A DNA stretch of 60,991 nt, counting the filler. It is 5 parts of 5 records of this genome, joined end to end, with 100 filler letters (N's around TTAATTAATTAA, not from the genome) between each part and the next. Parts side by side here need not be neighbours in the genome. Positions count along the whole stretch, not along the records: positions 1 to 15,814 come from SRR31147125_2186; 4 more parts are not named here. One strand, 5' to 3'. Position numbers and translations under genes: made by a program. Under the pieces are notes generated by a model, which worked only from the letters and a program-made list of their open reading frames with translations, was not told where the DNA came from and searched no databases. Below, piece after piece: positions 1 through 60,991 of the stretch. The first letter of the stretch is position 1; every line of letters starts with the position of its first letter.

Positions 1-515
1 TTTTTATGAAAAATTCCGGTTGTTAAAGGTACATGGATCGCCTTTGACACGATTAAGTCAATGTTGCTCAAATCCATATCAAAACCAGAACCGGACAAAG
101 TTATTCTTTTAGAATCTCTTAATGTTCTTTTCAATTTAAACGTAGCTCGAAAAGATAGTCCAAGTACAATTCCGGCACCTAAAATCCATATTACAAAGAG
201 TAACACCAGTGGATTCATTGATTCTGTATGGGAAATACTGAAAGATGCCATGGTCTCAGCCGGATTTAAAACCAGGGTAGAATTATTCTGCAATGTGCCC
301 CTTGTAAACAAATTATTCAACTGAATCGGTAAAAAAGGAGGAATTATCAATTTTAGAAATCCGAGCAGGGCTATGAGATAGGATAATTGCGCATTTTTAT
401 TCTTCATGAAATAAAGCACGATTAAAATAATGGCGAGAAAAAGTGTATTCTGTACGATGGAAACAACAAATAATTCGCTCAAACCAGTGATCCAACTATT
501 CATAATGTCAACCAT
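1..515 (-). CDS. M56 family (BlaR1/MecR1-like) peptidase, N-terminal part, runs off the window start
   Basis: Not in the ORF track. Read by hand: MVDIMNSWITGLSELFVVSIVQNTLFLAIILIVLYFMKNKNAQLSYLIALLGFLKLIIPPF...LFVIWILG...VPLTTGIFHKK. Hydrophobic N-terminus typical of M56, and it starts directly after the blaI-like stop. Confidence 0.8.
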   Translation of the reverse strand, partial: MVDIMNSWITGLSELFVVSIVQNTLFLAIILIVLYFMKNKNAQLSYLIALLGFLKLIIPPFLPIQLNNLFTRGTLQNNSTLVLNPAETMASFSISHTESMNPLVLLFVIWILGAGIVLGLSFRATFKLKRTLRDSKRITLSGSGFDMDLSNIDLIVSKAIHVPLTTGIFHK

Positions 516-516
516 T

Positions 517-908
517 TTATTTCCCTTTGAGTTCAGCTTCCTTTTGGTCTATTAATTCTTTGATCTCGGATATTTCTTTCATACTCAGATTTTCGGAATT
601 GACAATAAAACTGGCCAGTGCTGTAATAGATCCCTTAAACACTCTGGAGGTCAGATTCGATATTTCTTTTTTTACAACCTCTTGCCTCGTTTTTAATGGC
701 GTGTAAAAATAGACCAGTCCAATTTTCTTTTTTCCAGTAATCCCTTTTTTTCCAGGATATTCATTATTGTTTGCACGCTTGTGTAGGCTTTTTCACCATT
801 AGGATAGGCATTGTTCAGAACATCTCGGACAGATGGAGAGCCCTGTATCCCCCAAATGGTCTCCATAATTTCCCATTCAACCGGGGTTAGTTTAAGTTTT
901 GTTGTCAT
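517..908 (-). CDS. BlaI/MecI/CopY family transcriptional repressor (1-nt frameshift near 720-735)
   Basis: LTPVEWEIMETIW...AYTSVQTIMNILEKKG winged helix. The C-terminus (VFKGSITALASFIVNSENLSMKEISEIKELI...KGK*) continues in another frame to TAA at 517-519. Span is 392 nt, so one base is missing. Confidence 0.9.
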
Positions 909-918
909 TTTCTCTCCG

Positions 919-979
919 TACTAATTAATATATCTACTAATTACTTAGTAAGTATACTAATTTATACGTATATTGTCAA
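919..979 (-). promoter_or_regulatory. Sigma70 promoter of blaI with overlapping palindromic operator
   Basis: Minus strand TTGACA (974-979), 17 nt, TATACT (951-956). Inverted repeat TACTAA-N4-TTAGTA at 935-950, with extra TACTAA copies at 919 and 955. Confidence 0.75.
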
Positions 980-1281
980 GTTATTTTTTAATTTTTTACA
1001 TGGTTTCGGGACTGGTCTGAAGTTCTCATCTCTTTTTGATAATCTAAACGAATGATGTAATATGTCTTAAAACTAAATAATGATCTCAGGACATACACTA
1101 TTATTATTCAATGACATTTCCTCTCTTTGAAGAACACCACGCTATTTGAAATAAAATAACTACTTATATGGTTTAAAATATAAACATCCAACAATTTATA
1201 ACGTTACCGATCCGCAGTAAAGCTATATCCACTCGTGGATTCTCTTAATTTCAAACAAGTTGCTCCCGTAAAAAAAAGAAA

Positions 1282-2130
1282 ATGGAGGTAAAATCGTTCA
1301 TGGACTTTAAACAATTATCCGCTGACTTTATAAAAATCCTGGGGGATTTTAAACAAAGGATTTTTGAATTCCTGCCAAATCTTTTCACAGCTTTTTTCAT
1401 TTTCTTTATCGGTTATCTTGCTGCCCGTTTGATCAAAGCGATTATAACCCGGTCTCTTAATAAAGTGCACAGAATTATTCCGAATGAATCTATGCGTGAT
1501 CGAGTTAAAAATATTATTGAAGAAAAACAATTTACGAAACTGATCGGAAATATTCTTTACTGGATCATCATCATTTTTTTCCTCATCGTCGCAACAGAAG
1601 CTCTTGGTATGCCAATAGTGACGAACTGGTTTGGGGAAATCATGCGCTATCTGCCACGAATTTTATCAGCTATTCTGCTCGTTATAGTTGGCGTGATCTG
1701 CAGTGTTTTTTTGCGCGATTTCATTGCAACAGCCGCCGCTTCGGCCCGTATTATGTACAGCGATATCCTGGGAAGACTGGCCCAGGTCGTCCTTCTTTTG
1801 GTGACCATCTTAATCGCTACAAATCAAATGGGTATTGATATTTCCATAATAGAAAATGTCATTATCATTGCACTCGGTGCTTTATTATTTGGAGCTGCTT
1901 TCGCCTTTGCACTGGGTGCTAAAACGTCCATCAGTAATATTTTGGCCTCTTATTATTTGCAAAAAATCTATAAAGTGGGTGATAAAGTGAGAATTGGAGA
2001 TTATGAAGGTAGAATTGTCGAAATAAATCAACAGGCGGTCATAATTGATTCAGCAGAAGGACAAACATATATACCAGCGCAGGAATTTAATCAAAGATCC
2101 TCCGTACTATTGTCAAAGGAGAGCAAATAA
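1282..2130 (+). CDS. MscS-family small mechanosensitive channel (CmpX/TM-helix type)
   Basis: Multiple TM helices, AFALGAKTSISNILASYY, and YKVGDKVRIGDYEGRIVEI (MscS beta domain). Confidence 0.85.
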   Translation: MEVKSFMDFKQLSADFIKILGDFKQRIFEFLPNLFTAFFIFFIGYLAARLIKAIITRSLNKVHRIIPNESMRDRVKNIIEEKQFTKLIGNILYWIIIIFFLIVATEALGMPIVTNWFGEIMRYLPRILSAILLVIVGVICSVFLRDFIATAAASARIMYSDILGRLAQVVLLLVTILIATNQMGIDISIIENVIIIALGALLFGAAFAFALGAKTSISNILASYYLQKIYKVGDKVRIGDYEGRIVEINQQAVIIDSAEGQTYIPAQEFNQRSSVLLSKESK

Positions 2131-2966
2131 TGAATGACGAACAATTGTTATTGTTGGAATTTATTTCTGCTCACCCCGGAGATGCCGCGAAAGCTCTCGA
2201 TTCTCTACCTGTTGAGGAATCTGTTCACATTTTAAAAGAGATCCCTCCCACCATCGCCGCACAAGTAATCCAACTTTTAGACCCGTTAACTGCCGCTCAT
2301 TACATGAATATTCTTGATACGGATATCGCTTCGGCCATCATTGCCGAACTTTTAACAGAAATAGCCATTGGATTAATACGACGTATGGAGCATCAGAAAG
2401 GATTAGACATCCTGCTAAATCTCCCTGATGATATATCAGAATCATTTGAAATCTTTCTGCAATACCCGGAAAATACCGTTGGAGCGTCAATGACCCTGAA
2501 TGTCATTACGCTCTTTGATGATCAAAAAACAAAAGAGTCCTTAAAATTACTTAAAAGGCAACCAAAATTTATCACTTTTCAGATTCCTGTAATTAACAGA
2601 GAGCATAAATTTGTCGGTTTAACCGATATACGACAAATCATGTTAGCCAAACCCGGCACTCTTGTATCTTCCGTGACACAATCAGGAATCGGGCAATTAT
2701 CCCCCAACTCGACTCTCGAGGCAATCCTGGCTCACCCCGATTGGCTACTATATCAATTCCTGCCGGTTGTTAATGAAAAAGGAGTGTTGCTTGGAATCAT
2801 TGATTATCAGACCATTCTACGTCTGGGAAATGGAACACAAAAAAAGAAACGATCCGGATCCAGTCAGGATGCCGGTAAAGCTCTGGGTGAACTTTACTGG
2901 CTTGGAATGTCCGCTCTCTTTAAAGGAGCCGTCTCCGTGCTCAAACCTGACAAAAACTCGAAATAA
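2130..2966 (+). CDS. MgtE intracellular N-domain + CBS pair protein without the membrane domain
   Basis: HPGDAAKALD..., YPENTVGASM, CBS motif LPVVNEKGVLLGII. Parallels the N-terminal half of the next gene. Confidence 0.8.
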   Translation: MNDEQLLLLEFISAHPGDAAKALDSLPVEESVHILKEIPPTIAAQVIQLLDPLTAAHYMNILDTDIASAIIAELLTEIAIGLIRRMEHQKGLDILLNLPDDISESFEIFLQYPENTVGASMTLNVITLFDDQKTKESLKLLKRQPKFITFQIPVINREHKFVGLTDIRQIMLAKPGTLVSSVTQSGIGQLSPNSTLEAILAHPDWLLYQFLPVVNEKGVLLGIIDYQTILRLGNGTQKKKRSGSSQDAGKALGELYWLGMSALFKGAVSVLKPDKNSK

Positions 2967-3064
2967 TTTTATTATATATATCTCAAATAAGAATCAGGTA
3001 CATAAAGAAACTTTCTGACAGAAAAAATAAAAAATTGTAAAATAAAATTGCAGGATCTATTGAT

Positions 3065-4381
3065 ATGGAAACACCATCTTTAAAAGCAAGTCATGTTTTG
3101 CTGCAAAAATTCTTTCAACTTTATCCGGGTGAAGCTGCCGGCTACCTTCATAATATACCACCGGATCAGGTTTTACAATTGCTGCATAAACAACCGACAG
3201 TTATAGCCACAAAGGTCTTTGCTCGTTTGAATCCGGATATCGCTGCCACTATTACAGACCAAATGGATGATGACTTTTTCATTCGTCTCTTTTCAAACAT
3301 AGATCCGGTTCAGGGTGCCATTTTTCTCACTCGCCTCAATAATGATGTTGTCAAAACCCGTCTGGCCTTATTATCAAAAACTCGTGCCAGGGAATATAAC
3401 GAATTAATGAGTTATCCACCTGATACAGCCGGTCAGATGATGGATCCTCATGTTGCAGCCTTTTTTTTCAAAGATACAACTGGGCAGGTGCTGGATACAA
3501 TCCGCAACATGAAAGATCGCCGAATTATTGACATCTGCGTCGTGGACGAGGAAGGGTATCTTGTTGGTGTTGTCCCCTTACAGAGTGTGGCGGTAGCCCA
3601 ACCCACACAGCAAGTGGGTGAACTGGTTTACAGGGATCCGATAACAGTCAATATAATGGATCCCAGAGAAGATGTGGTAAATATCCTTCAGGATCGCAAA
3701 CTGGCCAGTTTACCCGTTGTCAACCTGGATGGAAAACTGCTGGGAATTATTCGCCATGATGCACTAGTTACCGCAGCTCAACACGAAGCCAGTCAGGATT
3801 TGCAGGCCATGTTTGGTGCCGGCCGGGATGAAAGGGCTTTATCAAAAGTCTCTTTTGCTATTCGCAAACGGCTTCCATGGCTGGAGATCAACCTGGCGAC
3901 AGCCTTTTTAGCAGCTACTGTCGTCGGTCTTTTTGAAGATACTATCGCAAAAATCACCGCGTTGGCGGTTTTTTTACCCGTTGTGGCAGGTCAATCCGGT
4001 AATACCGGTTCCCAGGCTCTCGCTGTGACAATGCGGGGTTTGGCCCTGCGTGAAATCCGCACCAGACATTGGCTTAAAGTTGCCACAAAAGAAGTTGGTG
4101 TGGGTTTCATCAATGGTGTTGTCGTAGCTCTGACAACATCCCTCATCGTCTATATCTGGATGAATTCGGTCGGTCTCGCGGCTGTTATTGGTGTTGCGAT
4201 GATCTTTTCCATGGTCATTGCCGGATTATCAGGCGCTGTTATACCGATCATCTTGAAAACCGTGGGACAGGATCCGGCTCAGTCTTCATCCATTATTTTA
4301 ACAACCGTCACAGACATTGTTGGATTTTTAAGCTTTTTAGGATTAGCAACACTTTTTGCCAATATGCTCAGTATATCATAG
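3065..4381 (+). CDS. mgtE: Magnesium transporter MgtE
   Basis: YPPDTAGQMM, CBS pair, RLPWL, GQSGNTGSQA, DPAQSSSIILTTVTD membrane motifs. Confidence 0.92.
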   Translation: METPSLKASHVLLQKFFQLYPGEAAGYLHNIPPDQVLQLLHKQPTVIATKVFARLNPDIAATITDQMDDDFFIRLFSNIDPVQGAIFLTRLNNDVVKTRLALLSKTRAREYNELMSYPPDTAGQMMDPHVAAFFFKDTTGQVLDTIRNMKDRRIIDICVVDEEGYLVGVVPLQSVAVAQPTQQVGELVYRDPITVNIMDPREDVVNILQDRKLASLPVVNLDGKLLGIIRHDALVTAAQHEASQDLQAMFGAGRDERALSKVSFAIRKRLPWLEINLATAFLAATVVGLFEDTIAKITALAVFLPVVAGQSGNTGSQALAVTMRGLALREIRTRHWLKVATKEVGVGFINGVVVALTTSLIVYIWMNSVGLAAVIGVAMIFSMVIAGLSGAVIPIILKTVGQDPAQSSSIILTTVTDIVGFLSFLGLATLFANMLSIS

Positions 4382-4674
4382 TCATCGCTCGTAATCCTTT
4401 TTCTAATTACAAAAAAAACCACATTACCTTAAGAAAAATAATGAGATTCGAATCAAAGGACAAACCTGTAACAACACGGTACTATTCACGTTCAGCAAAA
4501 CCTTGGAGTGAAAAAAACTGTGCCATTTCTTTCTGGAAGGAAATGCGAGAATTATTCATGCAAAACAATCCCTTTGTAATTATCTCACAAATTATTATTA
4601 TTAAATGAATTCATATTAACAAATCACCGAAATATTTCGATTCCTTATTAATACAGAAACATGGAGTATGATTT

Positions 4675-6282
4675 ATGCGATTCACTCTTTATTCATTTGC
4701 TGGGGTTTTACTTGTTTCAACTTTTCTAAACTGTGTAAAATCAAATAAACTCCCTGAGCCGGCTAAAGTCGGTGCGGCAGCAACACCAACCGATATCGCA
4801 CCCATCAAGGCGCCGTTTAACATGCCACAACTGCAACGTCCGTCTTTTCCGGACAAAGAATACAGCATCACCGATTTTGGCGCTACTGAAGGCGGCACAA
4901 GCAAGGTGACGCAGGCCATTCAGCAAGCCATAGACCAGGCCAGTAACAATGGCGGAGGCAAGGTCATTGTACCGGCAGGGAAATGGCTCAGTGGGCGTAT
5001 TCACCTCAAAAGTAATGTCAATCTTTATATATCAAAAGACGCCGAGTTGCACTTTAGCGGCGAAATGGAAGATTATCGCCCCCCTGTCTTTTGCCGTATC
5101 GAAAGCCTGGAATTATATAGTCTGGGTGCGTTGATCTATGCACACAAGCAGGAAAACATTGGTATCACCGGCAAAGGCACCCTTTATGGCCCGGAGAGCG
5201 GCCCGGTGCGTGAGATTGTCCTGCACACGGTCTCGGACAGCATTGTTTCCTGGCAAACGCCGGTAAAAGAGCGTGTTTACGATGGTATAGCTCATAAAAT
5301 CTATTTTCGCCCCTATTTTATCAGTCCTGTTGATTGCAGGAATGTACTCATCGAGGGCCTTACTCTAAAAAATGGTCCCATGTGGAATGTTGTACCCGTC
5401 TATTGTGAAAATGTGATCGTCCGCGGTATCCGCGTGGAAAGCGTTGACGTTGGCAACGGCGATGGTATTAATATCGAATCCAGTCGCAATGTGTTGGTGG
5501 AATATTGCACCGTCAATACAGGAGATGATTGTTATTGCATGAAAGCCGGTCGCAATCAGGATGGCGTTCGTGTCAATAAACCGGTGGAAAATGTGGTTTT
5601 AAGATACTGCAGCAGTGAGGGCGGCCACGGCGGTATCACCTTTGGCAGCGAAACTGCAGGTAAAATGCGAAATGTCTATGTTCACGATTGTGTATTTGAG
5701 AACAATAATATCGGTATTCGCTTCAAAACTCGTCGTCCCCGTGCCGGTGGCGGAGAAAACCTGACCATTGAAAATATTCGTCTGAATGTCAGGAAAAATG
5801 CCATGGAATGGGATATGCTCGGGCTATCCATATGGGTTGGCAATCTTGCGAACCGATTACCTGCTCCTCCGGTTACACCCTTAACACCCTTCTACCGCAA
5901 CATAACCATTCGTAATGTCGCTGGCCAGGCAGAACGCCATGTATTAAAAATGGAAGGACTGCCGGAAAGTCCGGTGAAAAATGTCAGCATCGAAAATGTC
6001 AATATAACAGCCAAACAGGGAATCAGCATGACCGACGGATCTGATATTTCATTTAAAAACAGTAAACTTTTTTTCACCGAAGAACCGGTCATGTCCCTGA
6101 CAGATTGCTGGAATTTAAAGTTTGAGAATGTAAAGGTCAATACACCATTACAGGCCAATATAATATTAAATGGAAAAAATTGCGAAAATATCTCCCTTGA
6201 TAACGTTCAATTTTCAGATGGACAAAAGTCAAAATTGACAGCTCGGGATGGAGCGGATGTTAAAGCTGTTATTATTGAGTAA
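4675..6282 (+). CDS. Glycoside hydrolase family 28 (polygalacturonase-like), secreted or lipoprotein
   Basis: NGDGIN, GDDC, GHGG and RFKT catalytic motifs; signal peptide with Cys. Confidence 0.92.
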   Translation: MRFTLYSFAGVLLVSTFLNCVKSNKLPEPAKVGAAATPTDIAPIKAPFNMPQLQRPSFPDKEYSITDFGATEGGTSKVTQAIQQAIDQASNNGGGKVIVPAGKWLSGRIHLKSNVNLYISKDAELHFSGEMEDYRPPVFCRIESLELYSLGALIYAHKQENIGITGKGTLYGPESGPVREIVLHTVSDSIVSWQTPVKERVYDGIAHKIYFRPYFISPVDCRNVLIEGLTLKNGPMWNVVPVYCENVIVRGIRVESVDVGNGDGINIESSRNVLVEYCTVNTGDDCYCMKAGRNQDGVRVNKPVENVVLRYCSSEGGHGGITFGSETAGKMRNVYVHDCVFENNNIGIRFKTRRPRAGGGENLTIENIRLNVRKNAMEWDMLGLSIWVGNLANRLPAPPVTPLTPFYRNITIRNVAGQAERHVLKMEGLPESPVKNVSIENVNITAKQGISMTDGSDISFKNSKLFFTEEPVMSLTDCWNLKFENVKVNTPLQANIILNGKNCENISLDNVQFSDGQKSKLTARDGADVKAVIIE

Positions 6283-6420
6283 TATATTTATGAATGCCCC
6301 GGATGAGATATCCGGGGCGATCAGAAATGATCCTGCCTGGTACGATGCCCTCAAGACCATTATCAGCTACTCGTAAACGTTTCTATCGATGCGCTACCTT
6401 GAATTTCGCCCCCACCCATG

Positions 6421-6449
6421 GATCCCCGATAGAAACGTTCGGGAATGAC
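6421..6449 (+). repeat. REP-like palindrome GAT(T/C)CCCG-N-CGGGAATGAC, copy 1
   Basis: gatccccgatagaaacgttcgggaatgac matches the copies at 15648 and 15786. Partial gtcattccc at about 6578. Confidence 0.7.
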
Positions 6450-6597
6450 ATTTCTTTTCTTAAAAGGCAATTACTAATTTAACGCCAACAAAAAGTTTAA
6501 ACAGCAGCCTCGACCACCCTAGAAACAGATATCATTCACGCAGGCAAGCCACCTGTCGTCCTTGCATGAGACACACTGTCATTCCCACAGATTTTTA

Positions 6598-7842
6598 TTA
6601 TTCTCCTGTTTTTTTCCTGGTAACCCTCTTTTTTGATATGACCACCAACACAGTTGACTGCTTTTCGACTCGTTGACCTGCAGCCGGTTCCTGGCTCAAT
6701 ATCTCACCAGGCGGTTGTTTGCTTGTGATTTCAGATTTGATGCTCGCTTTTAGGTCAAGGGATTTAAGAACCTCATTGGCAACATTGTATTGTAATCCAA
6801 AGACAGATGGCACGACGACTAAAAGTCCATGGGATACATCGAGTGCTACGACTGTATTTTTATCAACCATAATTCCTGCCGAAGGATTCTGACCTATAAC
6901 AGCCCCGTTTTGGAATTCACTCTCTTTATACTCAACCTGCCCCATCTTGAGTTGAGTTTTTTTCAAAATTTTGGTGGCCTCTTCCAGGGACTTACCTATA
7001 AGGTCCGGTACCTGAACCTGATCCGGTTTTCCTTTGGAAATGTCCAGTATAACAACGGTATTTTCCGGTACATGTTCACCAGCTGGTGGCTCCTGATTCA
7101 GAACCTGGCCGGCAGGTTGATCACTTTCAATTTCAGATCTTATTTTATAACCAAGATTCAGCTTTTCAAACACTTTTTTAACGTCAGCAATAGCCATACC
7201 GACTACCAATGGGACCTCAACCAGAATGCTTTCAGAGACAATGAGATTTATAGCATTCCCCTTTAACACAACCCGACCAGCTGCCGGATCCTGGTTTAAT
7301 ACAATACCCGAACTTGTCTCCGTTTTTTCAGTAACCACATTACCTACTTTTAGTCCCAATTTTTCAAGTCGTGCTTTAGCATATTCTAGCGATAGACCAA
7401 CAAGTGAGGGAACCAATACCTCATCAGTCGCAATAGACGGCTCCCAGGGAAGGGGATTAATTTCAAATTTTATATCTGATAACAATTCAGGTGGTGTGGG
7501 ATCACCTGGTTGTGGTAAATTTAATTCGAGTTCCCCTTTGTCATCATAAGTAATAGTTGCCTTTATTACAGGTTTAAAGGTACCAATAGCAAATTTGGCC
7601 ATACCAGGTGCAGCGATTATTTCTCTCTGCAACTCTTGTAACGTTTCTGTGAATATCGATAAAAGTTTTTTCGCAGGAATACTTGATTTGGGAATTTCTT
7701 CCCGAACTATGATTTTATCCGACAGTGTAGAGAATTCCTTTTCTATTTTCTCTTGCCTCTGTTTAATGTCCAGAAGCTGAGTTGTCAGCTCTTTTCTCAT
7801 TTTTTCAAGTAATTCTTTTAAACTTTCATTTTCGTTGTTCAC
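6598..7842 (-). CDS. Protein with coiled coil, unknown helix/beta domain and four PASTA repeats; no kinase, signal peptide or TM segment
   Basis: Four VPxxxG...Q(D/E/N)PxAG...(V/I)S repeats in the C-terminal ~275 aa. GTG start with AGGAG RBS. Confidence 0.85.
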   Translation of the reverse strand: MNNENESLKELLEKMRKELTTQLLDIKQRQEKIEKEFSTLSDKIIVREEIPKSSIPAKKLLSIFTETLQELQREIIAAPGMAKFAIGTFKPVIKATITYDDKGELELNLPQPGDPTPPELLSDIKFEINPLPWEPSIATDEVLVPSLVGLSLEYAKARLEKLGLKVGNVVTEKTETSSGIVLNQDPAAGRVVLKGNAINLIVSESILVEVPLVVGMAIADVKKVFEKLNLGYKIRSEIESDQPAGQVLNQEPPAGEHVPENTVVILDISKGKPDQVQVPDLIGKSLEEATKILKKTQLKMGQVEYKESEFQNGAVIGQNPSAGIMVDKNTVVALDVSHGLLVVVPSVFGLQYNVANEVLKSLDLKASIKSEITSKQPPGEILSQEPAAGQRVEKQSTVLVVISKKRVTRKKTGE

Positions 7843-7935
7843 AATAACTCCTGAAAAATTTTTAGGATGTAATAATAAAACGATCCTATTTTAGGTTATT
7901 CTTAAAAACACGGATTATCACTTTTTCCACATGAA

Positions 7936-8514
7936 TCAGGGCTCATTTTTGGGTTTTATGGTGGCTTTTAAACGCCATGACTCCTTTTGAATTTTCCAAC
8001 CGATGGCCGAAGGAGTAACGGAAGATACTGCCAGCTTGCCCCGGCACGTCATAGCATTATTACAAAAATAATTTTGTGATTTTTCCGGATTTTTTAATGT
8101 ATCAAAAAATGGCTTTAACCTGTTTGTATTGTCATATCCGGGCACACTCTGTCGTAAGTCCCGGATAAATCCTGTTTTGCTGCTGTTACTTGATTCTTTT
8201 TGGTGTAAAAAACCTAAAAAATCACATTCAACCTCGACATCCGCAAACTGTAATGAAACGGGGGACAGACCTAGTTCATATAATGAAATTGGTTTTTCAT
8301 TCAGCAATGTCTCAATTTTTACGATATTCCCCTGTTGATCAACCGTTTCGACAACAGCCACAATGACGGTTTTTTCCGCAAGCTCGGTATTTAACAGGAG
8401 ATTTTCTGTTTCAATCCTGTTTGTTTCAAGAGCGAGTTGACCGTCGACAACTCCTGTGGATATTTTTTCCAAAAGATCAGCAAAAGGAATCCTGTCGTAT
8501 CTATCAAAGCTCAT
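7936..8514 (-). CDS. Hypothetical protein, DUF2589-like, paralog of 9058-9711
   Basis: PFADLLEKISTGVVDGQLAL...ETVDQQGNI...SLYELGLSPVSLQFADVEVE aligns by eye with the 217-aa protein. Confidence 0.7.
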   Translation of the reverse strand: MSFDRYDRIPFADLLEKISTGVVDGQLALETNRIETENLLLNTELAEKTVIVAVVETVDQQGNIVKIETLLNEKPISLYELGLSPVSLQFADVEVECDFLGFLHQKESSNSSKTGFIRDLRQSVPGYDNTNRLKPFFDTLKNPEKSQNYFCNNAMTCRGKLAVSSVTPSAIGWKIQKESWRLKATIKPKNEP

Positions 8515-8560
8515 TCAATATGACTCCTGACATGTTCGAAATTGTTCACAAAAATTAATT

Positions 8561-8926
8561 TCAGGGTGTATTTATGGAACGAACCGTCATCTTGATTTTC
8601 GCCGCCACTTCGCCTTTAAAATTAAATAAATTTGTAAAGGTTGGGTTGATTGGCGCGGCATCCAGATGCCGAAAACCGGTTTTTCCTTCATCAGGACTCT
8701 GGCCAAAATAATTAAGAGCGACCGGCATATCCACTTCAATTTCGGGTATATGAAGCCATGGCGCTGATAATCTGGGATCAACCCTGTCGCCAAACTGTTC
8801 CAGCTGTTTCTCAAGCGAAAAGGAATAAGCTTCCAAATTAGCGCGAGCCGCAACAATTTCCCTGCCTATCTGTAAAACGAGTTCTCCAATAGGCGCAGAA
8901 AAAAGGGGCCTGGTTGTCTCTGGCAT
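8561..8926 (-). CDS. Hypothetical protein, divergent member of the same helix + beta-hairpin family
   Basis: PIGELVLQIGREIVAARANLE...PWLHIPEIEVDM...KIKMTVRSI; GGGAG RBS. Confidence 0.65.
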   Translation of the reverse strand: MPETTRPLFSAPIGELVLQIGREIVAARANLEAYSFSLEKQLEQFGDRVDPRLSAPWLHIPEIEVDMPVALNYFGQSPDEGKTGFRHLDAAPINPTFTNLFNFKGEVAAKIKMTVRSINTP

Positions 8927-9057
8927 ATTTTTCTCCCACTTTTAATGAAAGACATTTCTCAACAGATGATTTGCAAATTGAACGGCATCCAAAAGTATCA
9001 TGAATAATTTCTTTATACTTTAACTCACTAGAATACCAAAGTATGTCGGTTATACAA

Positions 9058-9711
9058 TTACGGTATGGGCACAGGTTCTGTTTTCTGAATGACCTGTGGT
9101 ACAAGTCGTGCCGGTGGATCCTTTGGTCGCAATATTGCATTTACTTTGCATTGGCCCCAATCGCCTTCAACCTTATTGGCAATGGCCACTGATGTTGACG
9201 AACTCACGATCAAATCCGAACTGTATCGTCCTTCCTTTGTAGCGCTTTGGTAACCACCACCGCCACCAATTTTAAATATACCCAGATTTAAACTAAAACC
9301 ACCACCAGCACCCCATTTTGTTTTGGACGTTTTATAGCTCCTCTCCAAATGACTATGATATTCACTTTGACGCTCATAATTATATTCGGATTTACGCATA
9401 TAGGCGACATACCTGATCTCGACAGTTGTTTCAGAAAACTGAATAAATGTTGGATTCAAGCCCCATGCCAATAAGGATAATTCACTTTCGTTTGTTTTAA
9501 ATTCGACATTTGTGATATTACCATTGGCATCCACGGTCTCGATAATCGCAATCAGGACCTCGCCTACCTGAAATTTCGTATCCGCTAATAGTTGCGCGGA
9601 TTGCACGCCGTTTAAATCCAGAGCAAGCTGGGCATCGGCAACACCCAAACCGATTTGCCGTAAAAGCTCTCCAAATGGAAAATTTTCGAATTTCTCAACC
9701 GTACTTGACAT
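9058..9711 (-). CDS. Hypothetical protein, DUF2589-like, with a long Ser/Gly-rich beta-hairpin insert
   Basis: PFGELLRQIGLGVADAQLALD N-terminal helix; GLNPTFIQFSETTVEI; WGAGGGFSLNLGIFKIGGGGGY; GGAGG RBS. Confidence 0.7.
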   Translation of the reverse strand: MSSTVEKFENFPFGELLRQIGLGVADAQLALDLNGVQSAQLLADTKFQVGEVLIAIIETVDANGNITNVEFKTNESELSLLAWGLNPTFIQFSETTVEIRYVAYMRKSEYNYERQSEYHSHLERSYKTSKTKWGAGGGFSLNLGIFKIGGGGGYQSATKEGRYSSDLIVSSSTSVAIANKVEGDWGQCKVNAILRPKDPPARLVPQVIQKTEPVPIP

Positions 9712-9755
9712 AATGTTTACCTCCAGTATAGTGAAATATAGTCCACATAAATTAT

Positions 9756-10100
9756 TTAAGACTCTTTATTTTTAACCATGTAAATATTATTATTGTCATC
9801 AACTTTATATTGCCAGAGTGGTTTGCCGGTTGCATCGGTTTTAACGGATAATTTCCTCACCCTGGTCGTATGCGAAACAGGCCCTAAATGTTTTATTTCC
9901 TTCATGTTTTTCAATACATCTGCCACATGCACCTGCAGCTGAGCAAGCAAAATCGATTGTTTGGCAAGATATTGAAAAGGCTGACCGCCGATTTCAATAA
10001 TCTTGCGCCGGATATTGTCCGGATTTGCCAAATCGTTTAAAAACAGGATATACATTTGTGATTGATTATTTGGCTGTAAATTTTTCCTATCTGCTGTCAT
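9756..10100 (-). CDS. Hypothetical protein, first gene of the operon
   Basis: 114-aa ORF co-oriented with the four downstream genes, with an alternating beta/alpha pattern. Confidence 0.6.
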   Translation of the reverse strand: MTADRKNLQPNNQSQMYILFLNDLANPDNIRRKIIEIGGQPFQYLAKQSILLAQLQVHVADVLKNMKEIKHLGPVSHTTRVRKLSVKTDATGKPLWQYKVDDNNNIYMVKNKES

Positions 10101-10272
10101 TCATGCTTTCCGTTAAAATTTATTTAAAGCACACTTTTCATCAAAATATTTACTTTGGCGACAACAATAGTCAAGTGATGACTTTTCTAAATGGGGAGCA
10201 TGGATAGCATTGAAGAAAATGCATGGAATGGCAATTGGAATAGAGAGGAAGTGGAGAAAGCTTTGAATAAAT

Positions 10273-10382
10273 AAAAAAGGCACACGACGGGTTTATCGTC
10301 TAATAAACCAGAACTGTACCTTTTCACATATCATGATAAAGATCCTTTCCCGTCAAAGGATATATTTTCATACGTGCCTTTT
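10273..10382 (-). ncRNA. Candidate structured cis-regulatory leader RNA
   Basis: Closing stem 10275-10283/10374-10382 followed by a U tract on the minus strand. Hairpins at 10290-10309 and 10342-10361. Loop 10349-10354 is complementary to 10286-10291. Confidence 0.45.
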
Positions 10383-10678
10383 AAAGAGAGTTTTATATCG
10401 CTTTTTCAACCACCCAGAGACACCGGATCATTATTCAACGTCATGAGATAACTCTTGTCGCAATTTTTTCGTTTATATGGAAACCAACATTCAATCATTT
10501 TTTTTTATTCCATACTGGCACATTTATTTTACCAATTATTTTAAATCTTTTTGTTCTTTTTTATGCAATACTTCATTAATCTTTCATTTTTTTCTTATCT
10601 TTACTAAAGAGCAATAAACTTTGATTTTGTTAATGTCCATTACATTTTTTGATTTCACGAATTGGAGCAGACAAAAAC

Positions 10679-11299
10679 ATGAACAGAATTAAATATATCA
10701 TTTTTGATTATGGCGGTGTGATAAGTAAACCACAGGATAAAAACATTGTTTATAAAATGCTCAGGCTATTAAATCTGGAAATAAACGAATTTAAAGAATT
10801 GTATACCAAACACAGATATAACTATGACGCCGGGATCATTAATGGCAGGGAGTATTGGCAGAAAACCCTGGAAGGCAATTGCAATGGTGAATTAGATTTT
10901 GACGAGATTATTAAACTTGATGTCAAGAGCTGGTTAGATGAAAATGACGCAATTCTAAATGACATAAAAAACCTGGGCAAACAATCCTTTCATATCGGCA
11001 TATTATCCAATATGACATTTGATACTTTAATATATCTACAAGATAGAGAGTGGTTTCAACTGATTCCATCAAAAGTTTTCTCGTGCCGTGTAAATGTATG
11101 CAAGCCCGATCAAAAAATATATCAGATCCTGGCTGAAAAACTCGGTGCGGATTATCAGGAGATTTTATTTATTGATGATTCAAAAGAGAATATCCTGGCG
11201 GCAGAGGAATTGGGGATTAACACCATTCACTATGTTGATTATGATACTTTTCAACAACAACTGAAAAATCAATACGGCATAAAATCAATGAATTGGTGA
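10679..11299 (+). CDS. HAD family phosphatase
   Basis: IFDYGGV, LSN, KPD and FIDDSKEN motifs. ATG at 10679 is preferred to the TTG at 10649. Confidence 0.9.
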   Translation: MNRIKYIIFDYGGVISKPQDKNIVYKMLRLLNLEINEFKELYTKHRYNYDAGIINGREYWQKTLEGNCNGELDFDEIIKLDVKSWLDENDAILNDIKNLGKQSFHIGILSNMTFDTLIYLQDREWFQLIPSKVFSCRVNVCKPDQKIYQILAEKLGADYQEILFIDDSKENILAAEELGINTIHYVDYDTFQQQLKNQYGIKSMNW

Positions 11300-11305
11300 C
11301 GGTAT

Positions 11306-12318
11306 ATGATAAATTTAATTAGAAAAAAATTAAATCCCACCTGTTATCAGGGGCATAACAAAAGGCCTCACCATTTTGAAGGATGGTATTTTAAAATCAT
11401 TGATCACGAAAAACAAAATATGTATGCCATCATCCCGGGGGTTTTCATCAACAACAATACTCATAACAGTCATTCTTTTATCCAGATTTTCGATGGTAAT
11501 AGTGCGCAGACTTTTTATAACAAATTCCCTGTTGAGGATTTTTTTCAAAAAAGAACACTTTTGATATCCGTATCAATTCCAACCACTTTTCCGCCACAAA
11601 TCTGGTCCTGGATATAAAAAATACAAACATTCATGTAAAGGGGGAACTGGATTTCACTCAATTGACACCATGGCCGATCACATTATTATCACCGGGAATT
11701 ATGGGCTGGTATGCCTGGGTGCCGTTTATGGAGTGTTATCATGGTATTGTCAGCCTGGATCACGATATCCGCGGTTCTTTATCAGTAAACGGTCAAAAAA
11801 CCGACTTTTCTGGTGGCAAAGGTTATAGCGAAAAAGACTGGGGCACATCTTTCCCCGAAGCATGGGTTTGGTGCCAGAGCAATCATTTTCAGTCACAAAA
11901 CACCAGTTTTACCGGATCTGTTGCCATTATTCCCTGGATCCGCAGGCCTTTTTTAGGTTTTATTATGGGCCTGTGGCATAAAAACAAACTTTATCGTTTC
12001 ACAACCTATACAGGGGCGAAACTAATCGAATTCCATATTGAAGAGTCAAAGGTTCACTGGATTGTGCAACAAAAAAAATATGTTCTTGAAATAACGGCAC
12101 ATCGATCAAAAGGTAGTATTTTACAAGCACCCTCTTTTGATGGAATGACGACTGAGATATTGGAATCTCTAAAAGGAACTCTTGAAATCACGTTATCCCG
12201 CGTTACCAGCACTGGCCGCTTTATGATTTTACACGATATTGGACACCATGCCGGTGTCGAGGTCGCGGGAAACCTTGAACGCATAAAGGAGATGTATGAA
12301 AAACAGGTCAATTGTTAA
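11306..12318 (+). CDS. Tocopherol cyclase family protein (frameshift near 11540-11555)
   Basis: HFEGWYFK in the first ORF; GIMGWYAWVPFMECYHGIVS and GYSEKDWGTSFPEAWVWCQSN in the second. Confidence 0.85.
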
Positions 12319-12342
12319 GGTGTCTAAATAAGGAGATGAGTC

Positions 12343-13276
12343 ATGGCTAATAATCAATCCACTTTTTTTAAAATGGTGCGGGCGCCATTTCTGTCTTCCA
12401 TTATTTCTCCGATACTTGCCGGCACATTACTGGCTATTTACGTCACTGGTAAGTTTGAAGGAGTTAATTTTGTCGTTGTCCTGATTATGGGTATCTGCCT
12501 GCATATAGCGACAAATGTTTACAATGATATATATGATACATTACAGGGAACGGATAAAATCAATGTCAATCGCAACGAATTCAGCGGCGGTTCCGGCGTG
12601 CTCGTGGATAATCCGGATCTGTTACCGGTTATGTATCGCCTGGCACGATTTGGTTTGCTGGGTGCACTCTTGTCAACGATAGTTTTGATGTTTCGTGTGG
12701 ATCCATCTTTACGCATTCATTTAATTCTTTTATTTCTTCTTTCCGCTTTTTTCAGCAAGTACTACACAGCTGCTCCGGTCAAACTGGCCTATCGTGGCCT
12801 GGGTGAGTTTTTTGTCTGGTTTGCCTTTGGCCCCATGGCCATTCTGGTGGCAGCGGTCAGCCAGAATGTGGGATTTCATAAAATAATCTGTGTGGCCATG
12901 CCTCTGACCGGCATTAGCACGCTCTCTATATTATTAATTGGACAGATGATCGACCTGGATGCAGATAAAGCGACCGGGAATGGGGTGTGGCAGTCAGAAA
13001 AGGCAATAAAACGACAAGTTTTCTCTATCTGGCTGTACAACTTTTTCTGTGTTTAAATATCATTTTACTGTCTGCAGTCTTTGTAGATAAAGGGTGGCCG
13101 ATTCTTTTGAGTCTAATTCCTTATATTTTATTTCTACCGCGTATCCGGAAAATTCTTCATTCAGGATACGAAAATCCGGATATGTTAAAACAAGCAGCCA
13201 AAATAAATGTCCTGCTTCATTTACTTTTTCGTTATTATTAACCGTTGGTATCCTATTAACACTTTTATTAAAGTAA
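12343..13276 (+). CDS. UbiA superfamily, MenA-like prenyltransferase (frameshifts near 12977 and 13230)
   Basis: RAPFL, NDIYDTLQGTD, FSGGSGVL, YTAAPVKLAYRGLGE, DLDAD motifs. The C-terminus continues in two other frames. Confidence 0.85.
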
Positions 13277-13359
13277 CCAGTCCATTCTATTCATTTTTAA
13301 AGTTTTTCCTTTAAATAATCGTTAGAGAGGATGAACTTTATAACAAGGAAATAATAAAT

Positions 13360-15560
13360 ATGAAATCATTTAAACTCATTATTTGGCTGGCCGTATTTTG
13401 GAATATTACGACTTTCTCTTACGCTTCCGGGCTGGAAGATCTGACTCCCATAAAAAACTGGGACAATCCGGCTCCAGGTATCTGGAAAACGATGATTGGA
13501 GATACAAGTCAGGAACTCCTCTACACGTCTCTGGCTGCCGAACCGCCACAGTTTAAGGCATTAAAAAAGCGTCCGGTGACGCCGTTTCCCTTTCAGAGTG
13601 ATTCCATACGATTTTTAAAAACCCAACAAACCATCACTGTGCATATCCCGACATCCGTAGACGAAAAAATTTACGGATTTGGACTCCAGTTTGACAGTAT
13701 CGATAAATCAGACAAGGTTTTAACGTTGAATGTGGATCACTGGGCCAAGGGTGGCGGACGAACTCACGCGCCAGTGCCGTTTTACATTTCCAGCCGCGGC
13801 TATGGTGTTTTTTTTAATACAGCCCGATTTCTCAAGGTCTATGCCCGAAATGGTAATCGCAAGGACTCCCCAAACAATCCAGTGCCGGTGGACCGTAATC
13901 CAGTGCGCGGTGAAAGCCAGCCTCGTCCATGGCAATCCGCTTCTGCTTCTGATGCGGTTGAGGCATCTCTTTACGCGCAAGGACTGGAGATCTTTGTTTT
14001 TTCCGGTCAAAATCTTCTGGATGTTGTCAGCCGTTATAACCTGTACTGTGGTGGCGGTACACTACCTCCTCTCTGGGGATTGGGTTTCTGGCACCGTGTT
14101 CCGGCAACGTTTAACGCTGATGAAACACGGACAGAGATAAAACAGTTTAAGGAGCACGATATCCCGCTGGATGTCATTGGCCTGGAACCGGGCTGGATGT
14201 CCACATCTTATCCCTGTACCTTTGAGTGGCAGACAAAACGATTTCCGGATCCGGCCGGATTTTCACAGGAACTCCTGGACAAAGGTATTCGCCTCAACCT
14301 CTGGGAAAATCCCTATATCTCCCCTGAAGGCAAGCTCTATAAAGACATGTACCCGCTCTCCGGATCTCATTTGGTCTGGCTTGGCATCGTTCCGGATTAT
14401 ACCCTGAAAGAAGCACGAAAATTATTAACAGATCAGCATTATCAGGATCATATCCGTATTGGCATCAGCGGCTATAAAATCGACGAGGTGGACGGTTATG
14501 ACCACTGGCTGTGGCCGGATCATGCTACTTTTCCTTCCGGCACCTCTGCGGAAGCCATGCGCCAGGCTTATGGCTTGATTATGCAGAAAATGATTTACAA
14601 TGATTTATTCAAAAAACAGAATATCCGGACATATGGCCTGGTTCGTGCCAGTAACGGCGCGGCATCAGGTTATCCCTTTGTGATTTACAGCGATGCCTAC
14701 GACCACTCACAGTATATCACCGGATTATCTACTGCCAGCTTATGCGGCATCCTGTGGACGCCTGAAACCAGAGAGGCGAAAAGTGACCGCGAATGGTTGA
14801 ACCGTATCCAGACTGTCTGTTTTTCTCCCATGGCCAATCTCAATGCCTGGTCCTCCGGGAAAAAACCATGGAGCTATAGGGGAGTGACTGATGCAGTACG
14901 TAAGGTTATCAAACTGCGCATGCAATTGCTACCCTATTTGTATACGGCTTTTGCCGACTACCATTTTAAGGGCATCCCGCCCGTCCGTGCCATGATTCTT
15001 GAAACAGAATCGGGATTTACAGAATCCAGGAAAACAATTAAAGGACAACTAAACGGCGTTCAAAATCCCTATGCCGAAAGTAAAGTGGTTGAGAGAAACG
15101 ATCAGTTCATGTTTGGACCTTCTATTTTGGTCGCTCCCTTTTATGAAAAGTATGCAACTGAACGTCAGGTTCAGTTACCGACCGGGAACTGGTATGACTT
15201 TTACACCGGCCAATTTGTTGGCAACAACCAAATTATTACTGTGACTGCTGACAATAATCAGATCCCCTTGTTTGTCAAAGAAGGCGCAGTCATTCCAATG
15301 CTCACCAGCGCCGTAAACCAGAGCAAAGAAGCGTATGGTCATCCCCTGAAATTCGAATTTACGGCACATCCCCCGGAAGTTTTGACCTGTATGAGGATGA
15401 CGGCCTGACATTTGATTATATGCATGGTCAATATCGCGTGCGAAGAATAGAGGTTTCAAAAGATAAAAAAGATGGATTCAGATTCACTGAAACAATCAAA
15501 CACAATAACGCCCCAGCCCTGTTTGGGCCGGCACAGAGCCTGAAAATCATGACACAATAA
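13360..15560 (+). CDS. Glycoside hydrolase family 31 (frameshift near 15348)
   Basis: PLWGLGFW, YKIDEVDG, LRMQLLPYLY, FMFGPSILVAP. The true C-terminus IRIYGTSPGSFDLYEDDG...KIMTQ* is in a shifted frame ending at 15560. Confidence 0.9.
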
Positions 15561-15647
15561 ATTGATCTTTTAAAATATTTTCAGAAAATAATGTTCCGGC
15601 AACGGGATCAAGTGGATTTTTCGGAATTTTTTAAAGACAGTACAATA

Positions 15648-15814
15648 GATTCCCGCTTAAAACGTGCGGGAATGACATGTATTTTTCCGGTGGTAATTCA
15701 TTTTAGTTCGTGAGCGAGTTGTGCCACAAGGTAAACCAACAGTACCAAACAATAAAAGTGTCAGTTTAGAATGGTCCCTTTCAAAGTCATTCCCGAATGC
15801 TCGTATCGGGAATC
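15648..15814. repeat. Two inverted copies of the REP-like palindrome; the contig ends at the second
   Basis: gattcccgcttaaaacgtgcgggaatgac (15648-15676) and gtcattcccgaatgctcgtatcgggaatc (15786-15814). Confidence 0.75.
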
Positions 15815-15914
15815 NNNNNNNNNNNNNNNNNNNNNNNNNNNNNNNNNNNNNNNNNNNNTTAATTAATTAANNNNNNNNNNNNNNNNNNNNNNNNNNNNNN
15901 NNNNNNNNNNNNNN
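15815..15914. other. Artificial contig linker
   Basis: 44 N + TTAATTAATTAA (stops in all six frames) + 44 N. Confidence 0.98.
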
Positions 15915-16716
15915 TTTTTCTTATAATACCAGAGCTGTCAAGTGTTCCTGCTACAGAATGTACTTGAGTGATCTCTAAAGCTTCATTAAACGTAAGGTCT
16001 GGCAATATACCAGGCAAGCTTTTTGCAAGCATCGATTTCCCTGAACCGGGTGGTCCAATCATTAGTATATTGTGTCCACCAGCAGCAGCAACTTCCATGG
16101 CTTTTTTGGCAAATACCTGACCTTTAATCTCGCTAAAATCAACATCATTTCGAGATTTAGTATTGCTAATATCCTTATAAGTTTTCACTTGTAATTTATC
16201 GATTTTTTCTTGGTTATTTAAATGAGAAACAACTTGATTTATTGTTTTTACAGGGTAAATTTTTATTATATCCAAACACTCAACTTCAGAGATATTGTCA
16301 TAAGGAATCACTGCACTATCAAAGCCAAACTTCTTTGCATCAATAAGCATAGGTAAAAGACCTTTTACCTTGCGTATTTTCCCATCCAAAGCAAGCTCGC
16401 CAAAAAACACAGTTTTATTAGGTACTCTTACAACCTGTCCACTAGCAGAAAGCAAGCCCATTGCAATGGGCAAATCATAAATAGGTCCTTCTTTTTTTCT
16501 ATCAGCAGGTGCAAGATTAATTGTTATTCTTTTTGTAGGATAATCAAGATTAGAATTTTTAATCGCTGATCTTATCCTGTCTTTAGATTCTTTTACAGCA
16601 ATACCAGGGAGACCAACAGTTTCATACGCGGGGATACCGTTAGAAATATCCACCTCAACAGTGACAGTAAATCCTGAAAGCCCAATCAGTCCAATGCTTT
16701 CAACTTTTGCAAACAA
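15915..16716 (-). CDS. comM: YifB/ComM Mg-chelatase-like AAA+ ATPase, 3'-truncated by the contig end
   Basis: VGLPGIAVKESKDR, INLAPADRKKEG, GELALDG, GPPGSGKS. Confidence 0.9.
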
Positions 16717-16740
16717 ATTATATTAGCTCCTTAACTTTTT

Positions 16741-19700
16741 TTAATAAAACGGCCATGAATCTAACCACCTTAACCATTCTCCATATCCAGTCGAAATTGT
16801 CATACCGCTAATAACTGGGTAGAAAAGAATAAATAATACAAAGCAAATGAAAAGATATCCTATTATAAAGAATTTACCATTCTTTGTTCTTTCCCAAATA
16901 TACTTACATGCAAATGTTATTAGCATTATTAAAAACGGTACTGTTGCAAAGTAATGATAAATATATGTTTCTCTTGATATAAAAATCCACGGTACAATTT
17001 CGCAAAGTGCCGCTATAAGAACAAAGCCTAAAACGCCTTTGTATTTTTCATCATTATATTTTGAAGCTAACACAACAACAATAGCAGGATACAGCGCCCA
17101 CCAAATCATCGGGTTACCAAACGTTGATATTGTTGACAATGTATTATTAGCTACATCATGATTTCTAAAAAACAATACTGGTCTTATATCAAATATCCAA
17201 GAATACCATTTTGAAGCAAATGGATGAACCGAATCTGGATTCAGTAGTGAATGATAATTAAACATATACTTTTGATTTTCCAAAATGCTTTTAAAAGTAT
17301 ATTGATCTGCGCCTCTCATATATGGCGCATAGGATAGATAGTAAATGATAAGTGGAACAACTACAAAGAACAAAATGCACCATAATAATGTTATCAAAAG
17401 GTTTTTCATAAAATTGTCTGAAATCCATTTATAAAAATCCATATTGGACGAGCTATTATTCTTAATTATTATTTTCGCTACTCTATATTCTCTAAATCTT
17501 TGAAAAACAGTATAGAAAAATATAAGAGCCAAACCAACCCCAGCATATAAACACAGCCATTTTGTAGAAGCCCCGAGCCCAAACGATATACCACATAATG
17601 CAAGTGGTATTAAGGTTGTGGAAAGTCTTTGTTTATTAAAATTCATACAATAATAATCATACATAAAGTAGAACATCAGCATAATAAAGAACACACTAAA
17701 GCTATCTATTGTCGCTATTCTAGTTTGCGCAAAATGCATAAAATCAGCCGCCAAAAGCGTTGTTGCTATAAAGGCTAAGTAGGTTCTTTTAAACACTTTT
17801 TTAGCAAAAAGATACATAAGTGGCAGCATCAAAATACCGCAAAGCGCACCCATAAATCTCCATCCAAATGGAGTCATGCCAAAGATTCTTATACCAATTG
17901 CAATTATACTTTTTCCAAGCGGTGGATGAGATACTTCATAAATCTCTCTTCCCTCAATATGCTCAAGCGCACTCCTTGCATGATATATTTCATCAAAGTA
18001 CATACCTTGTTTATAAGATATCTCTTCTGGTACTTTATCTTGCTCATCAAAAGCGTAATAATGTATTTGATTTGCATCGTTAAAATTGCTAACTGTTTCT
18101 TTAATTTCTATTATGTTTCCATTGCTATCTATAAAAGCAATCTCTTTAAGATCAAAATCTTTTTCTCTAATGGTTATCCTTACTTTAGATGTTGAAAAGT
18201 TACAATCAACAAAGTTCCATCGGTACATTTTTCCATAATCATGATTGATATTAAAAAATCCATCCGCTGATTCATCATCAATTATATTGTTATAATATCC
18301 GTTTTCATCAAGCATTTCAAAATCAATAATACTTTTACCTATACCAGTATAATATTTAATCTGATCCACTTGTTTCACATCAGAAAACTCAACCTCTATA
18401 GCATAATTTTCATTTGGACTATCTACGCCATTTTTTGGTACTTTAAACGACCCTAAACCAACAAATGCTATAACTGCATAGACTAAAGTAATAATTAGTA
18501 TCAATATCTTATCATGATGTTTTATTATGGTCGGTTCATATTTTTCATGCAAGCTTAAAACTATTTCTTTTTTAGCTTTTTTGGTTTCTCGTTTGTTAAC
18601 ATACTGCTGTTTTATTTTCTGCTCTTCTTCTCTGTTTTCAATCGTTTTTAAAATAACTATACTTTGGCTTATCAGTATACAATAAACTAAATAGGCTAAA
18701 TGTCCAAAGCAGAAAATACTCAATAAAGACATGACTATCTCGATTGCGGCATAATTTTCTACTCCAAAAAAGAATAATACAGATATCTGGCTAAACAATG
18801 CAAAAACAGTGTACAGCATTGCAGATGTGATAATTTTTCTGTCTCGTAAATAGCAATACGCAAACATCAAAAGGATTGGAACTGGTAATATATATCTTTC
18901 GTGCATTCCATGTCCAAAGGTAAAAATACCTGCAATCAAGAAACTAGAAATTAAGAAAATCACATGCTTATCCTTGTTTCTGTAACCAAGCCACATTGAT
19001 ATTAGGCTAAATAATACAATAAATATATATCCCCAAGTTTGATAAGAAAATATTAAAAACTTTTCAGTATATATTGCATAGTTCGCACCAAATAAAGTAT
19101 AAAAGTTAAACCCATTCATAGACACATAATTATACGAAGATGCAGATAAAAAGAAGTTTTTAAACGCCCAAAAGATATTGTTATCACCTTTAAAAGGTAA
19201 CGACACGCATATATATAAGACTACAAATATCCCTATAGATGCAAAAACCGTAATCAGAGATTTAACAATGCTTCTATGTCTAAAAAACAGCAATATATAA
19301 TACATCCCTATTATAGGTATAAAGAATATACTCTGAGTCTTAACTAGCATACTAACTGCAAACATAGCAGCTGATAAGTAATACTTTTCTTCTTCCATAT
19401 AGTACAGTGTTAGAATAATCAAAAACACAAATACTATATCCACTTGCCCCCACGCAGATGTATTGATAAGAACTGCTGGGTTTATAAATGCAATTAGACT
19501 GATGATCAGTGCATTTAGTTTACCTAAATATCTAGCAGAAATTCTAAATATCAATATACTGGTCAAAACTTCAAAAATTATGGGTGGAGTTTTTAACAGT
19601 AAGTTAAATGCCGTCGAGTCGAACCCTGTATTAAATAGATTAGCAAGTTTACCTATCACCATAAGTATATACATATAGCCCGCAGGATAATTCGATTTTG

Positions 19701-20601
19701 AAATTGTATAAAAATCCTTCATACTTTGGTTTGCTAAAAGGTTGCTCCAGTATGTAAAGCTACCAATATCAGAAGGCAAATCGGTGCCTAGCGATGCAAC
19801 AAAATATTTAAATAAAGTAACAAGTATCAAACCAAAAGCCAAATACAAATTTACTCTTTTATCGTTTATCTGATCAGAACTTATCTGGATCCTATTTTCT
19901 TTAGAATACCAGGTTAAGGATAACATGTATAAAGCTAAGCAGAACAAGATAAGCAACAATGATATCTTCTGATTATTTGATAAAACTCTTTCAATAGTCT
20001 TATTTTCAATTGTTTCTGGTGCTGTTTGTTCAATTTCGGCTTCATCATCAATGATATTGACAACACTATCCATTTCAATATTATCAATTTGGACAACGTA
20101 TATATCATCAACAAAAAGCTTACCGCTTGCATATGAGTCTATGCTTCCTACAGATATCTCAATATTTGTATAAACATCTGACCCAAGGGTCGTTACGTAA
20201 AAAGTAACGTCCTGCCATTGTAGCGAATCTCCAATAAACTTATTAGACATTGCTCCATCGTTTTCCAACTTAATATATCCGTATTCATTCGTAGAAAAAC
20301 CAGAATATTTTACTCTAGCTCCAATTTCGTATGTGGAATTAGCTTTTAAAAATACAGGTTTTTTTAAGCTAACATAGTTTTCATCTATACAATTGATAAG
20401 TGCATATGTGTTTTCTTCTAGCAAAATTGTTTTTACAACAAATTTTTCGTCTCTATTGTTAATGCTGACTTCCCAAAAATCATCTATATTATCGACACCT
20501 TCAAAATCACCATATTCAATCTGATTCTTTTGATCAGCAAATACAGACATAGGCAATATTATTATTAAAATAGCTATAATCACAATCAAAATCTTTTTCA
20601 T
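16741..20601 (-). CDS. Large GT-C membrane glycosyltransferase: carbohydrate-binding-like N-domain, GT87/ALG-like module and PMT (GT39) module
   Basis: Signal peptide; NYPAGYMY, WGQVD and MHERY in module 1; YFDEIYHARSA, HPPLGK, FGWRF, QTRIATID, HPFAS and YIYHYF in module 2. Confidence 0.85.
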   Translation of the reverse strand: MKKILIVIIAILIIILPMSVFADQKNQIEYGDFEGVDNIDDFWEVSINNRDEKFVVKTILLEENTYALINCIDENYVSLKKPVFLKANSTYEIGARVKYSGFSTNEYGYIKLENDGAMSNKFIGDSLQWQDVTFYVTTLGSDVYTNIEISVGSIDSYASGKLFVDDIYVVQIDNIEMDSVVNIIDDEAEIEQTAPETIENKTIERVLSNNQKISLLLILFCLALYMLSLTWYSKENRIQISSDQINDKRVNLYLAFGLILVTLFKYFVASLGTDLPSDIGSFTYWSNLLANQSMKDFYTISKSNYPAGYMYILMVIGKLANLFNTGFDSTAFNLLLKTPPIIFEVLTSILIFRISARYLGKLNALIISLIAFINPAVLINTSAWGQVDIVFVFLIILTLYYMEEEKYYLSAAMFAVSMLVKTQSIFFIPIIGMYYILLFFRHRSIVKSLITVFASIGIFVVLYICVSLPFKGDNNIFWAFKNFFLSASSYNYVSMNGFNFYTLFGANYAIYTEKFLIFSYQTWGYIFIVLFSLISMWLGYRNKDKHVIFLISSFLIAGIFTFGHGMHERYILPVPILLMFAYCYLRDRKIITSAMLYTVFALFSQISVLFFFGVENYAAIEIVMSLLSIFCFGHLAYLVYCILISQSIVILKTIENREEEQKIKQQYVNKRETKKAKKEIVLSLHEKYEPTIIKHHDKILILIITLVYAVIAFVGLGSFKVPKNGVDSPNENYAIEVEFSDVKQVDQIKYYTGIGKSIIDFEMLDENGYYNNIIDDESADGFFNINHDYGKMYRWNFVDCNFSTSKVRITIREKDFDLKEIAFIDSNGNIIEIKETVSNFNDANQIHYYAFDEQDKVPEEISYKQGMYFDEIYHARSALEHIEGREIYEVSHPPLGKSIIAIGIRIFGMTPFGWRFMGALCGILMLPLMYLFAKKVFKRTYLAFIATTLLAADFMHFAQTRIATIDSFSVFFIMLMFYFMYDYYCMNFNKQRLSTTLIPLALCGISFGLGASTKWLCLYAGVGLALIFFYTVFQRFREYRVAKIIIKNNSSSNMDFYKWISDNFMKNLLITLLWCILFFVVVPLIIYYLSYAPYMRGADQYTFKSILENQKYMFNYHSLLNPDSVHPFASKWYSWIFDIRPVLFFRNHDVANNTLSTISTFGNPMIWWALYPAIVVVLASKYNDEKYKGVLGFVLIAALCEIVPWIFISRETYIYHYFATVPFLIMLITFACKYIWERTKNGKFFIIGYLFICFVLFILFYPVISGMTISTGYGEWLRWLDSWPFY

Positions 20602-20680
20602 ATACAGTCATCCTTTACATAAAGCTTAAAACAGTAAAAAAGCAAATATTATAAATCAACATAACTACAGTTTTTTTATT

Positions 20681-21034
20681 TTAACAAAAAGCATTTTTTA
20701 TATGGTTAATCTTTTTTTCGTGTTTGCATAAAATAATCTCAACAACATCAAACCTAATCTCTTCATTATGCAAATTATGTTCAGTAATATATTGAAGTGC
20801 TGCCTTTTTAATCTTTTCTATCTTTCTATAGTCAACCCACTCACAAGGTCTACCATACAATGTGTTTTTTCTTGTTTTCACTTCTATAAAGGCGTATATC
20901 TTACCGTATGATGAAACAATGTCTATTTCACCGCCTCTTATAAAGTAATTACAATCTAAAATTTTGTACCCTTTTTCAATTAAATATTCTTGTGCAATTT
21001 TTTCGCCAATTTGACCAATTTCATTTGAAGTCAT
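20681..21034 (-). CDS. yraN: YraN family PD-(D/E)XK nuclease
   Basis: GEIDIV...FIEVKTR...RFDVVEI. Confidence 0.9.
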   Translation of the reverse strand: MTSNEIGQIGEKIAQEYLIEKGYKILDCNYFIRGGEIDIVSSYGKIYAFIEVKTRKNTLYGRPCEWVDYRKIEKIKKAALQYITEHNLHNEEIRFDVVEIILCKHEKKINHIKNAFC

Positions 21035-21045
21035 ATAGAACTACC

Positions 21046-21675
21046 TTAAACAATATTCTTTATAAAACTTTTTCTATGAATCTTACAAAAACCCTTTTCT
21101 TTTATTGCACATTGATGCATTTTTGTTCCATATCCTTTATGAGTTGCAAACCCGTAATCTTTATATATTTCATCATACTCTCTCATAATACTGTCTCTCG
21201 TAACTTTCGCAACAATTGAAGCGCAGGCGATTGTGTACGATTTACTATCTCCTTTTTTTATAGGAACATAGCCATCAATATTGAGTCCAGTAATATAATC
21301 GGATAATATTATATCGCATTCATAGTCAATCTGACTATATGCAGATTCAAAAGCAAGCCTTGTTGCATTTAGTATATTGACTTCGTCAATTTTATCATGA
21401 TCAATAATACCAATACCAACAGCCAAAGCTTTTTGCATAATAATCGGATAAATCAGTTCTCTCTTTTTCTCCGATACTTTTTTCGAATCATCAACACCCA
21501 AAATCAAATCGTCATTTGGCATAACAACACAAGCTGCAACAACTGGCCCTGCTAAAGGTCCTCTTCCAGCTTCATCCATGCCCAAAATAGTTTTTCCATC
21601 ATCCCAATATTCCTTGTCTAAAGCACAAATAATATCTAATTTTTGCTGTGGTGTTTTACGCTTGGTCATGGTCAC
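21046..21675 (-). CDS. rnhB: Ribonuclease HII
   Basis: GMDEAGRGPLAGPV, DSKK, ASIVAKVTRD, HKGYGT. Confidence 0.95.
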   Translation of the reverse strand: MTMTKRKTPQQKLDIICALDKEYWDDGKTILGMDEAGRGPLAGPVVAACVVMPNDDLILGVDDSKKVSEKKRELIYPIIMQKALAVGIGIIDHDKIDEVNILNATRLAFESAYSQIDYECDIILSDYITGLNIDGYVPIKKGDSKSYTIACASIVAKVTRDSIMREYDEIYKDYGFATHKGYGTKMHQCAIKEKGFCKIHRKSFIKNIV

Positions 21676-22513
21676 TTATTCTTTCTAAAGAAACCTTTCC
21701 AAGCTTACCTGATTGAAATTCATCAATAATCGTATTGGATGCTCTTTCAAAATCCAAATGTCCGCCTTTCATCAAGAAACCTCTGTTTGTACAGATTTCT
21801 GACAAGACATCATAATCAGTCTTACCTTCTAAAGTCTCAATCTTATATCTTTCTTTTATTCTATTAGGATAATTGTTAATAAAAAAGTTCACTACACCAA
21901 TTGCTAGCTCTTCTGTATTTAAAATATCTTCGTTAATAGATTTTAAAAGTGCAATATTTAGAGCATTTTTTTGGTTTTCTATCTTTGGCCAAAGCAATCC
22001 CGGAGAATCTAAAAGTTCAATGTTTTTATTAAGCTTAAGCCATTGCAAGCCTCTTGTTACACCTGGCTTATTACCCTCTTTTAGTTTTTTGCCGCCAGCT
22101 AAGCGGTTTAAAAGTGCTGATTTTCCTACATTAGGTATACCAACAGCAACGCAACGCAATGTTTTGTTCATACCTTTTGTACGATATTTTTGTATAATTG
22201 GCTGCAACTCATCGTTAATAGCTTTTAATAAAGCTTTAGGATTGTCTCTTATTGCACAAAACTCTAAAGTTGTCATGCCTTGTTTTTTATAATACTCAAT
22301 CCAATCATTTGTTATAGATTTATCAGCAAGATCCGATTTATTTAATAGCAGAATTCTTTTCTTTTGTTTAAACATTTTATCAAAATCAGGGTTCTTAGTA
22401 GATAATGGAGCTCTAGCATCCACTACTTCAATAATTAAGTCTATAATTTTTAGTTTTTCTGTAAGCAGTCTACGGCTTTTTGCCATATGACCTGGATACC
22501 ATTGTATATTCAA
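21656..22513 (-). CDS. rbgA: Ribosome biogenesis GTPase RbgA/YlqF
   Basis: IQWYPGHMAK, GIPNVGKS, PGVTRG, LLDSPG. Confidence 0.95.
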   Translation of the reverse strand: MNIQWYPGHMAKSRRLLTEKLKIIDLIIEVVDARAPLSTKNPDFDKMFKQKKRILLLNKSDLADKSITNDWIEYYKKQGMTTLEFCAIRDNPKALLKAINDELQPIIQKYRTKGMNKTLRCVAVGIPNVGKSALLNRLAGGKKLKEGNKPGVTRGLQWLKLNKNIELLDSPGLLWPKIENQKNALNIALLKSINEDILNTEELAIGVVNFFINNYPNRIKERYKIETLEGKTDYDVLSEICTNRGFLMKGGHLDFERASNTIIDEFQSGKLGKVSLERISDHDQA

Positions 22514-22763
22514 ATTTTTAACTCCTAGATAATCATTAAATACAATATACTATTATACCATATTTTACATACTAATTCTTGACTAAAGGTGCAAAATAAT
22601 ACATCAAGATTTTCCTTTATACAATTAATAATTACGCAGCACTTACTATTTAGGCGTGTCACTTGAAGATAAATTCAAGCGTTTGTAATAAAGTATAAAG
22701 CTCAATATTAAGTAGTATACTGTGCTTTTAGTAAAGGATTAGCATTTGAACATATTATAATAT

Positions 22764-22788
22764 AAAAAAGGGCTTTATAAAAGCCCTT
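22764..22788 (-). terminator. Intrinsic terminator after rplS
   Basis: AAGGGCTTT-ATA-AAAGCCCTT hairpin with a minus-strand U tract. Confidence 0.8.
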
Positions 22789-22793
22789 GTTGA

Positions 22794-23141
22794 TTATTTC
22801 TTTTTCGGCTTAATTCTAGCAGCCTTACCAACTCTGTCTCTTAAGTAATAAAGCTTAGCTCTTCTAACATGACCTTCTCTTACTTTTTCAATGTGGTCAA
22901 TCTTAGGAGAGTTGATTGGGAATGTTCTTTCAACACCTACACCAAATGTAACACGTCTAACTTTAATAGACTTGTTAATTCCGCCTCCAGTAATTGCAAT
23001 AACATATCCTTCAAAACCCTGTAATCTTTCACGAGTTCCCTCAACAACCTTAACGAAAACTTTTACAGTATCACCAACTTTTATTTCAGGCAAATCAGTA
23101 CGGATTTGATCTTCAACAATTGATTTCATAATATCACTCAT
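22794..23141 (-). CDS. rplS: 50S ribosomal protein L19
   Basis: GDTVKV...GVGVERTFP...RRAKLYYLR. Confidence 0.97.
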
Positions 23142-23188
23142 TATATAGGTACTCCTTTCAAGTATTGTTTATAAATTTTTTTGTTACT

Positions 23189-23884
23189 TTATTCTTCATC
23201 CAAATCATTTATTAAATCTGGACGCATTTTAGAAGTTAAATAAGCTGCACTTTGCGTGCGAAACTCCTCAATTTTTTTATGGTTACCAGACAAAAGAACA
23301 TCTGGAACTTTCCTACCTCTAAACTCATTGGGTCTAGTATAGTGTGCACATTCTAAAAGTCCGTTAGAAAACGATTCTTCGTAAACTGAGCTTTCGTTTC
23401 CTAAAACTCCAGGAACAAACCTTATTGTCGCATCGATAAACACCATAGCAGGTATCTCTCCGCCAGTTAATATATAATCTCCGATGGATATTTCCTTATC
23501 GATATATTCGTCAATAACACGCTGGTCTACTCCCTCATAGTGTCCGCAGAGAATATTTATTTCATCATAACCCAAAAAGCCTTTTACAACCTTTTCGCTT
23601 ACTCTCTCACCTTTTGCCGACATATAAACATTGATTCGATTGTTACTATTTGATTTACTAATAACATCATCAAAACAATCAAATATGGGCTGTGGTGCCA
23701 TCACCATTCCTGCACCACCACCAAAAGGGTAATCATCTACCTTTTTGTGTTTATCTTTCGAATAATCTCTAATATTATAAGTATCTATGCTCACAAATCC
23801 ACCATCTATAGCACGCTTTTCTATGCTATGAGATTTAAAACTATCAAAAAAATCCGGAAATATCGTTAAAATATTAATCTTCAT
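23189..23884 (-). CDS. trmD: tRNA (guanine-N1)-methyltransferase
   Basis: VDDYPFGGGAGM, CGHYEGVDQR, SIGDYILTGGE. Start taken at MKINIL. Confidence 0.96.
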   Translation of the reverse strand: MKINILTIFPDFFDSFKSHSIEKRAIDGGFVSIDTYNIRDYSKDKHKKVDDYPFGGGAGMVMAPQPIFDCFDDVISKSNSNNRINVYMSAKGERVSEKVVKGFLGYDEINILCGHYEGVDQRVIDEYIDKEISIGDYILTGGEIPAMVFIDATIRFVPGVLGNESSVYEESFSNGLLECAHYTRPNEFRGRKVPDVLLSGNHKKIEEFRTQSAAYLTSKMRPDLINDLDEE

Positions 23885-24389
23885 AAACCGCAACCTCGGA
23901 TAATTTATCGCTATCTACGGTTAATCTTTTGTTCTCAATATCAATATCCACAATCACATGCTTTAATGCAGGAAACATAAAACCATTTTTTTTCGATTTT
24001 ACTACATACACATCAGCACTGCCGTGTTGTAATACTTCCTTTAATTTTCCAAGTGTTTCTCCATTGCTACTTACAATATCGATTCCGACCAAATCACGAA
24101 TCATATAAACATCAGAAGACAAGCTTTCTATTTCATGCTTATCGGCATAAAACATCATCCCACGAATACTCTCAGCATCGTTTCTTGATAAAACGCCTTC
24201 AATTTTTATAAAAACATTATTGGTATCATATCTAATATTTAAAACCTTAATAGGTAAATATTGACCCGATTCTTTTTTATAAATTGTATCAAAGTCAAAA
24301 TCACTTGACTTGTCACAAAAATGTTGAAGTTTTATCTCGCCTTTAATACCTTGCGGTTTAATAGCTTTCGCAATCTCAATGTACATCAT
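23874..24389 (-). CDS. rimM: 16S rRNA processing protein RimM
   Basis: KPQGIKGE...DVYVV...PA and conserved synteny. Confidence 0.93.
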   Translation of the reverse strand: MMYIEIAKAIKPQGIKGEIKLQHFCDKSSDFDFDTIYKKESGQYLPIKVLNIRYDTNNVFIKIEGVLSRNDAESIRGMMFYADKHEIESLSSDVYMIRDLVGIDIVSSNGETLGKLKEVLQHGSADVYVVKSKKNGFMFPALKHVIVDIDIENKRLTVDSDKLSEVAVYED

Positions 24390-24392
24390 ACT

Positions 24393-24621
24393 TTAAATTA
24401 TCTCTACTAAATACTTTTTTCTTTTCTTTTGACGAAGCAGCTTTAACAACACAGCGAATAGCCTTCGCAATTCTGCCTTGTTTTCCTATAACTTTGCCTT
24501 TATCCTCTTCGCCAACAGTAAGTTCAATAGTGACTGTTTTTTGGTCTTCTTTAACTGCTGTTGAAACTTGTTCTGGATTATCAACCAAAGACTGTGCAAT
24601 ATGTTTTACTAAATTTTCCAT
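24393..24621 (-). CDS. khpA: KH-domain RNA-binding protein KhpA (frameshift in the A run near 24415)
   Basis: GKVIGKQGRIAKAIR. The expected end YLVEII* lies in a shifted frame. Confidence 0.9.
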
Positions 24622-24653
24622 AATATATGCCTCATCTTTCTAATACACTACCA

Positions 24654-24897
24654 TTACTCAGCACTAGCACTGTTTTTCTTGATAAGTGCTCTTACAGTAT
24701 CAGTAGGTTGAGCTCCGTTAGCAATCCAATGCTCTGCTTTTTCACCATCAAGCTTTAAATCTTTAGAAATTGGGTTATAATATCCGATTTCTTCAATACA
24801 TCGTCCATCTCTTGGTGCAGTAGCTTCAGCAACAACTATTCTATAAAATGGTTTCTTTTTTTGCTCCTGCTCTTCTCAGTCTAATTTTAACTGCCAT
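24654..24897 (-). CDS. rpsP: 30S ribosomal protein S16 (1-nt insertion in the homopolymer near 24860)
   Basis: Missing from the ORF track. [14 protein letters not shown] / [27 protein letters not shown]...[14 protein letters not shown]; span is 244 nt. Confidence 0.93.
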
Positions 24898-24950
24898 TTA
24901 CATTCCTCCTCCTATATTTTTCCCCTAAAATTTAGGTTTATATTTACCGA

Positions 24951-26272
24951 CTAAAATGGTAGATTAGGCATCTTGCCAAACTTTCCACCTTTACCGGAAA
25001 ATTGCTTCATCATTTTTTTCATAGAGTTAAATTGGTTCAACAATCTATTCACATCAACAACCTGTGTACCACTACCCGAAGCAATTCTCTTTCTTCTGCT
25101 TCCATTAATAATGGTAGGGTTTGTTCTTTCTTCACGTGTCATAGATTTTATAATAGCCTCAGTTCTTACCATCTGCTTTTCATCTAAATCCCCAGCTTTA
25201 ATTTTGTTCCCTCCAGGAATCATAGCAAGAATCTCTGACATAGAACCCATGTTTTTCATCTGCTCCATTTGAGATAAAAAATCCTCTAAGTCAAAACTGT
25301 TTGTCTTAATTTTCTTCCCTAACTGTTTCGCTTGCTTTTCATCAAAAGATTTCTCAGCTTTTTCAATCAAAGTAAGCATATCACCCATACCAAGTATTCT
25401 GTTAGCTACTCTTTCTGGATGAAAAACTTCTAAGTCATCAAGCTTTTCGCCTATACCTGCATAAAGTATCGGTTTACCCGTAACCTTTTTTACCGAAAGC
25501 GCAGCACCACCACGAGAATCACCATCTACTTTTGTTAAAACAACACCAGATATATCAAGCGCTTCATCAAAGTGCTTTGCTATATTAACAGCATCTTGCC
25601 CTGTCATAGCATCAACCACTAAAAGCTTGTTATCAGGATTAGCGTTCTCATTCAGGTCTTTTAGCTCCTTCATCATTTCATCATCTATATGAAGTCTACC
25701 AGCAGTATCCACTATAACAACATCGACCATTGTTTTTTTAGCCAAACCAATAGCCTCGCTAGCTATATCAACAGGTGAAGTTTTTTCCTTAAAATAGTAT
25801 TCGCTCTTTACCTGCTCAGACAAAATTTGAAGTTGCTTTGCAGCAGCAGGCCTGTATATATCACAAGCAACAAGCATCGTCTTTTTTGATTGATTTATAA
25901 ATTTTTTAGCAAGCTTCCCACAAATGTAGTTTTACCAGCACCTTGCAGTCCAAAAACCAAAATAACAGTTGAACCGTTGGAATTGATTTTTAATTTTTCA
26001 GAGGTTCCGCCTAGTAAATCGACCATCTCTTGATTTACTATTTTTATTACTTGCTGACCAGGTGTTAAACTTTTTAATACCTGCTCTCCCATAGCTTTTT
26101 CCGAAACAGATTTTATAAACTCTTTTACAACTTTAAAGTTGACATCAGCTTCAAGCAAAGCAAGCTTAACTTCTCTCATACCAGCTTTTATATCAGCTTC
26201 ACTAAGTTTTCCTCTACTCTTTAGCCTAGAAAAAACAATATCCAGCTTTTCAGTTAAACCCTCAAACGCCAT
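24951..26272 (-). CDS. ffh: Signal recognition particle protein Ffh (frameshift near 25900)
   Basis: MAFEGL, GLQGAGKTT, DTAGR, TKVDGDSRGG and M domain, split over two ORFs. Confidence 0.95.
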
Positions 26273-26609
26273 CCTTGTCCTCCCACATTAAAATAGCATT
26301 GTCTATTTTATCAATTATATTTTCTTTTTTTCCATTTTGGTCTTTGATATACTTTTTACATTCCTGTAAGGTGCTTATAGTCGTATCAAATTTCTCATAA
26401 AGCTTCAATTCATTCTCTATATTTTCAAGCTTTTTACTGCCTCTTTTTATTAAATCCATAGATGCCTGTCTGGTTATACCAAACTCTTCGGCTATTTCAG
26501 ATAAAGAATAATCTTGATTATAATACAGGTCTAAAAATTTAACTTGTTTTTCTGTTAAAATAAACGAATAAAAATCCAAAAGTATTCCAATTTCTAAATC
26601 CTTAGACAT
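26262..26609 (-). CDS. ylxM: YlxM family HTH protein
   Basis: LLDFY...LTEKQ...DYSLSEIAEE.GITRQA; lies upstream of ffh. Confidence 0.92.
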   Translation of the reverse strand: MSKDLEIGILLDFYSFILTEKQVKFLDLYYNQDYSLSEIAEEFGITRQASMDLIKRGSKKLENIENELKLYEKFDTTISTLQECKKYIKDQNGKKENIIDKIDNAILMWEDKDGV

Positions 26610-26640
26610 CTACATCTCCAAACAAAAGCATCAAAATATG

Positions 26641-26707
26641 TGTAAAGCATTTACCCTTTACACATTATATACTAAACCAAACCAATGTCAAGTGTTTTTT
26701 CTTTACA
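26641..26707 (-). promoter_or_regulatory. ylxM-ffh promoter flanked by two palindromes
   Basis: TTGACA (26686-91), 16 nt, TATAAT (26664-69). TGTAAAG-N8-CTTTACA (26641-62) and TGTCAAG-N8-CTTTACA (26686-707). Confidence 0.8.
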
Positions 26708-26857
26708 CCTTATCGAAGTTATTCTTTGTTTACATTCTATCCTTTTTACTATTTTAACATTTTTCACAGTTGATCATAAATACGAATAGTAAACAATAGA
26801 AAACTATTTTTTTTTAATAAAAAGTCAAAGAATAGTAAACTTTGATTTGGAGGATTA

Positions 26858-27580
26858 ATGATGAAAGAATTAATTGAAAATAAACTGCTGGTAACTCCAA
26901 TCGCAGATAATAAAAACCATACGATAAATGCCAATAAAACGTTTGCAGCGGGAACAGCTACAAGAAAGTGTGCTTGTTGCAACGGATGTAATCAATTAGA
27001 AGTAGAAAACGATTCTGAGTGCGAAGAACCTTGCAACTGTATTATTCCGTTTTGTACAACGCTTAATATACCTATGAATGGTGGGATATTAACAACTAAT
27101 ACGCAAAACAAAAGAGTGTATTTTCTTAGCAACTTATACTATTCTATCGATGACAACCCATGTTCAGCTACTTTATCTCCGCCAGAAGGATGTATTGATT
27201 TGCAAATTGATATATATCCAATAAGAATTTTGGGAAGCGTTGATTATACTGTGTATTGTGAAACCGAAACTTCAACTATTGGAGTAGCAGACGATACAGG
27301 AAGCACGACTGATTATGTTGATCCTGTTAGAGCTAGCGGACTTGTTATGACGCAAGATAAAACTATAAATATAAATCAAGTAATAGGATATGTTACAGAT
27401 GCATCACTTTCACCAGTAGAAAATGGTCAATCTATTGCAACAGGAGAACTAGAAATAGCTTTTACAATAAAAGCTTACGATTGTGAATCATTCAGAGAAT
27501 TAGACGAAGGCGCGCTTATTAGGTGCGTTGGTAACTTCAGACTAAAAAATTGTCCATTGACAAACACCGAATCTGAATAA
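26858..27580 (+). CDS. Cysteine-rich hypothetical protein
   Basis: GGAGG RBS, CACCNGC and ECEEPCNC clusters, followed by a terminator. Confidence 0.7.
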   Translation: MMKELIENKLLVTPIADNKNHTINANKTFAAGTATRKCACCNGCNQLEVENDSECEEPCNCIIPFCTTLNIPMNGGILTTNTQNKRVYFLSNLYYSIDDNPCSATLSPPEGCIDLQIDIYPIRILGSVDYTVYCETETSTIGVADDTGSTTDYVDPVRASGLVMTQDKTININQVIGYVTDASLSPVENGQSIATGELEIAFTIKAYDCESFRELDEGALIRCVGNFRLKNCPLTNTESE

Positions 27581-27584
27581 TTAT

Positions 27585-27614
27585 AAATGGGGCTAAATAT
27601 AATAGCCCCATTTT
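27585..27614. terminator. Bidirectional terminator between convergent genes
   Basis: AAATGGGGCTA-N7-TAGCCCCATTT. Confidence 0.8.
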
Positions 27615-27635
27615 AATTTTATATATTAATTAACG

Positions 27636-28796
27636 TTAAAACATTTTATGCAGTTCAGCAGCTGTTACTTGAAGTTTGCTGTCACGACAATTTTGTTCGG
27701 TAAAACTTAACATCGGATTTTGCTTTTCATCTTTGTTTTTATACACAATAAAAGGAGCAGGTTCAGGTCCGTGGCTTCCATCATCAGAAAAAGTATAATG
27801 ATCCGAAGCTACAACTAATGCATAATCTTGATTAGCAATGCCTTCTAAAAACCCACCTAAAAACACTTCATCAATTGCACTAAGAGCTTGTGCTTTTTCC
27901 TCTGTTTTAAGTTCATGAGAAAGATCATCAGGAGCTTGAATATGCACATAAATAAATTCAGCGTCAGAATTCACAGCTTTAATTGCATTTTCTTTTTTGT
28001 CTTGTAAAAACTTGATAAAACCATCATCCTCAGATGTTACTGTTTTCTTTGCACCCATAAGATTAGAAATACCTTTCATAAGGATTGTTTCGCAAAGAAT
28101 ATGAGTTGCTTTATATTTTTCATCGTATAAATCAGGACAACAAGAAACGCCCCAAAACCAAATGGCATTCGCTTTTGTGTCGTTATCACGTTTTAGCGAT
28201 TCGTACGCACTTTCGATATAATCATAATAGGGTTTAGAAAAATCATCTATATATAAATGGCTAGAAACATTCTGACCAATCATATCATGCGGCGGCATAA
28301 ACTTAAGCTTGCCAAGCAAGTCAGTCTTACCTTCGCATCTTAAAACATTTCTGAAAGATCCAGTATTTAAAAGCTCAAATCCATCTTCAAAAACTTCATC
28401 ATTTAAGCGTTTAGTGAGTGGCATCGATTTTTCTGTCTCAATTTCATGCGCGCCATAGCTTTCTAATACACTATTTTTAAAACTCTCGCCTTCCAACGTT
28501 ACAAAATTACATCTTATATACAGGCTATTTTTATCAATAGGAATCTCAGCACCTGCCGCCTCAATTACCGCCCTACCTTTATATACTTCCGCTGTATTAA
28601 AGCCTAAGAGATTAAGGTTAGCTACAGCACTACCTGTCTCCTCTCCATCTGGTATAGTTTTCACACAACCAGAAGTTGATTTCGAAAACAATCGATCGAG
28701 ATTCTTCATGTCGGCATACTCAAGCGGTGTTTTATCACCAAGTACACTTTGCTTTCTATCAGCCATACCGTCTAAAACTAAAATAATCTTTTTCAT
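27636..28796 (-). CDS. apgM: ApgM-type 2,3-BPG-independent phosphoglycerate mutase family protein
   Basis: LDGMAD, TPLEYA, GSAVANL, PPHD, HIQAPDDLSH and SDH motifs. Confidence 0.85.
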   Translation of the reverse strand: MKKIILVLDGMADRKQSVLGDKTPLEYADMKNLDRLFSKSTSGCVKTIPDGEETGSAVANLNLLGFNTAEVYKGRAVIEAAGAEIPIDKNSLYIRCNFVTLEGESFKNSVLESYGAHEIETEKSMPLTKRLNDEVFEDGFELLNTGSFRNVLRCEGKTDLLGKLKFMPPHDMIGQNVSSHLYIDDFSKPYYDYIESAYESLKRDNDTKANAIWFWGVSCCPDLYDEKYKATHILCETILMKGISNLMGAKKTVTSEDDGFIKFLQDKKENAIKAVNSDAEFIYVHIQAPDDLSHELKTEEKAQALSAIDEVFLGGFLEGIANQDYALVVASDHYTFSDDGSHGPEPAPFIVYKNKDEKQNPMLSFTEQNCRDSKLQVTAAELHKMF

Positions 28797-28874
28797 ATGT
28801 CCGCCTATCTTTTGTCTATTATTAATTATTCTTTTGTCTATCTTTTACAAGTGCATTAAAACTTCTATCATATG

Positions 28875-28967
28875 TGCTCTCAGCCTCTTTCGAAAAAAAC
28901 AGGCAGGAAACTGACCCATAGAGTTATGATACTCAACACATTCGCAGCAATTTCCTCTTCTAGAGCA
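28875..28967 (-). ncRNA. Candidate structured leader upstream of the apgM-like gene
   Basis: Closing stem 28875-80/28962-67; stem 28905-13/28948-56 (G-U pair only on the minus strand); hairpins at 28921-34 and 28883-904. Confidence 0.35.
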
Positions 28968-29033
28968 TGAATACGTACATGGACAAGAATCTTTTTTGTT
29001 ATTACAACCCATCACTAACCTCCAAAAACTATA

Positions 29034-29441
29034 TTAATATCCGTCTACAAAATAATGATATCTTCTTCGCGCATTATCGTAAATACTTTTTGCATTATTA
29101 TAAGCATCATCTGCCAAATCTTTTTGTTCGTTATAATAGTATTTACTAGCCAATAAAAACAGCTCAGCACTTTCGATAAAATCGTCAACTATTTCTTTCG
29201 ATTCATCATCAGCAGTTTCAAAGCTTCCCAAATCATCCATCAATACTGTAATGTTTTTTTGAAAAAAATCAGACCATCTTCCAAACTCTATATCAAAAGC
29301 TATCTCTTCAAATCTACATTCAACATCTAAATCGGTTAAAAAATTATCTAGCTCTACTTGTGGAGTAAGCGCACAGCCCCCAAGAAAAAGGCTAACCACA
29401 ATTAGTATTACTATTTTAATTAAATATCTATTTATTTGCAA
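29034..29441 (-). CDS. Hypothetical lipoprotein
   Basis: Lipobox LGGC after a hydrophobic stretch; overlaps the tadA end. Confidence 0.7.
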   Translation of the reverse strand: MQINRYLIKIVILIVVSLFLGGCALTPQVELDNFLTDLDVECRFEEIAFDIEFGRWSDFFQKNITVLMDDLGSFETADDESKEIVDDFIESAELFLLASKYYYNEQKDLADDAYNNAKSIYDNARRRYHYFVDGY

Positions 29442-29904
29442 GCCCCTTTTCCTTTCTCTTTTTTCTAAAATAATCAGAAATCAGATGCGAACATTCTTCA
29501 CGCATTATTCCAGAAACTATGGTCAAGGTATGGTTTAAAACACCATTATTAAGGTTAAGCACAGAACCACACGCTCCTGCTTTTAAATCATACGCACCAA
29601 AAACTAATCTATTGAATCTCGCAGAAATTATCGCTCCAATACACATTGTACAAGGTTCTAATGTAACATATATATCACAATCAGATAATCTCCATCTTTT
29701 AAGCTTTTTACATGCTTTTTTTATAGCAACAATTTCAGCATGCATTGTGGCATCTTTTTTACGTTCTTTTATATTATAAGCTTTGGCAATTATCTTTCCG
29801 TTTTTTACAATAACGCATCCAACAGGAACTTCATCTTTCCTATAAGCTTTTTCAGCTTGAAAATAAGCCATCTGCATAAATTTATTATCATCTGTATGTT
29901 TCAT
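29428..29904 (-). CDS. tadA: tRNA adenosine(34) deaminase
   Basis: EVPVG, HAE, TLEPCTMC. Confidence 0.95.
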   Translation of the reverse strand: MKHTDDNKFMQMAYFQAEKAYRKDEVPVGCVIVKNGKIIAKAYNIKERKKDATMHAEIVAIKKACKKLKRWRLSDCDIYVTLEPCTMCIGAIISARFNRLVFGAYDLKAGACGSVLNLNNGVLNHTLTIVSGIMREECSHLISDYFRKKRKEKGLANK

Positions 29905-30021
29905 AGCTACATTATAGATTATAATAAATTTATATTCAAATATTATTAATTAACTTTGAAAAAATCAGAATTTTGGCAAAATAAAAACCGCCTACATTTC
30001 TGTAAGCGGTCATTTACATCG

Positions 30022-30276
30022 TTATGATGGGTAAACACTAACTTGTTTTTTGCTTCTGTTTTTGTATTCGAACTTTACTTTACCACTAACTAGAGCAAAT
30101 AAAGTGTCGTCTTTACCTTTACCAACGTTTACGCCAGGATGAATCTTAGTTCCTCTTTGACGAATAAGAATATTACCAGCTAAAACTTGTTGTCCATCGC
30201 TTCTTTTAACACCTAGACGTTTGGATTCGCTATCACGACCATTACGTGTGCTTCCCATACCCTTCTTATGTGCCAT
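30022..30276 (-). CDS. rpmA: 50S ribosomal protein L27 (short form)
   Basis: [16 protein letters not shown]...RQRGT. Confidence 0.97.
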
Positions 30277-30304
30277 TAGACTTCACCTCTTTCCTTAATT
30301 AGAA

Positions 30305-30622
30305 TTACTTTTCTGGTTTACTTATACCAGTTATTTCAATTTCAGTATATGGTTGCCTGTGTCCTTGCTTTTTACGATAACCAATTTTTGGCTTATACTT
30401 AAAAACAATAACTTTTTTAGACTTTCCATCTTCAATAACTTTAGCTTCTACTTTATAACCTTTTACAGTCGGTTTCCCAACAGAAATTCTTTTTCCGTTC
30501 GCTACTAATAGTGCATCAAAAGATACAACATCGCCAGGATTAGCGTCCAATTTTTCAACTCTAATCTTTTGACCAGCTTCTACTTTATACTGTTTAGCTC
30601 CAGTTTCAATAATTGCATACAT
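30305..30622 (-). CDS. rplU: 50S ribosomal protein L21
   Basis: MYAIIETGAKQYKV...GHRQPYT; GGAGG RBS before the ATG at 30622. Confidence 0.97.
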   Translation of the reverse strand: MYAIIETGAKQYKVEAGQKIRVEKLDANPGDVVSFDALLVANGKRISVGKPTVKGYKVEAKVIEDGKSKKVIVFKYKPKIGYRKKQGHRQPYTEIEITGISKPEK

Positions 30623-30639
30623 ATAAACATACCTCCTCA

Positions 30640-30715
30640 ACCCAGTCTCGCCAGAATAGGTGACATTCCTATAAAAACAGAAGTCTTATCAAACCTATTT
30701 TTGAGCGGCTCGACA
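30640..30715 (-). ncRNA. L21 leader (ribosomal protein leader RNA)
   Basis: Minus strand GCCGC..AATAGGT...ACCTATT.TGGCGAGAC directly upstream of the rplU RBS, matching the Firmicutes L21 leader pattern as recalled. Confidence 0.7.
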
Positions 30716-30744
30716 AGCATTGTATCACATCAGGCTATACCATG

Positions 30745-32273
30745 TCAACAGTATACTTTTGATGAATCAAGGTGTCTTTCAAGCTCTTTATGCGAACTAA
30801 TAGTTATTATATTGATATCCTCAATGTGAAAAACATCAATTCCTTTTATATAGCATCTTTTATCAACATTTTCATCCAAGTATTTATTTCCATTGTCTAT
30901 TTTTTTTGAAATATATCCTAAAACATCAGGATGAACTTCAATTAAAAATTCATGAGATTCTTTACCTATAATATAGCTTTCAATTCTTCTTTTTACATTA
31001 AGAGCCATACTTTCTAACGAATATACATAGCCAGAGCCATGGCAATAAGGACATGGCATTTTAACAAGACTGCTGAGTTTTCTTCTCACCTTTTTCTTGT
31101 CATCTCTACTAAGCCAAGCTCAGTAATACCAAGCACATTTGTTTTAGTCCTATCAGTCTTCAAAGCTTCGTTAAGCTCTTCAATTATTTTTTCTTTATTA
31201 GCAATAATATCCATATCTATAAAGTCAATAATAATAATACCACTAATATCTCTAAGCCTTAATTGCCTAGAAATCTCATGCGCAGCCTCAACATTGGTTT
31301 TTAATATAGTTTCTTGAAAATCATTTGTGCCTACGTATTTTCCTGTATTAACGTCAATAACGGTTAAGGCTTCGTCTTCATCAATAATCAAATATCCGCC
31401 ACTCTTTAGCCAAACCTTATTTGATAATGCTTTTTCTATCTTTGAATTTAAATCATAATGGTCAAATATATTTTCTTCAGCGTCATAAAGCTTTATTTTA
31501 TTTTTCATACTTGGAGCAACAATTTGCGAAACAGCGATAACTCTTTGATGCACATCATTATTGTTAATGATAAACTCATCAACGCTCGAAATAAACATAT
31601 CCCTTACTGTTCTAAAAACCAAAGATTCTTCCGCATGTATAAGCCTTGGTGCCGATATAAAATCAACTTTATTCATTAACCTTTCGTAAAGGCGCGTTAA
31701 AAAATTGATCTCATTTTTAAAATCTTCTTCCGTCTTACCCTCTGCAACAGTTCTAACAATCAAACCCATGTTTTTAGGTTTAATATGCTCCAATATGTTT
31801 TTAAGCCTTTCACGCTCATTTTCATCATCAATTTTTCTTGATACACCAATATGATTAACAGTAGGCATAAGTACCAAGCTTCTTGCAGGTAGAGTGATGT
31901 GCGTAGTAACTCTTGCACCTTTAGTACCACCAGGTTGCTTTAAAACTTGAACAACAATTTCCTGTCCAACTTTTAATATATCCTTTATATTGGGTATTTC
32001 AACTTTCTGATCGCCTTCTTCACCTTCAAATCCAAGGTCGGCTTTATCAACCAAAATATCGCCAGCATAAAGAAACGCATTTCTATTAAGTCCAATATCA
32101 ATAAAAGCTGCTTGCATTCCAGGAAGAATATTCTCTACTCGACCTTTGTATATGTTACCCACCAAGCGCTCTCTTCCTCTTCGCTCAACTTGAATTTCAA
32201 CCAGTTGATTGTTCTCAAGCAAAGCAATGCGAGCCTCAAAATCATTGACGTCCGCAATAATACACTTATTCAT
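30745..32273 (-). CDS. rng: Ribonuclease E/G family (frameshift near 31090)
   Basis: GNIYKGRV, IDVNTG, RLRDISGIIIIDFIDM, GLVEMTRKR, then CPYCHGSG in the second ORF. Confidence 0.93.
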
Positions 32274-32326
32274 GTGTAAACTCCTATAGAATTTTAAAAT
32301 TATTTAAACACTTTATGAGTTTGCAT

Positions 32327-33004
32327 TTATTTTGCAAGCACACTAAGTGGAAATATCCTGTCAGAAATAACAGTATATAGATTTTCTCTTATTATAGTAT
32401 ACTGATAATGGTATCCTTCTACAAGCATTAAATTTTCTAAAAGCAATTTCGGATCCAATGTGCCCTTTTCTTGTGCACTAAACAAAGCAAAAATTAATCT
32501 TTTTTCTCTATCTAAGAAGAACTTATTTATCAAAGGTCTTGCATCAAAAGTCCTTAATCCTTTTTTCGTTTTCTTTTCAAGCTCCAACGTATCTTTTGCC
32601 AATACGTTTTTAATAGAATCTTCTATCTTATCCAAATCAGCTGTTTCATCTAAATGTATTTTATAACCAGCATAACACACGCTCGCCATCAATTTTTTTG
32701 AACCTTGCTTTTTCTCCCCCACCCAATTCACTTCAATTCCATCAACAAAAGCATCTTTAAGACACTTTTCTGCCTCTAAAACATCAACATCATCATTAAC
32801 TTCAACTTCCATATATTCATTTTCGCTTATAAGCCCAACTTTTAAGGCAAATGCAAAGCTCATTTGGATATGCGGGTTATACCCAGAAGAATACACAACA
32901 TCTAATCTGCTTCTTCTTAAAGCTCTATCGACGGTTCTTTGTAAGTCTAGATGCGATATATACTTAGCTTTATCTTTCTTTTTAAAACAAATAATCAATT
33001 TCAT
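32327..33004 (-). CDS. Radical SAM-associated protein (TIGR03936/DUF2344-like)
   Basis: YISHLDLQR..RALRRS...YSSGYNPH; typical position downstream of the radical SAM gene. Confidence 0.88.
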   Translation of the reverse strand: MKLIICFKKKDKAKYISHLDLQRTVDRALRRSRLDVVYSSGYNPHIQMSFAFALKVGLISENEYMEVEVNDDVDVLEAEKCLKDAFVDGIEVNWVGEKKQGSKKLMASVCYAGYKIHLDETADLDKIEDSIKNVLAKDTLELEKKTKKGLRTFDARPLINKFFLDREKRLIFALFSAQEKGTLDPKLLLENLMLVEGYHYQYTIIRENLYTVISDRIFPLSVLAK

Positions 33005-34845
33005 AAGCTAGCACACACCTTCTCTAACCCACAATTATTGCATGTTTCTCTACAATCAGGCGTTAAAACAATATCGTTTGCCTTTTCCAGCTCTTCAATC
33101 AGATATTCTTTCGATACTCCAATATCAATATGGTCCCAACTTAAGTTTTGACCTTTATCCAAATCTCTATTCGCATAATACTTAGGATCAATACCAAGCT
33201 CATTAAATGCATCCATATAATTATTAATATCAAAATACTCATGCCAACTATCAAACTTAGCACCGTTTTCACATGCTTTTAAAATTACTTTAGAAAGTCT
33301 TCTATCACCTCTTGCAAAAACAGCTTCTAAAAAGCTTAAATTCGCATCATGATAATTAAACCTAACACCTTTCATTTTTAATCTGTCTTTAAGGTAAAAT
33401 TGCTTTTCTTTTAAGCTTTCGATATCGTCCTGCGCTATCCATTGGAATGGAGTAAATGGTTTTGGAACAAAGTTTGAAGCGCTGACTGTTAAAGCTAGCT
33501 TTCTTCTATTGTTCTTACCTGCAATACCATATATACTTTTTATCTCTTTAACCAAATCGACAATTCCATCTAAATCTTCATATGTTTCAAATGGTAAACC
33601 AATCATAAAATACAACTTAACAGACGTGTACCCTTTTTCAAAAATCTGTTCCATAGTACTAAACAAATCTTGTTCAGTTACATTTTTATTTATAATATCC
33701 CTCATTCGCTGCGTACCAGCTTCTGGCGCAAAGGTAAGCCCCGATTTTCTAACACTATCCAATTTTTTTGCGTAGGCTTCAAATATCGTATCTAGCCTTA
33801 ATGACGGTAAAGATACAGAAACTCTCTTATCATCAAATTCATCTGAAAGCCCATCTATTAAATTGTTAATATCAGAATAATCACTAGTACTCAGTGAACA
33901 AAGCGACACTTCATCATAGCCTGTGTTGTTTTCAATAGTTTTTGCTTGTTTTATCAAAGTACTGCTTGTTTTTTCTCTTACTGGTCTATAAGTAAATCCT
34001 GCCTGACAAAACCTACATCCTCTTGTACATCCGCGAAACACCTCAAGCGTTATTCTGTCGTGAACCACCCCTAAAAAAGGGACAATTGGTTTTTCTGGGA
34101 AATATGATTTATCAAAATCCTTAACAATAGTTTTTTTTATCTTGTCCTTCGCATCTGGGTTTATCTTTACAAGCCTTAGCCCTTCATCTGTATCCTCTTG
34201 CTTATAAAATGAAGGAACATAAACCCCATCAAGCTTGTCCGCTTCACACAACAAGTTATACTTATCGTATCCTTTTGCTTTTTTTTGCTTTATAAGCTCA
34301 ATAAATTCGTTTAAAACATCTTCGCCTTCGCCAATAAAAATCACATCAAAAAAATCAGCGATTGGCTCAGGATTATAAATTGCAGAACCTCCAGCAACAA
34401 TTATTGGGTCATCTTCTTTTCGTCTATTTGCAACAGGGTCTAACCCAGCTAATTTAAGCGCTCCAATTATATTCGAATAACACATCTCATAAGATATATT
34501 AAACCCAACAATATCAAATTCGTCCAAAGTACTATGAGTCTCTAAAGAAAATAGCTTTACATCGTTTTCTATCATCTTTTGCTGCATATCCGGCCACGGA
34601 GAAAACACACGCTCAACATACGTATCAGTTCTTAAATTAAGCAAATTATAAATAATGCCAAGCCCCAAATATGACATACCTATCTCATAAACATCAGGAA
34701 AGCAAAATGCAAATCTCACATCTACACTTTTTTCATCCTTTTTCACCATATTATATTCGCCACCACTATATCTAGCTGGCTTTTCTACTTCAAGTAAAAA
34801 CTCTTCTATTCTATCAAAAACTTTCAAATCTACTCCTAAATACAT
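33001..34845 (-). CDS. B12-binding radical SAM protein (TIGR03960-like)
   Basis: KPARYSGGE, FPDVYEIGMS, RGCTRGCRFCQAG, FVPKPFTPFQW. Confidence 0.9.
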   Translation of the reverse strand: MYLGVDLKVFDRIEEFLLEVEKPARYSGGEYNMVKKDEKSVDVRFAFCFPDVYEIGMSYLGLGIIYNLLNLRTDTYVERVFSPWPDMQQKMIENDVKLFSLETHSTLDEFDIVGFNISYEMCYSNIIGALKLAGLDPVANRRKEDDPIIVAGGSAIYNPEPIADFFDVIFIGEGEDVLNEFIELIKQKKAKGYDKYNLLCEADKLDGVYVPSFYKQEDTDEGLRLVKINPDAKDKIKKTIVKDFDKSYFPEKPIVPFLGVVHDRITLEVFRGCTRGCRFCQAGFTYRPVREKTSSTLIKQAKTIENNTGYDEVSLCSLSTSDYSDINNLIDGLSDEFDDKRVSVSLPSLRLDTIFEAYAKKLDSVRKSGLTFAPEAGTQRMRDIINKNVTEQDLFSTMEQIFEKGYTSVKLYFMIGLPFETYEDLDGIVDLVKEIKSIYGIAGKNNRRKLALTVSASNFVPKPFTPFQWIAQDDIESLKEKQFYLKDRLKMKGVRFNYHDANLSFLEAVFARGDRRLSKVILKACENGAKFDSWHEYFDINNYMDAFNELGIDPKYYANRDLDKGQNLSWDHIDIGVSKEYLIEELEKANDIVLTPDCRETCNNCGLEKVCASL

Positions 34846-34941
34846 TTAATCATTATACAAGGTTACCATCTTTATCATACTAGGTCAACATTGTAGATCC
34901 TTTTTTCACAATCTAAATTATATTTGATTTTTTATGCATCA

Positions 34942-35819
34942 TTACTTATGCATAATAATTGTATTTGCAGTTACATTATTACCATAATTCATTATCGCAT
35001 TTATTATTTCGCGTTCGTTTAATTCGCCTAGTATTTTCATATCGTCATCAACAACAGTAGCAATATTATATTTTCCTGTTTCAAACTCCTTTATTGCAAG
35101 CCCAATCATACTATTTTTGTGTATTGCTACTCTTTTAACATTAACAGCTTTTCTTTTAGTGATATCATTATCGACAAGTGACATTATTATGTTATATCCC
35201 TTGCTCTTAAAATCGTTTAATCCACCAATAAATATAAACAACCCAAAAATATAAAGCCCAACTACAAACTGACTTTTAAAAGAAAGAATAATACCAAAAA
35301 GCAAAATTGCTGATCCAAAAACCATCCCTGCAATTGAAACAAAAGCATTTGCAGTAGACCGTTTTAAATAATTAGATAATAATGCCAACATTATTCTTCC
35401 GCCATCAAGAGGAAGCACAGGAAAAAGGTTGATTGCGGCAAGAAGCAAATTTATTTCTATCGCTTTACTCATATATAAAAAAGCATCACAATATTTGTTA
35501 AAAAAAGAATCGCACTTGCAGCTAAAATATTCATTACAGGACCAAATAAAGCAATTATGATATCCTGTATATATGTTATTCCGCCAATGCCCCTAAACTT
35601 TTGCGTACATCCAAACGGAAGAATATACACTTCCTCTAATTTAATACCATATCCGTTGGCGGCAACAATGTGTCCTAGTTCATGTATTATAATAGAACAG
35701 AAATAGATAGAAAAATCTTTAATATAGCCCAAAACACCAAACACAATCAAAACTGCAACAAATAAAAAATCAAACTTTACTCTTCCACCAAAAAAGCTAA
35801 ATGTAAAAAGTTTCTTCAT
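34942..35819 (-). CDS. M50 metalloprotease, SpoIVFB-like (frameshift near 35475)
   Basis: HELGH in ORF 35469-35819 and NLFPVLPLDGG in ORF 34942-35472. Confidence 0.85.
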
Positions 35820-36442
35820 CTTAAAATTAAGTCTTTTAAAAACTCATCAGGGTTTAAGTACTCATCTTCGTACATTATATTAACTTGTAAGTATTTTTGT
35901 TGAAGGTAACCAACAGCCTGCCCAGATAAAACCTCATCACCTACAAATGCTGTAGGCAAAAGACCTTTGTAAATAGACTTTATACCGCTATCATGTACTA
36001 TTATGATTTCATTTTCAGATTTTTCTTCAACAACGCCAGAAAAAGTAGCAAACACAGGCTCGTTTTGCTTGCCTAAAATCATCAAAGTTTTCTGCTCAAA
36101 CCCCATATCATTTGAAGTTGCTTCTATCGGCAATGTAATTCCTTCATTATATACTTCCTTTGTCTGCTTAGATACGAATTTTAACCTACCTAGATCTTCG
36201 TCAATCTCAACATCTCCGTTTATCACATAGTTTACACTAGAGATGACCTTGTTTGAAAAAGGTGTATCAACAGCCTTAAACGTTAAAACTAAAGCCAAAA
36301 TCAATGCACATACCCCAATTTGAGTATATGTTTTTTTAATATTAATTTTTTTATTAAACCAAAAAATCAAACCACTCAAGTTCTTATGCTTTCTTTTTTT
36401 TACATTGGTAAAGCCACTATGATTCATCCTATTATCGTCCAT
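35816..36442 (-). CDS. M23/SpoIVFA-like protein
   Basis: N-terminal TM segment, degenerate LytM fold (VGDEVLSGQAVG...YLNP), upstream of the spoIVFB-like gene. Confidence 0.65.
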   Translation of the reverse strand: MDDNRMNHSGFTNVKKRKHKNLSGLIFWFNKKINIKKTYTQIGVCALILALVLTFKAVDTPFSNKVISSVNYVINGDVEIDEDLGRLKFVSKQTKEVYNEGITLPIEATSNDMGFEQKTLMILGKQNEPVFATFSGVVEEKSENEIIIVHDSGIKSIYKGLLPTAFVGDEVLSGQAVGYLQQKYLQVNIMYEDEYLNPDEFLKDLILR

Positions 36443-36524
36443 AAATTGCCTCTCAAAAAAATAGTTAGAGAAATAATCCTCTAACTAAATATATTTTTGA
36501 TTACAAGCTATTATTCTAAATAAC

Positions 36525-37025
36525 TTATGCTTTTTCTGGATCAACAACCTCTTCATCCACAAAAGTCATTTTTTCAATAATTTGATCTTCTGTTGGTCTA
36601 TCACTAAATCCAACTTGTGTTTCGGCAATCTCGTCAACTGCATCCATACCAGAAACAACTTTGCCAAACGCAGCATATTGTCCATCTAGATGCGGTGAAT
36701 CCTTATGCATAATAAAAAACTGTGATCCAGCAGAATCCATGTCCATTGACCTTGCCATGGATAAAACTCCCCTATCATGTTTCAAGTCATTTTTAAATCC
36801 ATTTGAAGAAAACTCACCTTTAATGCTGTACCCAGGACCACCAGTGCCCATTCCATCAGGGCATCCACCTTGTATCATAAAGCCTTTAATAACTCTATGA
36901 AATATAAGCCCATCATAAAATCCTTTTGAAACTAAAGAAACAAAGTTTGCAACAGAATTAGGTGCAACATCTTTGTATAGCTCTATTTCTATTTTTTTGC
37001 CATTTTTTAAATGTATTGTTACCAT
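36525..37025 (-). CDS. Cyclophilin-type peptidyl-prolyl isomerase
   Basis: FHRVIKGFMIQGG, SAGSQFFI, HLDGQYAAFG. Confidence 0.95.
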   Translation of the reverse strand: MVTIHLKNGKKIEIELYKDVAPNSVANFVSLVSKGFYDGLIFHRVIKGFMIQGGCPDGMGTGGPGYSIKGEFSSNGFKNDLKHDRGVLSMARSMDMDSAGSQFFIMHKDSPHLDGQYAAFGKVVSGMDAVDEIAETQVGFSDRPTEDQIIEKMTFVDEEVVDPEKA

Positions 37026-37246
37026 AAGTATTACTCCTTATTTATCAATTAATATTCATTTTTAGCATTATAGCACAGATAACAAATATTTGTACTTTAT
37101 TATTTGCATATATTATTATATAATTGTAAATATTGATTTAAGATTATAGTCATGACTAATTCTGTCTTTCTCATTTTTATTTTATTCGGACCGATTTAGT
37201 GATAACTATTCTCTAAAATTTTTAACCAAATTTTAAGGAGAATTTT

Positions 37247-38131
37247 ATGTTTAATCTAATTATAAGTGTGGATTCCACCACGCCTATTACTGAAAAACAA
37301 AAAAAAGATTATGGAATTATTGTCACGCCATTACACTATACTATTGACGGCGAAGAAAGACTGGATCAATATGATAGTGATCAGGAAAAAATATCACTAT
37401 ACCAAAAATTAAAAGAAGGTTCTAAGGCAAAATCTTCAAAAATTGCTCCTTTTGATTTTATAAGCAATTGGAAACCACTTTTACGAAGCGGAAAAGATAT
37501 ACTTCATATTTCTTTATCTAGCAATGTAAGCGGATGTTTTGATAGTGCAAACCTTGCAAAAAATGATCTTGTTAAAACTTTCCCGCAAAGAAGGATAGAA
37601 ATTATCAATTCACTGACTGGCTGCTTTGGCATTACCAGAATGGCACTAGAGTGTAGAGAACTTGAAAAACAAGGTAAAACTTTAGATGAAATCATTTTGG
37701 CTATAGAAGAAACAATTCAAAATCACAACTTAATATTTACCGTAGATGATATTGGTCATTTACATAGAGGCGGCCGAATAGGTCATGCAAAGGCAATTTT
37801 GGGCAGCGCACTAAATTTAAAACCAATTCTTTATGCTTCACCTGATGGAAGAATAAACCTTTTAGGCAGTGCAAGAGGAAGAAGAAAATCTTTTAGTTTT
37901 TTGCTGGATACGCTTCAAAAGACGATGACAGAAAAAACAACTTGGCTTAGCATTGCTCATGGCGGCGACGAGACGATTGCACAAAGCTTTAAGGAAAAAG
38001 TTATTGCCAAATTTGAAAATATTAAAACAATAAATATCGGTATCATGTCACCAGTATTAGGGTTGCATTCTGGTCCTGGTTCTCTTGCTATTTCGTATTT
38101 TGGCAAAGAGAGACAATGTGTTTTGCTATAG
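37247..38131 (+). CDS. DegV/FakB fatty-acid binding protein
   Basis: DST, SLSSNVSG, LHRGGRI, LKPIL, HSGPG. Confidence 0.92.
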   Translation: MFNLIISVDSTTPITEKQKKDYGIIVTPLHYTIDGEERLDQYDSDQEKISLYQKLKEGSKAKSSKIAPFDFISNWKPLLRSGKDILHISLSSNVSGCFDSANLAKNDLVKTFPQRRIEIINSLTGCFGITRMALECRELEKQGKTLDEIILAIEETIQNHNLIFTVDDIGHLHRGGRIGHAKAILGSALNLKPILYASPDGRINLLGSARGRRKSFSFLLDTLQKTMTEKTTWLSIAHGGDETIAQSFKEKVIAKFENIKTINIGIMSPVLGLHSGPGSLAISYFGKERQCVLL

Positions 38132-38208
38132 ATGTATAAAAAAGTGTTCTTTTATATAAATTAATACTTGCATAATGTCTTGTATTATGATAATATTCAT
38201 TTAATAAT

Positions 38209-38317
38209 TTGACAATGAGGTCAAGACAACGTTGTATTTTCTTGTCCTTTTTATTTTTTTGACGATGAAGTCTTACAAGTTTTGTGCATACGCGCATAAT
38301 TTTGTAGGACTTTTTTT
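38209..38317 (+). promoter_or_regulatory. ANTAR-type dual hexaloop hairpins overlapping an intrinsic terminator (amtB-glnA leader)
   Basis: TTGAC-AATGAG-GTCAA (38209-24), GAC-GATGAA-GTC (38261-72), terminator AGTCTTACAA...TTGTAGGACT-TTTTTT (38269-38317). Confidence 0.7.
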
Positions 38318-38343
38318 ATATTATATTTAGAGGAGATTTTTAA

Positions 38344-39567
38344 ATGGAGATTGCATTAAATAATGTATGGATTATTTTTTCAGCAGCGTTGGTTTTCTTA
38401 ATGCACGCTGGTTTTGCTTGCGTAGAAGCGGGATTTACTCAAGCTAAAAACACTGCCAATATTATCATGAAAAACTTCATGACAATTGCTATTGGCTCTA
38501 TAACATACTACATCATCGGATACTCATTGATGTACGGTAGTGATGTTTTAGGTATAGTTGGCTTACCTCAGCTATTCTTTATTCCAGCAGCTACGGCAGC
38601 CGATACATATGACCCATATGTATATTGGTTCTTCCAAGCTGTTTTTGCAGCTACATGTGCTACAATAGTTTCTGGAGCAGTTGCAGAAAGAACAAAGTTT
38701 GGCGTATATTTAGTTTTCTGCCTAGTTATGTGTTCTGTAATTTACCCAATCACAGGTCACTGGATCTGGGGTGGCGGATGGCTTGCAGGTCTTGGTTTTC
38801 ATGATTTTGCTGGTTCAACTGCTGTACATGCTATTGGTGGTTTTTCGGCACTAATTGGTGCTAAAATGGTTGGCGCAAGAGCTGGTAAGTACCCTAACAG
38901 AGGTAAAGTACAAATGATTCCTGCATCAAGTATTCCTCTTGGAGCACTTGGCGTATTGTTACTATGGTTTGGATGGTTTGGCTTTAACTGTGGATCTACT
39001 GTAGATGCTACTGGTGATCTTGGTCTAATTGCTGTAAATACAATTTTGGCTGGTGCAACTGGTGCTATGGCTGCAATGTTCTTTAGCTCATTTAAAAATG
39101 GAAAGCCAGATGTTGGGTTAACACTAAACGGATGCCTTGCTGGTCTTGTAGGTATAACTGCTGGGTGTGATATCGTTACACCTGAAAGCGCATTGCTTAT
39201 AGGTATAATTGCAGGTATTGTAATGGTATTAAGCGTTGAGTTTTTTGACCTAAGAGCAAAGATAGACGATCCTGTTGGAGCTATCAGTGTTCACGGAGCT
39301 TGTGGTGCTCTTGGTACAATCTTAGTTGGTCTTTTTGCTACTGAAGGCGGATTATTTTATGGCGGCGGATGGAACTTACTTGGAATTCAAGTTCTTGGAG
39401 TTTTGGCATGTGGTTTATTTGCAATGTTAATAAGCTTAATATACTTTGCAGTAGCTAAAAAATCTGTTGGTTTAAGAGTTCACAGATCAGAAGAGATTGA
39501 AGGACTTGATACTTCGGAACATGGAATCTCTGCTTACACTATGGGATTCTTTGACACAATGAAATAA
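38344..39567 (+). CDS. amtB: Ammonium transporter
   Basis: SGAVAER, HWIWGGGWL, DFAGSTAVH, WFGWFGFN, DDPVGAISVHG. Confidence 0.96.
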   Translation: MEIALNNVWIIFSAALVFLMHAGFACVEAGFTQAKNTANIIMKNFMTIAIGSITYYIIGYSLMYGSDVLGIVGLPQLFFIPAATAADTYDPYVYWFFQAVFAATCATIVSGAVAERTKFGVYLVFCLVMCSVIYPITGHWIWGGGWLAGLGFHDFAGSTAVHAIGGFSALIGAKMVGARAGKYPNRGKVQMIPASSIPLGALGVLLLWFGWFGFNCGSTVDATGDLGLIAVNTILAGATGAMAAMFFSSFKNGKPDVGLTLNGCLAGLVGITAGCDIVTPESALLIGIIAGIVMVLSVEFFDLRAKIDDPVGAISVHGACGALGTILVGLFATEGGLFYGGGWNLLGIQVLGVLACGLFAMLISLIYFAVAKKSVGLRVHRSEEIEGLDTSEHGISAYTMGFFDTMK

Positions 39568-39661
39568 TAATTGTACTATATCAGTATTAAACAATCATAT
39601 TAACAAGGTTGGTTGTATGATTTTAATAAAATAAATAATAATATTAACAAAGGAGAACAAA

Positions 39662-40995
39662 ATGACAAAGAAGTTCACAAACAAAGATGTATTAAAAATG
39701 GTTGAAGAAAACGACGTAAAGTTTATCAGATTGCAATTCACTGACGTTTTCGGAATACTAAAGAATGTTGCTATTACAGCAAAACAATTACCAGGCGTAT
39801 TAGAAAATGGTTCTATGTTTGATGGATCATCAATCGATGGTTTTGCAAGAATCCAAGAATCAGATATGTATCTAATGCCTGATACAGACACATTTGAAAT
39901 ATTCCCATGGAGACCTCAACAAGGTAAGGTTGCAAGACTTATCTGTGATGTTGTTACTACTGATGGAAACGCTTATGATGGTTGTCCTCGTGGAGTACTT
40001 AAAAAAGCTCTTAAAAAAGCAGCTGACCTTGGTTACACAATGAACGTTGGACCAGAAGCTGAATTCTTCTTGTTCCAAATGGATGACAACGGTGAACCAA
40101 CACTAGAAACTCATGATAACGGTGGATACTTTGATATGGCACCAGTTGACAAAGGTGAAGATGCTAGACGTGAAATCTGCCTAACATTAGAATCTATGGG
40201 ATTTGAAATAGAAGCTTCTCACCACGAAGTTGCTGAAGGTCAACATGAGATTGACTTTAAATATGATGAAGCTTTGAAAGTTGCTGATAATATCATGACT
40301 TTCAAAATGGTTGTTAAAACTATCGCTGCAAGACATGGTCTATTTGCTACATTTATGCCAAAACCAATCTTCGGTATCAACGGTTCTGGTATGCACTGTA
40401 ACCAATCACTAAGCACAAAAGACGGTAATGCGTTTGCTGATCCATCAGACGAATTAGGTTTGAGCCAAACTGCATACAGCTATATTACTGGACTACTTAA
40501 CAACGTTAAATCTATCGTTGCTGTTACTAACCCAACAGTTAACTCATATAAAAGATTAGTACCAGGTTACGAAGCTCCTTCATACTTAGCATGGTCAGCA
40601 TCAAACAGATCTGCTATCGTTAGAATCCCTGCTGCTCGTGGCGCAGGAACTCGTGTTGAGCTAAGATGTCCAGACCCAACAACAAACCCATACCTAGCAA
40701 TCGCTCTAATGCTTTCTGCTGGTCTTGAAGGTGTTGAAAAAGGTCTTAAGGCTCCAGCTCCTGTTAACGAAAATATCTTTGCTATGTCTGATGAAAAACT
40801 TAAAGATATGGGTATTGATTGTCTACCAGACAGCCTAAAAACAGCTATTGATGAGTTTGAAAGCAGTGATTTGGTTAAAAATGTACTTGGAGATCATATT
40901 TTTGAAGCTTATACAAGCTACAAGAAAAAGAGTGGGATGAGTTTAGAGTTGCTGTTCATCCTTGGGAAGTTGACAAGTATATTGCAACATACTAA
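39662..40995 (+). CDS. glnA: Glutamine synthetase type I (frameshift near 40925; true stop TAA at 40993-95)
   Basis: FDGSSI, HHEVAEGQHEI, FMPKP, GSGMH, YKRLVPGYEAP. End EWDEFRVAVHPWEVDKYIATY* lies in a shifted frame. Confidence 0.96.
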
Positions 40996-40999
40996 AAAA

Positions 41000-41099
41000 N
41001 NNNNNNNNNNNNNNNNNNNNNNNNNNNNNNNNNNNNNNNNNNNTTAATTAATTAANNNNNNNNNNNNNNNNNNNNNNNNNNNNNNNNNNNNNNNNNNNN
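41000..41099. other. Artificial contig linker
   Basis: 44 N + TTAATTAATTAA + 44 N. Confidence 0.98.
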
Positions 41100-41240
41100 G
41101 CCCAAATTTGGTATCTTAACTAAGAAAAACAACAATTTTCACTACACCTTATCAAAGGTCTTTGATCAATAATTTTTTTGAGTCTTGATAAATTGGTGAT
41201 ATAATAGATCGTGATTCGTAATATGCGAGGGAGTGATCTT

Positions 41241-41552
41241 ATGAGTGAAATGATTATAATGTTTTTCGCTGGATTGTTATTAGTTATGTTGGGTTTAAGG
41301 ATATGGAAAAAGCAACAGATTAATTTAATCCACAGCTACCATTATAAAAATGTTAGTACAGAAAACAAAGGGATTTACACAAAGAATATTGGAATTGGTT
41401 TAATCATTGCAGGTACCTCAACTAGTATAACTGGCTTAGTTGAGTATATTACAAAGTCGCCACTTTCTTGGCTAATCTTTGCAGTGTCTTTTGGTATTGG
41501 AATGGCTATTATGATAAGGGCTCAGTTCAAATACAACGGAAGTTTATTTTAA
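41241..41552 (+). CDS. Small membrane protein, DUF3784-like
   Basis: Three hydrophobic helices, NLIHSYHY, C-terminal KYNGSLF; GGGAG RBS. Confidence 0.7.
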   Translation: MSEMIIMFFAGLLLVMLGLRIWKKQQINLIHSYHYKNVSTENKGIYTKNIGIGLIIAGTSTSITGLVEYITKSPLSWLIFAVSFGIGMAIMIRAQFKYNGSLF

Positions 41553-41988
41553 ACATATAAAGAAGCTAAGCGAAATTCTCAATCCAATCGAGTTTTCGTT
41601 TAGCCTCTTGCCTATTAGCCAGCTTTCCTTCCGAAGGCAATTTCTCATTGGCTTCACACTCATCTACTAAAATTGATTTTTTTAACCTTTCACAAACCTG
41701 ATCGACCACTGTTATATTTCCTATTTTACTATTATCTTTCAATTTTTTTCTTCTTTGCTGAGGCTAAAATAAAACAGATTTATTCCATCAGCCACATAAT
41801 TTAAGAACTTTTATGTTATTTTATAATACATCTATTAAGTTTTGTGCAAGTATCACAGGCTTTATGGTAAAAGGAATTGCCTATTTAGAGCTAGTAATTT
41901 TTCGATTATTGACTTCATAAAAAATATATCGTATACTTAACCTAGCGAACAAGTCGATAAGTTGATAAAAAATAAAGGAGTGAATTAA

Positions 41989-43194
41989 ATGAAAATCACT
42001 AAAGTTGATGTTTTTCAGGTAAATGATCCAACAAACCCAATATGGAAACCTGTCTTTTGTAGAATTTATACTGATGAAGGGATTTATGGTGATGGTGAAG
42101 CTGCAATGGCATACGGTGTAGGTTCAACTGGAGCATATGGAATGGTTCAGGATTTAGCCAAACTGATTATTGGAATGGATCCACTAGATAATGAAGTTAT
42201 CTGGAACAAAATGTATAGAACAACATTTTGGGGGCAAAATGGTGGCGGAGTTTTCTCAGCTGGAATGAGTGCAATTGATTTAGCCTTGTGGGATATCAAA
42301 GGGAAGTTTTTTAAGGTTCCTGTATATAAGTTACTTGGAGGAAAAAGGCAAGATAACTTAAGAACATATGCAAGTCAACTACAATTTGGTTGGCAGGATT
42401 CTATGGAAGCAGCATATACACTGGAAGATTATGTTAAATATGGTAAAAAAGCTGTTGCTGAGGGATATGATTGCCTTAAATATGATTTCTTTATGTATAA
42501 AGAATCTCCTGAAGAGGGAAATTACAATGATATTGAAAGAACAACTCTTCTACCTCCATCAAGATTGAGAAAAATAGTTGATAGAGTCGCAGCAGTAAGA
42601 GAAGCTGTGGGTCCTGATATAGATATAATTATAGAAAATCATTCTCTACTGGATGCCCAATCATCTGTACAACTAGCTAGAGCTGTAGAGAAATACAATA
42701 TTTATTATTTTGAGGAGCCAAATACTCCTGACCCTGTAACTACAAAATACATATCTGACAATACAAATATTCCTCTGGCAAGTGGGGAGAGAATATACAC
42801 TAGATGGCAGTATGCTAGATATTTTGAAAACTCATCATTACAAGTTATCCAACCTGATTTGGGCACTTGTGGCGGAATAACCGAGGTAAAAAAGATCGCA
42901 GATATGGCATATACTTATGATGTTTCTGTACAGATTCATGCTTGTGGTAGTCCACTATCCACAGCAGCGGCTCTTCAAATAGAGTGCGTTATCCCTAACT
43001 TTATCATTCACGAGCACCATATAGTTAACCTAACACCTTTTAATAAAAAATTATGTAAATATGATTATCAACCAGTTAACGGGAAAATGAAGGTTCCTGA
43101 GTTACCTGGTCTTGGAAATGAATTATCTGACTATGTATTAGAAAATGCAACTAAAGTCACAATACTAGAAGATAAAGCTAAATGGGCGTTATAA
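41989..43194 (+). CDS. Mandelate racemase/muconate lactonizing (enolase superfamily) enzyme
   Basis: AIDLALWDIKGK, PVYKLLGG, ENH, FEEP, SGE, QPD, PGLG. Confidence 0.92.
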   Translation: MKITKVDVFQVNDPTNPIWKPVFCRIYTDEGIYGDGEAAMAYGVGSTGAYGMVQDLAKLIIGMDPLDNEVIWNKMYRTTFWGQNGGGVFSAGMSAIDLALWDIKGKFFKVPVYKLLGGKRQDNLRTYASQLQFGWQDSMEAAYTLEDYVKYGKKAVAEGYDCLKYDFFMYKESPEEGNYNDIERTTLLPPSRLRKIVDRVAAVREAVGPDIDIIIENHSLLDAQSSVQLARAVEKYNIYYFEEPNTPDPVTTKYISDNTNIPLASGERIYTRWQYARYFENSSLQVIQPDLGTCGGITEVKKIADMAYTYDVSVQIHACGSPLSTAAALQIECVIPNFIIHEHHIVNLTPFNKKLCKYDYQPVNGKMKVPELPGLGNELSDYVLENATKVTILEDKAKWAL

Positions 43195-43226
43195 GTTTAA
43201 ATTTTTTAATAGAAATAATTCATCTC

Positions 43227-43254
43227 AAAGCTGACTATAACAGTCAGCTTTTTT
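43227..43254 (+). terminator. Intrinsic terminator
   Basis: AAAGCTGACT-ATAAC-AGTCAGCTTTTTT. Confidence 0.8.
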
Positions 43255-43393
43255 ATTTTTTTTAATAAACAATTGAATATATTAACTGTTAAACAAAACT
43301 CTCATGATATAATAGAAAAAATAGCAATAAACCTTTAACTAATCCTTAGTTTATTAACTTAGGCTATTGCGCAAACTTTTGTAGGAGGTAGTT

Positions 43394-44278
43394 ATGAAAA
43401 AAATATGCTACGTTGATAAAAACATAGTCTGGACTGAAAAAAATCTAGAATTAATAACTAAGCTTAATATTGATCCTGTAGTTTACAATAGTAATACAGT
43501 AAATTTTAACGAGATAGAATATCTGCTATATCACAGCAAGTTAGCTGATGAAGAGTTAATGTTGATGAAAAATTGTAAATACATAGGAGTCAGAGCTCAC
43601 AATACTGATTATATTAATAAAAAGATTACTGAAAGTATGAGAATTCCACTTGTAGGACTTCAAACTCAGCACAGTGTGAACTCTGTTGCAGAACATACTT
43701 TTGCTTTAATATTTGCACTGGCGAAAAATCTAATAACTTCCCATAACAATGTTGCCGACAATCAGTGGAGACAGGATTTGGGACTAAATCTTGAGCTTAG
43801 CGGTAAAAAGATTGGAATAGTTGGAAACGGTAAAATCGGAAATAGAGTTGCTGAAATAGCAAAACTATTTGGCATGGATGTATTAATCGCAGGTAAAAAA
43901 GGAAAACTAAAGGAGGGCGAACTAGATATAGATGAAATATTGAGCGAGGTAGATATTTTAACTCTACATATATCAAGTAAGGCTGAAAACAGAAACTATA
44001 TAAATGCTGAAAGATTAAAGCTAATGAAAAAGGGCTCTATTTTAATAAATACAGCTAGAGGTTCCGTTATGGATTATGACGCTCTAGAAAAGGAGATAAA
44101 AGCATCCAGATTTCTCGGAGTAGGACTTGATGTATTTCCTGAAGAACCATTAAAAGAGAATAGCTTTGCTAAATATTCTAATGTTATTTTAACGCCACAC
44201 ACTGCATTTAAAACAAAAGAAACAATAGAGAACATGAATCAAGAGTTGTTAGTAAATTTAAGTAAACATATGAAATAG
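43394..44278 (+). CDS. D-isomer specific 2-hydroxyacid dehydrogenase
   Basis: GIVGNGKIG, LINTARG, LDVFPEEP, TPHTA. Confidence 0.9.
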   Translation: MKKICYVDKNIVWTEKNLELITKLNIDPVVYNSNTVNFNEIEYLLYHSKLADEELMLMKNCKYIGVRAHNTDYINKKITESMRIPLVGLQTQHSVNSVAEHTFALIFALAKNLITSHNNVADNQWRQDLGLNLELSGKKIGIVGNGKIGNRVAEIAKLFGMDVLIAGKKGKLKEGELDIDEILSEVDILTLHISSKAENRNYINAERLKLMKKGSILINTARGSVMDYDALEKEIKASRFLGVGLDVFPEEPLKENSFAKYSNVILTPHTAFKTKETIENMNQELLVNLSKHMK

Positions 44279-44372
44279 AGAAGAGAGGAAAAGTCGAATA
44301 TTCGGCAAAACAAAACCTTATTGGTCATCCTCTTCAAAACATTATACAAATATCAAAGAGAGGGTTTTAAAA

Positions 44373-45056
44373 ATGAAAGTTGCATTTATATCAGATATTC
44401 ACAGTAATTTATATGCATTAAAAAGTGTATTAAACAAATTAAAGGAAGAGAAAGTTGATAAAATATATAACTTAGGGGATATCCTTGGTTATCACTCTTT
44501 TCCAAATGAGGTAATCGAACTTCTAAAAGAAAACAGGGTTGAAAGCATATTAGGAAATCATGACTTTGATATCATCAATAACAAATATAAAAAAGATGAA
44601 AAAGATATAAAATTCTGGACTGTTACAAATTTAAAAAAAGAAAATTTAGACTATGTCAAATCACTCCCTGAATATAAAGTTATTGATATAGAAAACTATG
44701 AAATTCGTTTAGTACATGGGAGTACAGAGAGTATAACCGAGTATATATTCGCAGACAGCGAAACAGCTAAAAGAGAAATAGATAATCTACAGGAAGATAT
44801 TTTAATTTGTGCACATACCCACTTTCCATATATCAAAAAAATCAATAATAAAACTATTATAAATACTGGAAGTGTTGGAAAACCTAAAATAGGAAAACCA
44901 CATCCTAGCTATATCCTAATGGATAGCGAGGCTGACTCATTATTTCGAATTGGCTACACTGAATATGAACATGAAGAGGCAGCAGATGATATGATAAATA
45001 AAGGTCTGTCAGAAAAGCATGCAGAAGAGCTTAGAACTGGTAGTATTATAAAATAA
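44373..45056 (+). CDS. Metallophosphoesterase
   Basis: SDIHSN, LGD, GNHD, VHG, HTH, NTGSVG. Confidence 0.92.
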   Translation: MKVAFISDIHSNLYALKSVLNKLKEEKVDKIYNLGDILGYHSFPNEVIELLKENRVESILGNHDFDIINNKYKKDEKDIKFWTVTNLKKENLDYVKSLPEYKVIDIENYEIRLVHGSTESITEYIFADSETAKREIDNLQEDILICAHTHFPYIKKINNKTIINTGSVGKPKIGKPHPSYILMDSEADSLFRIGYTEYEHEEAADDMINKGLSEKHAEELRTGSIIK

Positions 45057-45186
45057 TCTCCATGTATTTTCTCTCCAAAAGTTGATACTCCAATCTATTT
45101 AAGCATATAATTTAAATGGAATGGTGTTTGCTTTGGGTTTAAGCTTTGAATAAAGTATAGTTTAAGTATAAAAAGGGGAGAAGAAG

Positions 45187-46065
45187 GTGAAAAAAATGCT
45201 CGATACAGAAAATAGAGTAGTTAAGCTGAAAGATGGAAGACTGCTTGGGTATGCTGAGTATGGTGACTTAAATGGAAAGCCAATTTTTTATTTTCACGGA
45301 TGGCCTAGCTCAAGGCTGGAAGCTAGAGATTTACATAAGAGAGCAAAGGATTTTGGTATACGAATTATTGCTATAGATAGACCAGGGATGGGTTTATCCG
45401 ATTATAAAGATGATAGAACAATACTTGAGTGGCCAAAGGATGTTGTAGAGTTAGCTGATTACTTGACAATTAACAAATTTGGAGTTCTAGGAGCTGGTTC
45501 TGGCGGTTTATACGTTTTGGCTTGTGCTCACGAGATATCCCATAAACTTAGCGCTGTTGGACTCGTCAATGCTATGTCTACACTTACAACAACAAATGCG
45601 CCTAATTTTGTACATAATCAAGAACTTAATAGAATTGCACTTGCTAGAAAATTTCCAGCTCTGGCAAAACTAATGATTTGGTGGAATCTACATAAGGTGG
45701 AGCATAGTAACGGTAATTTTTTCAAATATATAAAGGATTTCTCTGACAGTGACAAAACTCTTCTCTTAAATCGACCTGATATAAGAGAGCATTTCATAGA
45801 TATGAGACACGAGGCACATCATCATGGTTTGGAAGGAATTATACACGATATTAAACTAGAAGGACGACCACTTGGTTTTAACCTTGAGGAAATTAGTGTC
45901 GATGTATATCTATGGCAAGGGGAGGATGACAACGTTGTATATCCAGCAATGGCATATTATCTCGCCCGTGAGATACCAAAGTGCCATCCAATATTTTTAG
46001 CTCATGAGGGGCATATCTCAGCACTATCTAATCATACTGGTGAGATACTTAGTGTAATGTTATAA
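45187..46065 (+). CDS. Alpha/beta hydrolase; nucleophile motif atypical (GAGSGG)
   Basis: DGRLLGYAEYGD, FHGWP, DRPGMGLS, WQGEDD, EGH. Confidence 0.85.
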   Translation: MKKMLDTENRVVKLKDGRLLGYAEYGDLNGKPIFYFHGWPSSRLEARDLHKRAKDFGIRIIAIDRPGMGLSDYKDDRTILEWPKDVVELADYLTINKFGVLGAGSGGLYVLACAHEISHKLSAVGLVNAMSTLTTTNAPNFVHNQELNRIALARKFPALAKLMIWWNLHKVEHSNGNFFKYIKDFSDSDKTLLLNRPDIREHFIDMRHEAHHHGLEGIIHDIKLEGRPLGFNLEEISVDVYLWQGEDDNVVYPAMAYYLAREIPKCHPIFLAHEGHISALSNHTGEILSVML

Positions 46066-46223
46066 TTGATTATCGTAGAAGAACTATCTTTGATTAGGAT
46101 AGCTCTTCTTTTTTGTCATTGATAAACATTATCGGGCTTAATTTGTTGTTGATTCTCCTAATTACTTCTTTTTCTTTACTGAAAAGAAAACCGTTTTTCC
46201 GTTGAAGAAAATAAAATTAATCT

Positions 46224-47249
46224 CTATAAAATAGGGCTTAATTTTTTCCCCACAATAGGTAGTATTTGTTCCACTCTCTTCATCATCGTCTCAAACTCCT
46301 CAGGTCTAAGTGATTGAGGCCCGTCACAAAGAGCATTCTCAGGATCATTGTGCACCTCTATCATCAGTCCATCTGCTCCAACTGCGGCGGCGGCTTTTGC
46401 CAGTGATTCCACCATTGACCTCTTACCCGTTGCATGGCTTGGGTCTATAATAATAGGCAGATGAGTTAGTTGCTTAATAGCAGGGACAGCGCTCAGATCA
46501 AGAGTATTTCTAGTAAAAGTTTCAAATGTCCTAATACCTCTCTCGCATAGAATGACGTTATTGTTTCCCCCTGCCATGATGTATTCAGCAGACATTATCC
46601 ATTCCTGAATAGTTGCTGACATACCTCTCTTTAAGAATATAGGTTTATTGGTTTTTCCTAGCTCTTTTAACAGGTGGAAGTTCTGCATGTTGCGTGCTCC
46701 AACCTGTATAATATCCACTTCCTCAACAAATTTTTCTATCATATCAACGGACATTATCTCCGTTACAATTGGCAAGTTAGTTTTATTCCTAGCTTTCTTT
46801 AGCAATTCCAAGCCCTCTAACTCCATACCCTGAAAAGCATAAGGAGATGTTCTTGGCTTAAACGCTCCTCCTCTAAGCACCTGTGCACCAGAAGCTTTTA
46901 CTGCTTCAGCCACTATATTTATCTGCTCCTCTGATTCCACAGAACAAGGTCCAGCCATCACTACAAAATTTTCGCCACCTATTTTAAGGCCACCTAGCTC
47001 TATTACTGAATCAGCAGGGTGAGATTTTCTATTTGCTTTCTTAAATGGTTCTTGTATTCTCATCACTTTCTCAACGTTGGTTACTTCTTCAAACTCCTGC
47101 ATAGTTACCTGACTGGTATCTCCGTGGATATGCAGAATAATCATATTCTCCATTTGTGATTCAAACACCCTACAGTTAAATTTTTCTGCCTTCTCTATTA
47201 CTTTTTCGATATCTCTTCTACTGCAATTCTCTCTCATTTTTACTACCAT
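46224..47249 (-). CDS. aroF: DAHP synthase type I-beta with N-terminal ACT-like regulatory domain
   Basis: [44 protein letters not shown]. Confidence 0.95.
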
Positions 47250-47302
47250 TTCTATACACTCTCCTTAAAATATTAATTTTTTAATAAATACAGTAATATA
47301 AA

Positions 47303-47453
47303 TTAAACCGTGCTCGCTGTTGGAAAAGAAAATCACTTTTCCATCAAGTACACCCGGCAAGCATAAAGCGTTGCCCCTACAATTGATTGCTTTTGATTTT
47401 ACTTCGATCGAACGTAAGGTTCGTGCGGTGTGGCTGCATAAGTCACGGTTTAA
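47303..47453. repeat. 151-nt GC-richer element with 10-bp terminal inverted repeats (MITE/REP-like)
   Basis: TTAAACCGTG (47303-12) / CACGGTTTAA (47444-53), with four internal hairpins. Confidence 0.5.
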
Positions 47454-47463
47454 ATTTCTAATT

Positions 47464-47559
47464 AAAAAACAGCCGATTCAATTATGAATCGGCTGCTAAA
47501 TATATCCTGACATGTTTATTCTTTTAAATAAAAAAACCTGTTCAAATAAGAACAGGTTT
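47464..47559 (-). terminator. Two tandem intrinsic terminators (attenuators) upstream of aroF
   Basis: Minus strand AAACCTGTTC-N6-GAACAGGTTTTTTT (47530-59) and CAGCCGATTCA-N4-TGAATCGGCTG-TTTTTT (47464-95). Confidence 0.85.
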
Positions 47560-47621
47560 ACTTTTACTATAGTAAATTAAATATTATTGATTAATTGTTT
47601 ATTATATATCTATAAATTAAT

Positions 47622-47705
47622 CTATGGCATTACAATGAATAAACCCGATTCACTTCTATTTGATTGGTTGAAAGATTCATTATAATAATACCACCAAGTA
47701 AATCT
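47622..47705 (-). CDS. Putative aroF attenuator leader peptide, 5' end cut by the contig boundary
   Basis: ...RFTWWYYYNESFNQSNRSESGLFIVMP*, with six aromatic codons in seven positions, upstream of the terminators and aroF. Confidence 0.65.
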   Translation of the reverse strand, partial: RFTWWYYYNESFNQSNRSESGLFIVMP

Positions 47706-47805
47706 NNNNNNNNNNNNNNNNNNNNNNNNNNNNNNNNNNNNNNNNNNNNTTAATTAATTAANNNNNNNNNNNNNNNNNNNNNNNNNNNNNNNNNNNNNNN
47801 NNNNN
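47706..47805. other. Artificial contig linker
   Basis: 44 N + TTAATTAATTAA + 44 N. Confidence 0.98.
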
Positions 47806-48986
47806 AATTAAACTCAGTTTCGGGTGTTGTGTATGAATTGGGGCAGCCCTTAACTCACCGCATCAACCACATGATGTCGGGTACACGGGCACAAATTGCC
47901 ATTAAGCTATTTGGCTCAGAGGTAGAACGACTTTATTCTTTAGGTGAAGAAATAAAATCAGCGATTGAAGATGTTCCGGGTGCGGTTGATTTGGCTGTTG
48001 AGCAACAGCTCAATGTTCCTCAGGTAAAAATCATCCCAAAGGAAACCAATCTGACATCATACGGTATCACCATGAATAAGTTTAATGAGTTTGTTGAAGT
48101 TGGGCTAGGCGGATCGATAGTTGGTTCTGTTTTTGAAAAAGAAAAGATGTTCGATCTCGTTGTTCGGTTTAATGAATCGGATAGAACAACCATTAAGCAA
48201 ATTAAAGATGCACGTATTCAAACAGCATCGGGTAATTATATTCCATTTCGAAATGTTGCTGAAGTAATTTCATCATCTGGTCCGAATATAATTAATCGTG
48301 AAAATGTTAGACGCAAGTTGGTTGTTTCTGCCAATGTTGCAGAACGCGATGTTCGTGGTGTTGTTCTCGACATACAAAAAGAAATTGCCAGGGAAGTTGT
48401 CATTCCTGAAGGATATTACATTGAATATGGAGGTCAGTTTGAGAGTGAAGAGCGTGCATCTAAAACTCTCTGGATAGCCTCACTACTGGCTATACTAATC
48501 ATCTTTCTTTTACTCTATCAGGAATTTAAGAACACAGTAACCACTTCAATCATACTGCTAAACTTACCTCTTGCACTTATTGGAGGTGTATTTGCAATCT
48601 GGATCACATCCGGGGAGTTAAACATTCCTGCCATCATTGGGTTTATCACCCTTTTTGGTATTGCTACCCGAAATGGTATTCTGCTTGTTTCCCGGTACAA
48701 TACCTTAAAAGAAGATGGGCTGCCTTATTATAAAGCAGTAATTCAAGGATCAACCGATCGACTGGTTCCTATTTTAATGACTGCCCTAACTGCAGCGTTG
48801 GCATTAATACCAATGGCTATGGGTGCACATGAGGCAGGAAATGAAATTCAAAGCCCAATGGCAATTGTTATTTTAGGAGGACTACTAAGCTCTACTCTTC
48901 TCAACCTGTTTGTATTGCCCATGGTATTTATGATTCGTGAGAAACGAATGGATAATCAAGCTTCAATTTTAAATTCACACAAATGA
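47806..48986 (+). CDS. CusA/CzcA family heavy-metal RND efflux permease, C-terminal part
   Basis: INRENVRR, YGGQFE, GFITLFGIATRNG, RLVPILMTAL, PMAIVILGGL. Confidence 0.9.
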
Positions 48987-50191
48987 AAACGATAAAATTA
49001 ATCTTCATACTTGGAGGAATCGTCTTCTTTTCCTGCAATCTTGCAGCTCAGGAGGTAGCCAATCCAATCGATCCACTCTTTATTGAGATGGTTGAGCAGA
49101 ACAGCACGATGCTTAAAGCCTTTAAAAATAGAATTGAGGCCGAAAAACAGGCTTCAAAAGTAGGGCTTACTCCGTCAAACCCAGAGCTTAGCTATGCATA
49201 CATAAAAAATGGAAGTGTGTTTGGAAAAGAACTGCTCATTTCTCAGAAACTCGATTTTCCAACCGTATATAGTAATAAGCAAAAGTTATCATCAATTCAG
49301 CAAGATCGGTTGCTGGCAGAATATAAAATTTATCGCCGCAACCTGCTTGCCAAAGCTTATCGTTTATTTGCTGATTATGCGTATGCAAAACGCATGTTCT
49401 CTCACTGTGAAATCCGGGTTCAACGAGCAAATGAAATTTTCAAGCTTATGGAAAATCGCTTTAAGCTGGGCGATATATCTGCCATTGAATTGTCAAAATC
49501 GAAAATGGAAAGAGCCATTCAGGAAAGTGAATTCAGAAAGTGGGAAAGAACTATTTCATCCACAAAAAAAGGCTTGGAAAGATTTATTGGCAGCAAACCT
49601 AATAATGAGGAGAAGCTTTCCGAAATTGCAGCCAATGTTTCATTACGCACGTTTAACATCACCCAAAAGGAAGATTTGCAAGAACTCTGGATGAAACAAA
49701 ACGCTGATGTTTTAAGAAGCAAAAACGAAAGTGATTTCAGCAAACAAAACGTGGCATTAAAGAAAGCTGAAGCTTTGCCTTCATTTTCGCTTGGCTATCG
49801 GCGCGACAAGAATGAAGCCATTACGATGAACGGCTTTGAAGCCAGCATTTCAATTCCCCTATGGGAAAAAAGAAACACGGTAAAGCAAGCTAGAGCAGAA
49901 CAACTGTTTGCAGAAAGCTCTAAGCTAGATGCGGAAAACCTTGCTAAAATTGAATTTGATCAACTGTTAACGAATACATTTCAAAGTCTGCAATTAGTTA
50001 ATACACTCGATGAAGCAATTCCAAAACAGGAAAACTTAAATCGTTTAAAAAAAACACTTGAATCCGGTCATATATCAATCCTTGAATACTACAACCAGTT
50101 ATCTGTTTTCTACGAACTGGAAAACCAACTGGAAGAAGCTCAAAATGAACTTCACAGTTCCTACATTGAGCTTTTCAAACATGCTATTTAA
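48983..50191 (+). CDS. TolC family outer membrane efflux protein
   Basis: Signal peptide, NPEL, ISIPLW, GHISILEY; coupled to the RND gene. Confidence 0.85.
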   Translation: MKTIKLIFILGGIVFFSCNLAAQEVANPIDPLFIEMVEQNSTMLKAFKNRIEAEKQASKVGLTPSNPELSYAYIKNGSVFGKELLISQKLDFPTVYSNKQKLSSIQQDRLLAEYKIYRRNLLAKAYRLFADYAYAKRMFSHCEIRVQRANEIFKLMENRFKLGDISAIELSKSKMERAIQESEFRKWERTISSTKKGLERFIGSKPNNEEKLSEIAANVSLRTFNITQKEDLQELWMKQNADVLRSKNESDFSKQNVALKKAEALPSFSLGYRRDKNEAITMNGFEASISIPLWEKRNTVKQARAEQLFAESSKLDAENLAKIEFDQLLTNTFQSLQLVNTLDEAIPKQENLNRLKKTLESGHISILEYYNQLSVFYELENQLEEAQNELHSSYIELFKHAI

Positions 50192-50202
50192 GCTTTAATA
50201 CA

Positions 50203-50242
50203 AATTATGAGGGTATAACTACAGGGTCATACCCTCATAATT
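50203..50242 (+). terminator. Hairpin terminator after the tolC-like gene
   Basis: AATTATGAGGGTAT...ATACCCTCATAATT inverted repeat. Confidence 0.7.
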
Positions 50243-50355
50243 CCTACAAGCTAACCCCACGCATAAGGTTCATTCTAACTACCATTCTTTTCAACAAAAA
50301 CGATTTGTATCCATTTTGATGAATATGCTTTGAGCTTTTCAATCAAACCCATCAT

Positions 50356-50404
50356 TTTTATACAATAATCCACCTATTTTATACAATAATCCACCTGTTT
50401 TATA
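50356..50404 (+). repeat. Tandem direct repeat with 21-bp period, likely regulator binding site
   Basis: TTTTATACAATAATCCACCT at 50356 and 50377, partial at 50398, upstream of the sugar transporter. Confidence 0.7.
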
Positions 50405-50578
50405 TTTTTGAAGCCAATCTTTGTGTGTCGTGATTGAATCTACTATACAAAACAACGACTGGTAGACAACTCATTACTAACTATCGTGATTTTTTAAAAA
50501 AAACCGTATGTGAAATTTAAACAGGATATCGATTTCACCATTACTTTTAAATTAATTAAACACCATTATAATCAACTT

Positions 50579-51913
50579 ATGAAATCTCAAAAACTAAGCG
50601 TACTTGAAAAAATTGGATATGGATCGGGAGACGCAGCAGTAAATGTCGTCATCTCCTCAATGTTCCTAATTATAACCTTTTTTTATACCGATATATTTGG
50701 CATAAAACCCAAAGATGTAGCGCTGCTATTTCTTTTGGTAAGGCTTATTGATGCGGTAACCGATCCGCTAATGGGTCTTTTAACCGATAAGCTTACAACA
50801 AGGTGGGGACGTTACAGACATTATTTCCTGTTTCTTTCAGTACCTTTTGGGATCTCGGTTTTCCTAACCTTTACAACACCAGGCTTCGATTACGCTGGCA
50901 AGTTGGTTTATGCCTACATCACCTACATTTTCGTGACAATCATGTTTACCTCGGTCACTATTCCCTACATTTCCCTGATAGGTGTACTGACCAGCGATCC
51001 AAAGGAACGATTGTCTGCAAATGGATACCGGCTTTTCTTTGCTAAAATTGCTGCCTTTCTTGTATCAATTGTTGTTCCCATCATGGCAGAAGCCTTGGGT
51101 AAAAATGATATGTCAAGAGGATACCAGCTAGCAATGGGCACAATGGCTCTTTTAGGTACTCTTCTGTTTTTATTCAGCTTCTTTACCACAAAGGAACGTG
51201 TAGAACATGTTGTAGATAAAAAACCATTATTCAAGCAGTTCAGATTACTGTTTCAGAACGGCCAGTGGACCCTTTTGTTTGGTGTTTGCTTTTTCGGAAC
51301 TGTTGGCTATGTAATTCGTAATTCTGTTGCCATCTTCTATGCAAAATATTTCCTCGGAGGCGATGCAGCAATTCAGTCGTCCTTTATGGCAACCGGTGTT
51401 ACTGCTGCAATTCTGGCAATGCCAGTTTCAACATACATTACCAAACGCTATTGTAAGGTAAAACTTTTCAAGTGGTCGCAACTTGCAGTTGGAGTAATTA
51501 GTTTAGCCATGCTTTTATTGGTTAAACCGGGAAACTTGCTTTTGGCTTACCCATTGTATTTTATACTTTCTTTTGTAGTTGATTTACATGCTCCTGTATT
51601 CTGGTCAGCAATTGCAGAGGCGGTGGATTATGGACATGCAAAATCAGGTCAACGAGTTTCAGGTCTGTCTTTTGGAGGAATTTCTTTTGCTCAAAAAGCA
51701 GGTATGGGGGTAGCCGGGGCAGCTGTTGGTTACTTACTTGACTTCTTTGGTTATATTCCTGACGGGGTACAAAGTGAATATGCTCTTTTCGGACTTGCCC
51801 TTATGCTAACAGTAATTCCGGGTGTTTTTCACACCATTATGGGAGGTCTGATGTTCCGTTACAAGATTACAGATGATTTTTACAATGAACTAAAAACTAA
51901 ATTAAAAATATAA
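50579..51913 (+). CDS. GPH family MFS sugar:cation symporter
   Basis: EKIGYGSGD, DAVTDPLMG, TRWGRYR, about 12 TM segments. Confidence 0.92.
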   Translation: MKSQKLSVLEKIGYGSGDAAVNVVISSMFLIITFFYTDIFGIKPKDVALLFLLVRLIDAVTDPLMGLLTDKLTTRWGRYRHYFLFLSVPFGISVFLTFTTPGFDYAGKLVYAYITYIFVTIMFTSVTIPYISLIGVLTSDPKERLSANGYRLFFAKIAAFLVSIVVPIMAEALGKNDMSRGYQLAMGTMALLGTLLFLFSFFTTKERVEHVVDKKPLFKQFRLLFQNGQWTLLFGVCFFGTVGYVIRNSVAIFYAKYFLGGDAAIQSSFMATGVTAAILAMPVSTYITKRYCKVKLFKWSQLAVGVISLAMLLLVKPGNLLLAYPLYFILSFVVDLHAPVFWSAIAEAVDYGHAKSGQRVSGLSFGGISFAQKAGMGVAGAAVGYLLDFFGYIPDGVQSEYALFGLALMLTVIPGVFHTIMGGLMFRYKITDDFYNELKTKLKI

Positions 51914-51914
51914 G

Positions 51915-52862
51915 ATGGATACAACAAAAATAAATATGCCGCTAATCGAGCAAAGGGCTGATCCATTTATCTACAAACATACCGATGGCTATTATTATTT
52001 TACAGGTTCAGTACCTTCATACGATTGTATAGAGCTTAGAAAAGCAAAGACAATAAATGGATTAAAAGAGGCTGAAACATTTAATGTGTGGCATAAGCAT
52101 GAAACAGGTCCTATGAGCCAACATATATGGGCACCTGAAATTCATTACCTGGATGGGAAGTGGTATGTTTACTTTGCAGGCAGTGAGGTTGACGATATTT
52201 GGAAATTAAGACCCTATGTATTGGAATGCAAAGGTCAGGATCCATTAAAAGACGAATGGATTGAATTGGGGCAAATGCAAGCTGCTGATGGTGATAATAA
52301 AACATTTATTGATTTTTCATTAGATGGAACTGTCTTTGAAAATAAAGGGAAGCGGTATTTCTGCTGGGCTGAGAAAACAGGTGGGCAGTTTGCTGCGTCA
52401 AACTTATATTTAGCCGAAATGGAATCTCCAATTAAGCTAAAAACGCCACAGTTTATGCTCACAACTCCTGATTATGATTGGGAAAGAATTGGGTTCTGGG
52501 TAAACGAAGGTCCCGCAGTGATTAAAAATAATGGTAAAATTTACATCACTTTTTCAGCAAGTGCCACAGGTGCATGTTATTGCATGGGAGTGATGGAAGC
52601 AGATGAAGAAACTGATTTATTGGATAGAAATTCATGGAAGAAATCAAGACACCCGGTGCTTGAGACTGATTATGAAAAGAAGATATTTGGGCCAGGACAT
52701 AACAGTTTTACAGTGGCAGAAGATGGAATAACTCCATTAAGTATCTATCATGCCCGAGATTATGAAGAAATTGTTGGCGATCCGTTATATGATCCAAACA
52801 GACATGCCAGAGTTATGGAAGTTAAATTTGATGAAGACGGAAAACCGATATTTGAATTTTAA
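51915..52862 (+). CDS. Glycoside hydrolase family 43 (arabinofuranosidase/xylosidase-like)
   Basis: RADPFI, WAPEIH, FSLDGT, VNEGP, GPGHNSF. Confidence 0.92.
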   Translation: MDTTKINMPLIEQRADPFIYKHTDGYYYFTGSVPSYDCIELRKAKTINGLKEAETFNVWHKHETGPMSQHIWAPEIHYLDGKWYVYFAGSEVDDIWKLRPYVLECKGQDPLKDEWIELGQMQAADGDNKTFIDFSLDGTVFENKGKRYFCWAEKTGGQFAASNLYLAEMESPIKLKTPQFMLTTPDYDWERIGFWVNEGPAVIKNNGKIYITFSASATGACYCMGVMEADEETDLLDRNSWKKSRHPVLETDYEKKIFGPGHNSFTVAEDGITPLSIYHARDYEEIVGDPLYDPNRHARVMEVKFDEDGKPIFEF

Positions 52863-53039
52863 CTAATAAGTTAATTATATACCGTTTGGTTACTAGTATG
52901 CTTACCATATTTCTGATAATTATTCAGAAAACACATCACAAATCTTGTAAAAACCCGACTGGCAATATGGTTTAATAAACGATGCTGACATAAGCTTGTC
53001 AATCATTCAAATTATATTTGACTAAATATTCGAGAAAAA

Positions 53040-53810
53040 ATGGAAAGAATAATTACACTAGATCAGTCAAATATTGATAAAGAACATATTTGTTGTGCAA
53101 TTTCGGATAAGAAATGCAAAGACAGTTATGAATTAAAAAAGGAATGGCTGAAAAAAGAGTTTAATAATGGATATATTTTTCGCAGAATTGAAGCAAGGGC
53201 TAAAGTTTTTATAGAGTATGGACCAGCTGAAAATGGATGGATACCGATTGAAGCGAAAAACTATTTATTAATCAATTGTTTTTGGGTTTCTGGGAAATAC
53301 AAAGGGAAAGGATACGGAAAAAAATTATTAGAACTCGCTCTTAATGATGGTAAGGATCAAGGCAAAGATGGATTGGTAACAGTAGTGGGAACAAAAAAAC
53401 GTCACTTTATGAGTGACACAAAATGGCTTTTAAAACAGGGATTTGAAACTATTGAGGAACTACCATCTGGATTTAGTTTAATTGCGAAGAAGATTAATCA
53501 CAAAGCTGAGAATCCAAAATTTAAAGATTCTGTAAAAAGCAACGATAAGGTTGAGCAAAAGGGGTTAGTAGCTTATTATTCAAATCGCTGTCCGTTTTCA
53601 GAATACCATGTAACAAATTCATTGCCTGAAGCAGCTAAAAAAAGAAATTTGCCCTTAACTATTATTAAGATTGATTCAATAGAAAAAGCACAATCTGCGC
53701 CAACTCCTGCAACCATTTTCAGCCTGTTTTATAATGGTAAATTCATTACAACAGATTTGAGTGTTTGCATGGATAGTAGGTTTGACAAAGTGATGGATAA
53801 GAATAAGTAA
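53040..53810 (+). CDS. GNAT acetyltransferase with YoaP domain
   Basis: EHICCAIS, CFWVSGKYKGKGYG, RCPF, AQSAPTP. Confidence 0.85.
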   Translation: MERIITLDQSNIDKEHICCAISDKKCKDSYELKKEWLKKEFNNGYIFRRIEARAKVFIEYGPAENGWIPIEAKNYLLINCFWVSGKYKGKGYGKKLLELALNDGKDQGKDGLVTVVGTKKRHFMSDTKWLLKQGFETIEELPSGFSLIAKKINHKAENPKFKDSVKSNDKVEQKGLVAYYSNRCPFSEYHVTNSLPEAAKKRNLPLTIIKIDSIEKAQSAPTPATIFSLFYNGKFITTDLSVCMDSRFDKVMDKNK

Positions 53811-54172
53811 AGCATAAATACACAACAATTTTAATGCGGGAGGTGTGCCTGCACTCAACTTGATTAGTCAAGCTCCTAACTGTCTTACCAGATTTTCAAA
53901 TCTTAATACACCCCAACCACATACCAGTAAACGTGTTACTGTCTAAAAAACGACGATTAAAAAGTTGGAGTAGAAATTAGTTTTCCTAACTTTACCAAAC
54001 CAGACCAGAACAGATTTTAACCAACTAAATAAACCATGACCTTTTCATATAAAGAAAGATCAGTGTTATTATTTTTGAATGATGTCCATTGCAATGGCTT
54101 ATTGTAATTTGGTCAATACTAACTAAAAACACAACCGTGAATCTATACCTAAATCATAATAAACCGAAACAA

Positions 54173-55253
54173 ATGAAAAATTTATCAAGAAGATCATTTT
54201 TAAAATCAAGTGGGGCGGCAGCAGCAGGTGTTGTTTTTATTCCTGGAATGCTAAGTTGTTCACCAAACAACAGGCTTAATTTTGCCATTATTGGTGTTGG
54301 CGGACGCGGAACTGCTAGTTGGACTCAGGTTCCTCCAGAAAATTTGGTGGCCATGTGCGATGTTGACGACAGAATGGTGGCCGATCTTTATAAAAGACGT
54401 CCAAACGCAAAGAAATACAAAGATTTCAGGAAAATGTTTGACGAAATGGGAAAAGACATTGATGCAGTAATGATTGCAACACCCGATCACACACACTTTC
54501 CAGCTGCAATGGCTGCAATGGAGCTAGGAAAGCATGTTTTTGTAGAAAAGCCTTTAGCCCATAATATTTGGCAATGCCGAACCTTGCAAAAAGCTGCCAA
54601 TTACTATGGTGTAGTTTCACAAATGGGAAATCAGGGACAAACCACAAATGGAATACGATTAGTTAAAGAATGGTACGAAGCCGGTGTGCTTGGCGAAGTA
54701 AAAGAAGTAATTGCATGGCAAGGTAAAATTAATTTTGAACATGATCACTACTTTGGAAAACCAGCGGCTTTTCCACCTCAAGTTCATGAAGTACCCAAAG
54801 AACTTGACTGGGATTTGTGGCAAGGCCCGGTAGCTGAAAAGCCGTTTAACAATCTGTATGCACCAAGAACATGGAGAGGGTTTTATGATTATGGGAATGG
54901 TAAACTAGGCGATTGGTGCTGCCATACCTTAAATGCACCTCACTGGGCACTCGATCTGGGCTTACCTCATACGATTGAAGGGGAGATTAAAAACATGGTT
55001 CCAGATCATAGTTTTGTTGCTGAAGAATCTGTTGTTACCTGGCAATTTGCTGCAAGAGGAAATAAAGCCCCTGTTACCATGAAGTGGTATGAAGGTTTTG
55101 AAAAACCAGAAGTAAGACCAGAATGGGGAATTGATGAATTACCAGGTGGCGGAATGATAATGATTGGCGATAAAAAGACATTAATTACCGGAGGTCGCCC
55201 AAATGATGCTAAACTTCTTGTTCCTGAAGAAGAATGGGTAGAATTCCAAAAAA
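54173..55253 (+). CDS. Gfo/Idh/MocA oxidoreductase with twin-arginine signal, 3'-truncated
   Basis: SRRSFLK, IGVGGRG, ATPDHTH, FVEKPL, WDLWQGP. Confidence 0.9.
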
Positions 55254-55353
55254 NNNNNNNNNNNNNNNNNNNNNNNNNNNNNNNNNNNNNNNNNNNNTTA
55301 ATTAATTAANNNNNNNNNNNNNNNNNNNNNNNNNNNNNNNNNNNNNNNNNNNN
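55254..55353. other. Artificial contig linker
   Basis: 44 N + TTAATTAATTAA + 44 N. Confidence 0.98.
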
Positions 55354-56092
55354 CCCTAACCTTTTCAATCGTTTCTGCTATGCTTCTTTTAAGTTTTAGT
55401 GCACTGTCTTCCCATGCAATTATGATAAAAGTGAACCCTTGATTCTCCGTGATGATAGCTTGCGATACCTTTTACTCTCACTTGTGATGATCTCATATAT
55501 AATAGATTGAGCAGATTCCATCCAATCCGTATACTCCGATTGAGATAATGTCAAATAATCATCTATTTCCAAGATGAACGCATTGAAATATAGTGCGTCT
55601 ATATTGTAGCCATATTCGAATAAAAAGCTTGCGACGTCTGACGAATTCCCTAAGCCATATAACATTTTTTTAAAATTTATCTCTGTCTTCAACTCTTTGA
55701 CGTAGCTTCTTATAGATTGTTTTTTTTATAGTCCTCCCTTATTTCTATTAAAATTTTCTCAAGCTCAGTTGGGTTTATCGGCTTTAGCAGATAAGCATAC
55801 GCCCCGTTGTTCACCGCTTCCTGAGCAAACTTAAACTCATCATAGCCGGTCAGCAGTATGGTGTATAAGGGCTCGTATTTGTCTTTAATGCTTTTCAGTA
55901 GCTCAAGCCCCGTGATAAAAGGCATCTTGATATCGGTTATCACAACATCCGGCTTCTGTTCGGATATAAGAGACAGAGCTTCCTCCCCGTCCTCCGCTTC
56001 ACCAACAACCTGATAACCAAGCGCATTCCAAGGATCAATTCAACGATCCCTGTGCGTATTATCTCCTCGTCATCTGCAACAATAACTCTCAT
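55354..56092 (-). CDS. YesN-like response regulator, frameshifted and 3'-truncated
   Basis: MRVIVADDEEIIRTG..., GEAEDGEEA...PDVVITDIKMP...LTGYDEFKFAQEA...YLLKP across several frames. Confidence 0.85.
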
Positions 56093-56100
56093 TTAAGCTC

Positions 56101-57959
56101 CTACTTTCTTAACTTCGGTATCGTTAAATAAACGGTTGTGCCGACTCCTTCTTCGCTCTCGTACCTCAAACCATACGTGTACCCGAAAAAAACTCTGACC
56201 CTGTCGCTGACGTTTTTTATGCCAAAACTTTCTGACCCTATCCACGGTTCACCCAGCCGCCTTTGCAGATTGGCATTGAGCTCTTGGATGGCATCAGCGC
56301 TCATGCCAACGCCTGTATCTCGAATTACAAACACCAGCCTGTCTTGTTCCTCGTGCCCTTCGATATAAATATTTCCGCCGCTCTTTTTGCTCTTGACGCC
56401 ATGATAGATCGCATTCTCAACGATCGGTTGTAAAATCAGCTTCAGTGTAGAATATCCATACATGGACTCCGGTATGCTCATTTCGTAGAATATTTTCTTT
56501 TTGTATCGTATCTTCTGGATCGTCAGATAATTAATAACGTGCTCGGTCTCTTCTTTCACCGAGATCACATCCTTGCCCTTGCTTAGTGCGATTCGCAAAA
56601 GTTTCGTAAAAGCGTTCACCATAATGACCACTTCATCATTGCGGCCCATTCGCGAAAGCCAGTTGATCGAATCCAGTGTATTATACAGGAAATGCGGATT
56701 GATCTGCTCTTGAAGAATCTTGAATTGCGCTTTACGAAGCTCTGTTTGCTCCTCCATCACCGTATCCATCAGACGCTGTATTTCATCCAGCATTAAGTTA
56801 AAGCTTTTCCCCAGCTGCCCGATCTCATCTTGATATTTCACCACAAACTTCCCTGTGAAATTTCCCGTTTCAACTTTCTTCATTAAGCGAATCAACCTTT
56901 TTACCGGCTTTGCAATGCTGGAAGAAAACTGAATGGACAACAGAATGACGATGATACACACAATAACGGCTATCATAATCGATACGGGTACAATCTGACT
57001 TGTGTCTCTTGTCAGCTCTCTAATCGACATCACATTGACCATTTTCCAACCGGAGACCAAGTCGGTCGAACATATAAAGTATTCTTGCCCATCTATGGTC
57101 GCTCTGAAATTCGCAACGTCCATTTCCTCTGCCGGCTCGTAATAGTATTCATTGTTTGTTGCTTCGCCAGTATTGTTGCTTTCTTCGCGCTTGATGATTT
57201 CGTCTTTTACTTTCCAAACCAGTTCATCGGCATCCGCCCGCAGTATCGGGTAATAATTTTCATCATAGAATAACATCACGCTTTTTGCACCGGTGTTAAT
57301 ATAGCTGATGCTGTCGTATATGGTATCCTTCCTAAAGTCAATTAAAATAACACCTAATTTTTCACCCGTCGTTTTGTCGATAACAGGTATCCCCATCGTC
57401 ACATACTCAAACGTCGTCCTGCTGACTACCATAAACTGATCGACATGTGCGTCGAACCACACAGGATAATCTGATGCGATGACTCTTTTATACCAATCCG
57501 TATTTCTAAAATCTATATCCTTGAAAAAGCTGTATGTGGATTTGATCATCAGCCCATTTTCACCCATTAGATATGTGAACGGTATATCATTGAGCGTAAA
57601 GCTTTTCAAAAACATCAGCCTGTCGTTCAATGAACTCCTTCATTCTTTTCTGTTTCAGAATCTGGGCCGGCTCTCAGATAAGACCGAATAATAGTATCGG
57701 AAGAGATCATATTGCCTTGTTTAATACATTCGATCAATAACGAGTTGATATTTTGTGCGGCCATTTGTATGGATGAAATATTTGATTGCTCTGCATTTTC
57801 TTCAATGACGCCAATCGAGATGTTCATAGATACGTTTAAAACAATGATCATCGGTATGATAGCAAGAATAAGCATGAAAAAAAGTAATCTTGTTCTGATG
57901 GCAAGACTTAAAAACTTTTCTTTGATACGATTAAAATGTTTCCTCATTATATCTATCAC
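56101..57959 (-). CDS. YesM-like sensor histidine kinase (frameshift near 57635)
   Basis: TM, Cache, TM, HAMP, QINPHFLYNTL, QPIVENAIYHG, DTGVG. Confidence 0.9.
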
Positions 57960-58086
57960 ATTCTAATAAAAAAGTACTAACCATCTGATATTGAGACAAT
58001 AAAAATCAAGAATAAATGTATACGTTTACCATTATAACATAAATAAAAATCTTGAGCAATATGATGACGCGGCTGTTCGTGTAGGT

Positions 58087-58520
58087 TGTCAATTATGTGT
58101 AACACGAAGCAGTAAAAAATATCATGGATTCCAAAAATCTGATAAAGTTATAATTTCGAAAAAGCAACAAAAGTCAGAGAACGGAATTCTCAGTGAAAAC
58201 TATAAGGTAAAGAGCATACTTTCGTCAACGAATATTAAAGGAAATTGAAAAATGGAAACGAGTAACCGAGATTGCAATAAAATATCGAATCAGCAGAACA
58301 AGCATATACTGATGGCGAGAACGATACGACGGAACGGTTGAATCGTTTTCACCATGACAAGTGTATGGGGCTTGTGTGCTTGCATATGGGCTTGGAATAC
58401 AAGCATAGGTATACACGAAGTGTCTGCTCGCTGAACAGAGCAGTGAGAAACATTGGTATTGGCAGACGAAAGCAGCGTAAGAAAAAGCAGCAGCGACAAA
58501 GCCGTATGAAAGCCCGAAAG
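58087..58520 (+). mobile_element. Degraded IS481-family insertion sequence remnant
   Basis: Candidate left end TGTCAATTATGTGTAACAC at 58087. From GTG 58193: MKTIR*RAYFRQRILKEIEKWKRVTEIAIKYRISRTSIY*WRERYDGTVESF, then GLVCLHMGLEYKHRYTRSVCSLNRAVRNIG in another frame. Resembles the IS481 transposase N-terminus. Confidence 0.7.
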
Positions 58521-58694
58521 CAGCATAATATCAAGCAGTGCGAGCTCAAACGAGTGATCTTTTTCAAGATAGTCCGCAGCTCTGCTTCCATCATCGAAAA
58601 TAACATATTCATATCCCGCGTGTTGAAGATTTATCGCGACACCGTCTGAAATACCTTTGTCATCCTCAACTATGAGTGTCCTGTTTCGCAACAT
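58520..58694 (-). pseudogene. Truncated response regulator (half receiver domain only)
   Basis: LIVEDD...FDDG...LALLDIML, after which similarity stops at the IS remnant. GGAGG RBS. Confidence 0.8.
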
Positions 58695-58821
58695 GGCTTA
58701 AAAACCTCCAGAGTGTTTTTCATCAATATTTTACCATAGTGTAAACTGTAAAAGGTTATCAAAATGTTATCCGGCAAATATAAGCGCTAATAATTCGCCA
58801 TCCTTGAAGCCGTAACAATAG

Positions 58822-58870
58822 AAAAAAAGGCAGGCATGGACATTTTACATGCGTGCCATACCCGCCTTTT
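58822..58870 (-). terminator. Terminator after the DUF6034-like gene
   Basis: AAAAGGCAGGCATGG...CCATACCCGCCTTTT imperfect inverted repeat with a minus-strand U tract. Confidence 0.65.
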
Positions 58871-58886
58871 GGGAGATGCTTATGTG

Positions 58887-60491
58887 TCAGTAGCCCATAT
58901 CAAGGTCAATCACGCTGCCGTCTATGGCGTTGATGGTTAGTATCGGCTCATCGGATAAATGGTAGTGTTCTCCATCTTCCGGATAATCTGGGTATGATAC
59001 GGTCATCGTTCCGTAAAAATCCCATACGGGCACGAACAAACCGTATCCAATGTTGTTCTGCTCCATGATGCGCCGCAGCGTAAGCGTAACTCGGTCGACT
59101 TTCCCGGAAAGGTTGCTGCCCTCCATCACATTGTCGTATGTCACACGGTACATATTGTTGAACACGTCCTCAATTTCATCAAACGTGAGCATACTGGTAT
59201 CCTCCGTCACGGTCTCTATTATTTTATATGGAGATCTCCAACCAACACTGCTGATACCTTCCCTGCAAACTCCTATAGTGAACTTCTCATAAAACCACTG
59301 CTGCCCAAACATACCGTCGCCGATATAGCTCGAAGACCCGTTGCTCGTCACCGGAATGCCGTTTACGGTTCTTTCCAGCTCCACCCTGAATTCCACATCT
59401 TGCGCCTCTCCGTCATATTTTCCATTTTGGATATCCGCCGTGAAGGTTTCCTGCTCTTCCGGGGTAACATCCATGCCGTAGAATGTTTCATTATACGATT
59501 CCGGCAAAGCCATGATCAACGTTATACGGCTCACCTGCATGTCTTCAATACCCACCGCTGAGAGAAAATCCTGTACCATACTCAGCGCATCCCCGTACGA
59601 GAAACCAGCTATATTTTTCGGCCTGTCCGTCAGACAGTCTAGCGTTACTGTCTCTGCATTGACGCAGCATGCGTCGTTTATCGTCATGTCTTTATCCGAA
59701 TAGCTAAAGCGCGAGCCCTGCGAGGCGGTATCCGTCACCGTCCAGCCGCCCACGTTCTCCTCGATGATGATCTCCCCGTCCTTATTGTTGTTCCGGACTG
59801 AAAAATCCTTGCCCTTCCTAATTTGAACACCCGGATATTCAGCGATGTCGACACCGGTGTATTCACACATCGTTCTGCCCGTTTGAAAGTCGATCTCCTG
59901 CTGCATGCCGATTGTGGCGTCCGCCGGTATAAGTTCTGGGCTGTCGGGCGCAGAGTCATAAGCGCCTTCAAGCTCGGCTATCTTCTCCTCGGCCTGCGCC
60001 TTGCACTGCTCAGCATTCTCAACGCTGTTCGGGTCGTCAAGTATCTTCCGCCACCTCACAAGATCATCCTCAATCTGCGTTTTAGTATAACGCATCTGCT
60101 GCTGGTACATGGGCGTATCCTTGACCAGACAGTCGTACAGCCTGTTTACGAGCTCCTGCGAAAAGTCCGCCGGCTCCACGCGCATCACAGGCTGCGCAAC
60201 GGCGTTCGGGAGTATTATCTCCGCGTTGGCAATCAGCGTCAGCCTTCCGTCATAATAGCTTTCATCCGCAGCGAATCTTTCTGGAACACCCAGCCTTTCT
60301 GCCAGTACAGCCGCATAGTCCGTGCTCTCGGCTACCGGTGTCTCCGTGGCCTCGTTATCAATTTCTGTGGCTTTGTCGATCAGCAAATCAACATTTTTTC
60401 CGACAACAATCGGGCTTTCGGGCGACTTCTGACAGCCCACCATAGAAACAGCCCCTATTATTGCAAGTAATATGCACATTATTCTTTTCAT
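58887..60491 (-). CDS. Secreted lipoprotein, DUF6034-like
   Basis: Lipobox MVGC-QKSPESPIVVGK; C-terminal VPVWDFYG...INAIDGSVID. Confidence 0.75.
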   Translation of the reverse strand: MKRIMCILLAIIGAVSMVGCQKSPESPIVVGKNVDLLIDKATEIDNEATETPVAESTDYAAVLAERLGVPERFAADESYYDGRLTLIANAEIILPNAVAQPVMRVEPADFSQELVNRLYDCLVKDTPMYQQQMRYTKTQIEDDLVRWRKILDDPNSVENAEQCKAQAEEKIAELEGAYDSAPDSPELIPADATIGMQQEIDFQTGRTMCEYTGVDIAEYPGVQIRKGKDFSVRNNNKDGEIIIEENVGGWTVTDTASQGSRFSYSDKDMTINDACCVNAETVTLDCLTDRPKNIAGFSYGDALSMVQDFLSAVGIEDMQVSRITLIMALPESYNETFYGMDVTPEEQETFTADIQNGKYDGEAQDVEFRVELERTVNGIPVTSNGSSSYIGDGMFGQQWFYEKFTIGVCREGISSVGWRSPYKIIETVTEDTSMLTFDEIEDVFNNMYRVTYDNVMEGSNLSGKVDRVTLTLRRIMEQNNIGYGLFVPVWDFYGTMTVSYPDYPEDGEHYHLSDEPILTINAIDGSVIDLDMGY

Positions 60492-60568
60492 TTTTCATAC
60501 CTCACCCATCTTGATACGCACATTTTTACACACTACAAGTATAAAGTGGTTATCAAAACATTAACATT

Positions 60569-60991
60569 TTATTGTCGGAAAATGATCTTCATACTCGTTC
60601 CGCATCCAAGCTCGCTTTCTACAACTAGCCGGGCATTGTGTGCTTCTGCAATTTGCTTTACGAGTGCAAGCCCAATCCCACTTCCGCCTTTTCTTTTACT
60701 GCGGGAGCGGTCTACCATGTAAAACGGTTCGGTGATTCGTTTGATCTCTCCCTGCGGAATGCCGCTGCCCGAATCTTTTACCTCGATCACGTTTTCATAT
60801 GCGCGAAGCATGATACTCTGTCCTGCCGCCGAAGCCTTTGAGGCGTTATCCACAAGATTAATACAAAGCGAACGCATAAGATCAAAGTCCATCAATAAAG
60901 TGTCAGTTTCGCATTCCAACACAAGCGGTGTACAGCGCTTCAGCAACATTTCCTTTATGCTTTCAGATACGGCGGTAAAAAGCTCCCTTAC
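60569..60991 (-). CDS. Sensor histidine kinase, C-terminal HATPase domain, 5'-truncated by the window end
   Basis: NLVDNASKAS, DSGSGI, EPFYMVDRSRS, GSGIGL. Confidence 0.9.
   Translation of the reverse strand, partial: VRELFTAVSESIKEMLLKRCTPLVLECETDTLLMDFDLMRSLCINLVDNASKASAAGQSIMLRAYENVIEVKDSGSGIPQGEIKRITEPFYMVDRSRSKRKGGSGIGLALVKQIAEAHNARLVVESELGCGTSMKIIFRQ

Follow-up and report, generated by a model that had tools for sequence, protein, structure and literature searches.

Five co-oriented genes in the DNA analyzed here are a single gene set of unassigned function, far more than a chance arrangement since their order is kept in other genomes. It is probable that they encode an undescribed membrane-active protein assembly, because the nearest studied relative of the domain they have in common is a ring-shaped membrane-pore toxin. 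The window is a joined stretch of 60,991 nt, and the cassette occupies positions 6598..10100 within the part SRR31147125_2186, which spans positions 1 to 15,814. Its genes and the main features within them are as follows.

9756..10100, minus strand: g114, ORF of 114 aa; small alpha/beta-type protein, cassette gene 1
9058..9711, minus strand: g217 ("A"), ORF of 217 aa; long subunit, assigned to the DUF2589 superfamily
9256..9312, minus strand: Gly-flanked hydrophobic hairpin tip of g217, residues 134-152 (GGGFSLNLGIFKIGGGGG), invariant in the alignment
8561..8926, minus strand: g121 ("B"), ORF of 121 aa; short subunit assigned to the same superfamily, without the hairpin insert
7936..8514, minus strand: g192 ("A-prime"), ORF of 192 aa; second long paralog, without the Gly-flanked hairpin
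6598..7842, minus strand: g414 ("C"), ORF of 414 aa with a GTG start; coiled coil, then helix-beta domain, then four PASTA repeats
7711..7839, minus strand: N-terminal long helix (coiled-coil type) of g414, residues 2-44 (AF2 helix H2-44)
7423..7707, minus strand: helix-beta domain of g414, residues 46-140 (AF2 H57-77, E92-99, E105-108, E122-125)
6613..7422, minus strand: four PASTA repeats of g414, residues 141-410 (Pfam PF03793)

The original prediction described five genes running opposite to their neighbors, and this is what the sequence holds: ORFs of 114, 217, 121, 192, and 414 aa all lie on the minus strand at the coordinates first proposed, between a GH28 gene (4675-6282) and a HAD hydrolase gene (10649-11299) on the plus strand. 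The clear ribosome-binding sites ascribed to the four downstream genes read, in order, GGAGG, GGGAG, AGGAG, and AGGAG, while g114 has only a weak GGAAAG; intergenic gaps along the cassette are 44, 131, 46, and 93 nt. Signal peptides, said to be absent, were indeed not found: in Kyte-Doolittle profiles (19-residue window), none of the five proteins began with a hydrophobic stretch or contained any segment that qualified as a transmembrane helix. Maxima were 1.03-1.18 in the four small proteins and 2.05 in g414, the latter located at a PASTA beta-strand junction.

The cassette recurs at 26 genome loci in at least eight phyla, haloarchaea included, with two or more adjacent paralogs at all 26. 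Gene order is maintained in other genomes, and the neighborhood is conserved. A g121-type gene lies beside an A-type gene in L001-L015, and the g192 homolog in L001 occupies the same position. In L002-L015 the PASTA or HhH modules form part of the coiled-coil subunit. L018, L019, L022, L023, and L026 instead carry them on a complete g121-type domain (A3 HMM, E about 1e-21), with the coiled-coil subunit as a separate protein. Large subunits carry HHH_5 in 8 of 17 cases and DUF4332 in 6 of 17. PASTA is entirely absent from 6 of 27 loci and present in haloarchaeal cassettes, and a BsuPI inhibitor domain is inserted in the Natronomonas homologs. The first gene, g114, matches nothing in Pfam, NCBIfam, PADLOC, or PHROGs; its relatives number 17 among 5.8 billion proteins, all unnamed. 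Genes resembling it (HMM from three members) adjoin the cassette upstream in L001, L002, L009, L011, and L016 and downstream in L005/L006.

Flanking genes differ from lineage to lineage and are unrelated housekeeping genes, neither defense islands nor prophages, and the family was present in 12/201 and 7/201 sampled genomes of two phyla; on these two grounds the spread is regarded as patchy and mobile, which is typical of conflict or accessory modules. The loci do not support a general association of the cassette with effector, protease, or contractile-injection genes. Immediately upstream of the cassette in L010 is a T4 gp19-type tail-tube gene, the only one in 24 scanned loci, and the related locus L012 lacks it; secretion, sheath, and baseplate genes were found at none of the 24, and contractile-injection or phage-tail genes nowhere in the window. 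No trypsin-like or caspase-like protease lies within 10 kb in the window or in the flanks of the 24 loci. Peptidase genes near four of these loci belong to four different families (M48, M28, and YgjP by Pfam, and one subtilase-like ORF read by eye), and three are on the opposite strand. The single PADLOC match, PD-T4-6, was confined to the PASTA repeats of g414; the four small proteins were unmatched.

By BLASTP and profile comparison, g217, g192, g121, and g414 each carry a diverged version of one domain, in which a helix at the N-terminus leads into beta-strands. The paralogy of g217 and g192 noticed by eye is plain in BLASTP (29% identity over 198 residues, E 8e-27). The layout said to be common to g121 and the internal domain of g414 is undetectable with BLASTP (E 0.003 and 0.017), and hhalign profile comparisons, run against reversed-column controls, identify both as copies of the same domain. 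The g121 family aligned with the g217 family at 99.5-99.7% (E 3.8e-23 to 3.5e-25, reversed control 0.5%). The g414 domain aligned at 89.9% with the small "S" proteins of PASTA-less cassettes, and the S family at 93.2% with the g121 family (reversed controls <=0.2%). Because the S family bridges the g414 domain and g121, the g414 domain is assigned to the cassette's domain, as its fourth and most diverged copy.

This domain appears to belong to the DUF2589/Trypco2 ("Pepco") superfamily, through remote homology in the case of DUF2589 and weak similarity in that of Trypco2. No Pfam model matched any of the four small cassette proteins. The family containing the domain comprises 1278 cluster representatives. 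DUF2589, represented by six proteins from DUF2589 loci (four bona fide PF11655 matches and two neighboring ORFs added), aligned with a 134-sequence family alignment at 94.8% over 156 columns (E 5.4e-8, reversed control 0.4%); g217 aligned with DUF2589 at 94-95%, and all 30 nearest ESM Atlas clusters carry DUF2589. The label "DUF2589-like" is thus apt as a statement of remote homology but not of Pfam membership: PF11655 matched 0/5 cassette proteins at E<=1, and the best family member reached 21.5 bits (E 3.3e-4) against a gathering score of 23 bits. Among 150 members searched at E<=1, the only weak Pfam matches recurring on the domain itself were DUF2589 (5 members, all under 23 bits) and Trypco2 (4 members); the others were C-terminal fusion domains or singletons, and fusions among 149 scanned members include those to Laminin_G_3 (2), Pilin (1), and He_PIG (1). 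The suggested resemblance to Trypco modules is present but weak. Trypco2 aligned with the g414 domain at 62-68% (reversed control 0.9%) and gave no direct hhalign alignment with the g217 or g121 profiles (0.7%). PF19631 (gathering score 24.2 bits) matched no cassette protein, and the best family member scored 20 bits (E 8.2e-4, model positions 2-76 of 78).

DUF2589 and the cassette family are alike in an N-terminal helix motif A-x-x-x-Q, in the order of conserved strands, and in tandem paralogs, the DUF2589 genes being tandem in G076, G073, and G038. They differ in that the PF11655 model misses the family; G001 carries a cassette yet gives no PF11655 match. In addition, neither g114 nor the coiled-coil/PASTA/HhH subunit turned up in the three DUF2589 loci compared.

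The AF2 model of g414 has a mean pLDDT of 83.7, with values of about 90 for each PASTA repeat and 62-80 for the helix-beta domain; the N-terminal helix differs in length between homologs. An HMM of the helix-beta domain finds the standalone coiled-coil proteins of L018-L026 (E 8e-4 to 4e-9). The PASTA repeats match Pfam in four stretches (E 3.4e-53, 177.9 bits against a cut-off of 23.2), and the NCBIfam model PknB_PASTA_kin is matched over its PASTA portion only (1.9e-45, model positions 365-563 of 563); NCBIfam PASTA models score 156 bits, under their cut-off of 450. Neither database finds a kinase or transpeptidase domain, in agreement with the description of a kinase-less protein with four PASTA repeats. 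Tandem PASTA repeats are common to g414, the PASTA Ser/Thr kinases (PknB/PrkC/StkP), and the class B PBPs (PBP2x, SpoVD). Unlike these, g414 lacks a catalytic domain, a transmembrane helix, and a signal peptide or hydrophobic anchor, has its repeats joined to a coiled coil and a DUF2589/Trypco2-type domain, and occurs in haloarchaea also. The proposed targeting of peptidoglycan is doubtful, because some carriers of the PASTA-bearing cassette are haloarchaea and some variants have no PASTA, and no subunit bears an export signal. Haloarchaea are not known to have murein.

In the AF2 model of g217, helix 13-44 and strands 53-60, 66-73, 95-106, and 183-194 are confident, while residues 107-183 have pLDDT <50 and are unfolded in the monomer, as would be expected of a hairpin insert that becomes ordered only within an assembly. 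The tip is the sole hydrophobic stretch of this very polar insert and is unchanged across 13 close relatives (alignment A1, invariant columns G137-G153). For beta-amphipathicity, which the bilayer-spanning hairpins of aerolysin- or haemolysin-type toxins would require, no window in g217 exceeded the shuffle null; the hairpin strand of PASTA-less relatives (L016, L024) scored 2.9-3.0 against a null of 2.3 +/- 0.4, about 1.7 sd above. Resemblance between the Gly-rich hairpins was no higher than in the reversed control. At the nucleotide level, a direct repeat of Gly codons is present at 9252-9267 and 9297-9312.

The explanation we favor, with a probability of roughly 0.4, is that the cassette specifies a protease-independent, Pepco-like hetero-oligomeric ring that would co-assemble and act on membranes, with the coiled-coil PASTA subunit as its tether or trigger. 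Pepco (Trypco1/2) is described in a 2025 preprint as forming 9-10-mer beta-barrels that resist SDS and have amphipathic helices at their base, and as killing through membrane permeabilization (bioRxiv 10.1101/2025.11.14.688446); it is the protease-activated pore effector of Avs4/VMAP defense systems (bioRxiv 10.1101/2025.11.14.688446; eLife 2020, PMC7159879). Like Pepco, the cassette domain is small, with an N-terminal amphipathic helix, beta-strands, a final strand ending in Pro, and a Pro-rich tail thereafter. Pepco is a single gene with a protease, whereas the cassette has three or four diverged paralogs, one of them joined to a coiled coil and PASTA, and neither an adjacent trypsin or caspase gene nor a STAND/Avs sensor.

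In the favored ring, the five genes would act as one self-contained, horizontally mobile cassette whose products come together, through the domain they have in common, as a Pepco-like hetero-oligomeric ring or beta-barrel. Membrane contact would come from the Gly-hinged hydrophobic hairpin tip and amphipathic helix of g217, with g121 and g192 as ring partners lacking the hairpin. Entering the ring through its own domain copy, g414 would hold its coiled coil and PASTA repeats (plus HhH modules in other lineages) off the ring as a ligand-binding arm. The output may be regulated permeabilization of the cell's own membrane, for suicide or defense or for release of contents. In favor of this reading are the single domain found in four proteins, its ties to DUF2589 and Trypco2, the reported behavior of Pepco, the constant company of paralogs, the switching of PASTA/HhH between subunits, the unfolded hairpin insert in the monomer model, and the patchy, mobile spread. 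Several observations weigh against such a ring: no subunit has a transmembrane helix or signal peptide; the g217 insert is strongly polar around the hairpin, its windows stay within the beta-amphipathicity null (with PASTA-less relatives about 1.7 sd above it), and the resemblance between Gly-rich hairpins is at control level; Trypco2 does not align with the g217 or g121 profiles; no protease is conserved, whereas Pepco, as described in the preprint, needs one; the flanks are housekeeping and PADLOC matches only PASTA; HhH/DUF4332 modules and TPR and HtpG neighbors would suit a cytoplasmic role; and no fold match supports a pore (aerolysin prepore only at Foldseek E 1.2).

Sensor-templated effector assembly, as in fungal and bacterial NLR amyloid-signaling pairs, relies on a sensor that bears a copy of the element through which its neighboring effector polymerizes. 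By analogy only, the large ligand-binding subunit of the cassette carries its own copy of its small neighbors' domain, although the cassette has no NTPase and shares a folded domain where those pairs share a short amyloid motif. A more elaborate form of the favored ring, which we consider unlikely, is a protease-independent Pepco cousin in which a ligand-sensing subunit, with its own ring domain on a coiled-coil stalk, nucleates or unlocks a ring of three or four diverged paralogs. This subunit would sense through PASTA or, in other lineages, DNA-binding HhH, as a self-contained sense-and-perforate module moved among at least eight bacterial phyla and haloarchaea, and PASTA would then serve in cytoplasmic, non-peptidoglycan sensing. 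Both g114 and the BsuPI inhibitor domain of the Natronomonas homologs could be a safety catch.

A somewhat unlikely alternative, though the most probable of the three considered, is a cytoplasmic scaffold away from the membrane. The paralogs would form a soluble ring, cage, or filament that the coiled-coil subunit ties to a large ligand (DNA via HhH/DUF4332, polymer via PASTA), serving stress response or cell organization rather than killing. The lack of membrane segments, the polar hairpin insert, the long coiled coils, the frequency of HHH_5 and DUF4332 in large subunits, and the housekeeping flanks are all in keeping with it, as are the TPR proteins and HtpG encoded downstream in L019-L023 and the archaeal carriers, which offer PASTA no murein. 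However, the one relative of the domain that has been studied is, as the preprint presents it, a pore former, the invariant hydrophobic tip between glycine hinges would have no obvious role in a scaffold, and a patchy, mobile distribution is unusual for a housekeeping one.

Distinctly less probable is an envelope-breaching or export device, holin-like or "type 10 secretion"-like, in which the ring would breach the cytoplasmic membrane and give proteins that bind or cut the wall but lack a signal, in this case the PASTA protein, access to it. This would account for PASTA repeats on a protein without an export signal, and in L019 the gene immediately upstream of the cassette is of the Amidase_2+SH3_3 type. 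Yet this is the only wall hydrolase beside any of the 24 scanned loci, the cassette has no match in 50,697 phage records, carriers include haloarchaea, PASTA-less variants exist, and C-terminal HhH modules would hardly be sensible outside the cell. An exported antibacterial particle or surface fibre or appendage, with a PASTA arm binding target-cell peptidoglycan and a possible contractile-injection link, is very improbable: the four PASTA repeats, the Laminin_G_3, Pilin, and He_PIG fusions, and the tube gene of L010 fit it, but there is no secretion signal, no secretion, sheath, or baseplate gene in the scanned loci, no second tube gene even in L012, and no viral fold or phage match.

If the favored ring is correct, a large unstudied family (DUF2589 and the uncovered branch of 1278 cluster representatives) would be tied to the newly described Pepco pore effectors, Pepco-type assemblies could be hetero-oligomeric and protease-free, and PASTA would have a testable role inside the cell and in archaea, which lack peptidoglycan. 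If the cassette is a soluble scaffold instead, it would still be a widespread five-protein assembly without a described function. Direct testing is feasible in three cultured carriers that are not pathogens, Pelotalea chapellei DSM 13688, Pseudobutyrivibrio sp. YE44, and Halalkalirubrum salinum.

The five genes of the cassette appear in the ORF listing at exactly the coordinates that had been proposed for them. They are named here by the length of their products in amino acids, in gene order:

10100..9756, minus strand, g114 ORF (ORF listing)
9711..9058, minus strand, g217 ORF (ORF listing)
8926..8561, minus strand, g121 ORF (ORF listing)
8514..7936, minus strand, g192 ORF (ORF listing)
7842..6598, minus strand, g414 ORF, start codon GTG (ORF listing)

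The original prediction also described a co-oriented set lying opposite to its neighbours, with ribosome-binding sites ahead of the four downstream genes, and both points hold: the genes on either side are on the plus strand, and each of the four downstream genes has a Shine-Dalgarno-like sequence ahead of it (GGAGG, GGGAG, AGGAG and AGGAG). Intergenic gaps within the cassette are 44-131 nt. The neighbours (MscS-like, MgtE and GH28 genes on one side; HAD, tocopherol-cyclase-like, UbiA and GH31 genes on the other) are ordinary chromosomal genes, with no prophage or defence island, and no flanking repeats marking a mobile element were found around the operon. The G+C content of the window is 36.5%. 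No sigma-54 promoter was found on the minus strand within 10100-10650, ahead of the operon; scans for sigma-70 promoters and terminators did no better than shuffles, and an Rfam search over 6000-11000 gave no match. None of the five products has a hydrophobic N-terminus or a membrane-grade helix. Beside the cassette, two genes seemingly occupy two ORFs each, the tocopherol-cyclase-like gene (window 11306-11617 and 11662-12318) and the UbiA-type prenyltransferase gene (12343-13056 and 12987-13241), which may reflect frameshifts, assembly errors or pseudogenes. A 285-aa ChlI/Mg-chelatase-like (YifB/ComM-type) ORF at window 15859-16716 (minus strand) looks truncated, since its match to the ATPase model covers just positions 1-74 of 207.

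Four of the five products carry copies of one domain. By BLASTP, g217 and g192 align over 198 residues (29% identity, E 8e-27), and g121 has the N-terminal helix alone in common with g217 (E 0.003). The profiles of the g121 and g217 families align with an hhalign probability of 99.5-99.7% (E 3.8e-23 to 3.5e-25, 128 columns; column-reversed control 0.5%), so g121 is a short copy that lacks the central insert. Residues 46-140 of g414, between its N-terminal long helix and the PASTA units, match the g217 family at 56% with a trimmed alignment and at 9.8% with a deeper one; the one solid tie of this domain to the family runs through S, the small protein of PASTA-less cassettes. The S profile, with proteins from loci L016, L017 and L020 and a Sphaerotilus plasmid, aligns with the g414 domain at 89.9% (E 1.7e-6) and with the g121 family at 93.2% (E 2.9e-7), with reversed controls at or below 0.2% in both cases. 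In addition, L018, L019, L021, L022, L023 and L026 encode separate coiled-coil proteins whose C-termini are matched by an HMM of the g414 domain (E 8e-4 to 4e-9), and none of these sequences was used in building it. The S bridge and these matches are two independent lines that establish the g414 domain as a further copy, and the helix-strand-strand likeness between g121 and the internal domain of g414 that had been noted earlier is homology. AlphaFold2 models agree with this layout. The model of g217 has a confident helix at 13-44 and strands at 53-60, 66-73, 95-106 and 183-194, and that of g414 has a helix at 2-44, then a predicted helix at 57-77 and strands at 92-99, 105-108 and 122-125 (pLDDT 62-80), followed by four PASTA units at pLDDT about 90. 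Structural searches with the g217 model gave nothing at E<=0.001 in the PDB with Foldseek, a best Z of 4.7 confined to the long helix with VIA-align against 48,161 chains, and a best E of 0.029, to an unnamed entry, in the BFVD viral library. No PDB sequence matched the cassette profiles below E 0.4, and residues 1-145 of g414 had no usable match in the ESM Atlas. A complex prediction for g217 with g121, run without alignments or controls (score 0.02, mark 0.34), is uninformative either way.

The four small cassette proteins have no meaningful match in Pfam or NCBIfam and no useful one in PADLOC or PHROGs. A profile of 35 members, searched against 1.84 billion cluster representatives, returned 1278 representatives at E<=0.001 (690 at 1e-10, 125 at 1e-30), and any Pfam match at E<=0.01 was seen in only 18 of the 149 best. 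When 150 members were compared with Pfam at E<=1, two families and no third recurred on the domain itself, both weakly: DUF2589 (5 members, best E 3.3e-4, model positions 2-130 of 154) and Trypco2 (4 members, best E 8.2e-4, positions 2-76 of 78). The remaining matches were singletons or C-terminal fusions (PASTA 5, Laminin_G_3 2, Pilin 1, He_PIG 1). A C-terminal binding-type domain sits directly on a DUF2589-like subunit in P0105 and P0150 (Laminin_G_3), P0067 (Pilin), P0061 (He_PIG) and P0022, P0090, P0108 and P0153 (PASTA); among the 149 best representatives, some 40 measure roughly 290-340 aa, with the profile match in two stretches around a long insert. In one phylum, 3 of 201 genomes had a DUF2589 match; these bona fide genes are likewise tandem paralogs, and their alignment matches the cassette family at 94-95% (E 1.3e-7 to 5.4e-8, about 155 columns; reversed control 0.4%). 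It covers the helix at the N-terminus, the strand in the centre and the final strand together with its Pro-rich exit. In the ESM Atlas, DUF2589 is on all 30 nearest clusters (top score 0.95). Against the g414 domain profile, DUF2589 reached just 0.7-0.9%. Bona fide Trypco2 (5 of 201 genomes) aligned with the g414 domain at 62-68% (control 0.9%) and gave no alignment with the g217 and g121 profiles (0.4-0.7%). A resemblance of the Gly-rich hairpin of g217 to that of Trypco2 (E 0.048) was dropped because a column-reversed profile did better still (E 0.011). From these profile comparisons, our verdict is that the cassette family is a branch of the DUF2589 superfamily lying outside Pfam coverage, with a weaker, bridging tie to Trypco2.

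Literature searches found, judging by the listed entries, only incidental mentions of DUF2589, with no functional study, and nothing related for DUF4332. The names Trypco1 and Trypco2 were first given to domains that co-occur with trypsin in conflict systems (PMC7159879). A 2025 preprint (10.1101/2025.11.14.688446) renamed both Pepco, and beyond it nothing relevant to Pepco as pore-forming was found. According to that preprint, Pepco proteins form constitutive 9-10-mer beta-barrels that resist heat and SDS, with a hydrophobic exterior and a charged lumen, and are activated when the neighbouring Avs4 protease removes a charged, Pro-rich C-terminal tail (10.1101/2025.11.14.688446). These data are the sole experimental anchor for the superfamily. 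In the literature searched, no account was found of the size of the branch (which the preprint's supplementary Pepco homolog lists could include), of a bridge between DUF2589 and Trypco2 through the cassette family, of a fourth domain copy inside a coiled-coil PASTA/HhH protein, of the g114 partner, or of a spread into haloarchaea; among the literature matches listed, none by title or abstract concerned a cytoplasmic archaeal PASTA-domain protein of this kind.

A pattern scan with one genome per species identified 26 loci; an earlier contig scan with a single protein as query had found 0. Carriers include Calditrichia, Thermoanaerobaculia, Anaerolineae, Actinomycetota, Desulfobacterota-type bacteria, Bacillota, Halarcobacter and haloarchaea, the last with six loci (L003, L005, L006, L008, L014, L015). 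At least two adjacent paralogs are present in all 26, and three layouts can be distinguished:

Type I, L001-L015 and the window: long A (g217-type) subunit, short B (g121-type) subunit, coiled-coil/domain/PASTA protein
Type II, L018, L019, L022, L023, L026 and L021 (start cut): DUF4332/HhH module fused to a full g121-type domain
Type III, L016, L017, L020, L024, L025 and the Sphaerotilus sulfidivorans plasmid: A, A-prime (g192-type), small S and a coiled-coil/domain protein, without PASTA

Among named genomes, the nearest cassette is L001, from a Calditrichia MAG, in which g217 is 71% identical and the order g114-g217-g121-g192 is that of the window up to the contig end; the nearest database relatives are 99% (g217), 89% (g114) and 85% (g414) identical. 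The Type I PASTA protein is present in 12 of 15 loci, a contig edge is reached in two more, and L010 has a PASTA+DUF4332 ORF 1 kb downstream. In Type II, the fused g121-type domain is recognised by the A3 HMM at E about 1e-21, PASTA follows the fusion by Pfam in L018 and L026 and not in L022 and L023 (L019 left out), and the next genes encode a stand-alone coiled-coil/domain protein, then two A paralogs, an unknown protein and finally TPR proteins. Pfam domains of 17 large subunits were PASTA (14), HHH_5 (8), DUF4332 (6) and the BsuPI inhibitor domain (2), with PASTA plus HHH_5 in all five archaeal ones. As the binding modules are attached to different ring-domain subunits by lineage, a Rosetta-stone type argument can be made that the subunits work together. 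Genes like g114 flank the cassette in L001, L002, L009, L011 and L016, lie on the opposite side in L005/L006 and, by eye, are also found in L010, L012 and the Sphaerotilus plasmid; a likeness of g114 to subtilisin pro-domain (I9) proteins, also seen by eye, is speculative, Pfam giving no such match for 8 members at E<=10. The family was found in 12 of 201 genomes sampled from the phylum to which the Halalkalirubrum genome belongs and in 7 of 201 from that of Pelotalea, where canonical DUF2589 (3/201) is no more common than the family. A search of 50,697 phage records gave no match, and 72,556 plasmids gave a single one. The Sphaerotilus sulfidivorans plasmid (NZ_CP035710.1, 274064-276843; L038) has a five-gene PASTA-less cassette annotated by RefSeq as hypothetical proteins throughout; the plasmid is 303 kb and non-mobilizable, and its carrier is a cultured betaproteobacterium. 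L009 (a MAG labelled Actinomycetota, 41% G+C) and L011 (labelled Calditrichota) are 90-96% identical in DNA along about 11 kb, flanks included (cassette 90.5%, flanks 95.4-95.8%), and one of the two phylum labels is probably a binning error.

We tentatively favour, at roughly two chances in five, a Pepco-like membrane-active hetero-oligomer. Its observed base is the four domain copies, at least two of them always together, the module swaps, a relative that forms ring pores and an insert of the long subunit left unplaced in the monomer model. We infer that the copies would co-assemble into a ring, in which the invariant GGGFSLNLGIFKIGGGGG element of g217 may be a hinged hydrophobic tip touching or entering the membrane and g414 may serve as tether or trigger. 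Three observations speak against a beta-pore of the classical kind: the g217 tip sits in a strongly polar insert, no g217 window exceeds the shuffle null in beta-amphipathicity, and a Lys-alternating hairpin strand in Type III relatives is only about 1.7 sd over null. A soluble scaffold is a rather unlikely reading of the same subunits.

The flanks of 24 loci were scanned (at 12 loci, 64 of the 87 ORFs that lie within 5 kb and are 100 aa or longer; at 12 further loci, 33 of 41, plus 5 extra, leaving out L006 and L025, near-duplicates of L005 and L024). They hold mostly metabolic or housekeeping genes, and no gene outside the cassette is common to several lineages. In Pelotalea chapellei, an N-acetylmuramoyl-L-alanine amidase (Amidase_2+SH3_3; L019:4444-5247, plus strand) lies immediately upstream of the cassette, the only wall hydrolase beside a cassette in the 24 loci; on the downstream side, HtpG comes after the TPR genes. 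A T4 gp19-type tail-tube gene, standing alone, is directly upstream of the cassette in an Acidimicrobiaceae MAG (L010:510-941, plus strand; Pfam E 3e-36), whose contig begins with it and an unknown 143-aa gene before the g114-like, A and B genes; the related locus L012 has no tail-tube gene. A device for export or lysis is doubtful, and the exported particle or appendage first proposed is very improbable. Targeting of peptidoglycan, also part of that proposal, is disfavoured by archaeal carriers, PASTA-less layouts, the lack of an export signal on any subunit and C-terminal HhH modules. HhH modules bind DNA in other proteins.

Other flanking genes include an Eco57I/MmeI-type restriction-modification gene in L018 and LuxR-type genes upstream in L019 and L022; in L009 and L011, a sigma-54 activator lies upstream of the cassette and a Ser/Thr kinase-TPR gene downstream of it. 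Peptidase genes occur near 4 of the 24 loci and belong to different families (M48, M28, YgjP, subtilase-like), three of them on the opposite strand. The L010 ORF at 5729-7255, which lies on the opposite strand some 3.4 kb downstream, is subtilase-like by eye alone. In the Natronomonas large subunits (L014:1483-3123, L015:1108-3114), a BsuPI intracellular proteinase inhibitor domain lies between PASTA and the HhH/DUF4332 end, a hint that proteases could, after all, play a part in the system.
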